A stretch of 63,822 nt of DNA, filler included, from Stramenopiles sp. TOSAG23-3 (Eukaryota): assembly GCA_900128585.1 (NCBI GenBank). It is 6 parts of 6 records of this genome, joined end to end, with 100 filler letters (N's around TTAATTAATTAA, not from the genome) between each part and the next. Parts side by side here need not be neighbours in the genome. Positions count along the whole stretch, not along the records: positions 49,688 to 61,984 come from LT642693.1; 5 more parts are not named here. One strand, written 5' to 3'. Made by a program: the position numbers and the translations under genes. Below are positions 1 through 63,822 of the stretch, in pieces (position 1 is the first letter of the stretch; each line of letters starts with the position of its first letter). Below the pieces are notes generated by a model, which saw nothing but the letters and a program-made list of their open reading frames with translations, made no database searches and was not told the origin of the DNA.

Positions 1-518
1 CAGGGAGAGAGAGAGGGAGGGAGGGAGGGAGGGAGGGAGGAGGATTAATCGGGCAGGCAGCAAAAGGCAAAAAGAAAGAAGAAAGGCAGAAAGGGTCGGG
101 TCAACTTCTTACAACAAAAAATGAGGTCAATCAAATAAAGCAGCAGCAAAGCACCACTTCCTATTTCGTACAATAGCAGAGCAGCAAGCAGTATAAAAAT
201 AATAAAAATATTTTACTTAAAAATAAAATAAAAAATATAATAATAATATATTATTATAATTAAAACGTTCGAGTCCATTGAGATCTAGTGTAGTAGAAAT
301 CCATAATAAAGATGTGTTGAATAAAACAATGTTGTATTTCGGTGAAGGATCATTTTCACATTTGACCATTAATTTGTTCATTCGTTAGCTACTGTTTTTG
401 CCTGCTGAGATTGTTCGAAGAAAGACTCTTTCAGTACTTATTGTAGCGATTGACCTTTGTGTGCGTTCGTTCGGCCTACGTTTGGTGTGTTCGGTTTTTG
501 TAGACAAACCGTTTCGCA

Positions 519-3500
519 ATGGCAGCGCTTTTGTGCCGTTGGCTTAACTCCGATGAGGTTAACATGTCCGTTAAAGTCAAGCCTGCGGGAATAGAAAAGA
601 TTTTTTCAAACGGTTACCACCTGGCAGAAATACTCTGTCGTGCGGAAGCTGCGCGCAACATAGGGATTCTTCACCATGAGGACCTTGCCCTGTTTCGCAA
701 TAGTCGCCACAGGAACGCCGCAATCGAAAACTTCACGTTGCTGCAACCCCTGTTTAAGAAAGTGGGTCTGGTGGTCCCAGTGGACCAGGTTCGTCGTATA
801 GTCATCGAAGAGCGGGGGGCTGCGTCCGACCTGCTGTTCAAATTGAGGTCTGCGTTCAAGTCGAAAGATGGGAAAGTGCCGAAGGTTCAGTTTCGAAAAT
901 TTGACGAGAGCGTCTTCAACTACAACCGTGACAAGAAACCGTTGCTGCCGCAGATACGCAAGTCGACCGTGCTGCACGACACCATCATTGACTCGAAAAG
1001 CTCGAAGCAGAACCGTGACAGTGCTATCCACTTAAGGCACTTTGAAGAAAAACAAAACGAGTGGCAAAAGAAGGTCGCGTACATGGAGGTAGACGAAATA
1101 AAGGCGCTGGAGAAGAAGAACCAATTGAAACGGATGGTGGAAAAGGAAACCTTGGTCGAAAAGAGAAAGTGGACCGTGAACCGCGAAAAAGAAGAGGTGG
1201 AGAGGTGGCAAAAAACCCAAGGCGTAAAAGTATTGCGCCAGCGCAAGCAGTTGGAGTTTGAGCTGAGTGTGCTGGAAAAGCAGAGGCGAAAGAATAAGCT
1301 GCGCCGAAAAAGGATGGGGATCGACCAGAAGCGCGGGATCGAAGCCTTCGACCGTAATCGGAAGCGGCTTGGCGTGGGCGGTGACGAGGAAGAGGAACTT
1401 CCCGAGGACCCCGAGGTTCTAAAGATTGAACGAGTCACTCCTATCGAGCACCTCCAGCGCTTAAAAAAGATCGTGGCTGTGGAGAGCAAAACGTTAGCGG
1501 CGCCTGCTCGCAACTACATGAAAAAGTTGCATGTGAAAAGAGTCACGGACAACATTGCCAGGAAAGAGAGGGAAGCCCGCCAGCGAAAACAAGACGTTGA
1601 TCAGCGGAAAGCGCAAGTGAACGCGGAACAATCGAAGCAAGAAAAGAAAATATTGCAAAAGCTCATCAGCTCTGCGCAAGCGGAACGTGCCGAGGGGCAC
1701 AAACGCTGGGTGGCAAAACACACTGGCATACGAGATATGAAGCGAAAGGCGAAGGTTCTGGAAATGAAACGGGGAGAGTACACCTCCGAGATTGCAACAT
1801 ACTTTGACAACTTCTTCGAGACTGCCAAGGCCGTGGTTGCCGCCCGGCAACCCCAGGAAGCGGCGGAGCGAGAGCGGTTGCGCATCGCTCGTGAGGCGCG
1901 CCAAGCCATGAAATTGAAGGAACACACTGGCTGGATAAATAGTTTTGTAAAACAACTCGTCGGGGTCACCTTAATAGTCGTAGAGGAACACGAAAGGAAT
2001 GCTAGTTTGGGAAGGGAGCCGGTCATTGGAGCCAAGAAATGGCGAATTTTGCGCACCGACTTCGTCCGCGGTCGTATCAGTGCCGATGCCCTTATGGGAG
2101 TGAGTGAGTCGATGTTAGGTGGCATGGATATTACGAGCGAACACCAGCTCGATCTTGCTGATTACAGCGATTACATGTCGAATGCTAGGTCCTGGTCGCC
2201 GTCGACCGAGCTTGCGGGCATTGCGGGGGATAGCGCTTCGGGTTTGGGTCCGTTCGAACGCGCCTTAAAGTCGTTGTCCGGGTCACCGCCACTTCCGGAA
2301 CAAGTGTCGAAGCTAGGCCCATCCGTAATTGGTATTTCTGTCATTGGGGGACCTCTTCTAGGAAAATCCATTGTTTCAGATACTATTGCCCAACGATACC
2401 GAATGCAGGTGGTGTCGGCGTCAAGGACAATTCAAGCCGCCTTGGATTTTGGAAAATCTGATGCGGAACCACAAACTCCCGTAGAGGAAGCTTTCAAGAA
2501 ACTGTCCGAAGAAATTACCGGCATGGAAGAGGACGAGGAACAAACTCTGTTTGTGAAGCTGTTAGACAGTAGAAACTTGGCGTTTGCGATGGTTGAGCAA
2601 GTTGCGGCGGTTGACCAGAAGACTTACGAAGAATGTGGGGGGTGGGTTTGTGACGGCTGGCCTTGGAACGTAGAACAAGCTCGCCTGTTGGAGTTTAAGC
2701 TAAGAGGGCCGATTTGCGATGGGGCGTTTGATCAAAACGCTTCAGCGTTTTTGGATGCTGCCGCCGGCGGGAAGAAGTGGAATCCTCCGCCTCCCCCGAA
2801 CGACGAAGGAGAAGGTGCGGGTTCTGTCATAAACACGGTAATAACAATTTTGCCTCCTGATGAAGAAGAGGAAGAGGGAGAGGAGGAGGAGGAGGGGAAA
2901 GAAGGCGTAAACGATGACGAGGAAGAAAAAGTAGAGCCTGTCGGCACAAAACTTCAGCGTGAGAGGGTCGACAATGTCAAACTCAGCAAAATCACTGGTG
3001 CCGTTGTTAGTGGTATCGGTGGTTCCAGCGATGCGCACAGTGAATATCCATTGCAATACTTTGTTGACAACTGGGAGGAAAGGTACCCTGAAATTGTTTC
3101 GTGGTATGAAGGTAGGTGCCCCGTTGAAGACTTAATAGTTGATCCAACAGACGTGCTGGACGAAGCGATCCCTATGTGCCCCACACGCCTGAACCTTGAA
3201 GCCCAGGACCTTGTCGTGAGCGCCTACAAAGTGCCTTGCAACCGCGTTCCACAAGAGCAAGTGGAAGAGGACCCAGCTGCGGAGCCATCTGCTGAGGAGG
3301 AAACTGTCGAAGAATCCAAGTCTGAAGATGCCGTGCCTGTCACAGAATCTCTGAAAGAACGCTCTCGAGAAAGTCGCTTGTGGGAGTACGAGCGTTCGTC
3401 GATGGAAAAGGCTGTCCGGGACGGCCGCCCTGCCATCGAAGGGCAGAACATAAAACGAGAAAATATCAATGATTTGAATATAACTCTAGCCGTAGCAGGG

Positions 3501-5298
3501 GCCCACTTCAAGGACGCGTCTTTGGATGCTATGAGACAGCTTCGAGAACTAGAAGCATCGCGAAAAATATTCTGGTCGGATGTTCGCAGCAACTTCCGAA
3601 TGTATCTACAGCACAACAAACCTCAAAAACGCTTAGTCTCAAAAATCACAAAGAAAATGTCATCGGTGGGAAACATACTACAGCTTGACGCAAGCCAGTA
3701 CCAAAAGGCGCTCAATAAGCTTCAAGATTTTGCATCCGACACGATCGATGCTTTGTACAGCTTAACGACGAAGAAGCAAGACAATTCTGAAGATCGCATT
3801 AAAAACGTTGAATCGTCGGGGTGGGAGGAGAACTTCATTGGCGCCGCCGAAAAAGCATTTGTCGTGGTTTTAGATGCGGAGACGAAGAAGTTGAGGGACC
3901 AGATAGAATTCACAAGTGCATATTACGAACTGGTTGAAGGTCCTTACAAAACCCAGTTGGCCAAAGTGGGAGAAGGAAACGGTATTAAAACGGTTGGAGA
4001 AGGAAAAGAGGGCGGGTCGACGGGTGTGATAGAGAAAGTGTTTGCGTGGGAGTACTTGCAACGTTATATGCCTTCGTTCTGGAGCAAAATCTTGGACATT
4101 CGCAACAACCCGTACAGCACGGATGACGCAGCCGTGAAGCCCATCGTCCAAGCATACTTCAACAGGGCTGTAATGCTCTGCTATTACGCCTCCATTAGCA
4201 CAGATGAGATTTTAAAAGAGGGTTCTGATAACCTTAAACAGTTGGAAAACTGGATGGGTGACATAATCAACTTTGAAAGTGCCTCCGTTTCCGAATACTC
4301 CTATATTGTTCGCACGGCTGTGGATTGTATCAGCAGAGGAGACCCGCTTCCGGAACTGCGCCTGGCATACACTCAATCGATCGAAGATACTGAAGTTTCC
4401 AGGACAATTTTAGACGGGCAAGGGGGGGGGGGTGACTAAGCCATCTTTTGCGCTTGATGTGGAACGGGTCCGGTTAGTAGTTCGAAAGTTAAGGGAAGTG
4501 GCCCGCGGGAAGAGCAGCAATTCGTTGCACGCCGCGCATTTTGTATCCACCGATGCGTTTGTCAGTTCAATGATCGAACTGTGCTCCGACGGGTCACTTG
4601 GACAGGCCTGGGGAGCTCTGGACAAATATCACTTTACGAAAATTGCAAAAACGATGGACCACTCGTCCTCTGGCAAAGTGTACTGGCGTGAATTCATTCA
4701 GACACTGATATGTGCCCTCGTTCCCAAGAATTGTTTGCCAACGCCAATGCAACTCTGCAGAATGTACACAGATTTTACGGTGAAAGACAATGCAAGTCCA
4801 ACCTTGAGCTCTGCTGATGCCGTTGAATGGACCGAATATTCGCAAGTAACGTTGTGGTTTGAAAAATTGGGCGAAGAAAAGTTTGATCTAGACTTGGGCC
4901 AGCAGCTTCGTGACCTTTACTGGTACATCTGGGTCGGTGGCAGTGGGAATGGCTTCCTTGGATACCGTCTGTTTTTGTTTCACTTGTGCTTGGATCCACG
5001 TCGTGGTCCTGGAAATCTCCGAGCGGTGGGGCTTCACAAAGCGTGGATATTGATGTGTGAAATTAAAGGGAAAAAGGACTTGCGGCTGAACTGTCAGAGT
5101 ATCATAGAACTCATGTCTATGGAATGCTACAATCCTAGATTCATAAAAGTGTCCAGGCTATTCACTTCCGAAGATATTCAAGATTTGGGCTTTGAAATCA
5201 CTTACAACGAATTTGTGTCCCGCGCAGATTCGATGGGGTGGTTTGATGATGCGGACGCTTTTCCTTACTTTTTGAAGGACATCTTTCGCGATTTGTAA
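519..5298 (+). CDS. SPEF2: Sperm flagellar protein 2 / central-pair CPC1-like protein, split into 519-4439 and 4432-5298 by one frameshift
   Basis: N-terminal CH-like domain (FSNGYHLAEIL...ENFTLLQPLF...IVIEERGAASDLLFKL), long coiled coil and adenylate-kinase-like region (GGPLLGKS; GGWVCDGWPWNVEQARLLE). The downstream ORF has an EF-hand-like C-terminus (MDHSSSGKVYWREF). An 11-G run at 4422-4432 sits at the frame change. Confidence 0.8.
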
Positions 5299-5372
5299 AA
5301 AACGAGGCGCGCGTGCCGTGCAACCTTTTTATAATTGCATTTTGGAAAGCTCTCATAGTCATATATTTTTAA

Positions 5373-5558
5373 AAACAAGAAAATTGGCTGTTATTTAAGT
5401 AATATTTTTAAAAAACAAGAAAAATTGGCTGTTATTATATTTTTTTAATTTAAAAACAAGAAGCAGTTTCGCAGTTCACTGAAGGAATGCAAAAACCTAG
5501 AATGTCTAAATCTAGATTTCTGTTTTAATTACTTAAATAACAGCCAATTTTCTTGTTT
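5373..5558. repeat. 31-bp perfect inverted repeat (5373-5403 / 5528-5558) with extra direct partial copies between convergent genes
   Basis: AAACAAGAAAATTGGCTGTTATTTAAGTAAT and its reverse complement; a second direct copy at ~5411-5435 and a partial one at ~5452-5462. Confidence 0.85.
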
Positions 5559-5581
5559 AATTTAGCCTCCCTCCCCCCGCT

Positions 5582-6325
5582 CTATAACTTTACTTCTGCC
5601 TTTGGACACCATTTCAAATCGAAGATTGTTTCCTTTGAGTCCTCATTATTATTTTCCCTCACCGTAACTTCACAAGCACGGACATCACAATTTTCAAACC
5701 GACGCTTCATTCCTTCGTCCGCGTGCACCAGAGGGTGCTCGTTAAAAAGTGCATGAAATATTCCGCCATGCGCTGCGAGCACAACGTGTTTGTTTGTGGC
5801 CCTTCTCTCCCAAATAAAATCCAAAGTTTTTCGTCCACGCTCTGCACAATCCCCCGCCGACTCCAATTCTTTTTCATCCCATAAAACATCTTCTTCAGTT
5901 TCCAGGTACGAAAAGTCCACCCCCGGATACTTTTTAGTCAGTTCTGACGATTTCATTCGTTTTGCGTTTAACAGCCAGCCGTTCCGTTCTCTAATATTTT
6001 CGTTACAAATGAACGGAACTTCTTCGCACTTTTTTGGGAATACCAGCATAGCTGTATCAATCGCTCGACTCAGTGGAGAAGAAACAATAAGATCTATTTC
6101 TGGCAAAGTGTCCGTCTTACTAATACTCCTTCTATTCGCTGACGACAGCCCTTTGGCCTGCTTTATTCCTACGTCCGTTAGTGGAGCGTCGAACGCGTCG
6201 TCTTCTCTCATTAATTTCAAGAACTCGTCGAAAGAGCACCCATTTCTTCTTGCAACCTCTGCCCTTGGATTGTGCTTCGCTTGGCCGTGCCGAAGAAACG
6301 TGATAAACTGTTTTCTGCAGGCCAT
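5582..6325 (-). CDS. Histidine phosphatase superfamily (phosphoglycerate mutase-like) protein
   Basis: FLRHGQAKHN (RHG), DAPLTDVG, SSPLSRAIDTA and AHGG motifs. Confidence 0.92.
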   Translation of the reverse strand: MACRKQFITFLRHGQAKHNPRAEVARRNGCSFDEFLKLMREDDAFDAPLTDVGIKQAKGLSSANRRSISKTDTLPEIDLIVSSPLSRAIDTAMLVFPKKCEEVPFICNENIRERNGWLLNAKRMKSSELTKKYPGVDFSYLETEEDVLWDEKELESAGDCAERGRKTLDFIWERRATNKHVVLAAHGGIFHALFNEHPLVHADEGMKRRFENCDVRACEVTVRENNNEDSKETIFDLKWCPKAEVKL

Positions 6326-6913
6326 TTAAGCAACACCAGAAAATATATATCTTCGTCGTAGACTAGGGCTTGTTTTAAATTGAATACAAAATAAGCTTTC
6401 GTTGAAGACCTCGGGCTTTGATAACGTGGACAAAAAAAATTACGTGAGCAATTATTTCGTTCCTCGTCAATTTTACTTTGTTGCACTGGCCGTGCCGTAC
6501 CAATCAGAGAACCAGGTAACCAGGTACCGGTACCAAAAAATCTTCTTTGTTGTCATCATCATCATCTCATCATCAATTATTTCATCAATTGATTGTCGTC
6601 AGCTGCTGTGTCTTGTTCTATATATAATTATACTATTATAGTGTAGTAATAATTTTAAAAAATTTACTTATTATAATAGTAAGTAAAATATAATATTATT
6701 ATAGAATTAATTATGAGAGAAGTACAATAATGGAGGAGTAAATGAGTCTAGAATGATGTGTGACAATATCTATGAGCGTTTGTTTGAATGATGCGGACTA
6801 ATTCTTGCATTAGGTTTGCAAAAAAACATTACGAAGACAGAAAAAGGGGGGGGGGGGATTCTTCACGTTGGATTTAGTGGACCTTTGAATAAGAAATTTT
6901 GTGTGACGGGCAT

Positions 6914-7987
6914 ATGCTTAAAGACAAACAGAAGAAAGTATCCGGCATGAAATCCCGTTCGAAACGTTCTGGGAAATACAACAAACGGAAGGGGTTTGAT
7001 GACAGTTGCGACCATGTCCTGGTTGCTCTTCTGAGAACTTGCCAATACCTTCCCATCATTATTTTCTTGGGGGCTATAGTTGCCGGTGTGGTCGCCTTGG
7101 TTATTTCAACAAACATGTCCAAAAAGCCTTTCCTTTCAGAGGAGGCCCCCCAGATAGTTGGGAAGGATAAATGGGTGGTCTTGTCTACTTTTGCGGACGA
7201 AGACTGCACTCAAGCAGTCAAATTGCCGTACACAAAGGCAGTCAGACTTAACTACTGTGCAAGAATGTATACTCGGTCTACTAAGTACGTGCTGGACCCG
7301 CAGACGAATTCTCTGGTACTGGAAGAATACGAAGGAGAGGACTGCATTGCGAACCAAGAACCATCCCGTACTACTTCGAACTTCACTAGGTGTCAACGGG
7401 ACGGCAACTCCTCCTATTTTGTTAAATCTTTCCAGACCCTGGACAGCGTTAATCTTGACCCGAAAAACCCAACCTCGAAAGAGTTTCCGAAATTGCTCCT
7501 GTACCCCGAAATACAATTTCTTGAGCCTGAAGTGGAAGAAAAGGCGGACCTTCAGGGTAAACGAAGAACAAAAGACCAATCAATGACCGCTGGAAAATGC
7601 TTCGTTCAAGTAATGGATGAAGTCAATACCGGTTACATGCTTACCGACAATTCCATTATCAGAGAAAGTAAATACCAACAGCATGCAAACAATAACTGCT
7701 TCAAGTTCGAAGGAAAGTGGGCGTGGATCTGGGTATACGACTCTACCGCACCCTCTTATGAGAATGGCTTTTATTCGACTTGGGCCGAAGAGTATTTCTG
7801 GGGAGCGGCCATCTTAGTGTTTGTTCTGATTGCCCTCAATGTACTACAAGAAATCTACCTCATGGTGACTGATGAAGAGTATGAATGGGGGTGGGCAAGC
7901 GCGCCGTCCAGCACAAAAGATGGTGCTACGGCTAGCCAAAAGGCATTGGCAAAGTCTGTGATTACTCCACAAAAGAGAAAGAAGTGA
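6914..7987 (+). CDS. Hypothetical two-TM membrane protein with Cys-containing extracellular loop
   Basis: Long ORF with first ATG at 6914; hydrophobic spans IIIFLGAIVAGVVALVI and WGAAILVFVLIALNVL; basic cytosolic ends. Confidence 0.7.
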   Translation: MLKDKQKKVSGMKSRSKRSGKYNKRKGFDDSCDHVLVALLRTCQYLPIIIFLGAIVAGVVALVISTNMSKKPFLSEEAPQIVGKDKWVVLSTFADEDCTQAVKLPYTKAVRLNYCARMYTRSTKYVLDPQTNSLVLEEYEGEDCIANQEPSRTTSNFTRCQRDGNSSYFVKSFQTLDSVNLDPKNPTSKEFPKLLLYPEIQFLEPEVEEKADLQGKRRTKDQSMTAGKCFVQVMDEVNTGYMLTDNSIIRESKYQQHANNNCFKFEGKWAWIWVYDSTAPSYENGFYSTWAEEYFWGAAILVFVLIALNVLQEIYLMVTDEEYEWGWASAPSSTKDGATASQKALAKSVITPQKRKK

Positions 7988-8410
7988 GTATGTGTTCTTA
8001 ATTTTACATCACTAAAGTATTTATTAGTTATACTATATAATTTGTTTTTTTTTTTAGAATTTACATACACATTTTTCTTTTCTTCAAAATACCAGGTTGA
8101 TTTACCTGTCTAGTTCAACATTGTTTCCAATGCTCTGTCCTCTTCTTTTTTTTTTGTTATTTATTATTATAAAGCACCCCCCCCCCACCTAACACCACCG
8201 CCTCATATAACCACCACATATTACACATACACTTCACTTTTCAAACTATTGTTCTCGCTTTGATGATTTAACAAATCTCCGATCGTACTAACATCCGATT
8301 TGATTCCGAAAAAACAAAAAGCATCATATATATGCAAACCGAAAGGAAAAGGCCCAGCATTTCGAACAGAAATTTGTTTTTTTGTTACATTTTTTGCTGA
8401 AAGCGGGTGC

Positions 8411-9250
8411 ATGGGTTCTGGTGCATCTTCCGTCGGCACTATAAAGAAAAAATACAAACGATTACCGCCATTTACACCTGGTGAAATTGCAAAGCACGGT
8501 CCGAATTTAATTGGCACTGAGGTTCATCTTATCGGTTACATTGGGCTCCGTGAGGAAAAGTCTAAAAAGTATGTCGTGTACTCACCATTCAACAGAGATG
8601 AGTATGGTGTGTATATCAAAATCAATGTAAGAAAACCGTTGCAAGGAAAGACTGTAAAGAAAACCTTTACAGCGAAAGCCGGTTCGTGCTTTACGTTATG
8701 CGATGGAAAGGGCCGAGACAATGTGGTAATTTCAATGGAGAACGCAGACGATTGGCAAGCTAACCTTTCTGTCTCAAACAGGCATTACAACATAGAATGT
8801 GCAGATCACTCAAGAGCACTGCTGCGCGCAGGGGGGCAGTTTGATGGAAACAGAAATGGTATGATAGACCGCCCAGATTTAAAACCATTTTGGGTGACAT
8901 TTCAAAATGGAAACGATCCATTATACCGTTTACAAACTGGAGCCGATAAGATGTTTGGTGGCAGGCCCCGAAACGCTCTTGAGTATATATTGCACCTAAA
9001 TGAAAAAGTTTCAATTGTGGGGGTACTGGAAATGGATGCGAATACAAATCAGTACATTTTGTTGCCAACAAAAAACACCGTAAAGAAGGGCAAAACGAAA
9101 ATAGAAAAAATCGGTGGAATTACCAACTTAAGCAGCCTGTCTTCAGCACTAAAAGAAAAGTCTGGAGACGCGAGCCAAGTGACCAGCATTGACATCGATA
9201 AAGATTTGATTATGGTGTCCATGTCCGAAATTTCTGAAGTGAAAGTGTGA
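8411..9250 (+). CDS. Putative N-myristoylated protein with GIDE-like beta domain
   Basis: ATG at 8411 gives MGSGASS (myristoylation consensus). SPF..EYGVY, FTLCDGKG and EYILHLNEKVSIVG resemble GIDE-domain motifs. Confidence 0.55.
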   Translation: MGSGASSVGTIKKKYKRLPPFTPGEIAKHGPNLIGTEVHLIGYIGLREEKSKKYVVYSPFNRDEYGVYIKINVRKPLQGKTVKKTFTAKAGSCFTLCDGKGRDNVVISMENADDWQANLSVSNRHYNIECADHSRALLRAGGQFDGNRNGMIDRPDLKPFWVTFQNGNDPLYRLQTGADKMFGGRPRNALEYILHLNEKVSIVGVLEMDANTNQYILLPTKNTVKKGKTKIEKIGGITNLSSLSSALKEKSGDASQVTSIDIDKDLIMVSMSEISEVKV

Positions 9251-9375
9251 GAGACGAAGGCTACAAAGTATGAATTTAATGTTTCATTAAAAATTCTTTT
9301 TAACTCACTGGTGCGAAATGTTTACGTACTTCGTACTAGAAGTTGGTGTTGTTGTTCTCCGAGCACCATCGTCCC

Positions 9376-9840
9376 TTATTTAACCGCGCCACAGCTCATC
9401 ATCATCTTCTTGAACTCATCAAAACTAATTGTCCCATCACCGTCGACGTCGGCTTCGTCAACGATCCATTTCACTTCCGCTGGGGTCAGTGGTTCATCCA
9501 AATTCGACAACACATGCGCCAACTCTGAAGCGCCAATGTTACCGCTACCATCTTCGTCAAAGACTTTGAATACCTCTATAATGTCTGCTTCCGAGTTCTC
9601 GTCACTCATACGATTCTCCATTAACTCGCAAAACTCGTCGAAATCAATCGTTCCGTCGCCGTCTTCATCGATCTCGTTGATCATCTGAACGATTTCCTCC
9701 TCGGTCGGTTCTTGCCCCATCTTGCGCAAAACTGTGCCCAGTTCATCGTTGGTTATAAAACCGTTACCATCCAAATCAAACAAAGCAAACGCTTGCTTCA
9801 TTTGATTCCTCTCATGCTCGTTAAACTTTTTTTTGGGCAT
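9376..9840 (-). CDS. Calmodulin-like protein (4 EF-hands)
   Basis: Loops [36 protein letters not shown] and [32 protein letters not shown] at 9840. Diverged from canonical calmodulin. Confidence 0.93.
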
Positions 9841-10435
9841 TCCTCTTCCAATTTGCAATAAAGGCGGTTCGGTTCGTCTTAAAACACAACAGTGAATTCA
9901 ATCTTTCTTGGAAATCGTTCGTTTCTTTCTCGGGTTCGTAAGTTGCGCTCTTCGAAAACTTACAGAGCTTTTCTCTTCCGGCAATACTCTGAATATATAA
10001 ATGAATCAATTTTTCCTCAGAGAAGAAAGGTACTTTTAATATATATATATTGCCGCGTTCTCTATAATTTAGTCTAATTTTTCTAAGGGGATATAATAAT
10101 ATATTAGAGTTTATTATTTTAATATATTATTATAATGATGAAAAAGAAAAGAAGGAAGAAGGAAGAAGAAGGAAAATTACTACAGTAATAATTACAGTAT
10201 AAATATTATAATAATAATTAAAATAAATTTCTTCTTCAACGGTAAAAAACCTTGCCCTCTCGCTGTAGTGGCAGACGGTAAAAAATTGCTATACTAATTT
10301 AGTATACTAATTATATAGTTAATAAGCAACATTTATTAATCAGTACATTTTTTTTAGTTTGAAGTTGTTCTTTTTAGTTTAAATAGTAGTACAATATAAA
10401 AAATACCTGAATATTTTTCCTATTTAATAACTTGA

Positions 10436-11899
10436 TTAAATAGGGGGAATACCCCTCCCTTCTTTTTGCTTTTGTGGCAAAGAGGATGGGGCTTGGGGGG
10501 GGAGGGGAGGGGCGGGGGGGGGCTTCGCAGTCGTCATCGATGCCCGCCGGAGCAAGCTTTTGCGTCGGGGCGCATTTATGCGCTTGTTCGGGTTTTCTAC
10601 AAATGCTTCTTCCGCTTTCAAGAAAAAGTTTTTCCACGAGACTTCCCCGTCCCCGTCTACGTCCATGTCCTGGAATGCTGTAACTGCGTCGTTCAGAGCG
10701 TTTTCTCCAAATATCTTCGCCACCGAGGATCTTCTGCCTTTCTTGAACGCTTTCACCAGGTCGATTTGGGTGATTGTGCCATTTTTCATTGTATCGATCT
10801 CGTCGTATACAGAACGGTACAAAAGCTCCCGGGTCATGGGCGGGGGGAACGGAATTTCCATGCCACTATGGAGCGGCGGTGCGGGCGCTAGGTCCGTCGG
10901 ACCCTCGTCTTGTTCTTCATCCACAAGAAAAGCGCTTTCACAGTTGCTGAAAAATTTCTCGTACTTCACGCGCCCATCGTCGTCGGCATCCAACTTTTGA
11001 AAGACTTTCATGGCGTGGTCGGTGTTCTTATGACCGAATATCATCGAAATGGACGAGCGCCGCTTCCCCATTGCCTTGACCAAATCTTTCTGCGAGATAA
11101 AGCCTTTGTTCGCGACGTCGATCGACTTGTACACGGATCTATAGAGCAAGTCCCGCGTCATCGGTGGAGGACGGGGGGCTTTTCCTGACATCATTACAGG
11201 GGGTGCGTCCGTTCTGTCCTTCGGGTCTTTTGCCCTGTATGTCTTGACGTGGTTGGTGAACGCGAGTTCTGCGCCGACAAAAAACTGCTCGAACGTTACC
11301 TTCCCGGTTCGGTCTGCGTCTAATGTACAAAACGACTGCAGGGCCCTGCTAGATCGTTGCGGACCAAACACTTTCACCAACTCGCTGCGCTTGTCTTTCA
11401 TCGCTTTCGTCAAATCTTTCAAGGACACCCACCCCTTCTTGATCTTGTCAACAGAGTTGAAGACGGACCGGTAAAGCATTTCCCGGCTCATTGGGGGCGG
11501 AAGAGGGACGGACTTGCCCCCCACATTCGAAGCTGGCTTTTTTCCCTCGGTGCTGTCCCTGCGCTTCAACGCTCGCGCCACCTGGGACTCGGATAACGCC
11601 AGCGTTGCCCCTTTCAAGAACTGTTCCATTGTAATCTCCCCGGCCCCAGTGACGTCTAAGCGCCCAAAGGCATGGAGCAGCTCGTCGCTACTCTTCTTCC
11701 CAAAATATTCGTTCAAAAGCGACGTTCGATCTCGCAAAGCGAGGAGAAGTGCGTGGGGGGTGATTGTATTGGAGGAGTTGCCATTTAACGAGGCAACTTC
11801 TTTGAACACGCTCTTTAGCCTGTCTTGCTTTTCGTCCGTCCCTGTTTTCCAAGAACCCCTCGTTCCCGGTGCCTTCCGGTAAACTGTATTGAAGGACAT
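10436..11899 (-). CDS. EF-hand repeat protein: four EF-hand-pair modules with Pro-rich linkers
   Basis: Three copies of PPPM(S/T)R(E/D)(M/L)LYRSV; loops DVTGAGEITMEQF, DADRTGKVTFEQF, DADDDGRVKYEKF and DVDGDGEVSWKNF. Confidence 0.85.
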   Translation of the reverse strand: MSFNTVYRKAPGTRGSWKTGTDEKQDRLKSVFKEVASLNGNSSNTITPHALLLALRDRTSLLNEYFGKKSSDELLHAFGRLDVTGAGEITMEQFLKGATLALSESQVARALKRRDSTEGKKPASNVGGKSVPLPPPMSREMLYRSVFNSVDKIKKGWVSLKDLTKAMKDKRSELVKVFGPQRSSRALQSFCTLDADRTGKVTFEQFFVGAELAFTNHVKTYRAKDPKDRTDAPPVMMSGKAPRPPPMTRDLLYRSVYKSIDVANKGFISQKDLVKAMGKRRSSISMIFGHKNTDHAMKVFQKLDADDDGRVKYEKFFSNCESAFLVDEEQDEGPTDLAPAPPLHSGMEIPFPPPMTRELLYRSVYDEIDTMKNGTITQIDLVKAFKKGRRSSVAKIFGENALNDAVTAFQDMDVDGDGEVSWKNFFLKAEEAFVENPNKRINAPRRKSLLRRASMTTAKPPPAPPLPPQAPSSLPQKQKEGRGIPPI

Positions 11900-12362
11900 C
11901 TGTTCCCGTGCCCAAAATGAATGCTACGTTTCCGTTCCCCACAAATTGATTGTTTTGCAAGAACTAACCACAAAATATTGTTCTATACCTGGTCTCTCAA
12001 TTTGTTTCAAGAACAACAAAGAAAACCAAAACGTACTTTGATCCGATGAAGTGTTAGCGTGTAGTATAACGGACGGTGGGGTTATTTTTGAGACTTCAAT
12101 CAATATCTTCAGGTCAGAGAGAGAGAAAAAAAATGGGAGAGAGAGAAGGATAATGTTTAATTTTTTCTTTGTAACATTTGTTTTGGAAATGTCTCTTCTT
12201 GTTGTATTTTTCCCACATTCTAAATAAATAATCATATGCCATAAAATTTTATTATCTTTATAATAATATTGGCATTATATATTAATATTGCTCGCTTTTC
12301 TAATTTACTCTAATTTCTTCTGGGAGCTTCTAATGGTCCTTAAAACATTTATTGTAAACAAA

Positions 12363-12462
12363 NNNNNNNNNNNNNNNNNNNNNNNNNNNNNNNNNNNNNN
12401 NNNNNNTTAATTAATTAANNNNNNNNNNNNNNNNNNNNNNNNNNNNNNNNNNNNNNNNNNNN
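12363..12462. other. Artificial contig linker
   Basis: 44 N + TTAATTAATTAA (stops in all six frames) + 44 N. Confidence 0.98.
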
Positions 12463-12816
12463 CTAATATAATAATCGTTCTTCTTGTCTTCTATTTTTTA
12501 TAATTTTCATTATTTTTTAGAGACCACAGGACCGTTGTTTTTTTTTGGTGGGTGGAGAGTGGAGAGATTCAAAATTTGTGAATTGGTGGTTTTCAATACA
12601 GTGTACCTGTACCTGTACAAGGACAATATTAGTCTTTTGTATTGTGTTTTTACAGGGAGTTAATATAGTATAAAAAAAGATGTAATAATAAGGACCTCTG
12701 GAGGGTTTGTGTATGTATTGTACTATTTGAAATTATGTAAATAGACTACTATAAACCACAGGGGAAAACAACTGCAGCAGGTTTTTAATTAGTAAAAAAG
12801 TTGCAACTAAAATATA

Positions 12817-15800
12817 TTATCTATTTTTTTTATCTTGTGTTCGTTCGCGTAATTTGAAACCTCCTCTCTTCTTCTTGTTCTTCGTCATGGACTTACGTTT
12901 TCGAATGGATTTTTCAATTTTCGCTTTCTCCTTTTCTTTCTTTTCACGATCCTTTTCCATATCGGTGTATGCAACATGGAACGGCGACGTGTTTAATTGG
13001 GGTCTCGTTTCGTGCTCAGGTCCCCACCAATGCCTGTACGGCCCGGTTCTCTCGTATATTTTTTCGGGGCACCGGTACACGTCAATTAACTCCCGGAATA
13101 TTTCGTCTTCGATCTCTAAACCAGCGCGGCGATATCGCTCGACTATCAAAGCGTCATAATGTTCCACCAGCTTCCTGGTGCCTTTCCTGTCTTCTATCAT
13201 TTGGCGGTGATATTCTTCTGTTAGCATAGGCCTGCCGTAAATTCGTTGCTCGAGTTTGTTGATTATTTTCCGGGCTTCCTCGGTATGCCCTTGCTCAAGA
13301 ACAATCTTCAAATCTTCCATATCTTGCCCCGTGCTCATCAACTTTTTCAGAAACAGTGCGTCGACGTTAGCGATGCGACGGGCCAAATCAATGTTTTTAA
13401 CAAGATCTTTCAAAGCCTTGTGATTCGGTAAATCATAGAACGATATGTGCGGAGCCGTGCCAGTGAAGAATACCCTTATAAATCCTCCGATGGAAACAAA
13501 ACACAAAAAGAGCAATGGGACAATACTGCTGACATCTATAAAAGAACCCACCACTTCGTTGTATTTGCTGGAGAAGACGAAGAATTCATATTGACCCGAT
13601 GGCTTGCGTTCTCTCCCATCGTCCATTGTGTTGCCTTGGCGCGGATTCATAATTTCCAGTTCTGAAATACCTAAACCTTGCTCTCCGCATTGCAAAGACC
13701 AACTCAATTGTAACTGTTTTCTTAAATCTGCGATAAGTCGTTCGTCGTTCGTCATAGTATCTAACGATGAATCATCCAACTCTAGCTCGATAGAAGATTG
13801 GTTCAACGCACCGCCCGTGCTCGAGGCATTGGTGGTGACGTTACCATAATTGACCGAAGGAGTCCCCAATGTCAACAAGCACGATAAGTACGCGTCTTCC
13901 ATGCACTTAGATGATGCACCAGCGTCAGTGCAATGGGTCGCCATCCCTGTCATCTCATCAAGTGTCATTACGTCCACTCCTTGGCAGCCGTAGGAATCTG
14001 GGAAATAAGTGATTCAATACCAAATTTTTGCTGGTCTCGTTCAGAAGATTAATTAAATCGAGTCTCCTGTTGGTCACAGAATTATATTTTTCCTCTGAAA
14101 ACAACGGCACCTCCCGGCGAAATGTATAAGTTTTCTGATCTTCGCGCAGCAACGTTAACTGGAGGAAAAACTTCATCCTCTCTGGCGCCACAGCCGCTGC
14201 AGAACGAAGTTCTTCCCGTTTTGCGGTCGTTATTGGCCAATTAGTACCAGACGTCCATGGTAAATACAGCAACTGCCCTTCATACAAAAATATAGTCTCC
14301 CGATCGGAGGAATCTAACTTCGCCAAGGTATTATATTTCTTTTCCAAACATGCATACGTCGAGGGCGGGTTATTGTTTTCCCCGGTCGCATAAGGCATCC
14401 AACTAAGATCATTGCACCCGACAACACTTGTGTTGCTAGGATATGGTCTTAACATTTCCTCGGCACACGATTGTTTTTCCTCGCAGTCTGTTACTGGTAT
14501 TTGGTCGATTTTATACATTGCTGGGTACCCAACGACGCCTAACTGTACAGACACCATCAGGACAGCTTTCCCTTCGCTTGCTTGTTCAGAAAAACTGAAG
14601 AAGAAAAAGGGCAAAAACATGAGCACTAAAATTAAAAGAAAGGACCCAAACCCCGTGACAAGCTTTCCCGGCTGCTTCATGCCCCTGGGTCGAATGCCCT
14701 CTCGGGCTACATAGTCAAGACCACATCCGACAATGTACAAACTTTGGCGGATGTCCTCAAATTTTGTGTTGTCTGTAATAAACATCACCGAATCAAGGCA
14801 GTACCAATCGAGCAGAACTTTCAGTTCGTAGACCAAAGGTATCATTTTATAGGTATACCACACCAAACTGTCCGCCCAAGTTTCGTATTTTAGAAGCACC
14901 GGTTCCCCAACAAACGGGGGGTAGCCGTACGATATTTGCAATGAGGAGTAATAAAAGTACGGCATGTGGATTATGAACAAAGGAACGCGAAATAAATCAA
15001 GATTCTTTCCTTCGAAAACCTCGCCACCAAAGTTATGGTGCATGCACAGAAGAAAAACCACCAATTGAATTATAAGCAGACAGCACTTTGCATTCACCCT
15101 TCGCCACATATATATAATGCGGTCTGCCACTATACAACAAACAACGTATATTACCCGCATTGACCATTTAAATGTAAACCCCCCCTGCACTACGGTGTTT
15201 ATGTCTGTGATTCCATAAGTGAATACGTATATCAGTAGGCACAGTTGAAACGTGACAGTCAGTGCATAAAAATCTTCCCCCGGTTTCTGCCGGGCATAGG
15301 GATACTTTTCGTGTACACCGTCCGGGCATATACTTAGGTAAATCTCGTAGACTACAGAGTTCAGTGAATGTGTAATGCGATTGCAACAGTCGGTAACACA
15401 CCTAACAACCCAGAACCGAGATCGTTTACCCTCCAGTTCTGGGTTTGCGTTTCTCACATAGCTGCCCAAGTACCCTGCGCCGTTTGCTTTCAACGATCGA
15501 ATGTGGAAAACTATAGCAAAAAACAGAAACAGGTCAGAACCAATAGACGATATATACAGTCCTGAATTTGCAGCGACGACAATGTGATTGATTGAATTCT
15601 CTACTACCGCTGGGTAAACTTTCTCAACGCCGAACAGCGTATCAAATTTTGAAAAATTTGTTTGCCCTGGTTGTGCTGGGATAAACTCGCACTTCTGGTG
15701 CTCTTCCGGGATGTGGGTAACATTACAGTACGGGTAGGCATTAAAATAGGTTGATGCAATGTAGCTGGGGTGGGTCACATTTGCTGGGCTCCACGGGCTG

Positions 15801-18800
15801 TAACACGCGCACAGATTTGGCAGTTGCCAGGTAAACTGTAGCAATATGTGCAAGGAGACCCAGGCCAAAGCGAGATTCCACATTGGTATGGGTACATTTT
15901 GAACAAAGTGGTTCACTGACGACTGTTTGTAGCAATTTACAAATGGCCGTCCCAGGCACCGGACGAATGAATTGGCGGGCATCCCTTCATCCCCTTCTTC
16001 GTGCAATGAAGGATTATACGCGGCGGTGTTAAGAACTTCTTCTTCCGTCGCGCCCATTTCGTCCAGTTTTTCCTTTTTTCTCTTTTTTTTTAAATGAATC
16101 ATATTTACAAGGGCGGCCAACATGTTGTGGTTTGTCATGTCTGACTGCTCAGTTTTCGCGGAAAAATGGATAAATTGAGGCATCTGGTAATCGTGCTCCC
16201 CCCACTCTTTATTAAATTCTGCCAGGTGCGAACTATAATGAAGGCCATCTCGCGTCTTCGGGCCAAACAAAACAGAGTCCGTACCCTCTCTCCGCCTTGA
16301 CATGCTAAAACACCACTCGTTGTACCATTCTTGTACATCATATATGTATTTGGGGTGCCCATTCTCCATCTCCGTTTCTAAACCGAGTTTGTCTTTATCA
16401 TCCTCGAATTTGATACCAGGGAGTTGCTGAGGATTGAACGTTAGAACAGTAAACATGAAAATGGGGTAAAACATTGAAAACAAGGTCATTTGGACGAAAT
16501 AGCTTAATGTCAATGCAAACAAAACAACGAAATAAGACTTTTCCCGTAGGACTTCGCCAAAGTAATTTGTGAAAGCAATGATCTTGTAAAGCACCCTAAC
16601 GCAGGAATTTATGCTGAGGTCATTGCTCAGTCTTTCTAGCTCTCCCTGAGCTTCATTGGTAAATTGTCGCAAAAACGTCTGCGCATCATCTTTTAATTGT
16701 TGTGTCGTTTCTCTGACCGTCGTTGTTTTTTTCAGCGAGGTGGCCGGAGCGATATTATCACTATGGCTGCCCGCGTTCGACCCGGGGTCTACTGCATTCT
16801 CCTCTAAATCTTCCCCATCTAGTATATACCCGTCATCCTCGTTGCTACTTTGCATCCTTAACGGGATTTCTGCTTCCGATTGGGCAGAAACCAGTCTGTC
16901 GGCTGAAAAATTTCGTCTGTGACCAATTTTCCACTGTTTTACAGCGGCACTTCTCCTCTTCATCGCATTGACCATAACCTCATTCACAACGTATGCTATT
17001 TCATCCTGAAGATCTTCTTCGATGAATAAACGCTGTAACTCTAGAATGTAAAATGCAGACTGGCCCAACAATTTTCCTTTCTGGTGCCCGCGGTGTTTCA
17101 GCGCAGCTGTGTACGTAAACAGCCGACTTGTATGCACTCTTTGCTGGAGAAGCGCAATTATAAACACCCATACATCTGCCATGATAATGCCCCAACCATT
17201 TGAAGAATGTAGTCTGATCCGATTTTTGTAAAATGTATGGCTCTCCCCGAAACCGAAAAGGGCATCCACTGAATCTCTCGTTTGCAACCGTTCCATATCT
17301 GGGTACTGAAATGCCAGACGGACCCAAAGTGCAAAAAAAGAAACCCCAACTAGGCTGCGCCACCATACTCGCGCGTTGCGTTCTTCGGATGATGCCGCGT
17401 CCAGCATGAGGATATTTATGCATATGAAAATGTACACCAGCGACATAAGATTAAAACAGTGCCCCGACACAAAGCAGATTATAAGTGTCGCTACCGTCCT
17501 GGAATAACGGTATACAAACCATTCAAAATGGTCCCAACCGTCTTTTCCGTTGCGATAGTAGCCTTTGCCATGGGACCCAATTCTCAGGCTCCACCCACCC
17601 AAAATTTTCGGCTTCGATTTGCTGAAGTCATCTTCGAAATGGAAATCTCGAGCCAAGTATGAATCAAAATCAGGTAGAATGAAGGAAGCCCTTCTCGAAT
17701 TATCTTCCTCATTTTCTCCTACTATATCGTAACCGTTTTTTATATCGTGCACAATGCCATATGCATTTTTGTCGTTTACATCATCGTACCATGTCGCGAC
17801 GTCAAGAATTGCGGGTTTTTCGTTAAATTTATTTCTGACAGAAATGTCCAGTTTTTTATTTTCCGACGCACTTTTTCTTATACTTGCTTCCGCTTCAAAC
17901 AATTTTTGGTGCAAAATCATTAGTGCCAAAATCAAAGCGTCCCAAATTGCTAACACGGGATCATCATTTTGAATCGAGAGCCATCGTAAAATCGCTCTCG
18001 TCTTCTCCACATCCGCATTAAGAGTACTCTTCTGTACTGTCTTAGTGGTATTGAACGTTACGTTAACGACATGGCTGAAAACGGAAGTCGACGATGGTTC
18101 AAACACGTCCAGAAACCCGTCTGTATACCCCTCCACCCATGTGCCTAATCGCATCACATACTGGAACACAAAAACTGCAGTAAACAGTGTCATGACATAA
18201 TTCCACCACGACCGGCATTTTTCGCGAGGCAAAAGCATAAATGCTCCCGCGACTGTCAAATGCAGCATTCCAACAACATCGCCACGAAATGCAGATGAAA
18301 TAGCCACTACAGCAATAAAACGTTCCACTTCCCAGCCATAAAAGAACGACACAACTTGAACCTTGTAATCCAGAAGATTGCTCTTCCTTTCGTCCTTTAT
18401 TTCATCTTCTGATAACCTTTCTTTCAGCGCTGGAACTATGGGGTGCAATTGACTGTCATTCCCATCCTCCGCTCTCATCGCGGACTCAAACAATTTCTTC
18501 CACAAATGTTGAGATGCGAGCAAAACGTACAGAGAAAAGTGCAAAGCAACAAACCACCCCCAATCGTGCGTTCCTTCAACATCTGGGCCCGTGCGAAGGC
18601 CGATCCAGTCGGTAGTTGAAGATGTGAATGATAAAAAAAACGGAAACTGCCAAATATAAACGAGCACCAAGACTAATGGGGTCAAGACGTAAACTAAATA
18701 GCTCGTTATCGTTTTGCACTTCCCAGAGCAGCAGTTTCTGAATTCTACCCAATACAACGATAGCAACAAATAGAGAAAGCCAATTAAGCCCCGGTTGAAA

Positions 18801-21800
18801 CAAGCATACAAAGTGAACCCAGCCGAAGTAAATAGGGGCGACAGGGTTTGCAATTCGACCAACTTTTGCAAGTATACAAAAGAGCTTTTGGCATTTATTT
18901 TCTCGCTTCGTGTCATTGCCTTAACTTTGAATATAACTTTTGGGACTCGCCACAGCAGGACAGAAACCAACGACAGAACCGCATTTTCGAATGCATTGGC
19001 TTTGTTGAGCAGGGAATCTTTCTCCACACCATATTCATCTATAACTCCGAAATGGTGCAACTTCAAAGATGCGTGTAACCAGTAAGAATTTATCCAGATT
19101 TTCCAACCGTTTACAATTGAACACGCGAACAAGTACTGCGAAGATGCAACGAAGGCGGCAAGGAACGCTATGTAACGGCAGTATTTCCCGTAAAACTTCG
19201 AGAACGTATACGGCAGCCGATCGCGCTGTTTTATTGTCTTGTATGGAAAACTGACGGCCCATAGAGCGCCAATTAAATACGCAACTCCTACGGCCGAAAT
19301 GGGATATCTAAACACATTACTCAGCATAAGACAAACATGGAGGACAACAAAGGTCATAAAAATGCTGACCCGGTGTTTGTACAAAACACGATACAAGAAG
19401 CTTCCTTTTAGCTTTCCAAAGTCCCTCGTGCGTAGAAAGGAATCGTACCTTCCGAGCAACGGATCGTTTCCAACACTCTCCTTTTCTTCGACTTCGGTTT
19501 CCTCGACTTTCTTTTCATCGGTACCTTCTTGAACATTTTTTTCTTCATTCCCTGGCTCGTCACTGTCGCACATTTCGTCGGCGGTCTCCGTGTTTGATCT
19601 AGCCGGGCGCAGTTCCATTATGTATTCATCGTCGTCGTCATCATCCATTGAGACTTTGGTTGAAACTGACGCTATACTGGGGTTGGACCTTCTTCTCATT
19701 CGCCCTATAACGCGTATGTGAACAACGGCAAAAGCTACCGCGATTGTCAGAAAAGCGATCGATATAATTGAGTACGCGTCTCCGTAATTTTGCAGCCGGG
19801 AATACTGCCCAGACGCAGTTGAACTCTCCGACATCGCCGTCATGTTGTTGGCTAATGTTTTGTTTTCGAACGTGTTTTTATAATTAAATATTTTTTCAAA
19901 CCCAAGACTATTCTCAACACTTATCAAAACGCTAGCTAAACTAGGCAACTTCAATACGTACACTGATAAAACCGTCGATACGGCAATGTAATTCAGCCAT
20001 TTCCATAGCGATAAGAAAGTCTTTCCAGCGGAACCGCCTTTCACTTGCATTACCAACAGTGAAAACGTGAATATTAGCCAATGAAACAAATCGACGTTTG
20101 CGTAAGAAACCGAAAAGAATACTAGCAGCGCAAAATATTTCTCGATTTGGATTAATTTCAACGCATAACGCAATGATTTTCTGCACATGCCTTTAAATGG
20201 TTTCAACACCGTGTTGTTATTTGGTTTCATCTGCGCTTTCCATACGGAGCAAAAGAGGCCAAATAGTAGCCCTGCGAAAAGCATTCTTTCCTGGTTTGAT
20301 GGTAACCAGTTGCCTGTCCCTCGATCCGGTTCGAGCCATGATATTCCAATATCGAGGAACACTTGGTTCGTAAACACAGGGTCGTCCGCATTCGCCACCA
20401 ACGCAAACGAAATGAATGAACTTCCGATATACAACGTTATCATGTACATGACAGTGTAGACGATAATAAACGGAATCCATTTGTGAAACACCAGCTCAGG
20501 AAAAAATAGTCCAAAGGCGAAAACAATCAAAAAAATCAATGTTAAAATTGTCACCTTTAAAGAAAAGACGCCAAAAAGCAAGGCAGCAGTGCACCAAATA
20601 AAGCGAAGATATGGGTGTGTAAGGGACTTCCACAAAAGCTTGTTCGCATTATAGCCACCTTGAAGCATACCCTGAATTGTCATCACACTGTCTGTAGAAA
20701 TCGATGTTCCGCGTTTCCCTTTAAGAGGAGTGCTATCGTCTTGGGGGGACGGCGTATTTTCGTCTTGGGGGGGATCGCCTATACTCAACGCGACTTCTTT
20801 CTGCCCCCCCAAGGAATGGTTATGTCCAGCTTCGCTAAGTGACTCAGGGGAGGGCAATAAAGGATTCTTGATGGGAACCATCTCGTTTTCTTTGAATTCA
20901 GCCTGATCATTATGTTTTTGCTGTTGCATACCATCAAATTCCAAAAGCAGCGAGAGGCAGATCTTCAAACACACCAAAGGTAATAACGGGAAATACTTGT
21001 GGGGGTAAAACCCGTTAAATGCACTGACTTTATTAAACCCAATAATGGCATCGTGTCGAAAGGCTGGGATGCCTCTTACATTGTACACGTATATACCAAG
21101 TGCATACAGAAACGAATATACATTCAATGCAACTAAAACCACAGATCTTCGCTTTGAAGAATGCGGGAAAAACGACGAGAATGAAGGCTGAAGAATATCT
21201 CCCTCCATAAAAAATGCCCAATATACAGAACAAAAAATATATAGTGCCAGAATCGGAAACGTCAAAAGCGACGGGTTGATCATGGCAATCAAAAACGACA
21301 GATTTACAACCAAACCATCACACAAATGCAAACCTTCAATGGATGAAATGTAAGTTGAGGTGGCTGGCAAATTTACTGTGCGCCGTTTCTTCATGATAGC
21401 AAAGCTGGTCGACGCAATTGCGATGACTGCCACTTCAGGGAGGAGCAACCAAAAATTTGACGTTGAAAGCTTCTCGATGCCCAGTGTACAGTGAAACGGG
21501 CGGGTGTTGGTCTGGGGAGTAAAATAATTGCAATTGTCCCCCCATGTATCCTCGCTATTTGAAAGAAAAAGGTGCATTTGATATGCCACGTTTGTTAACA
21601 AAACCAGTAGGGCGTAAACGACCAAACAAACAGAAATTTTCATCCGGAACGATTGCGTCTTTTCTGTGGAGCCCATCGCCATGGGAATTCCTATAATCAG
21701 AGCAATAAAATACACCGCCGAGAATATTGTCACGCGCAACAAACAGAGCAACAAAACTAGCCACTGTACTGCCATCACAATGTCTATGGCAGTAAACGAC

Positions 21801-22364
21801 ATAACCCGCGCCTTTACATTAGCCAGCCAATTGCGAAAAGCAGCAGTAGCAATTTCCATGTTAAACCAAATAATACCTTCGTTCTCGGAACGTCTCGTAT
21901 CTCTACCTGCCGCTCCCTTTTTCGGGGCACCCTTTGCTGTGTTCCGGGGTTTGTTGCGACTTTCTTTTGTGCCAGTAGACTCGTCTAACGTTGGCGGGGG
22001 CAATGTTTTGGGCCCTTCCTGCGGGGCACGGTCGCTTTTGGCCTTGGATACCGCCGGCTGCGATGGTAAGACCTCGTCCGATTTTGACGAAACGGATTTA
22101 GATTGTTCAGGATCTTCGGCCTGTTTTGCAGCTGGCGTTGGGTTTGTACCAGAAGACACACCAGCGTCTGGTTCTTGCGACTCACTTAAGCCTGGTTCTT
22201 GCGACTCACTTAAGCCACTCACTTAAGCCGGGTTCTTGCGACTCACTTAAGCCAGATTCTGGCGAATAAATAGAATTGGATGCCAAGATTGGAGAGGCAT
22301 TAACGTTTGCAGCCTCGCCGTCGCCTTTCAACAAAGGCGACGTCTGCTGTTCTCTATCACCCAT
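12817..22364 (-). CDS. PIEZO: Piezo-type mechanosensitive ion channel (~3180 aa if two frameshifts at ~22217-22229 and ~13970 are repaired)
   Basis: Dozens of TM helices; DRIIYMWR, SSLQISYGYP, IPLVYELKVLLDW (PFEW-like), KFEDI and PRGMKQ. The C-terminal ORF has the inner helix IGGFIRVFF and ELIDVYRCPEKIYERT. ATG at 22364 lies in a GCCATGG context. Confidence 0.93.
22169..22253. repeat. 24-bp coding tandem repeat (GLSESQEP) in the Piezo N-terminus: three full units plus one 13-bp truncated unit
   Basis: (T/G)GGTTCTTGCGACTCACTTAAGCC at 22169, 22193 and 22230; truncated unit at 22217-22229. Confidence 0.9.
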
Positions 22365-23433
22365 GGCCGTCGCGTGTAAGAACTGCAAATTCCAACAAGT
22401 CCCTGAGAAAACTACAAATTGTTATTGCATTATTGCCTATTGCAACAAATGAGGTCCTGAATTGCCTCTTTTATATCCCGGCCAGCCGGCAGAATGAATC
22501 CCGTACCTGCACCGACCGGTAGTCTCATACTGTCGGTAAAAAATAATAAAATTATTATTATATATAACTTTATTAAAAAAAAGAAGGAAGAAGAAGAAGA
22601 AACCCAACAACAACCTCACACTTATTATTACCCTTTATTATATATTATAATATTATATTTATGAAGAAACACAACAAGAGGACACCATGATCAATAAAAC
22701 AAATATTCAAAAAAAAGCTATGAAGCGAAGCGAAGAAGAAAGAAGAACTTTGATTTTTTTAAAAGCTTTTTTTTGATGTTGAAATTAAATGAAAAATTAT
22801 TATCTTGTCGGCTTTCTTACCCCCACCACATCATGTATAACATTCCATGCTATGTACCTGTCAACATTATAGATTTGATGATTCTTTTTTTCATTGTTTT
22901 TTTTCTTCTTCTGTTTTAATATGTATACATCCAAAAAACATTGACGACTTTTTCTTTTGTTTTATTGCTATGGTAATAGGTTATAGTCAGTAGGTCTAAT
23001 ACAAATTATTATAAATGTAAACCTGTGATACAAGTACAGTCGTCTAAATTATATTAACTACTATGTTAGCAACTCCAGCACTCAGAAATAAAACTGCAAA
23101 TAGTATGAGTCTAATGAGAAGACAGCAGGTAAATAAATACATGGTGTAAAATAGACACATCAAACTTAACATGCAATTAGTACCGTAGTAGTAGGTGAGG
23201 AGGTTATAGGAGGAGGTATAATAATCGTCGTTCATCGCGCGAGAATATGGCTTTCTCGCAGTGTCAAGACCCGAGAGTAAAACTGTTGGATCTAAATCTG
23301 ATTATACCACGCATTGGTTGCCACTGTACGACAATGTGGGAAGTGCACTGCAACATTTTCTCAGTAGACACAGCTGTTTCATTCAAAGGTTTTTGACACA
23401 GATAGGTTGTTGCCGGGAACAGAAGAGTCGAAC

Positions 23434-24039
23434 ATGGGGTGCTCCAGCTCAGCGTATACAGTGCCACAGGAACCGCTCCCAGATGATAAATACTACGGAT
23501 GGCTAGATGATTTAGACACGTTCATGGGGCAAGTATTTAACCAAGATATGAAAGCGTGGGGGGTTAATTCAGACTCGACGATTGAAATGGCTGGTAGAGG
23601 TCTGCTAGATCCACCGTTTGAAAACGCAGACGAAGAAGAGTATTGGTATAGATTTAGAGACGCTATATTTCAAGCTCATAGTAACAGGGATACTGTAGAT
23701 ACCGCAAAAAACTCAGGGGCGAAACCTGAAGTGAGTGGGGCTAAACAATTTTTTCAAGAAGCGGAAGAAAAAGAAGATATAAAACAAATTGACCCAGAAA
23801 TTGTCAAATCGGTTGCATCTAAATATTTGTGGAAATCAGCGTATTTACAAATGAGGGCAAAACAATACATTGACAGAATCTCCCGGGGAGAAGATAGTTT
23901 GGTATGTAAAGCTTCGTTTCATGGGTCTTTCTCAAACAAAGCGATAGACATGGATGACGAAGATGAGGACGTTGGAAGTGTGGAAGATGACTACACTGAT
24001 GCCGACGTTGTCAGCGGAGGGGGGGATTTGGGGATATAA
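23434..24039 (+). CDS. Hypothetical protein with dual-acylation N-terminus (MGCSSS) and acidic tail
   Basis: ATG at 23434; MGCxxS myristoylation/palmitoylation pattern; 201-codon ORF. Confidence 0.7.
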   Translation: MGCSSSAYTVPQEPLPDDKYYGWLDDLDTFMGQVFNQDMKAWGVNSDSTIEMAGRGLLDPPFENADEEEYWYRFRDAIFQAHSNRDTVDTAKNSGAKPEVSGAKQFFQEAEEKEDIKQIDPEIVKSVASKYLWKSAYLQMRAKQYIDRISRGEDSLVCKASFHGSFSNKAIDMDDEDEDVGSVEDDYTDADVVSGGGDLGI

Positions 24040-24115
24040 TTTTAAGATTAATCAATGGTTCGTACCCATTACTGAGTTTTTATACTAAAAATTGTGCAAG
24101 CTTTTTAATAACAAT

Positions 24116-24783
24116 TTAGCTGAATCCTCCCTGTTCCATCTGAGATCGCAATTCGCTTATTCTTTTATCCCAGTTGAATTTGAAGAATTGTTCTTCTTCA
24201 GAAATACTATTGTAATTTTTTCTTACGGCTGCCACATTGGCTTTGTAATTCTCCACGTACTTCTGGTATGACCGTCTTCGCGCTTTGTCCATCAGTCGTG
24301 TGCACCTTGTTGAAAAACTTGTAATTGTTTCTGAAACCGTCGGAGTCCCCTCTCCGTTTTCACCATCTTCTGCGGCATCCTCTAGCGCCTCTTCGGGGGC
24401 GTCATCTGCTGCGCCATCTTCGCCCATCTTTGCAGCCTCGTCTTTTAATACGAAGTCGCTCAATGGGAGGCCCGGCCACTCCTTTTCTACTATTTCGCCA
24501 TCCAGAACCAGTGTGCCTGCTTTCCGCGACACTGTCTTCCTCCGCAACGATTTCAAAGATTTTCTTTCTTTTGCCATTTCTATTTCCTTGTCGCCGGGTA
24601 ATTCAATGATATGCCAAGGGGCAATTTGAGTGTCCCAGACTTTCATCACAATTTTTGTGGCTGCATTGAGTTCATTCAAGTAATTCATGGCACACTTTTC
24701 GGTCAATTGCAAAATAGATCCCAAAGTGTCCTTTAACAACTTCTCTGATTTGTTTGCTCGAGCAATTTCCGCTTCGCACAATT
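24116..24783 (-). CDS. CCDC180: 3' fragment of a CCDC180-like coiled-coil ciliary protein (5' truncated by contig end)
   Basis: ERKSLKSLRRK...WPGL...STRCTRLMDKARRRSYQKY...EEEQFFKFNWDKRISEL matches my recollection of the CCDC180 C-terminal pattern (AR..Y..Y...W...W). Confidence 0.6.
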
Positions 24784-24883
24784 NNNNNNNNNNNNNNNNN
24801 NNNNNNNNNNNNNNNNNNNNNNNNNNNTTAATTAATTAANNNNNNNNNNNNNNNNNNNNNNNNNNNNNNNNNNNNNNNNNNNN
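24784..24883. other. Artificial contig linker
   Basis: 44 N + TTAATTAATTAA + 44 N. Confidence 0.98.
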
Positions 24884-25163
24884 TAACATTGAATAACATC
24901 TAAAATGGCGAAAAAACTTATTATTTTATTAACCAAAAAAAGAAGAAGAAGAGCAAGAAAGATCAACAACTTGGATGTTGGAGCAAGAAGCCTAGAACTA
25001 TCATCAAATAATTATTAGTATTAAAAAAAAGAAGAAGACCAACAACAACAACAAACTAAACAAAGAAGAAGAATTAGCAAGAAGTCGTTCGTAGTTCTTC
25101 GTACTGTAGCAGCAGATTTTCGATTGGTTAGTTGATTTATTGTTGGTGCGTGCACACATACAA

Positions 25164-28100
25164 ATGGACGCTGGGGAAACGGTTTCCCCGCCAGGCGAAC
25201 CCGCCACCGCTACCGCCCCTTCCCTCTATTCAGGGGCTTTGAGGTGCGTGCGACAGACGCAAGCGTTGACATATAAGAACCTGCTGTTACAAAAACGTAA
25301 TTTAAAATCGACGTTTGCGGTCTACCTCTCTAGTTTTTTTTTGTTGTTAGCTCTTTTTTTAGCAGGAATTCCCGTGGATAATTTATGGAAAGAGGGTCTG
25401 CCGCAATCGCGTGATGAGCCGTCCCCGGAGTCTTACCCCATTGAAAAGTCTCGCTGTTCTCTTCACTCGGAACGTGAGCTTTGTTACGAATTTGTCATGG
25501 TTGGAAATACAACGCACGACAGAGAGATGGCGACGAACATACAAAGCCTGTCAGGCGCAAAAGGTGAAAATATGAATGACGGTTGGATCGCAGTTGCAAG
25601 TAGGGAAGACTTTCATACATGGACACTTGCAAACAAGAACATTTCACGAGTAGGAATCCAAATGTTATGGCCTTTGGACGGGGTTTATAGTTCAACGCTG
25701 AACATGTACAACCCTACATCGAATGAGATTACTTACGTCGTTCATTTCAACGAGTCTAAAAATTGCATTGATGGCTATCTGGGTTGTGAAGAGAGATATT
25801 TAAATAAAATTGCTGCGTGGCAATTGATCGTCGATTCCGCGCTGATACGTTTACTTGCAAAAAAAGAAGGGAAAACTCCGTACGAAAATGCTGAAATCAA
25901 AGCGTCGATGAAAGCATCGCCACACCCCCCGAACAATTTTATATATTTTGACATTTTCGGGTGGACCGGGAAAAATTTTTGTTTAATTGCTATTTCGTTT
26001 AATTTCGTTGTTCAAGCGTATCAGATGACGAGGGAGAAAGAGTTGAGGCTTCCAGAAATGTTAGCACAGATGGGCATGGGCCATAGTGCCTATTACGGGT
26101 CTTGGGTGATCACGCATGCAATTACAAACCTGATTCAGTCAGTTTTGATTATATTCTTCGGGTATGTTTTCAATTTCAACATGTTTGTAAAAACGGATTT
26201 CTCTATCTTGTTTTTTACATTCTTCTTGCCGTGCTCATCGTTCACGGCACTTGCGTTCTTGATTTCTGCTTTCTTTCGCAAAGCAATGAACGCGAGCAAC
26301 GTTTGCATGGTGGTATTTGTGTTGGCATACAACGCGGCGGACCTTCTTTCTGGGCTGGTAATACAAAGCGGGGAAGAGGAAAATAATTTTTGGAAATGGT
26401 TTTTCACTTACCTTCCAATAGGAAACGCCCCTATCGGATTTTTTGTAATGCTCAATCAAGCGTTTGATGGCGCGAGTGAGGGACGGTCGGGCCTCAAGTG
26501 GGCGGACCGTACTCGGGACATTACAAACCCCGAGTTCAACGACGACGGTTCCCCTAGCAATGCCTTCTGGAGCGTGGAAACAACTATGGTACACACTGTT
26601 ATATTTACACTTGTTTGCACTCTTAGTGCCGTTTACATCGACATGATACTGCCGAACGGGTACGGAAAGACCCGATCGCCTTGGTTTTTCCTAAGGTGTT
26701 TTTCTCGTCACCGTCGCACGCCAACGGGAAACGTTACGAACTTACGTGACGCCATCGATACGGCAGAATGTGGAGTTGATCCTGATGTTGTTGCAGAAGC
26801 AGCACGTGTGAAAAAAGGCGAAACAAACGGTCGCGACATTGCCATCGAGTTAGTGGGGTTGTCTAAACTCTTTCACGAGGGTGATTTGAAAGCAGTCGAT
26901 GGCATCTCATACGGGGTTGACAACAACTCTCTGTTCGTGTTGCTTGGCCACAATGGTGCCGGGAAAACCACTACGATTAACATGCTCGTAGGCAACATGG
27001 CCATTTCGGGGGGGGTCGCATTGATACATGGATTGCCGGCCTCGACTCATATGGATCGAATTAACTCACAGATGGGGGTATGCCCACAGCACGACGTGCT
27101 TTGGGACGAATTGACTGGGTACGAGCATTTGCACCTATTTGCAACGATGCGAGGAATGGAGGGGGGGGAAAGAGAGAAGGAAGTTGCGTTGCGTTTGGGG
27201 GAAGTTAATTTGCAAGCCTCGGCTCACATTCCATCTGGAATGTATAGCGGTGGGATGAAACGCCGACTGTCGATCGCGTGCGCAATGGTGGGAAACCCGA
27301 CTGTTCTATATTTAGACGAGCCAACCACTGGCATGGACCCTGTCACACGGAGAGAGGTGTGGACGATGATACAAAAGGCTCGGGTTGGTCGCGTTGTCAT
27401 GCTGACCACACATAGCATGGAAGAAGCTGACGTTCTTGGTGATCGAATAGCCGTCATGAGTCATGGGAAGATTCAGGCGTACGGCACAAGTCTTTCGCTG
27501 AAAAACAAGTACGGGCAAGGACTAAAGATGACGTTGCTGCTACAAGGTGGTGGCGATGCTGCCCGGGCGACGGAGTTTGTGACGAGTAGAATTTCGAAAT
27601 CAGAGGTCATAAAACAGGTGGAACAGGCTTTGTTCTTTCGCCTTCCTTCAAAAACTGAAGAAGGGGAAGGCACGATTGTGGAGTTTTTCAAGGAGTTGGA
27701 GTCCAAAAAAAGCAACCATGGGATCGAGGAGTTTTCTGTCGGGCTTTCTACATTAGAAGAAGTGTTTTTGGAATTGTCAAAGCGCGATAAATTTATCAAC
27801 GACGAAGACGAAGAACCCCCAATAAAGCCCGGAAAATTTGAAAGGATGATCATAAGAGTCGGGAAGAGACTGCCATCCATCTTTGGCCCGAAAGAACGAG
27901 TGTTTCACTCCATACTGTTCGCCCCATTTGGTGTTGTGAATTTGGTCCTGAATTTAATATTGTGGAAACGGCAACGGGCATACCCAAATGCAAAAAATGG
28001 CACTGTTCTAAAAACGTCACGACGACCGTTTTGTGCTCCACGTTTCAATTACGATGCAAAAATAGTCCCGCCGGAGATTGCAAAAGCAATCACCCAAAAC

Positions 28101-31100
28101 GAATGGCGCAGCCTGTTAAACCAACTCAATAATCCAATGCTAAAACATAGTGTTGGTCCATTTAAATGGTTCCTTTGGAATGTTTTGTGCCATTTTCACT
28201 TGTTTAACGCTTTTGCATTGACAGAAGACCCAGCGTCTGCACTAATAAGCTATGTTTTTGGATTGCTGATAATGGGCGTTTTTACCCTGTACTATTCATT
28301 GAGACGAAGTTCAGCCATGGCGTCCCTGGGTAGCATCATCCGCTCTAACTCAAGGATCAGTGTGAATATTGAGAGCCACGGGCTAACGTCAGGGAATGTG
28401 AATACCGCATTAGCGGATCTGTTTTATGACAGGAGGTGGTGCGCTGTGATTGAAGTAGTGGGGGCAGAGCCCGTAGAAAATGTTGTCGAATCTACATTAT
28501 GCAGTAGCTTATGCAAGTCAAAAAGACGTTATATTATTCCGACATCGCTTAACGGAGCAAAAAGAAAAACAACTTTTGGTAGTGCGCGAAAAGCCTTGCA
28601 AACGAAAGCCCTGGCGCTTATGAAACGTAACTGGGTGAGCATCTTTTTTACCATGTGCTTTCCTGTTGCAATTTTTGGGTTGCTGCTCTGGGTAGATACT
28701 GGCATTCTTTGGAAATACAGGTGGGAAGAAATGTGTGGGGATAATATTTATACAGCAGAGGAATGCCGAGACAAGGGCTTCAACATGAGCTGTGTTGCTG
28801 GGATATTCTCAAAGTGGCAATTACCCTCGCGAGGGGAACACCTGCATTTTGATAACAAAGAGGACGGTAGTGGGAACAACGAGATATTGGATCCAAGTGG
28901 AAACCAAACATGGGTTTGGGCCTACGATACCCTAAGACCTTATTACCGCATGAACATGTCAAACTTGGGAAGCACCCATGTTGGTAGTCGGAAAATATCG
29001 AACTACAAGAAAGGCGGCGATGGATTGGCGACCTGGTTTCAAAACTTGGAGCTGCTTTTAACAGATAGTCGTTACGACTGTCGTTTACTACAGTACGACG
29101 ATTGTTGGAACTATTGCGAGAAATCAACTGAAAGCGATTGTTCGGAGGAATGTATAAATTTACAGCAAGCAGAAGAATGGTACTCTCTCAATCCAAAGTC
29201 ACCAGCAGGAAATGAATCAAAAGGAACGACGAATACGACAACTGCAAAAGTCCCAGATGGTATTGATGCATGCAAACCCGAATTCCAAACCAACAGCAGG
29301 GGGAAAAGGCGGACCGGTTCCTCCTGGTCTCCCGACCAGAAATACATTAACCAAATTGATGAAGATAGCCGTTTTCGACGTGCATGTTTGACGCAAAGTT
29401 ATCAAAACTTAGCACGATGGTTCAATACAACCCAAGCAGATTTTGGAAGCTCAACAGATTTCAATTTGATTGCCGCTGTTGACGCAGTTACAGTAACCAA
29501 GGAAGGGATTTTGGGGGAGTTCACGACTGAGCAAGCAGCACGTTTTTACCAAGCGGATGGAGATGGGGGTCCCCATGTAGGGTTCGAGACCTTCTGGGAC
29601 AGTTTAATACAGGGAGATTCCTCCAAATGGGAGCCCGAAACCAACTGGTACGAATCTATAACACGCACGGATTTAATATCGAATCTTACCGCAAGCGGCA
29701 TATCGCCGCTGACTCTTGGTTTTGGTTTTGTGTCGTCTGAAAAATGGTGCAAGGTGTTTGGAACAATTGTTGGAACTTATCCATTCCTTGAACAAGAATA
29801 CGATCGTGCCCTTAGAAAGGTTTTGCAGAGTGGAGAAGACCAGTTGATGAGCACTAGACAATTCTGCAAAGTGGCTCTGAATCTTGACGTAGTTCGTGGG
29901 CTTGAAATAGACGCAGATGCTTCAATGGAGGAGTTGGATAGAACAATCTACGGCATATTTGATAAAAATGAAATTGTTCAAACCAAGCTGATGAAGAAAA
30001 GGAAAGATAACATGAAAGCCATTGGCCATCGATTTGTTGCAAGCAAAGCGGAGTATCTGTCCTATGCGTTCAATAAGGTAGATGCTACTAACAAGCGGTA
30101 TGAGTACACTGTATACATCAACGTCACGTCCGTTGACAGGGCACAAATCGGTTCATTTGCAAAAGACTCCCTGGACCTAGGTGTTCGCGTGTATATGATG
30201 GATTTTGCAATATTGAAGAATTTAGGGTTCCAAAAAAAACTAGGTCGGCCATATATTGAGACGTTCAAACGGGAATTTAAATGCAACCGTGACGAGTTGT
30301 TAGATGCGTGGCTGGATCCAACACAGCCCAGATTACCCGCTATTGATTGCCCCAGTCTACTGCAAGGGTTTCTAGCGTTACCAATTGTGGATTTTATTGT
30401 TGCCGTGCTGCTGATGTTTATTTTTATATTGCCATTTCTTGCGACCATGGTGTCTGTTGTTACAGATAAAGAGAACAAGACCGGAATAATTATGAAAATG
30501 ATGGGGTTAAAACCCTCTGTATACTGGACGGTTACATACTTTATCGAGCTCGCGAAGATAGAATTATACATGCTGGTGATCCAAATATTTGGTATCAATT
30601 TCGGATTTAAAATGTTTACGTTTCACGAACAATTCCAATTCGCACTGATGCTATTTTTGTTTTCTAATGTTTTGGTAATATTTTCATTCTTTTGCTCAAC
30701 ATTTGTTTCGAGCACATACACGACCGTTGCCTTGTCGTTTTTGTTTATTACGCTATCATTCTCGCTTGGTTTCGTTTTCATTCATTTCGTGTACGGTTTT
30801 GGTGGCGGTTTGGCGTCATCGTTCACCCCGTTTATGATCCATCCATTTTGGGTGTTCTATCGGTATTTGGACGGCTTAGCAATCATGCTTTTTTTTAATG
30901 ATTTTAAAGGGGTTGCTTTGAATCTTGACAATGAATCGCAGTATTTGGGCAGTCTGTTTACCACTTGTTTTGGGCTTCTAGTGCTGCATTGGTTTGTTTG
31001 GTTCTTTCTCTGGGTGTACGCATTAAATGTTCTGAACGTTGGAGATGGGACAAAGCAGTCTCCCCTTTTCTGTTTGCGCAAAGAGTACTGGGACGGTTTG

Positions 31101-32411
31101 TGCGGTACCGGTAAGGCGGTGGAAATAAAACAGGGATTGACAAAAGTGCAACTCGATGCCGTACCGGACATAGTAAATGAAAATGCCGTAGCATCCACGG
31201 GAAATCCTTGGGATCGGCCCCATGATGTTGAATCGGAACATTGCCGGATAGTTAACATTATGCTCAAGTATGATAAGGGTGCTCGAATTGCTGTCGCTGG
31301 CCTCCACAAAGTCTTTGGCGAAGGGACGAGGCACAAAAAGGTGGCTGTAAAATGTGTAAGCTTTGGCGTGCAAAAAAATGAGTGCGTCGGTGTGCTTGGC
31401 CACAATGGTGCGGGAAAGACCACCACGATCAACATGCTGACGGGCCTTTTTGCGCCCTCTGCGGGTGTTGCGGTGGTCAATGGCCATAATATAAGCGAAG
31501 GGTTTTCCCCAATTTATGCAGAGATGGCCGTGTGCCCACAGCATGATATTTTATGGCCGAAACTGACTGCAAAAGAACATTTAGAATTTTTCGGCCAGTT
31601 AAAAGGTTTCTTCAAGGGTGCTCTAGACGACAGAGTTCGCGAGGCGTTGAAGCAGGTGAACCTGATGCCTTTTTCCAACCGTTATGCTGGAGGGTATTCT
31701 GGGGGAATGAAGCGGCGTTTATCTATGGCAAATGCCTTGGTGGGCGATCCTTCCGTGGTCTTTATGGACGAACCGTCTACCGGGCTGGACCCTGCATCGA
31801 AGCATCAGTTGTGGGAGGTAATATCTTCGGCGAAGGGGCAACACAAATCGATGGTTTTGACTACGCACAGTATGGAAGAGGCCGACGTCTTGTGCGACCG
31901 CATTGCGATTATGGCATCTGGTGAAATACAGTGCGTAGGGGCAGGGTATCAGTTGAAACGAAGGTTTGGAAAAGGGTATACTTTCCAAATTTCATCGTCA
32001 AAAGATATGTCAGCAATCGATGAATATGTCCACTCGCTGTTTCCCTCCGCTCGCATTTTGGGAGAACCAATTGGGGGACTGGCAAAGTACGAAGTATCTA
32101 GAAAGGATGTAGTCATGAGCACGGTGTTCTCCGAATTAACAGAAAATGTCGAGAAAACTGAAAAACTTGGAATTACAAGCTGGGGCATAATGGAAACGAC
32201 ATTGGAAGAAGTGTTCTTAAAGTTAGCAGCACTTGCAGACATATTTGAGCACACGGAGGTAACAACTCTTGTCAAAAAGGATCAGTCAAAAAGTTTGGCT
32301 TGCCAGATATCAATGCTGGACTCGGAAGCGGCGGCGATGGAATCGGTACAAGTTCCAATCGTTGTTGGCGAAGAAGTAAAGGGAGAAAAGAGGAGAAAAG
32401 AGAAGAAATGA
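25164..32411 (+). CDS. Full-size ABC transporter, subfamily A
   Basis: Two NBDs (GHNGAGKTT; YSGGMKRRLS; LDEPTTGMDP / MDEPSTGLDP; LTTHSMEEAD), two TMDs with large exoplasmic loops, and TLEEVFL motifs; first ATG at 25164. Confidence 0.96.
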   Translation: MDAGETVSPPGEPATATAPSLYSGALRCVRQTQALTYKNLLLQKRNLKSTFAVYLSSFFLLLALFLAGIPVDNLWKEGLPQSRDEPSPESYPIEKSRCSLHSERELCYEFVMVGNTTHDREMATNIQSLSGAKGENMNDGWIAVASREDFHTWTLANKNISRVGIQMLWPLDGVYSSTLNMYNPTSNEITYVVHFNESKNCIDGYLGCEERYLNKIAAWQLIVDSALIRLLAKKEGKTPYENAEIKASMKASPHPPNNFIYFDIFGWTGKNFCLIAISFNFVVQAYQMTREKELRLPEMLAQMGMGHSAYYGSWVITHAITNLIQSVLIIFFGYVFNFNMFVKTDFSILFFTFFLPCSSFTALAFLISAFFRKAMNASNVCMVVFVLAYNAADLLSGLVIQSGEEENNFWKWFFTYLPIGNAPIGFFVMLNQAFDGASEGRSGLKWADRTRDITNPEFNDDGSPSNAFWSVETTMVHTVIFTLVCTLSAVYIDMILPNGYGKTRSPWFFLRCFSRHRRTPTGNVTNLRDAIDTAECGVDPDVVAEAARVKKGETNGRDIAIELVGLSKLFHEGDLKAVDGISYGVDNNSLFVLLGHNGAGKTTTINMLVGNMAISGGVALIHGLPASTHMDRINSQMGVCPQHDVLWDELTGYEHLHLFATMRGMEGGEREKEVALRLGEVNLQASAHIPSGMYSGGMKRRLSIACAMVGNPTVLYLDEPTTGMDPVTRREVWTMIQKARVGRVVMLTTHSMEEADVLGDRIAVMSHGKIQAYGTSLSLKNKYGQGLKMTLLLQGGGDAARATEFVTSRISKSEVIKQVEQALFFRLPSKTEEGEGTIVEFFKELESKKSNHGIEEFSVGLSTLEEVFLELSKRDKFINDEDEEPPIKPGKFERMIIRVGKRLPSIFGPKERVFHSILFAPFGVVNLVLNLILWKRQRAYPNAKNGTVLKTSRRPFCAPRFNYDAKIVPPEIAKAITQNEWRSLLNQLNNPMLKHSVGPFKWFLWNVLCHFHLFNAFALTEDPASALISYVFGLLIMGVFTLYYSLRRSSAMASLGSIIRSNSRISVNIESHGLTSGNVNTALADLFYDRRWCAVIEVVGAEPVENVVESTLCSSLCKSKRRYIIPTSLNGAKRKTTFGSARKALQTKALALMKRNWVSIFFTMCFPVAIFGLLLWVDTGILWKYRWEEMCGDNIYTAEECRDKGFNMSCVAGIFSKWQLPSRGEHLHFDNKEDGSGNNEILDPSGNQTWVWAYDTLRPYYRMNMSNLGSTHVGSRKISNYKKGGDGLATWFQNLELLLTDSRYDCRLLQYDDCWNYCEKSTESDCSEECINLQQAEEWYSLNPKSPAGNESKGTTNTTTAKVPDGIDACKPEFQTNSRGKRRTGSSWSPDQKYINQIDEDSRFRRACLTQSYQNLARWFNTTQADFGSSTDFNLIAAVDAVTVTKEGILGEFTTEQAARFYQADGDGGPHVGFETFWDSLIQGDSSKWEPETNWYESITRTDLISNLTASGISPLTLGFGFVSSEKWCKVFGTIVGTYPFLEQEYDRALRKVLQSGEDQLMSTRQFCKVALNLDVVRGLEIDADASMEELDRTIYGIFDKNEIVQTKLMKKRKDNMKAIGHRFVASKAEYLSYAFNKVDATNKRYEYTVYINVTSVDRAQIGSFAKDSLDLGVRVYMMDFAILKNLGFQKKLGRPYIETFKREFKCNRDELLDAWLDPTQPRLPAIDCPSLLQGFLALPIVDFIVAVLLMFIFILPFLATMVSVVTDKENKTGIIMKMMGLKPSVYWTVTYFIELAKIELYMLVIQIFGINFGFKMFTFHEQFQFALMLFLFSNVLVIFSFFCSTFVSSTYTTVALSFLFITLSFSLGFVFIHFVYGFGGGLASSFTPFMIHPFWVFYRYLDGLAIMLFFNDFKGVALNLDNESQYLGSLFTTCFGLLVLHWFVWFFLWVYALNVLNVGDGTKQSPLFCLRKEYWDGLCGTGKAVEIKQGLTKVQLDAVPDIVNENAVASTGNPWDRPHDVESEHCRIVNIMLKYDKGARIAVAGLHKVFGEGTRHKKVAVKCVSFGVQKNECVGVLGHNGAGKTTTINMLTGLFAPSAGVAVVNGHNISEGFSPIYAEMAVCPQHDILWPKLTAKEHLEFFGQLKGFFKGALDDRVREALKQVNLMPFSNRYAGGYSGGMKRRLSMANALVGDPSVVFMDEPSTGLDPASKHQLWEVISSAKGQHKSMVLTTHSMEEADVLCDRIAIMASGEIQCVGAGYQLKRRFGKGYTFQISSSKDMSAIDEYVHSLFPSARILGEPIGGLAKYEVSRKDVVMSTVFSELTENVEKTEKLGITSWGIMETTLEEVFLKLAALADIFEHTEVTTLVKKDQSKSLACQISMLDSEAAAMESVQVPIVVGEEVKGEKRRKEKK

Positions 32412-33404
32412 GTTTTAGTGAAGAAACACAGCAGCAAAACATGTGCATGGTTGTCCTTAACTCTAAACAATAATCGATTCTATTTTGATAGCTGGTAAGA
32501 AAATACTGAGAGAACAATGCGACCATTCACAATTCAAAAGAAAATGTAAAAAAGCGATAAGAAATAATCACCGCTGCATATACTTTGTAACGAAATACTA
32601 CTTCTTCTTACAAACAAAACAAACAACCAACACGCCAGAAATGAATACCAGTACTAGTAATATAATAACAACTAACAAGTGAAAAAGCACACGTCGTTGT
32701 TGTTCGTTTTATACGGTAATAGAGAATAGAGAAATAGAGATACCAAGGTAGTAGTCTCTATAATAATTAATAAAGAACGAATAATATATATAATAGTAGG
32801 GACACAATATTGGTGGGTAATAATAAAAAAATAGAATTTATAATCTAATTAGTCTCTTATAATACAAGCGAATAGTATGTAGTTATTTATTAGATACCGG
32901 TAACTGTGTACCTTGTACAGAAAAAGAAGAAGTCCTAATTCTTTATTAATTGATTCAATTGTATACATTTTAATGCTATGTCTATATATAATATTGATAT
33001 ATCCATTTTCTATTTTTAAAGATTATTTTCTTCTTCTTTTTTGCTCTTCTTCCTTCTTCTGTGTGCCACTTCTTTTTTAATAATAATTAATATTCCACAC
33101 ACCAAAGACCACAGCAGCCAACAACAAGAACAACAAACAAAAAAAGAAATAATTTAACCAAAGTCTATATCATCGAGCATATTGAATCCGAGTCAAAACT
33201 TATTACGTAGCGCGCGAAAGGTTCAATTGGCAAGAAAAAGAAAGGGGGGGGGCAGTAGTACGTATCGTGTGTTTAATTAATGTACGTACACTTCCTCTTA
33301 ATATTTTTCATTTATTATACACACAGTCAAACAGTAATTTTCTTAAAAAGGGATTTTCTAACTCTTACAAATCCTCAGCGAGAGAAAGGAACACGTGGGA
33401 AACT

Positions 33405-35228
33405 CTACCGAAACTTCTGCAACAAACCGGCAAAAACTCTCTTGAGCTCCTTGCGGTCGATGATGGTCTCTTGCAGGGTCAGCTCTTCCTTGAGCTTTCC
33501 GAGCAGGAACTCGAACCCGATGTTCGTGGTAAGCTCTTGGTGCATGTGCCGCAGAATTGCATTTGTGTGCATCTCCTGTTCGGCCTGCTCGATTCGTCGG
33601 AGCTTGCTGTAGGAGGCTCGAACGATCAAGGTGTCCAACAGGCGCTGCATACGGTCTTTGATGATGATCGTCTCCCCGTTGGTGGCCAACGACAAGGCCA
33701 AGAGCCGCAGCGTCATCGTTTCCACGAGGCGCTCGGACGCTTTCGATATTATCGCAAACTGCTGGGCTTCGCGCTCGCGAAAGATCACGTCCTTCAGCTC
33801 CTCGTGGGACTCCTCCGCAACGTCCTTGCACGTCTCCTGAATAAACTCCTCCAGCATGAAATCCACGAAATTGTCAACGTCCAGTTCGTACTGGGCGCTT
33901 TGGACCACGCCGCCTATGATCGGCTCGAGCGCAGTGTGGAGGAACTCTTCGTACTGCTGAAGGAAAAGGTACTCTTCGACCATCCTCCCCACCGAATCCT
34001 TCACGATGTCGTTTATGAACTCTTGCAAGCAGTCGTTCATGACAATGTGCGCGCACGACTGGACCGGGTCGAACTGGTTGTTCTTTTCTTCCTTCCGGTG
34101 CAGGTACTCGTTCACGAACGAGTGCACCTGCTTCTTCACGACGACTGTCGCGAGGTCCTCGACGACGTCCTCCAGCACCATGTTCCAGATCGACCACGAC
34201 GTGCGTTCTACCTCTGGGTTTTCGCCAAAAGGGTCCCCCCGCCCCCCGGCGTGCGAAAATATCTCAATCAACACGTCCGGTATCAAGCCGTCGACGACGA
34301 CTTCCTCGATCAAATCCGATATGATCGCGTTCCCCGCCTTCCGCCACCCGAACATGACGTGCACCGCCAGGCCGAACCATTTCCGGTTCGCAAGGTACAT
34401 GCGAACGCACGACTGTATTTTTCGCGCGGCGCGGTCCCTTACTTCGTACTTATCCACCTTTGCCTTGGATGGGCTTGCTTTCCCTGCGCGCCCCCCCGCC
34501 TTCACCGGGCTATTCTCCGTGACCCCCTCCCGGAGCTCCAGGCGGCCGCGGGACCCACGGGTGCCTTTCGGGCGGCGGGGCTTTCGGTGCCGACGGCTCC
34601 GTCGGTGCCCGTCGCTGTCACTCCCTGAGTAGCTTCCGTCGCTCTCCGAATACCGCGAGCTCCGAAGTGAGCTCCGGGAACCTCTATGCTTGCTGCTGCG
34701 GTGCTTCCGGCGGCGGGAAGAGGACCGGTGCTTGCTCCTGCTCCGCCGCTTGCTCTTGCGCCTGCGCCGCCGGCTGCTGCGGTGCCGGTCGCTGCTGCTG
34801 CCGCTCGAGTACGACGAGGACGGGGAAGACGAGGAATAACTAGACTCGGAAGAGTACGAGCCTTCGCTCGACGAGTACGAGGGCGAACGCCGACGACCCT
34901 TTTTCTTGTGCTTCCGGCGGCTGCGGCTCCGGTGCGACCTGCCGCTTCTATGACTACTTTTGCTCTGTGTGGAGAGCAGGGAGCTGGTGGACTGCTGGTT
35001 TCCCCGACCGTCTTTCGACAGTTGGCTCGCTCCATAGGCTTCCCCTTCGGTTATCTTCTTCGCCCGAATTTCTTTGAACGTGGGCGAAAACCGGGGCGAC
35101 CGTTCGCGTGCGTACGTCTGTATCCTCCTGGCGGCCCCATCGTGCTCGTTGGTATATTCCCGGGGCGGAAGCGTTATGCGCTTCGGAGACTCCGTGAAAG
35201 TCGTCGGGGGCCCACCATTGTTCTCCAT
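33405..35228 (-). CDS. IQ-motif protein with Arg/Ser-rich low-complexity region and acidic helical C-terminus
   Basis: AARRIQTYARE and AARKIQSCVRMYLANR IQ-like motifs flank the RS/RH-rich tract; ATG at 35228; GC-rich coding bias. Confidence 0.75.
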   Translation of the reverse strand: MENNGGPPTTFTESPKRITLPPREYTNEHDGAARRIQTYARERSPRFSPTFKEIRAKKITEGEAYGASQLSKDGRGNQQSTSSLLSTQSKSSHRSGRSHRSRSRRKHKKKGRRRSPSYSSSEGSYSSESSYSSSSPSSSYSSGSSSDRHRSSRRRRRKSKRRSRSKHRSSSRRRKHRSSKHRGSRSSLRSSRYSESDGSYSGSDSDGHRRSRRHRKPRRPKGTRGSRGRLELREGVTENSPVKAGGRAGKASPSKAKVDKYEVRDRAARKIQSCVRMYLANRKWFGLAVHVMFGWRKAGNAIISDLIEEVVVDGLIPDVLIEIFSHAGGRGDPFGENPEVERTSWSIWNMVLEDVVEDLATVVVKKQVHSFVNEYLHRKEEKNNQFDPVQSCAHIVMNDCLQEFINDIVKDSVGRMVEEYLFLQQYEEFLHTALEPIIGGVVQSAQYELDVDNFVDFMLEEFIQETCKDVAEESHEELKDVIFREREAQQFAIISKASERLVETMTLRLLALSLATNGETIIIKDRMQRLLDTLIVRASYSKLRRIEQAEQEMHTNAILRHMHQELTTNIGFEFLLGKLKEELTLQETIIDRKELKRVFAGLLQKFR

Positions 35229-36296
35229 AACAACGAGACGACGACGTACGCTCTTCTTCCGTCCGTTCCTATTCGTACAATAAATCTGTATTGCACGTGT
35301 ATGTGTGTGTGTGCATGTATTCAATAATGGCTTTATACAAACAGTCCGTGTTCACTTCTTCTTTCTCTATTCCTTCATCCATACAAATCATATTCGATCT
35401 TCGTTTACTAAAAGAATAATAATAAACAAAAAACGGATATTATTATAATTATATTTATTATATTTATTTTTTTTTAAAAGAGAAAGTAAGAAGAAGAAGA
35501 AGAAGAAGAAAGATGATTTCTATCTACTTTTCTTTTTTCTTTATTTTTAAATATTTTCATTATAATGTAATATATTATAATAATACCTATTCTAATTCAT
35601 ATGATAAAATCTAAATACAATGTAATTTAAGTAAATACAAATTAAATTATTTGGTTATTATATGTATTATATGTAATTTAATATTTGTTTTTAATTATTT
35701 TTGTAAAACTGCGCGAGAGTTGAAAAGAAAGAAAGAAAGAAAGAAAGAAAGAAATATAAAAATAGAATTGAAGTTGAAAATTAAATATCAGATAGCTCTA
35801 TGAAATAAATGTACTTTTGAACTTCTTTTATTTCCTCTATTATAAAATAATATGGACCGGAACCGAGAGCCGAGAGACACCCAATTCCAATCCTCCCTAT
35901 ATAGTCATGTATTCTAATTATTATTATAACTATATTATTGAGCAGGGAAGGGAAGGAGGGAGGGAGGGACAACTAACAACAACGAACTAACAACCAGTTG
36001 TTTCTTTTTTTTCATAATGTACTAGTTGTTCGTTTTGTTTTTGTTTCTTATTGATGATTAATGAAACCATGCTATTGGAATTTTTTTAGATTGAAGGTAC
36101 ATTTCTATTTTGAGTGTCTGTGTCTGTGTGCGTGTACGTAAGCGTGTGTGATTTTTTTATTCATCTTTTGTTTTGCTTTTGAGTTTGTGAATATAAACGT
36201 GCGTATAGAAACGAGGAGCGGTTGCCTTTGAACGGACGGACGGACAGAGAACCTTACTCGATCGGTTTATTGCTTGAAACGACGATCGGTCGACCG

Positions 36297-36866
36297 ATGA
36301 CCCCTCGTAATTTTTTTGTGCAGATTGTTTGCGCGTGTCTCATTATTGTCCCTGTCTTTGGGGTTCGCACCAACTTGCGCCACGGTCGACCTATAAGTGC
36401 TAGCCGCTTGCCGTTGGACCAGCGCAACTCGTACACGGAGCAACCCTACTCTTCTGCCAACCACTACAACGGGGCAGGGCACAAGAACGAGTTTGACGCG
36501 TCCATTTGCAAGTTTGCCGGGGGTGTTTCGGATGCAAACAACATTTTTAAAGTCGGCCACAATTTGGCAAAGCGACGGCGGTACGCAGATTCCAAGAACT
36601 GCTTCCAGCATGCATTGAACAGTTGGTGGACCGCCGTTCGCAATGGCAACCCATTAATTTTGCAATCCCAAAACAACCGCTGGTCGCAGTCGGAAGTAAA
36701 TGGCATACAAGAAGGGTTTTCAAAGATGAAATTAGGAAAACACAAGGAGGAAGAAAAGGCCGGGAGCGGGAGACCCCAGGTACCCCCACAGCTGGAATGG
36801 TTAAAAGCGGAAGAACAAAAGGAAAAGGTCGCCAATGCCAATGATAACTCCGACGATGATAATTAG
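36297..36866 (+). CDS. Small secreted protein with one TPR-like helix pair
   Basis: Signal-like MTPRNFFVQIVCACLIIVPVFG; FKVGHNLAKRRRYADSKNCFQHAL. Confidence 0.65.
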   Translation: MTPRNFFVQIVCACLIIVPVFGVRTNLRHGRPISASRLPLDQRNSYTEQPYSSANHYNGAGHKNEFDASICKFAGGVSDANNIFKVGHNLAKRRRYADSKNCFQHALNSWWTAVRNGNPLILQSQNNRWSQSEVNGIQEGFSKMKLGKHKEEEKAGSGRPQVPPQLEWLKAEEQKEKVANANDNSDDDN

Positions 36867-37189
36867 ACGACTAGAGATAGAATAGAGAGAGAGAGAGACA
36901 TTCGTTTGTAGTAAAATCTTCAGTTACGAAGTGAGAGAGATCAAGAAGTGAATAATACGAAGTAACTAAAAGGGTCACTGCTAAAAAAACAATTAAGAAC
37001 AAAATTAAGCCTGTAGTTTCCTTCGAAGTCATCATCATTTATTTTAGCCTAGATTTACGAGGAGAGGAGTTAGTTAGCTTAACTTACTTTTTAATTAATG
37101 CCGGGGTCTTTGGTTACCCCTTACCGGTGGTGTAACTAACTAATAATAACTACAAAAACAAAACAAATTCAAGCAAACAACAACAACAA

Positions 37190-37289
37190 NNNNNNNNNNN
37201 NNNNNNNNNNNNNNNNNNNNNNNNNNNNNNNNNTTAATTAATTAANNNNNNNNNNNNNNNNNNNNNNNNNNNNNNNNNNNNNNNNNNNN
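37190..37289. other. Artificial contig linker
   Basis: 44 N + TTAATTAATTAA + 44 N. Confidence 0.98.
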
Positions 37290-38178
37290 CCAGCAGCCAA
37301 CCAAGCGCATCTAATGTCCCAAGCAGGTGAACGCCCAGATTTGGATCCACATTTCCAACGACGAGCAGTGGTTGGGAGACAGTGATAATTTCAAGGCAGC
37401 GGTGCAATGAATGTACAAAGAGCAGGGGAGCGTCCACTCTTGCAGCAACACTTGCTGCAAGTAACGCTGCCCCGTAGTCGTCCTCCGACGCGACAACAGC
37501 GTGCTTTGTTTCTCCGCCCCAGAGTGCAGCGAGTGCAATAGTCGTAGATTCCAAGTCAGGACAATCGTAATAAATGACATCGGTATCAGCGGCGGCCACA
37601 ACGTCAAAGAGATTGTTGCCGCTTCGAAAGACATGAACAAAAGAAGGCTTCAATCGATTAAAGAAGTCTTGCATGTTGTCGAATTGCGGCGCATTCAAGT
37701 CGTAACCTTCAGGAGTCATAACTTCTTCGCTTCCTTCGCTCACAGCTAAGACGGTTGGTCGTTTCCCAATGCTCCCACTGTTCAGGTGGCTACTGGTCAC
37801 GGTAGCAGCAAGGAACGCGAAATCCCTCCAGTCCGGAGTCGTGCGAGGAATGGTAAAAATGAAAGCATGGGTCGTGTGAGCATTGGTATTGGTACCGGAG
37901 ACCGTCAGTGTTGCATGTTCTCGAGGCTTTTTTAGCGACCAATGGGAGGAACCGCAAGTCATTCCACCGTCAGCTTGAGTAATAAAAAGCTGCCCTGGTA
38001 ATGAACTTGTAATTTTTTCACCATCATATTCCATATTTTCCCATCTGTTGCCAGCAGTATCAGCCCAGATGTAATTTTCACCATTTTTCGTAAATGATCC
38101 AGTGTATGAGGTACCATCAAGTATCCATTTTGAATCGTTGGACAACTCATTCCATTTGAAGGTCTTTTTCTCTGCCAT
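37290..38178 (-). CDS. 5' part of a protein with a cell-wall-binding-2-like segment (3' truncated by contig end)
   Basis: ATG at 38178 and open to the contig edge; AVVASEDDYGAALLAASVAARVDAPLLFV resembles the CW_binding_2 repeat; DWRDFAFLAA motif. Confidence 0.6.
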
Positions 38179-38857
38179 GAGTATGTTGAGTTGGTATTTT
38201 AACTTGAGATACGTTTGATATAACTCTAAACACGCAAAATCTATGCAACCATGCGTTTCAAAAATTTGCAAGTTACACAACAAACTCTACGGTGACCATG
38301 CACAAAATTTATAGTTTTCTTAATAAATAAAAAAATATCTACTACTATAAATTTAAATTTTCTACACCACATCATCATTATTATTATATTATTAGGGAAA
38401 ATTATTATGAAATTTTTTTTAATATAATATTAATAATTGTAATAATAGTAGTAGTAGAGAGTAGTAGTAAATTTTAATTATTTATTATTATTTATCATCA
38501 ATTAATTGTTATTATTATTATTATATCTTAATATTGTACAAAAAAGATATTTTATTTCTAGTACTTAGTATTTCCATCCTATGGGCCATTTATTAGTTAC
38601 TACAGTGGTATCACATACTACTATTAATAATGTGCTAACATCACACACCATACAATAATAAACATCATCAATCAAAAAACAAACCACACTTCGACACTTA
38701 CTGGTGAGTGGCCGCATATGCAGGTGGTCGCATTTCGGGAAGTGTAAAGAGAAGTTTTTCTATATAACAAATAAAATATAACATCAAATTATTAATCAAG
38801 TAAACCTTAAGATCAATACAGATCACAAAAAAGTATTTATATTACTAAAAGTGCGCA

Positions 38858-38957
38858 TTTGTTTTCTATACTGTGTTGCTGTTCAATGGAAAAAGATTAT
38901 TTTTTCCGGCCCTGTTGTTGTTATTGTTATTATTATTAACGCACAATTCAACATCTT
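38858..38957 (+). repeat. Left copy of a ~100-bp inverted repeat
   Basis: Identical to the reverse complement of 43792-43894 except for one GTT triplet. Confidence 0.93.
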
Positions 38958-39460
38958 GGACGAAGAGTTGAAAAAGATGGAGACACTGATGCGCAGGGCC
39001 CAAGAGAAGTTTGACGGGCCGTCGGTGTTGGTTCGAACCTTGTCGATGGGCAGGAAGGCGGTGAAACGATGCCTGTCTCCAAAATGCCAGAGAGCGAAGC
39101 GGTTTAAGCCGGAGTAGCCTAATATAATTTTGTGTCTAGTGTACTTGAAGCGTCCTATCAAAGTGAGCTTAATGAAAAATAAATTAACTAAAACAACTTA
39201 CTAATTTTATCACTACTGCTGTCTCCTGCCGCGATGAACACCTCTCAACGAACACGCATTTTCCATTTTTTCTTTCCCTTAGTTGTTTACAAATTATTCG
39301 AACGAGGTTGATGTTCTGATTCAGTCTTCTTCAGGGCTATTCTTGTATTTCGACAACCAGCACCAAGTCGCAAATTGTAAATCCTAGTCAGAACAAAGAC
39401 AGGATCTTATACGGTTGCAAAGACTTATATTAAAAGTAAAGTCCGCAAACATACTGAACT

Positions 39461-41311
39461 ATGGGTACCCCCGACACTCCTACGAGCCCAAAAGACGTCG
39501 AGTTGACCTCCGTGAACTCTGCACGAACTGACGAACAGCAGAAGGTACACGTCAACATAACTTTCTGCACTCACGTAGGCTGGGACGGTGCGTTGGTGCT
39601 GTTTTTCTTGCTGGGGATTGCTGGGTTGTTTGTGTATATCACCTTTTTGTATACCAAGTCGTTTCAGGCATGGCACCGACCTTGGGTGTGGTTGTTTCTG
39701 GTGCTTGCGGTGCTGTATTCTCTGCTCAGCTTTCTTTACTTTTTTGCGTGGAAAAGACATGCAAAATATGTAGTAGAACAAAGCAGAACAACTAAACCGA
39801 AGAGACGAGGTGCAAGAAGTGTATGTAGAACCATTCAACGTTATAAGAGAGACTTTGATATCAAAGGTAGCTTGTTTTTGTGGAAATTATATTTTACAGA
39901 ATTTGTGGAGAGTATCAACCAACTTGTCAACGTCAACACATTCTATTTGTGCACCCTGCCGGTGTCAGTAACCGTCTCCATGTGCATGGTCCTGAGCCTT
40001 GATGCATTTTACCGGGCCTACCAGCTGAACCAACATTATACTGTTGAGCGTCGGGACTGGCAAATCAAAACAGACCTTTGTATTGATTTTCTCTGTGTTG
40101 CATTACCTCTCTGTGTCTTGTGGTTTGGATATCAAATTCCAATTTCGGTGCAAGAAATGATACAGATAACGTTTTGGCCATCTCTATGCCTATTCAGCAA
40201 GTCACGCTCAATTTTCAGGGAGATAGTTCGAGTAAGGACAGAAAACACTATGGGACTTAGCGTCACGGACGGGAAAAGAATAGCGAAAATACAGAGGGGG
40301 CGTGTGCCAAAAGTGGTTTCGAAAGCATTTTGTATCTATAATGTTGGATATGGCCTCTTCTTGTTTTCGGTGGCGGTGGCGCATCTTGGAATGTCTCTAG
40401 AGACGGAAAATTTTGCAAACTGTGATAAAACAACGTGGGAAAAAGGCTGCGTCAACAAGATCCCCTTTTGCAAAAGTCTGTTTAAGCCTACGTGTAATTG
40501 CGCGAGTATGAAGATAGAAAATGATTACAAGTTGCTGGCGTTACCGAATTCACTGGTAGATAGAATGACTGGGTTGCGAAAAGTCTTTATACGCAATTGC
40601 AATTTGACCACTTTGCCGCCGAAAATGGAAAAGTTGACGCAGATAGTCGATTTTGAAATATCGTTTAATCGGCTGCAAGAGTTTGATGTGGATGTGCGTG
40701 AGTGGAAAAAATTACACAAACTTCACTTGTTTCATAATAATATTTCAACTTACAATAGGATTGCTTTGTGGACCCATATCAAGATTGAATACCTTGATAT
40801 TTCAGATAATACTGGCATGGAAATCCCAAGCTCTGAAACTAAGATTACGATGCCGTCACTTGTGCTGTTGGCGTTTAATAATAATAGTGTCGGCGTCAAC
40901 TTTCAGTTGGACAAAAAGATGTTTCCAAATATTATGTATTTATATTTGAATGGAAATAATGGAATGGCGTTTCCTGATAAATCGCTGATGGGAACACTTC
41001 AGTATCTAGGTGTCGCAAGATGCAATTTAAAGAAACTCCCATCATATTTAGTTGCATTCAAGCACCTGAAATATTTAGATGCGCGTGATAATAACATTTC
41101 TAGCGTAAGCAATGATTTGAAGGCGCTGATAACGAGGAACCAAGTTGAATCGTATTTTTCAGGTAACATGGTTTGCAACACAGACAAAGAGTTGGATTGC
41201 AAACCCGTATGCAGTAAATATTGCTGGAGTAGGCATGTAGCCGATGATGGGGTTTGTCACTGGATGTGTAATTCAAAAGAATGTAAATTCGACGGAGGAG
41301 ACTGTTCATAA
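39461..41311 (+). CDS. Multi-pass membrane protein with C-terminal leucine-rich repeats and an LNR (Lin12/Notch) repeat
   Basis: About 6-7 hydrophobic helices; LRRs (LRKVFIRNCNLTTLP, LKYLDARDNNISSV); terminal DGVCHWMCNSKECKFDGGDC. Confidence 0.85.
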   Translation: MGTPDTPTSPKDVELTSVNSARTDEQQKVHVNITFCTHVGWDGALVLFFLLGIAGLFVYITFLYTKSFQAWHRPWVWLFLVLAVLYSLLSFLYFFAWKRHAKYVVEQSRTTKPKRRGARSVCRTIQRYKRDFDIKGSLFLWKLYFTEFVESINQLVNVNTFYLCTLPVSVTVSMCMVLSLDAFYRAYQLNQHYTVERRDWQIKTDLCIDFLCVALPLCVLWFGYQIPISVQEMIQITFWPSLCLFSKSRSIFREIVRVRTENTMGLSVTDGKRIAKIQRGRVPKVVSKAFCIYNVGYGLFLFSVAVAHLGMSLETENFANCDKTTWEKGCVNKIPFCKSLFKPTCNCASMKIENDYKLLALPNSLVDRMTGLRKVFIRNCNLTTLPPKMEKLTQIVDFEISFNRLQEFDVDVREWKKLHKLHLFHNNISTYNRIALWTHIKIEYLDISDNTGMEIPSSETKITMPSLVLLAFNNNSVGVNFQLDKKMFPNIMYLYLNGNNGMAFPDKSLMGTLQYLGVARCNLKKLPSYLVAFKHLKYLDARDNNISSVSNDLKALITRNQVESYFSGNMVCNTDKELDCKPVCSKYCWSRHVADDGVCHWMCNSKECKFDGGDCS

Positions 41312-41391
41312 AGTTCGGTTTAATGAATTAATATAACAAGAAAATATATATTATGGTATATAATTCTTTGCAAACTAACCTCGTCTTGGAA

Positions 41392-43611
41392 TCACAAGTC
41401 TGCCAATTGTTCTTTTAGAACCTTGTTCACCCTTTCGACAAGCTCCGATTTTCTCCCCGTGCAATCTTGGCCAAGTTCTTTCAAGAATTTTTTCAGTGCG
41501 GGCACCGTTTGCTTGGCAACCTCACTTCTTGCATAAATCTTGTTCCAGTTCAGAGGGGCTTCACTCTTGAATTTCTTTCTGGCAGTTTCAGAAGAAGCGC
41601 CGGCACGTTCACGTTTCTTTTGACTACTGGCCGGAGGCACGTCTGGTAGGAGCGATAAAATTTCTTTAACATCGTCTGCACAGTGTTCATCAGCTTCTGG
41701 TGGGGGCCTCAACTTGTCGTGCTTTTCATCGCTCCATTCCACACTCATATCATTCAAAGCCAAAGCCTTCAAGACTGCATAAAACCTTGTTAAACTTGGG
41801 TTTCGGAACTGCCCTGGCACGTACGTGCCCAAATCGCAATCCTCGACTATGTTCTCCATATGCTCGACTAAATGTGCATTTGGTTCGGCTTGCCCTATGC
41901 TTGCGGGCATCCAATCCTCCTCTTTCCGTATCTCATTCGCCCACGGTAAAATAACGGCTTGAAAGCCCGCTGGTGTGGTGTGGTTCCCCAAAACTGGGGG
42001 CATGACCGCGCTCAGTTTAAACTTCATCTCCCTGTCCTCATCGCTGAGAAGTTCAACTTCCATGCCGTTTTCAAAAGGGGACGATCCTTTCTCTAGCTGA
42101 ACTTGCCAATACATTCCGCCATTCCCTGCTTCTTGACGCACAACCGTCCCAGATCCTTCCCCAGACTCAGCATCGATTACGTCTCCAATATTAACTGGTA
42201 TGTGGGGAGGAAATGATACGAGTTGGCTTCTTGCGAAAACGCTCTCTTGCGGAATCAACGCGGCCAAGCGTGGGGAAGATATCCGGGTTATGCGAATCAT
42301 CGCTATGGCGACCACGTTCCTCTCAACCATTGCATCATGCAACGCAGTGAATGCTTTCACGCTCCCATGTAGAGTCGAATTGTCGGGGTACAAAAAGTAC
42401 GACCCCTTCGCTTGGTAGTACGGTTTCAAGCTCACTTTGGACCGGAACCCAAGAACACGGCAACCGGGATCCATCTTGTGCGATTCCTTTATTTGCACGG
42501 AAACTTCGTCTTTTTCAAAGAAAACACGGCTAGATACGTCCTTTTTGTTGGTACCAAGGACGAAGTAAAGCTCATAATCCGAGGGCTGTAATTTCCTACC
42601 CGAGTCTTCGCAATAAAGGCTGCGATCTGATATAATCTCTTTGTTTGTTTGCACGTGCAAATTTTTCTTCAAAGGTTTCTTCTGCTCTGCAAACAAATGG
42701 TAAGCAGCCGCGCCGATTTTAACCTGGTCACCGATGCTAATGCAGAGACGACCAGCCGTTCGCTTGGAATGGTAACGATCCCGTGCTCGGTTGAGGGTGT
42801 CCGCTTTGCTCGAGATTTTAAACGATTTCTCTGTGCTCTCGCTGTCGTCGTTGGTCAGGTTGTTTTCTTTGAAGAATTCTACCAGGCCGGTCTTGTTGTG
42901 ACTGTTGAAACCGTCATAGAACCTACTAAGTTGAAACATCCCGTCCTGTCCTCCAGCAATGTTCTGCTTCCTGTTCATAAAATACAGTTCCGTGGAGTAT
43001 CCCTTCCTGCCCATATCTTCTACCTTTGTTAATGTCTGCAAGGTTTCGTCGTCGTTGCCGCCGCACGGGTCGTCCGCACAAGTCAACAAATTTATTCGGC
43101 AGCGATAAAATTTCTTAACTTTTTTTTCAGAAAAGATCTGTCTGGAAGTTTCCCAAAGGGTGTCGTGCAGCACGTGAAGTAGGTCTAGCGCGGTCGCCCC
43201 CTCGCTTACTGCTGGACCAGGACCGCCCCACACGGCGTTTTTGCCCAAGTCGGACAGGTTTTCCATGATCTTGTTGTGTATATCTTGGATCGCATTTATG
43301 ATCCCGGCTGACAAGGTGCCCAACTTCTTGAACGTATAGACCCCTTTGAACTTGTTGTCATTGTTCAATACTTTCGTGTTGAAAAAAATGATACCAATCA
43401 TTTCGTTTGGATGCTGCACCACTCGATTTTCCATCCAAGAGATTAGGAGCGTAAACGCTAAGTCGATAGGGACTATGCCGCCAGTGTTCTTTTCGAACAT
43501 ACTTTGTTCGCAATTTATCAAAAAGAAAACACACTCTTTCGTTCCATATTCCTGGTGCCGCAACACGTTCCCTGATGCGACTTTCTTCGCGTCCTTTCCG
43601 TCCCCTTCCAT
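41392..43611 (-). CDS. KU70: Ku70 (NHEJ DNA end-binding subunit)
   Basis: vWA N-terminus (ECVFFLINC..SMF; IGIIFFNT; LLTCADDP), core (VLGFRS; YFLYPD...GSVKAFTALHDAM; PAGFQAVILPWANEIR; FRNPSLTRFY) and C-terminal SAP domain (TVPALKKFLKELGQDCTGRKSELVERV). Confidence 0.95.
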   Translation of the reverse strand: MEGDGKDAKKVASGNVLRHQEYGTKECVFFLINCEQSMFEKNTGGIVPIDLAFTLLISWMENRVVQHPNEMIGIIFFNTKVLNNDNKFKGVYTFKKLGTLSAGIINAIQDIHNKIMENLSDLGKNAVWGGPGPAVSEGATALDLLHVLHDTLWETSRQIFSEKKVKKFYRCRINLLTCADDPCGGNDDETLQTLTKVEDMGRKGYSTELYFMNRKQNIAGGQDGMFQLSRFYDGFNSHNKTGLVEFFKENNLTNDDSESTEKSFKISSKADTLNRARDRYHSKRTAGRLCISIGDQVKIGAAAYHLFAEQKKPLKKNLHVQTNKEIISDRSLYCEDSGRKLQPSDYELYFVLGTNKKDVSSRVFFEKDEVSVQIKESHKMDPGCRVLGFRSKVSLKPYYQAKGSYFLYPDNSTLHGSVKAFTALHDAMVERNVVAIAMIRITRISSPRLAALIPQESVFARSQLVSFPPHIPVNIGDVIDAESGEGSGTVVRQEAGNGGMYWQVQLEKGSSPFENGMEVELLSDEDREMKFKLSAVMPPVLGNHTTPAGFQAVILPWANEIRKEEDWMPASIGQAEPNAHLVEHMENIVEDCDLGTYVPGQFRNPSLTRFYAVLKALALNDMSVEWSDEKHDKLRPPPEADEHCADDVKEILSLLPDVPPASSQKKRERAGASSETARKKFKSEAPLNWNKIYARSEVAKQTVPALKKFLKELGQDCTGRKSELVERVNKVLKEQLADL

Positions 43612-43791
43612 CTTCCCGTTTTGCAGAAAGGAAAACAAGCCTTTTCTTTTGTTAACTTTGCTTTCAATATTATGTGGTGTAATAATTGGAGAGTGAATTG
43701 ATCTTGTCTTTTAAACACCGTTTTCGTTTTGTTTCGTACATTTATTCTTCTTATTTTTATCAATGTATTGGGTGTTGAGATCTTTTAGTAA

Positions 43792-43894
43792 AAGATGTTG
43801 AATTGTGCGTTAATAATAATAACAATAACAACAACAACAGGGCCGGAAAAAATAATCTTTTTCCATTGAACAGCAACACAGTATAGAAAACAAA
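43792..43894 (-). repeat. Right copy of the ~100-bp inverted repeat, ~180 bp upstream of Ku70
   Basis: Reverse complement of 38858-38957 with one additional AAC unit. Confidence 0.93.
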
Positions 43895-44917
43895 AATGGA
43901 AAACATCACCGCCGACGAAGCTTTTTTTAATTATTTTAAGCTGAAAACCCGCGAAAGGACAAGGTCCATAAACCCTAATAATAAACCTTCGTGATTGTGT
44001 TATAGTTAGGGTTGAATTTTGAAACCCTACTTCAAAAAAACTTTTTTTTTGCTAAATTAGCTAAACATCGCACAGCACAGATACTATTGCCTGTTATTGT
44101 GTACATGCAATACCATAAGCAACGATGTTTAATAAAAAAATTCTAAATAGAGGGTCAACAGGCACAGGGGCTGATTTATTGCAGGTAACAGGGACAGCAT
44201 GGGTTATCCGACTTTCGAATGATGTGCCAATGTTATAGTTTTTAGCGGGTCGTTAGCACGCTGGGAATTTGGCCCGGCACCTCAAGCCTGTGTAATGTAT
44301 TTTCGTCACTAACATACTCACAGTATGTTAAATATATTCGAGATATTTCACCCTTAGAGATATTATTTTACAGTACGTGTATATCGTACTTACCGAAGAT
44401 GGGATTTTCATTATTAGACGACTATACAATTATTTATATTAATCAATGCTGTGTTGTTATTATTAATTTTATAAAACTACAAAACTCGGAAAGAATAATC
44501 ACGAAAAGAAGTTGGATTAAAGCTCGGCGGAGAAAAGAGGGGGGGGACTCTGCTAATTGTCGCCAGCATGATGAGTATTACTACTACTAATTGTCGCCAG
44601 CAAGAGAATAACTATTCGTTTTGCATTGTAATGTATTTTGATAGGGAATATTACTACATAGGCATATCATTGGGCGGCAGGTTTCCAAATTTTCTCCAAA
44701 TAAAAAGCACTTGTTGAATATAGTAATAATGTAGATTGATTGACACCAAGAAGAAATACCAAATACGAAAAGACCACACTTGATTGTGAACATTTAGACT
44801 AACTACATATGGTGTTAACTCAAATCTTGTAGTTATTTTTATGGCTTTTGGGTTATAATTATAGTATTTCTTTTCTGGTTCCCTGTATGTAGTCATATAG
44901 CATAGAAGAACGAGAGA

Positions 44918-47535
44918 ATGTTTCTTATGACTGCAAAACGAACATGGCTTTTAGCCGTGGCTACCCTGCTCTACCACTTGGCGTCTTGCAGGGGTCTGGA
45001 GCACGGGAGTGTGTCCAAGAGTGCCGCTTCACTTACACTGTTGGGCAAGAATAGGAAAACGTTAGCGTCGACTTCTGGGGGACATGCAAGGAGGCATTTT
45101 AGTTCCTCTTTGAGTGCAAAGGACAACCGTTTGTGTGTCACGACCGCTGAGAAATATATTGAGTGCCTTGAGCGCAAGAGAGGCAATTTGTGGGACTTTA
45201 AAGCATACGATCCCGCAGGGAGGACGCAGAAAGAGTTGCTAGAAAAACCGTCTACCTGCGCTTCAAAACCGAAAGGCCAAAACGGGCCTGTCTGCTGTGA
45301 TGGTAAAATGCATAAGTGTCATTTGTATTCTGGGGGGATACAGTGTTTGGGAGATGACTCCGAGGGCCAATCGAACAGTCATAAAATTAAGAATGCATCC
45401 AATGGGAAGTTCGTGTCTGTCGACTGTGGCGATTGGCATACTTGCGGTGTCACGAGTACAGGAGCGATAGAATGTTTCGGTTTAGATTATAGCCGCCAAG
45501 CTAATGGGGGAAAACCTAAAACAGCACTGAATGGAAAATTTGTCCAAGTTAGTGCCAGCGGCAAATACACGTGTGGACTGACAGACCATGGGACGGTTGA
45601 ATGTTTTGGGCAAGGCGCACCGAATGTTTTTGACTACAGCCCGCTTTACTACATATCGTCCCCGTCAGGCTTTGTTCACAAACGCGGAAAACTAATAGAA
45701 TGCCCAAGGGGTACATTTTCAAACGGAAATCAAACAAACTGCACCAAATGTCCCGACAATAAACCGTTGTCGAGCCTACAGGCAAAGTCAATGCACGAAT
45801 GCAGAAAAGTCCCACCCGGACATGGCTTCAATAGGATTCTCGGTAAACTGTTTAGTTGTGACTACGGCGAGTACAACACAGGAAATGACGTAACTTGTAA
45901 AAAGTGCCCAAACGACAGGATAAAATCGCCAAAAGGATCCGAATCTCAAGCGCAATGTACGGCCGTTCCCGCCGGATATGAATATAAAGGTGGCAAAGAA
46001 ACGCGATGTCTTGGGGGGACGTATTCTTTTGGAAATCAATTCGAATGCTCATGGTGTCCCCCTGAAAGACCTAATTCTCCTGCTGGTTCAAAATCCGATA
46101 GAGAGTGTAAGTCATCTTTAGGTGAAATCAACGCACTGTTGAAATCGGTGGAGGGGATGAAGGAAGGGCAGAATGATATTTCGATAAAAACTTCACGTCT
46201 GTGGCAAAGAGAGCAAATACGAATGCACCACGATAGAATGATGGACGGACGCAAAGATCTAGACAACAAGAAAGAAAAGGTTGCATGTGAAGACGAACGC
46301 AGAAACGGGAACATCGTCTTTCCTGCCATTGAAATTGAAAACGAGATTGAGAAGGTTGAAGGTACTACCTGCATCGATACAAATCGTGATGAAATGCTTA
46401 AATCATTTTGTAGTTTCACAACTGACTTAGACAATTTATTTCTAATTCAAAACATCCAAAAAGAAGCCAAGGCCTTCTGGCCCAATATCTGTTGCAAGGA
46501 ACGAAGGGATGCAGCAGTGGAAGTGTGTGAAGATCCAAGTGGCAAAAAAAAACGTGGTGAGATTGTGCCCTTTGCTCTGTCGTCGGGTGGGAACTATAGT
46601 CGACATAATTTGTATGTGGAAGTGGCGGATACAATTAAACAGAATGGTTATTTGCATAAAGGAATGAATCGATTAATCGATACCCTTCCAAGCATCGGAA
46701 AGCAGAAGAAACGTGCGATGAAACGTCTGATTGGAACATTTTTCAACGACGTCTCGCTGTGCGGCCCACGTATTATAGATGCACCAGATGCGAAAGACAA
46801 AAAGAAATTGTGTGAACTCTTTATCCCGTATAATCATGCCATGACAAGTTTCTTCGAAATGATTGAGACTTACGACAGCAATTCCCGCCTCGTCTGGGCA
46901 AGAATAGGAATGTTGGTGCGATGATGCAGGTAAAGAAAAAGGACACAAAGACAACTTGTAGTACCGGAAGTCGATATGGTAGTCGATCAAAATTAGCTAG
47001 GAAGAAGGAAGACTTCTGCAAAGGTTACAAGCATCTAGACTTGAGCGATACCAGAATCAAAAACATTGCCGTCCAGTATCTGAAAAATGATATAACCTTG
47101 AGTGATCAAGAAATGTTTAGCCTCTCGCACCGCATGCGCTATCAAGTTAAAGACACATCGTGCCCATCCCCTCTGTTCACCGCGAACGACATTTCCATCC
47201 AGCAGGTTGCCATGGATGCGTTGGGAACAGAAAAGGAATGGGTCGCCGTGGTGAATTTGAATACGAAGGATGACGATGGCTATTTACAGAGTGAATTGCC
47301 GTACTGTGAGGAAAGATCGTATCTTATTGGTACCAGCGTTAGCGTGAAAGCTTATGTGGATAGCGGAAATTATTGTGGAAAGTTAGTAGATTACAATGAA
47401 TGCAGAAGTAAATGCTTAGCAGAATGTCGTGCTGGCAACTGTCGCAAAACATGCGCCAAAAAATTGGTACAACTGAAAAACAGACAGGACAAGCATTATT
47501 CCAAAGAAGTGGTGCTGATGGGAACGGGGTGTTAG
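44918..47535 (+). CDS. Secreted protein with RCC1-like repeats, ephrin-receptor-like (GCC2/GCC3) Cys-rich repeats and a novel Cys-rich C-terminus; probably one gene split at ~46890 (44918-46924 + 46921-47535)
   Basis: Signal peptide; FVSVDCGDWHTCGVTSTGAIECFG and FVQVSASGKYTCGLTDHGTVECFG; three CP.G.(F/Y)S.GN...C..CP repeats. The second frame is open upstream of its ATG (RLGKNRNVGAMMQ). Confidence 0.8.
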
Positions 47536-47684
47536 AAAGAACAAAACTGACTATTTTTCAGTTATGCTTTATTTATAATCCCAACACCTCGCAGCACACG
47601 AGCGTGTAAATAAAATTAATTTATCTTGAAAAATTCTTAAAACACTGAATTTAAGTTCTTAGGATTTTTACTTTTTACACCTAT

Positions 47685-49519
47685 TCAATTCAGCGAGAGA
47701 GTGGCGGACCGTTCCCTCTGAGACTCAGCCCCGAATTGAGTGGGTCCTGGATTGCAGTACGCTTCTTCAAGCTTCCATTTCTGTAACATTATCCTTAGGT
47801 GTTGAAACGCCTTCCCCTGCTTTACATCCACAACAACTGGACTATATTCCCCACGGCAAGTGTCAAGATTAATGCGCACCAACGCTAGTAATGGAACAAC
47901 TTGAGGGGTCCAATTGTTTTCTACATCACTGGCAGCTAGGTTTCTGATGGTGCAGATCGAGCCAGTCAAATCTTTCCGGCTTAGCGCATAGGCAGCAGTC
48001 CTGCCCAAAGCATTGCCGTACATGCAATCAAACTCGGTCGGAAACCCACAACGAGCTTGGTACCCAAAAAAGTGAGTGAGAGCCCCGAATTTTCCATTGT
48101 ACGTTCCATTGTCGGAACGGCGTTTCATCTCTTTTTTCACTAGGTCAAGCAACAATTTTTCTGTTTCGATCTGGGACAATTCCAAGGTGCCATGAATTTC
48201 ACGCTTCATTATTTTTTCTTGAATAAAACCCGGTAAATACTCAAAAAGCATTCGTTGCCACGGTTTCAAGAGTCGCAACGTTTCCTCCAAGCCAGCGTTG
48301 AGATGCTCAGCACCTATGTTCTTTAGCTCCGTTAGAAGGCTGGCAACTTCAGGAATGAAGGTAAGAAGGCCTTCAGGAATCAGAATTACCCCAAACTGTT
48401 TACCCTGCAGCGATCGTAGACAGACCATGTCCGCAATTTCAGTCACAATCATTGAGAGTGTTTTCTGATTTTCCCAAATGTCTTCGCCAATCAACACTGC
48501 GTTAGGACAACACTGCAGCCCTACTTCAAGGACCATGTGGCTTGGTCTACGGCCCATCATTCTTAAAAAGTAAAAGTACTTCTTGTTGGAGTTGCAATCG
48601 GTTTTCTTCTACGTACTTGTTTATCATGTCCCGGTCTATAGTTGCGGGTATCGCAGTCACCGCAGTAGAGGTACCTTGTGCCAACATGTATTCCGCCAAA
48701 GACAGCGTATCTGACGCGGTGTAAGTCCCACCTACACACACCAAACCATCAAGCGATAATTTGAGACAGGTTGCATTGATTGCTTTTAGCTGCTCTTCCT
48801 TGTACATTTGGTCGACAGACCTTCCAAGCACGTCTACACCACCAGTATTTCGAAAATCTTCAAAAAGTTCCTCCGTAATCTCAACGCACTCCCCTTTGAA
48901 CAGTCCGAGGGTTCCATTTTTGAACCCGTAAAGAACGGCATCCTGGTTCAATAGTTTCAGTGCATTATACAAGCCCTCAACGATGTTGTGGGCGCCAGGG
49001 CAGGGACGCCCGCAGAAAACAACCCCTACACGTTTGCAGGGGGATCCTGCTGCTTTGGCTTCACCAATTCCCAGATTTTCTCCTCCAGTATGCAGCTCAT
49101 ACACGGCGTCACTATTTGTGATTAGGTTTGGATACAGCTTGCTGAACTGCGAAGTAGCAGAATTGTCCACTGGCGTCGTCTCCGTTTGCACAAATCTGAA
49201 AGCGTTGGAATGAAGCACACGTGGACTCTTGACCGCGTGGGCCACCCTGGTGCGAACGAACGGGAGGCTTAACGTCGCTTCCGAATCTCTGTTAGTTCCA
49301 CCAACCTTGTCTCCGACTCTTTGCCGTTTTACAGGACGAGAGTTGCTTTCATTTTCGGACAAACCCCCACGCTGTTCCAGTTCAAGCCTCAGCATAATGC
49401 TTATGTCTGCGGCCCACTTGGTAGCCTCAAACTGGATCGGGCCCGGACTTCGATACTTGTCGTGGAGTTTCCACTGTTCCCTGCTCTTTGCAAACGTCAG
49501 AAACGGCTTCCCGGTCAAG
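47685..49519 (-). CDS. PFP: Pyrophosphate-dependent phosphofructokinase, beta-alpha tandem type; partial (end of first half plus alpha-like second half), with a frameshifting deletion at ~48605
   Basis: First-half end GKPFLTFAKSREQW..YRSPGPIQF; second half GVVFCGRPCPGAHN, FRNTGGVDVLGRS, IPATID, KYFYFLRMMGRRPSH, GVILIPEGL, SQIETEKLL, HFFGYQARC and YCNPGPTQF. Confidence 0.9.
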
Positions 49520-49587
49520 ATTGGTGACGGGGCGATTATTGGGGCAGGTACTGTAGTGACAAAAGATGTCCCTCCGAACACAACAGT
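49511..49587 (+). other. Fragment of a hexapeptide-repeat (left-handed beta-helix) acyltransferase, joined in opposite orientation to the PFK gene
   Basis: Translates PVKIGDGAIIGAGTVVTKDVPPNTT. Confidence 0.75.
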
Positions 49588-49687
49588 NNNNNNNNNNNNN
49601 NNNNNNNNNNNNNNNNNNNNNNNNNNNNNNNTTAATTAATTAANNNNNNNNNNNNNNNNNNNNNNNNNNNNNNNNNNNNNNNNNNNN
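49588..49687. other. Artificial contig linker
   Basis: 44 N + TTAATTAATTAA + 44 N. Confidence 0.98.
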
Positions 49688-49721
49688 GTTGAGCTCCAAG
49701 CACCTCTCCAGCGCCGCCGCC

Positions 49722-52700
49722 ATGGCCACCGGCGCCACGCCTCCCTCCACACGGAAGACCCTCCGGGAGAGGCTGCTGTCGTACTTTACCGCCCATGCGC
49801 CGGGGAAAATATCAACCCTCGACATTTTGGTCGAAAAGGTCGCTGCCGCGAGCGGGTGGGACGAGCAGAGGCTGGCGGCCGCGCTGGAAAGCAGGTACGG
49901 CGAGGCCTTTCGCGTCCCCGCGGGCTTACCCGCCGCCCAGCGGGCCACAGCAAAGCCCGCCGCGGCGATCGGCGCGTTCTTCGACCTGTCCAAGGACGGG
50001 AAGCGGGAGTCGCTGACCGAGGCGCGGACAAGGGAGTTGTTCGAAGGGATCACGCCAACGAACGCGCCGGGGATCACGAAGATTCAGCTGAGCAACAAGA
50101 GCTTCGACGCCCCGTCGGCCCGGGTCGCAGCGGAAAAGCTAACGTTGATGAAGAATTTGAAGTTTGCCGACCTGTCCGACATCATCGCCGGCCGGGAGAC
50201 CTCCATCGGGCTCGAAGTGCTAAACATATTCAGTAAAGCCCTCGTTGAGACCCCGTTGGTGTGGGTGGACCTGAGCGACAACGCCCTGGGGCCCAGGGGC
50301 GTCAACGTCTGCGAGCCCTTGCTCAGCTCGAGCGAAACGTTGGAAGGGATCGCGTTTAAGAACGACGGGTTGTCCGCCGAGGCGTGCGAGGAGATCACGC
50401 GCCTCTTTCTCAAGCTCAGCAGCCCCACCCGTTTGAAAAAGCTTCACTTTTGGAACAACATGAGCGGGGACGGGGGCGCGGTTGCCATTGCGAAGCTTCT
50501 GAAGCAGTCCCCCTACATTGAAGACTTCATGATGGCCACGACCAGGTGCGGGGAGGGCGGCGGGGTCGTGCTCTGCAAAGCCTTGAAGCACTGCACCATG
50601 CTTCACACTGTCGACATGAACGATAACACCTTCAACGTGTCCGGCGCGAAGGAGCTCAGCTTGTCCCTCCTGTCGCTCCCTCGACTGACGGAGCTGAACA
50701 TTGGGGACCTGAATTTCCAGGACGAGGGGATGGCCAAAATATTCAAAGCCCTCGGCGGCGACCACGCATGTCCCCTGCTCGAGCGGCTGCACATCCACTA
50801 CAACGACCTCACCCATCGGCCCCTCCGGCTCCTAGGGCAAGTCTTGAAAGGGAAAGCGAACTTTCAATACTTGAAACTCACGGGGAATGAAATTGGGAAC
50901 AAAGGGACCGGAATTCTGGCGTCGGTCCTCGACGGCTGCGGGGCCGCGCTGAAGCTCAAGGAGCTACACCTTCAAGAGTGCAACATACACGACCGGGGCG
51001 CAAAACACCTGAAGCAGATCATTGCAGGGTCGCCGTCCTTGGCGGTCCTTAACCTCGAAGACAACTTCATCCCTTCGCAGTCCCAAGGCAAGCTCCTTGC
51101 GGCGGCAGCGGGCGCTGGGGCCAAGCTTATCTTTGAAAACAACGAGTCGGAGGAAGAGGACTACGAGAGCGAGGCGGACAGTGATGCGGAGGAGGCCGCC
51201 GGCGACGCGGCCCTGGTGGGAGGTACGCCGGCCATATCGTACGGAAACTTTTCCGAGCATTTCTCGTCCGCACCAGCACCGGCGTTTCCGGCGGCTGGGG
51301 CAACGGCGTCCGCGCCAGCGAAGGGGCTGTTTGGGTTCAACTCGGGGCAGGATAGTGCGTTTGATGCGAGCGCGCTGAAGGCGCTATCCTTTGGCAAGGG
51401 GGCAGGTAGGGCCGATCAGACCAACCTTCGCGACGACCTCATAGCACTCTTTGGGAAGGCCAACCCCTCCAAAATCGCCACCGTCGACATTTTATTGGAA
51501 AAGGCCGCCAAGGCAGGCACGGCGAAGGTGCTCTTAGAAAAAGTCAAAAACAAATACGACGCAGCGCTGCCGAAACCGTCCGCCAAGGACTTTCGAATGC
51601 AGCTAATTGCCTTCTACGAGGCCAACGCCCCGGATAAACTAGTCTCTGTGGATATTGTTCTGGCAAAATTTGCGGGCAGGCACGATGCGCTCGTAAAGTC
51701 GCTGGAAACCAAGTATGGCGCGCCGTTCGCGGGCGCGGCATCGACCGTCCGCGAGCAGCTCATCGATTTGTTCGCAAAGCACAATCCGGCGCGAATACAA
51801 ACCGTGGATATTTTGCTGGAAAAAGCAAAGACCGACGCCACGATAACAGAAAAGGCTTTGGTCGAGCGAGTGGAGAACAAATACGGCCTGCCTGGGGCGC
51901 CAAATACGGCCATGGCCGCAGGCAGTGCGGCCACGGTGTCATCGGAGCAGGGCGTGTTTGACATAAAAGAGGGCGAAAAGCAAGAGTTTGAAACGTTCGA
52001 CGGCGCGGCGAGCATGGAGGAGAGGTTGGGGAAACGCTCGGCACCGCCCCAGCTCGAACGGTGCGGTGTTTTGACGTTGTCGTCAAAAAGTATCGGACCC
52101 GAGGCGATGAGAAGCCTCTGCAAACGCTTCGTAGCCAAGATGCCTAATCTGCACACGTTAAATTTCTGCTGCATAACGCACGACCGCGACCCCTCGAAGG
52201 GGGTTGGCGCCGAGGCATGTGGGATATTGGTCGACACGGTCTTGGCCGGGAAAACGAACAATAGTGGAATCCGATGCGTCGACGTTAGCTCAAACGAGCT
52301 GGGGCCGAATTCTGGTAGGGTGTGGGGGAAGCTCCTTCAAAGCAGCGCTTGTGCGTCTACACTAGAAGAACTCTACGTCAACTGCAAGCACAAATTCCGG
52401 CACTCGTACCCGTTGAGTGCGTGCGAAGACTTGGTCGAGTACACTACGGACGGTGGAAAGAGGTCCGCGCTGCCCCTGAAAGTGCTGGAAATATCCAACC
52501 ACAACCACTCCGAAGAAGGGGACGACGCCGGGGACGAGGCTGCGGGCATATTTTCGCGGTTGCTTCAGTGTTCCCCGTTCCTCCGATCGTTCGTGTACCG
52601 CGCAAACACGTGCAGCGTCAGAGGGTGCGAATCGCTTGCGCAAGGCCTCCGGGCGGCGTCGCGCGCCATTACGTCCTTGGACCTGAGCGACAACTCCATC

Positions 52701-55700
52701 AAAGCAGAGGGCGGAATCGCGTTGTCGAGCCTGCTGAAGGATACAACATGCCTGAAAGTCCTGAAACTCGAAGACACCTCCCTTGGAAACGAAGGGATCC
52801 AACCCATCTTTGGAGCCCTGAAAGACTCGAGCGTTTGCCGTGGGCTCGAAATACTGTCCGTAGCGTTCAATGATATCGACTGCGATGGCCTCGGGGATTT
52901 CGATGCCGTCGTGCGGACCAAGACCTGCCTTTCTGTATTAAATCTGGAGGGAAACCCGCTGAGCTTCGAAGGGGCCGAACTGGTCGCGGAGGCGTTCCGG
53001 GGGAGCCAGTCGGCGCTGGGGGCATCCTTGACGGTGTTGAACTTGTCCGAGTGTGAGCTCACCAACCGTTCGGCGGTTATGATTGGAAAAGTTCTGACGG
53101 ACGGAAAGTTTTTCAAGCGCCTGTCTGCGGTAGAGTTGAACAGCAACAATTTGACGGACGATGGGGTGACGGTAATGAGAGGCCTTATAAACAGCAACCT
53201 CGGCAACGACGAAGCCGTTCTGGGAAGCATGGAGGACAACGAGGACTTGGAAGAAGGCGACGAGGCCGATAAGATCGACAGCGACCTTCTGTCACTATAT
53301 TTGACGGAAGCTAACACGAAAGACGTTGCCGATGTCCCCGACGCGCCAGGCCAAGGTGCGAGCAGTGGGGGAGGCGGCGGCTTTGCGGCCCTCCTTGCAG
53401 CTGCCAGCGGGGCTCCAGGAAGTTGGAAATGCCCGGTGTGTGGTGTTTACAACAAAGAAGATGCAGCGAAGTGCGTGTGCTGCGAAGCCGAAAACCCAAA
53501 CGGTCCTCCCCCAGGGCAGAAAGTAGAGGCGCCAAAGCCTTCCGCCGCATCGCTGTTTCGAAGCGGGAACGACGCGGGAAAGATATCGTTCAGCATGGGA
53601 GCGGCACCAAGCAGTGGGGCGGCCGTCTCGTTTGGAGGCGGCAACGCGGGCGGTGGTGGCGTCACGTTCGGCGCTACGGGCGGTGGTGGCGTCACGTTTG
53701 GTTCTACGGCCGGCGGTACGGGGAATGCCGGCATTACATTCGGGGCAGCTGACAAAGGTGCGAGCGGCGGTGCTGTTACATTTGGGTCCAACGCGTCTAC
53801 GACGGGGGTATCGTTTGGTTCCCAGCCGCCGTCCGACGCGAAGGCTGCTAGTAATGGAATCATGTTTGGGGCAGCCCCTTCTTCAGGCGGTATCAACTTT
53901 GGCACCAAAAACACGGACACAAAAGCGTCTTTTGGGTCCTCTACATCTTCAACGGGGATTTCGTTCGGTACAAAGCCGGAATCTGCAAGCAAAGGATTTT
54001 CATTTGGCGGTGAGAAGTCGAGCGGGTTTTCGTTCGGGGCAATGAAGCCTGCGGAAGCTGGCAAGGAAGACGATGGAGAAGAGGAGGAAGAAGACGAAGA
54101 TTTTGACCCCAACGAGGAGGAAGAATCCGAGGAAGAATCCGAGGAAGAATCCGAGGAAGACTCGGCAGCGAGTGAAGAGGAAGAGACAGAGGATGAGGAA
54201 GAAGAGGAGGCTGAATCAGAAGATACATCCGAGATAAACGTTGGCGAAGGCTCCGAGGAAAAAACGTCCGATGGGGCGTCCTCTTTTGGAGCAGCGTTCG
54301 GGAGCAAGCCTGGACAGAGTTCTGGGTTTTCGTTTGGAAGTGCGCCTGCTGCAACTACTGGGGTTGCATTTGGCAGCAGCCCTGCGACAACTACTGGTGT
54401 TGCATTCGGCAGCACGCCTGTGGCAACTAACGGGGCTTTTGGGGGAGGCAAGCCTGCGGAGAGCTCCGGTTTTTCGTTCGGAAGTGCGCCTGCAGCAACC
54501 ACTGGTGTTGCGTTTGGAAGCAAGCCTCTGACAAACAGTGGCATTGCCTTTGGAAGCAAGCCTGCGACAACTACTGGTGTTGCATTTGGAAGTAGCGACC
54601 CCGCGAAAACTGCCGGGGTTGCCATTGGGAAAACACCTGTGACAACCACTGGGGTTATATTTGGAAGCAAGCCTCTGACAAACAGTGGCATTGCCTTTGG
54701 AAGCAAGCCTGCGACGACTACTGGTGTTGCGTTTGGGAGTACCGCTGCAGCAACTACCGGGGTTGCGTTTGGAAGCAAGCCCGCGACAACTGCTGGGGTT
54801 GCATTTGGAAGCAAAACCGCGACAACTGCCGGGGTTGCGTTTGGAAGCAAAACCGCGACAACTGCCGGGGTTGNNNNNNNNNNNNNNNNNNNNNNNNNNN
54901 NNNNNNNNNNNNNNNNNNNNNNNNNNNTGCCGGTGTTGCATTTGGAAGCAAGCCTGCGACAACTGCCGGGGTTGCGTTTGGAAGCAAGCCTGCCACAACT
55001 ACTGGTATTGCATTTGGGAGTACCGCTGCAGCAACTACCGGAGTTGCATTTGGAAGCAAAACCGCGACAACTACCGGGGTTGCATTTGCAAGCAAGCCTG
55101 CGACAACTGCCGGGGTTGCGTTTGGAAGCAAGCCTGCCACAACTACTGGTGTTGCATTTGGAAGCAAGCCTGCGACAACTGCCGGAGTTGCCTTTGGGAC
55201 TACACCAAAAGTACCGTCTACTTTTACGGAGAAAAAAGTAGACACACCTCCGGGAAGCGGGAAACAGGAAAGCAAGGGAGAGGCAGTGGTGACGACGCCC
55301 AACACAAGCAACGCTGCAGGCGGCGATTTGACAATTTCTTACGGCGACTTTGCAGAACATTTTCAAGACGTAGATTTTGGCGACGTAGATGTGACCCCAA
55401 TAACGAATGGGGACTTGACTGCCACGTCCAACATTTTGGACAAATCGGCGATCCCGTTTAGCTTTACCAAAACAGACGGCGGTGCGGTGGGAAAAGGCAG
55501 CAAGGCCCACCTGAACAAGAAGATTGACGAGCTGTTGCACGCGCACGGGAAATCCCACATCGCAAAGTCTGTGAAAGCCCTGGTCCACCATGGTCCTGGC
55601 GCTGTAGAGACCGGCAGCTTGTCGCCCGCCGTGTCCTCGCCCATTATCGTTCTTCCTGGCTCGCCCCGGACAGGGTCTCGATTGAACAAGCGCATCGTGA

Positions 55701-56056
55701 ATGCGCCATGGGGACCGAAATTGGAGCCCGACGAAAAGCAAAGTGAGAAGGACGTCCGCACCGCAAAATCTTGGTGGCGGCATCGCCCTCGCTCTGAACG
55801 CCGCGCCGCCATAGCCCAGGCACTGCGGATGTGGGCAGGCGCCCGTTTGCCCGTCATGCCAACCTCATCGGTGCACGAACATTCGTTCAAAACCGAAGGC
55901 GCGTACACAGCAAAACGGTTTTTGAAACAGACACGGTTGATGATTTCGACAAAAGATACGGAGTATCTCGGTGCTGTCATATTGGAAACTGCCAATCAAC
56001 TTGGACAGCTCAAATCCCTATTGCCAAGTTGGGGACGCAACATCGTTGGGGTGTAA
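49722..56056 (+). CDS. RANGAP1: Giant RanGAP-like protein: two RanGAP LRR domains, four small helical repeats, RanBP2-type zinc finger and FG-repeat region (~2100 aa; frame offset only across the N gap at 54874-54927)
   Basis: LSNKSF...ADLSDIIAGR...DLSDNALGPRGV...NDGLS...LHFWNNMSGDGGA plus an acidic tail; a second LRR block ending LGSMEDNEDLEE; WKCPVCGVYNKEDAAKCVCC; dozens of xFG motifs. After the gap, frame 54929 runs in frame into 55286-56056. May be 5' truncated. Confidence 0.85.
54330..55200 (+). repeat. ~36-bp coding tandem repeat (GVAFGSKPATTT-like), interrupted by a 54-N scaffold gap
   Basis: Repeated GGTGTTGCATTTGGAAGCAAGCCTGCGACAACTACT variants on both sides of the gap. Confidence 0.9.
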
Positions 56057-56461
56057 ACTTGAAGTAATATTCGCATGAAATGTATAAAATGTTTTGTACA
56101 ACAAACATCCTAATAAATTTATATTTCATTACAATACTTGTATTATTTGAATAGTCTATGTAAACAATGTACCATTAATCTAAAAAAAAGAAGTGAGAAA
56201 AAATAAAATATTATTTGCTTTTTTTTAGAGTGTAGCAGCAATACCAAGTATATCATCATATAACAACGAACACATTATTCAATATTCTTCAATAAAATAT
56301 TAAAGAGAAAACATATTTGCATGTGACGTGAGTGAAGTACAAACGAGTCATGAAGTAAAGTATGACATCATGTTTTAAAATCGATGTTCGTCATTTTGTT
56401 GTGGTTGCTTGGTTGCATCGATTTCATTCATTCGATTCATTTCAATTACGCTTTCTTTCGT

Positions 56462-56481
56462 TCTCTCCCTCTCTCTTTCTT

Positions 56482-56513
<32 letters not shown>

Positions 56514-56522
56514 TGTGTGTGT
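56462..56522. repeat. Compound (CT)n(GT)n microsatellite
   Basis: Direct reading; ends 24 bp before the ATG at 56546. Confidence 0.9.
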
Positions 56523-56545
56523 TTGTGTCTTTGTACTGAACGAGA

Positions 56546-57052
56546 ATGGAGTTGGCGTCGCGTGCTGTTTTAATCGTTTTTGCAATGCAAGCGATGGTTG
56601 GTGATGCCTCAAGAAACCATCATCTTCCCGCCCCAAAAGATGGGGATGCCCACTGGTCACACGACAAATCCGTCATGGTGGCCTGCGGGCACGAGGGGCT
56701 GGTGGACATATGCCGAGGAGTCCTGGAAGATGGCGACGATATCTATGGAGGGCATGCGTGCTGCGGACGTGGGGGCGGTCCGTTCCGGGCACGTGTCCAT
56801 CCCCACGGAAGGCCAATTGAGTACACCCCGAACTGGGCGGACCCGATCGCCCACGACCACGACAAAGGTTTGACAGCGTTGCACCGTGCGGCAGCGCACG
56901 GGCACCTGGATATTGTAAACTTCTTGTTAAATGCTGGATGGACGAACGACCAGCGGGCAGAGAATGGTGAGCTGCCGAGCGACGCGGCCCGGCGGAACGG
57001 GCACGTCCGGCTTGCGGAAGGATTGGAAGAGCTGTACAAAGAGGAGTTGTAG
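56546..57052 (+). CDS. Small ankyrin-repeat protein with signal-like N-terminus
   Basis: GLTALHRAAAHGHLDIVNFLLNAG, GELPSDAARRNGH and ACGHEGLVDICRGVLEDG. Confidence 0.85.
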   Translation: MELASRAVLIVFAMQAMVGDASRNHHLPAPKDGDAHWSHDKSVMVACGHEGLVDICRGVLEDGDDIYGGHACCGRGGGPFRARVHPHGRPIEYTPNWADPIAHDHDKGLTALHRAAAHGHLDIVNFLLNAGWTNDQRAENGELPSDAARRNGHVRLAEGLEELYKEEL

Positions 57053-57156
57053 TAAATTTTTAAATTGTAAATCTTACCCTGACGCGCGATACTTGTTTTG
57101 TACTTTATACATGTTTCTCTCTGGTACTTCCACTTTCGTCCTCCCGGTCCGGCTAG

Positions 57157-58185
57157 TCAGGAGCAAAACCCTTCAAAGAGGCGCTGCCGGCGTGCCTTTG
57201 TCCGGGTGACCCGGTACGACAGACAAGGCATTTGTACCTTTTCGTTCTTCTGGATCGGCTTCCACCGGGGGCTGTGGGGTCCGTAGCGTGCCCCCTCTGT
57301 GCAAGGGTCTAAGAGAATCTTCACATCTTCGGACGCCCCGCACTTAATTGTCCGCTCCTTTCGCTCTAGTGCCTCCATAAGTTGGTGCATGTTGGCCGCG
57401 TTGGCAATGTAATCTGCCTGCTCCCGCTTTGTCATGGTGCGAAACTTCGGATGAAGCTTTCTGGTGTCTACGGGGGAATGGTCAAGGAATTCGTGGGCCA
57501 GAAGACGCTTCCCAAGGGCCATTCTATGCCGCAAGCGGCGCTTCAACCGTTTCCCCATGATTGGGTTCAGCAGGTCGTCTACCGTCGCCCCTTCGGCGCG
57601 TAGAATCAGGTTCGACAACCGCGCCTCAGTCTCGTCGACGTTCCCATCCCCGTCAAAGTCAATCCCAACCGATTCGTTCATGGCCTTTCGTTTCGCCCTC
57701 AACTTTTCCAGCGTGGTCGGTTGTTGGGCAAGGTCGTACTCCGGCTTCCAGCACGGCGTAAACGCCCGTGGGGGTACGCCTAGACTCCCCGGGGGAGCCC
57801 TTGGCGAGACATAATTGCACGTCGTTCCACGAGTGGCGTAGCTCCCCCATCGCGGTTTTCGCTTCAGCTTCGTCAACTCTTGTTTCTCCGCAACGCCGAC
57901 GTGGTCGTGAAGGTGCGTGGTGTTCCACCCCTTGTTGGCAACTCTCCACGTCGATTGTCGCCGTTTCGAGAACCTCATCCCGGCGTTCGTTTTGTTCCAT
58001 GCCGCCCCCTTCTCATACGCCGCCTTTTTCGCCACGTCAACGTCTTCACTCATTGCAAGCATCCCTGTATTTCGATTGTGCCATTGTTTCCGGGGGGACA
58101 CGGGGTTCAACGGACCGACGGATCGTGGCGGCGGTGGTTTTGGAGGTGCCCGCGGCGACTTTCGACTGACCCGACGCGTTGGCAT
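57157..58185 (-). CDS. Basic hypothetical protein with a single EF-hand-like loop
   Basis: ATG at 58185; DFDGDGNVDETE; Arg/Lys/Pro-rich. Confidence 0.65.
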   Translation of the reverse strand: MPTRRVSRKSPRAPPKPPPPRSVGPLNPVSPRKQWHNRNTGMLAMSEDVDVAKKAAYEKGAAWNKTNAGMRFSKRRQSTWRVANKGWNTTHLHDHVGVAEKQELTKLKRKPRWGSYATRGTTCNYVSPRAPPGSLGVPPRAFTPCWKPEYDLAQQPTTLEKLRAKRKAMNESVGIDFDGDGNVDETEARLSNLILRAEGATVDDLLNPIMGKRLKRRLRHRMALGKRLLAHEFLDHSPVDTRKLHPKFRTMTKREQADYIANAANMHQLMEALERKERTIKCGASEDVKILLDPCTEGARYGPHSPRWKPIQKNEKVQMPCLSYRVTRTKARRQRLFEGFCS

Positions 58186-58581
58186 GATCAAACGATGGAG
58201 CAAACGAAATGGTTTTGAAACAGGGAAAAGTTTGTGTCTAAATCGAGTGGTGGTGGTGGTGGTTTTGATTTGAAAAACGATTGATCGTTGGTTCAATGTC
58301 AACTTGCATATAAGAGTATACAAATTATGCCCAGTTCCTTTTTTTGTTTTGGTGGTGTGAGTGAGTCAAATCAGTTTTAACGGACAAAGATATTTATATA
58401 GGAATTGTAATAGTATACTAATTAGAATAAAAGTATAACCATAGAAAAAAAAGATAATAATAATAATAAATTATTATTATGGATTATTGAATTGATGCTC
58501 TTCTACGATCCATCCTTCCGTTCTTCGTGACGTTTCTTCAACTTTGTGTACTTTTCTCTTTCCTTTCTATAGAGGGACAAT

Positions 58582-63822: not shown

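Follow-up and report, generated by a model that had tools for sequence, protein, structure and literature searches.

The question of how RanGAP is placed relative to the nuclear pore has been answered differently for animals, plants and yeasts, and the available part of the published account describes its placement as not known for most of eukaryotic diversity. A locus in the uncultured marine protist Stramenopiles sp. TOSAG23-3 raises the possibility that RanGAP can be built directly into a pore-type protein. An earlier note on this DNA had described one reading frame joining two RanGAP-type LRR domains, each with an acidic tail, to a zinc finger and about 1.6 kb of FG repeats with an acidic island, and had proposed a third, Nup358-like way of tethering RanGAP. 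We analysed the locus within the window, that is, the whole stretch of 63,822 nucleotides, which is a chain of ~12.3-kb contigs with N44-TTAATTAATTAA-N44 spacers between them.

Architecture of the gene

The gene lies on the piece at 49688-61984, and all of the previously described modules were present where they had been placed. The features are as follows.

49688..56056, + strand: in-window part of one intronless gene; the 5' contig edge cuts the ORF (66 codons missing) and a 54-N scaffold gap lies inside
49755..49913, + strand: 50-residue helical repeat, copy 2 (copy 1 is upstream of the contig edge)
49974..51200, + strand: LRR1, predicted to be the RanGAP catalytic LRR domain, from the RanGAP profile, PDB matches and conserved columns; its acidic tail is at 51129-51200
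51234..51263, + strand: short Ser-Tyr-Gly-Asn-Phe motif, copy 1 (coordinates counted by hand from FG positions on the translation)
51420..51899, + strand: helical repeats, copies 3-5, from the repeat alignment
51939..53288, + strand: second, diverged RanGAP-type LRR domain (LRR2), match at 51939-53279, acidic tail at 53220-53288
53424..53483, + strand: single RanBP2-type C4 zinc finger of the Nup153/Nup358 class, from an exact W-x-C-x2-C-x3-N-x6-C-x2-C pattern and PDB matches
53631..54038, + strand: FG repeat block 1, with 12 FG, from FG positions
54045..54242, + strand: acidic island of 66 residues, Asp/Glu-rich by composition
54285..55198, + strand: FG repeat block 2, a 36-nt (12-residue) tandem array that includes the scaffold gap at 54874-54927
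55334..55363, + strand: short Ser-Tyr-Gly-Asp-Phe motif, copy 2, kept in P0046, P0047 and P0077
55634..56056, + strand: conserved orphan C-terminal domain plus stop codon (the domain itself is 55634-56053)

The order is two helical repeats, LRR1 with its acidic tail, three helical repeats, LRR2 with its acidic tail, the finger, FG repeats on either side of the acidic island, and the C-terminal domain.

The window copy is incomplete at two points. Its ORF is already open at the first base of the contig (49688), and the ATG at 49722 encodes Met78, inside the protein; translation truly begins 231 nt farther upstream, as located from P0003 and L001. In addition, the frame shifts by 2 across the 54-N gap, which sits inside the FG array. 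The claim of one reading frame therefore does not hold for the window itself. It does hold in L001, a metagenome contig obtained independently from the same species (99% identical), in which the whole gene is a single 2021-codon ORF, running from its ATG to the stop codon and free of N. Window positions 49688-54700 correspond to L001 2443-7452 at 99.3% identity and positions 54944-59165 to L001 7199-11428 at 98.1%, and the length of the FG array differs by about 500 nt between the assemblies.

A search for the same architecture in relatives, as the earlier note had suggested, recovered two proteins, P0046 (2125 aa; E = 2.7e-261) and P0047 (1834 aa), which are 40% identical to the query across 96-97% of its residues 1-1300. 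P0046 and P0047/L002 have the full domain order in common with the query; L002 is a single 1840-codon ORF, and P0046 and P0047 carry the C-terminal domain that in the window is located 3' of the gap. The domain order is conserved in three lineages. Identity to P0046 and P0047 varies by module, from 62-63% in LRR1, the most constrained module, through 48-67% in the finger and 54-56% in the C-terminal domain, to 34-36% in LRR2.

Sequencing runs provided a further view of the junctions, every one of which is covered by contigs from two DNA runs and two RNA-library runs belonging to four different studies. In DNA run X5, a 4077-nt contig spans 50055-54146 and shows 7 differences plus a single 15-nt deletion that keeps the frame, and contigs of DNA run X8 bridge 50281-52085, 52070-52923 and 52900-53985. 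A 1026-nt contig of RNA library X3 spans 52747-53772 with 0 differences. The gene is present in RNA libraries; this evidence consists of contigs of such libraries, which can contain DNA, and the contigs leave holes, X3 covering 29 of 30 bins and X9 20 of 30. No splice-like joints were seen in the DNA-run or RNA-library contigs over the gene; the sole joint listed, found in X9, X5 and X8, is a 91-nt skip in a low-complexity acidic stretch (54097-54189). Given the uninterrupted ORFs of L001 and L002, the same order in P0046 and P0047, and the contigs bridging the junctions, we conclude that this is one real, intron-free gene and that a misjoin is excluded, including the two-gene or misjoin scenario near 53300 that the earlier note had considered.

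The two RanGAP-type domains

LRR1 corresponds to residues 85-493 of the translation from 49722, with the Asp/Glu-rich tail at residues 470-493. Against a profile of 21 stand-alone RanGAPs it matched end to end (positions 11-413 of 435, 376.7 bits), and NLRC5 gave partial matches only, of at most 80 bits, on the same profile. Its top relative is an environmental two-domain RanGAP, P0004 (E = 1.7e-98, 38% identity), followed by the nearest named relatives, oomycete (Aphanomyces) RanGAPs (7.5e-98 to 4.8e-92, 34-36% identity). For an ABCA transporter encoded on another contig of the window, the closest among the 120 matches listed, out of 7245, were environmental proteins. The E-values of the LRR1 and P0046 matches exclude chance. 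The alignment of LRR1 with S. pombe Rna1p took in residues 31-316 of the 385-residue chain (E = 1.6e-21). Across the 21 stand-alone RanGAPs, 67 columns are conserved at 90% or more; LRR1 keeps 56 of these and, by our count on the alignment, the Arg aligned to Rna1p position 74. This residue (Rna1p Arg74, human Arg91) we take to be the conserved Arg of the RanGAP family. The positions aligned to human Asp245, Asp273 and Glu304 are Asp, Asp and Asp in LRR1, again by our own count on the Rna1p alignment; the available part of a 2026 preprint names these three human residues as Ran contacts. Judged by these matches, LRR1 is a canonical RanGAP domain.

LRR2 matched the stand-alone RanGAP profile end to end (positions 7-407), with 152.7 bits. 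It retains the conserved Arg and 36 of the 67 conserved columns, the other 31 having been lost. It lacks the Asn of the conserved Asn-Asp/Asn-Gly-Leu turn and has instead a His/Arg-rich insertion common to all three lineages. In a quick tree, both domains fell among RanGAPs, LRR2 on a long branch. We classify LRR2 from these comparisons as a complete but strongly diverged RanGAP-type domain that is not NLR-like. It probably arose by duplication of the whole repeat-plus-GAP module, followed by strong divergence.

Zinc finger and FG repeats

The earlier note described a RanBP2 zinc finger, a kind that together with FG repeats typifies Nup358 and Nup153, and PDB matches agree: the best 17 of 27 all come from Nup153 or RanBP2, with 3gj8_B scoring best of the single fingers (4.2e-06). 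The Pfam family Zn_ribbon_RanBP (PF00641) scored 26.7 bits, just under its cut-off of 27. By sequence, the finger is closest to those of Nup153 and Nup358. The FG region that follows extends over about 1.57 kb (53631-55198) and contains at least 35 FG set in low-complexity spacer, 28 before the N run and 7 after it. Within it, the 36-nt tandem unit is repeated over 54294-55197. The Pfam model Nucleoporin_FG reached 18.1 bits against a cut-off of 32.2.

Helical repeats, short motif and C-terminal domain

The earlier list lacked three elements: a helical repeat in five copies, a short motif that recurs, and the conserved domain at the C terminus. An alignment of 10 copies of the helical repeat revealed an invariant R, D-I, K and Y. 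A profile of this repeat returned only two matches among PDB sequences (E = 0.46 and 0.79), and a protein atlas yielded no usable match for it.

Among 1.84 billion representative proteins, just 5 carry the C-terminal domain. A Foldseek search against PDB gave no match at E <= 0.001 among 206 (best 2.1), and the structural models disagree, being alpha/beta with a pLDDT of 52.8 when built from 3 sequences and all-alpha with a pLDDT of 71.1 when built from 7, so that we remain unsure of the fold. An LSDAT/SLOG-type identity was considered for this domain and set aside; the atlas scores of 0.87-0.89 fall under the 0.9 mark, and neither the two models nor the fold search supports it. Like the 50-residue helical repeat, the C-terminal domain is a candidate for a new type of module that targets proteins to the pore or the envelope.

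A possible covalent placement of RanGAP at the pore

Taken together, the sequence evidence suggests a covalent way of placing RanGAP at the pore, of which we found no description in the full-text literature searched. In the reading that we prefer, with a probability of roughly 60%, the FG repeats, finger and C-terminal domain hold RanGAP at the pore within one polypeptide, and LRR1 acts as an active GAP. LRR1 would activate the Ran GTPase, the finger would bind Ran, the FG repeats would bind karyopherins or sit in the FG meshwork of the pore, and the C-terminal domain would probably anchor the protein. The GAP would then be held at the exit of karyopherin-RanGTP complexes, such that GTP hydrolysis and disassembly of the complexes could take place where the pore opens to the cytoplasm, with neither SUMO nor WPP adaptors involved. 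We infer an active GAP, a finger that binds Ran, FG repeats that bind karyopherins and residence at the pore, and likewise whatever parts LRR2, the helical repeats and the C-terminal domain play.

Several expected partners of such a platform do not appear in the protein. Pfam searches of the full ORF returned no match at E <= 1 for Ran_BP1 (RanBD), TPR or WPP (PF13943) and no further family at that threshold; they detected neither the C-terminal SUMO-attachment domain of RanGAP1 nor the N-terminal domain (alpha-solenoid), E3 region or cyclophilin domain of Nup358, and no pore-anchoring domain of any known nucleoporin. A RanBP1-type domain is needed to free RanGTP from karyopherins before a GAP can act. 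Since the protein has none, a separate RanBP1 must be assumed.

The absence of a known nucleoporin anchor from the Pfam results also fits a different account, in which the protein is a soluble cytoplasmic RanGAP whose finger and FG tail form an arm that catches karyopherin-RanGTP without stable docking at the pore. The variation of about 500 nt in the FG array is what would be expected of a flexible tail, and yeast Rna1p is described as a soluble enzyme in the available part of the literature. However, a conserved C-terminal domain (54-56% identity) lies beyond the FG repeats, in the place where an anchor would be expected, and finger-plus-FG combinations are otherwise known, in the part of the literature available, from pore proteins; we regard a soluble RanGAP as plausible but unlikely. 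The pore could alternatively be approached from its nuclear side, with the protein acting as a Nup153-like basket component whose RanGAP-type domains bind Ran with little or no GAP activity. A finger followed by FG repeats is indeed the Nup153 arrangement, the best single-finger PDB matches are to Nup153, and 31 of the 67 columns conserved in RanGAPs are gone from LRR2. Yet LRR1, the most constrained module, keeps 56 of them together with the Arg at Rna1p position 74 and the acidic tail, and, from what is established of the Ran gradient, GAP activity on that side of the pore would collapse it, which makes a basket role improbable.

The remaining two accounts question the domains or the gene itself. 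The LRR domains might be generic RNI/NLR-type repeats unrelated to Ran, given that ribonuclease inhibitor is the top PDB match of LRR2 and equals the RanGAP score (1.9e-21) in a PDB search with a longer query. The matches of ribonuclease inhibitor and NLRC5 are, however, partial and repeated, whereas those of RanGAP are single and end to end and extend over the N-terminal part that lacks repeats as well as the acidic tail, and both domains lie among RanGAPs in the quick tree. For LRR1, we tested and rejected the generic reading on these grounds, in line with the earlier assignment of LRR1 to RanGAPs over NLRC-type repeats, and for the two domains together it is very improbable. We give even less credence to an artefactual fusion, arising from a chimeric assembly or from two adjacent genes read as one; the scaffold gap with its frame change and the position at a contig edge invite such a suspicion in the window copy, but the uninterrupted ORFs of L001 and L002, the shared order in P0046 and P0047 and the junctions bridged in two DNA and two RNA-library runs from four studies speak against it.

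Comparison with known systems

Among the closest known systems is the metazoan SUMO1-RanGAP1/Ubc9/Nup358 (RanBP2) complex, an assembly acting on karyopherin-RanGTP in which a RanGAP LRR domain and its acidic tail likewise come together with Ran-binding fingers and FG repeats. In the protist protein, the link is a peptide bond instead of SUMO, there are two GAP-type domains, and one finger stands against eight in human Nup358. By Pfam, it lacks the SUMO domain of RanGAP1 as well as the RanBDs, N-terminal domain, E3 region and cyclophilin domain of Nup358. The description "Nup358-like" goes too far: beyond its single finger, the protein shows no homology to Nup358. It may offer, in one polypeptide, a minimal form of the Nup358 platform that is open to direct expression and testing. 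As a natural fusion, it could serve as a Rosetta stone, indicating that, outside animals too, there is a functional association between RanGAP, a Ran-binding finger and FG repeats.

Other systems share individual elements. The plant WPP RanGAP also carries an extra targeting module on the same polypeptide; plants use adaptor proteins of the nuclear envelope, not FG repeats or a finger, in the available part of the source, and WPP was not found in the protist protein. Yeast Rna1p (S. pombe, PDB 1K5D / 1YRG) aligns with LRR1 over residues 31-316 and shares Arg74 and the acidic tail, but, unlike the protist protein, it is a GAP domain alone and soluble. Nup153 has the same class of finger followed by FG repeats, but its fingers number four, an N-terminal region targets it to the pore and a GAP domain is missing; the available part of the source places it on the nuclear side of the pore. 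The oomycete tandem RanGAPs (Aphanomyces P0005, P0007 and P0008) and the environmental P0004 likewise contain two full RanGAP domains, although both are canonical (55-59 of 67 conserved columns) and these proteins have no finger, FG repeats, helical repeats or C-terminal domain. Based on their placement in the quick tree, the oomycete-type duplications look independent of the protist one.

The available part of a 2025 paper lists only SUMO/RanBP2, WPP and no anchoring as RanGAP modes, plus an unknown mode in trypanosomes. The architecture is not widespread, and the full-text literature searched gave no description of a RanGAP-nucleoporin fusion, protist or copepod. The "third way" of the earlier note, however, is probably not confined to the protist. 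The gene model of a RANBP2-like protein in the copepod Eurytemora carolleeae (P0057) embeds a full RanGAP1 domain (E = 6.7e-118), and it matches the N-terminal alpha-solenoid, RanBP1-type domains and E3 region of Nup358. P0057 and the environmental P0051, P0052, P0053, P0055, P0058 and P0062 likewise join a RanGAP domain covalently to finger, FG and Ran-handling modules. In contrast to the protist protein, they are true Nup358 homologues, with the N-terminal domain, 2-4 RanBDs and an animal-type RanGAP1 inserted. The two sets of GAP domains are far apart on the quick tree, and the fusions therefore look independent; the copepod Nup358 with its embedded RanGAP points to a second, independent case of covalent tethering, which, given this gene model, is probably recurrent and not unique to the protist. 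A broader conjecture, to which we assign somewhat worse than even odds, is that such fusion recurs by different routes, a small marine protist clade having turned its RanGAP into a hydrolysis station resident at the pore by adding a Ran-binding finger, FG repeats and a new anchor, and copepods having independently put RanGAP1 into Nup358, with the protist protein serving as sole RanGAP and Nup358 stand-in and LRR2 as a non-catalytic holder of Ran or karyopherin. The copepod case further suggests that, within animals, a peptide bond can replace the SUMO tether.

Contig structure and gene integrity

A six-frame stop linker, TTAATTAATTAA, with 44 N on either side, recurs about every 12.4 kb in the window. 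This recurrence indicates a chain of ~12.3-kb contigs rather than one molecule, so adjacent pieces have no physical linkage. The piece 49688-61984 carries the gene studied here, whose reading frame is already open at the first base of the piece.

Spacers, scaffold gaps and helical repeats
12363-12462, 24784-24883, 37190-37289, 49588-49687, 61985-62084: N44-TTAATTAATTAA-N44 spacers
49688-56056 (+): in-window part of an intronless gene
49755-49913 and 51420-51899; in contig L002, 277-2838: 50-residue helical repeat
54874-54927: scaffold gap (N run) inside the FG repeats
60025-60065: scaffold gap (N run) inside a CTT repeat

The phosphofructokinase-like gene just upstream lies on a different contig. 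Downstream, an ORF at 61038-61984 reaches the contig end and encodes regular ~40-residue repeats rich in Gly, Asn, Ile, Trp, Thr and Ser, in an Asp-box/BNR-like style; the long ORFs on the opposite strand probably arise artefactually from this repeat. Other contigs in the window hold very long intron-free ORFs at 13958-22222 (minus strand) and 25140-32411. The first encodes a multi-pass membrane protein of 2754 residues, the second an ABCA-type transporter of 2423 residues. Introns seem to be scarce in this organism.

The reading frame shifts by 2 across the gap at 54874-54927. Scanning metagenome contigs with a profile built from the C-terminal domain yielded 4 loci among 173 pattern matches. 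L001, an 11,428-nt contig from a different assembly with 99% identity to the window, contains a single unbroken ORF of 2021 codons, free of N, that starts with an ATG and ends at the stop codon seen in the window. The ATG at 49722, from which the earlier note had started the protein, corresponds to Met78 of this ORF, and the N-terminus of P0003, a 386-residue stored protein, agrees with L001. The two sequences align in two blocks (99.3% and 98.1% identity) that overlap within the FG array; the array in the window (54294-55197) exceeds that of L001 (7049-7452) by ~500 nt. This difference, like an in-frame 15-nt deletion at 53903 in one metagenome contig, is due either to polymorphism in length or to repeats that collapsed during assembly.

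Relatives share this organization. L002, a 5,840-nt contig, carries a complete 1840-codon ORF with identical domain order. Similarly, the proteins P0046 (2125 aa) and P0047 (1834 aa), which share 57% identity, match the gene's translation at 40% identity over 96-97% of residues 1-1300, and both contain the C-terminal domain that follows the gap in the window.

Of the 24 public runs listed, 20 contain the junction stretch, with 11 marine metagenome and metatranscriptome studies represented. We compared four runs with positions 49688-54290. In the DNA run X5, a 4077-nt contig spans 50055-54146, with 7 differences plus a single in-frame deletion of 15 nt; in X8, also DNA, three contigs bridge the first leucine-rich repeat domain (LRR1) to the second (LRR2), and LRR2 to the zinc finger and FG repeats. 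Contigs from two RNA libraries span 52747-53772 (X3; 1026 nt, no differences) and 53360-53616 (X9). No splice-like joints were seen in the contigs of the four runs over this interval; the sole joint listed, in X9, X5 and X8, is a 91-nt skip in a low-complexity acidic stretch (54097-54189). As such contigs can come from DNA, those from the RNA libraries are consistent with transcription rather than proof of it. Overall, this is one gene: the misjoin near 53300 that the earlier note had named as refuting its reading is excluded by the uninterrupted ORFs of L001 and L002, by P0046 and P0047, and by the junction-bridging contigs.

Domain architecture

The identification of LRR1 (49974-51200) as a RanGAP domain held up on several grounds. 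Its top match was P0004, an environmental two-domain RanGAP (E = 1.7e-98); oomycete RanGAPs were among its nearest relatives (E = 7.5e-98 to 4.8e-92), followed by many environmental RanGAP-named proteins. Against solved structures, it matched residues 31-316 of the 385 of S. pombe Rna1p (E = 1.6e-21) and human RanGAP1 (E = 4.4e-21). On a profile built from 21 stand-alone RanGAPs, LRR1 scored 376.7 bits end to end and retained 56 of the 67 columns with at least 90% conservation. The Arg aligned with Rna1p position 74 is kept and, counted on the structure-sequence alignment with Rna1p and human RanGAP1, so are acidic residues at the positions of human Asp245, Asp273 and Glu304, which a 2026 preprint gives as Ran contacts.

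The finger (53424-53483) fits the RanBP2 C4 pattern exactly, and the best 17 of its 27 PDB matches were all Nup153 or RanBP2 fingers. It is followed in the window copy by 35 FG, mostly hydrophobic-x-Phe-Gly, which a 66-residue acidic island divides in two; in the second block a 36-nt unit is repeated in tandem. Finger, repeats and island had all been recognized in the earlier note.

Three further elements had been missed. A 50-residue, probably three-helix repeat occurs five times, twice ahead of LRR1 and three times in the stretch that separates LRR1 from LRR2. Its Arg, Asp-Ile, Lys and Tyr positions are invariant, and searches of Pfam, of PDB sequences and of the protein atlas found no relative. 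The repeat also precedes the RanGAP domain in a fragment, P0032. A short Ser-Tyr-Gly-Asp/Asn-Phe motif, conserved in relatives, stands after LRR1 and again after the FG region. Finally, a C-terminal domain of 140 residues (54-56% identity between lineages) was present in only 5 of 1.84 billion representative proteins in an exhaustive profile search. Its fold is unsure: two models disagree (alpha/beta, pLDDT 52.8; all-alpha, pLDDT 71.1), and a PDB fold search gave no match.

Duplication of the GAP module

LRR2 (51939-53288) scored 152.7 bits on the RanGAP profile as a single end-to-end domain, while the matches of NLRC5 and another long LRR protein were all partial and repeated, none of them above 80 bits. 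LRR2 retains 36 of the 67 conserved columns, and it retains the Arg. It lacks the Asn of a conserved turn and carries instead a His/Arg-rich insertion common to all three lineages. The helical repeats plus LRR2 align with the helical repeats plus LRR1 over 599 residues at 26% identity, indicating that the whole repeat-plus-GAP module was duplicated.

In a quick tree, both domains group with one clade of stand-alone RanGAPs (SH-aLRT 90), apart from the tandem domains of oomycetes, whose two copies pair within each lineage. This placement is provisional because LRR2 is a long branch and only a quick tree was built. The within-lineage pairing suggests repeated independent duplications of tandem RanGAP domains. 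Two complete tandem domains were also observed in each of P0004, P0005, P0007 and P0008 (Aphanomyces oomycete RanGAPs and one environmental protein).

Possible function and comparison with known RanGAPs

Constraint between lineages is strongest in LRR1, the finger and the C-terminal domain. On the most economical reading, judged from family knowledge, LRR1 would be the active GAP, the finger would bind Ran, the FG repeats would contact karyopherins or the pore meshwork, and the C-terminal domain would anchor or organize the protein. Together, these activities would place hydrolysis of RanGTP exported from the nucleus at the pore mouth. A Pfam search found no RanBP1-type domain in the protein, so this reading has to assume a separate RanBP1. 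The chief alternative would be a soluble GAP whose tail captures karyopherins. The observation made in the earlier note is confirmed; of its interpretation, the architecture is supported and the pore localization is predicted.

According to a 2025 paper, RanGAP is positioned through SUMO/RanBP2 in animals and a WPP domain in plants, is not anchored in yeasts, and is positioned in an unknown manner in trypanosomes; a 2025 review agrees on animals and yeast. In a Pfam search, the protist protein belonged to none of the Nup358, Nup153, WPP-RanGAP and metazoan RanGAP1 architectures, and full-text literature searches gave no description of a natural RanGAP-nucleoporin fusion. Only a small clade of uncultured marine protists carries this architecture, which is open to direct testing.

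The search that recovered the gene's relatives also brought up Nup358-like proteins in which a RanGAP domain is embedded, likewise without a description in the literature searches. One, P0057 from the copepod Eurytemora carolleeae (named RANBP2-like at NCBI), matches the Nup358 N-terminal domain and RanBDs, by which it is classed as a true Nup358 homologue. Between its zinc finger and RanBDs lies a complete RanGAP1 catalytic domain (residues 1685-2043, matching human RanGAP1 residues 25-383; E = 6.7e-118), and six environmental proteins (P0051, P0052, P0053, P0055, P0058 and P0062) show the same domain mix. Considering these proteins together with the protist fusion, covalent tethering of RanGAP probably arose at least twice.
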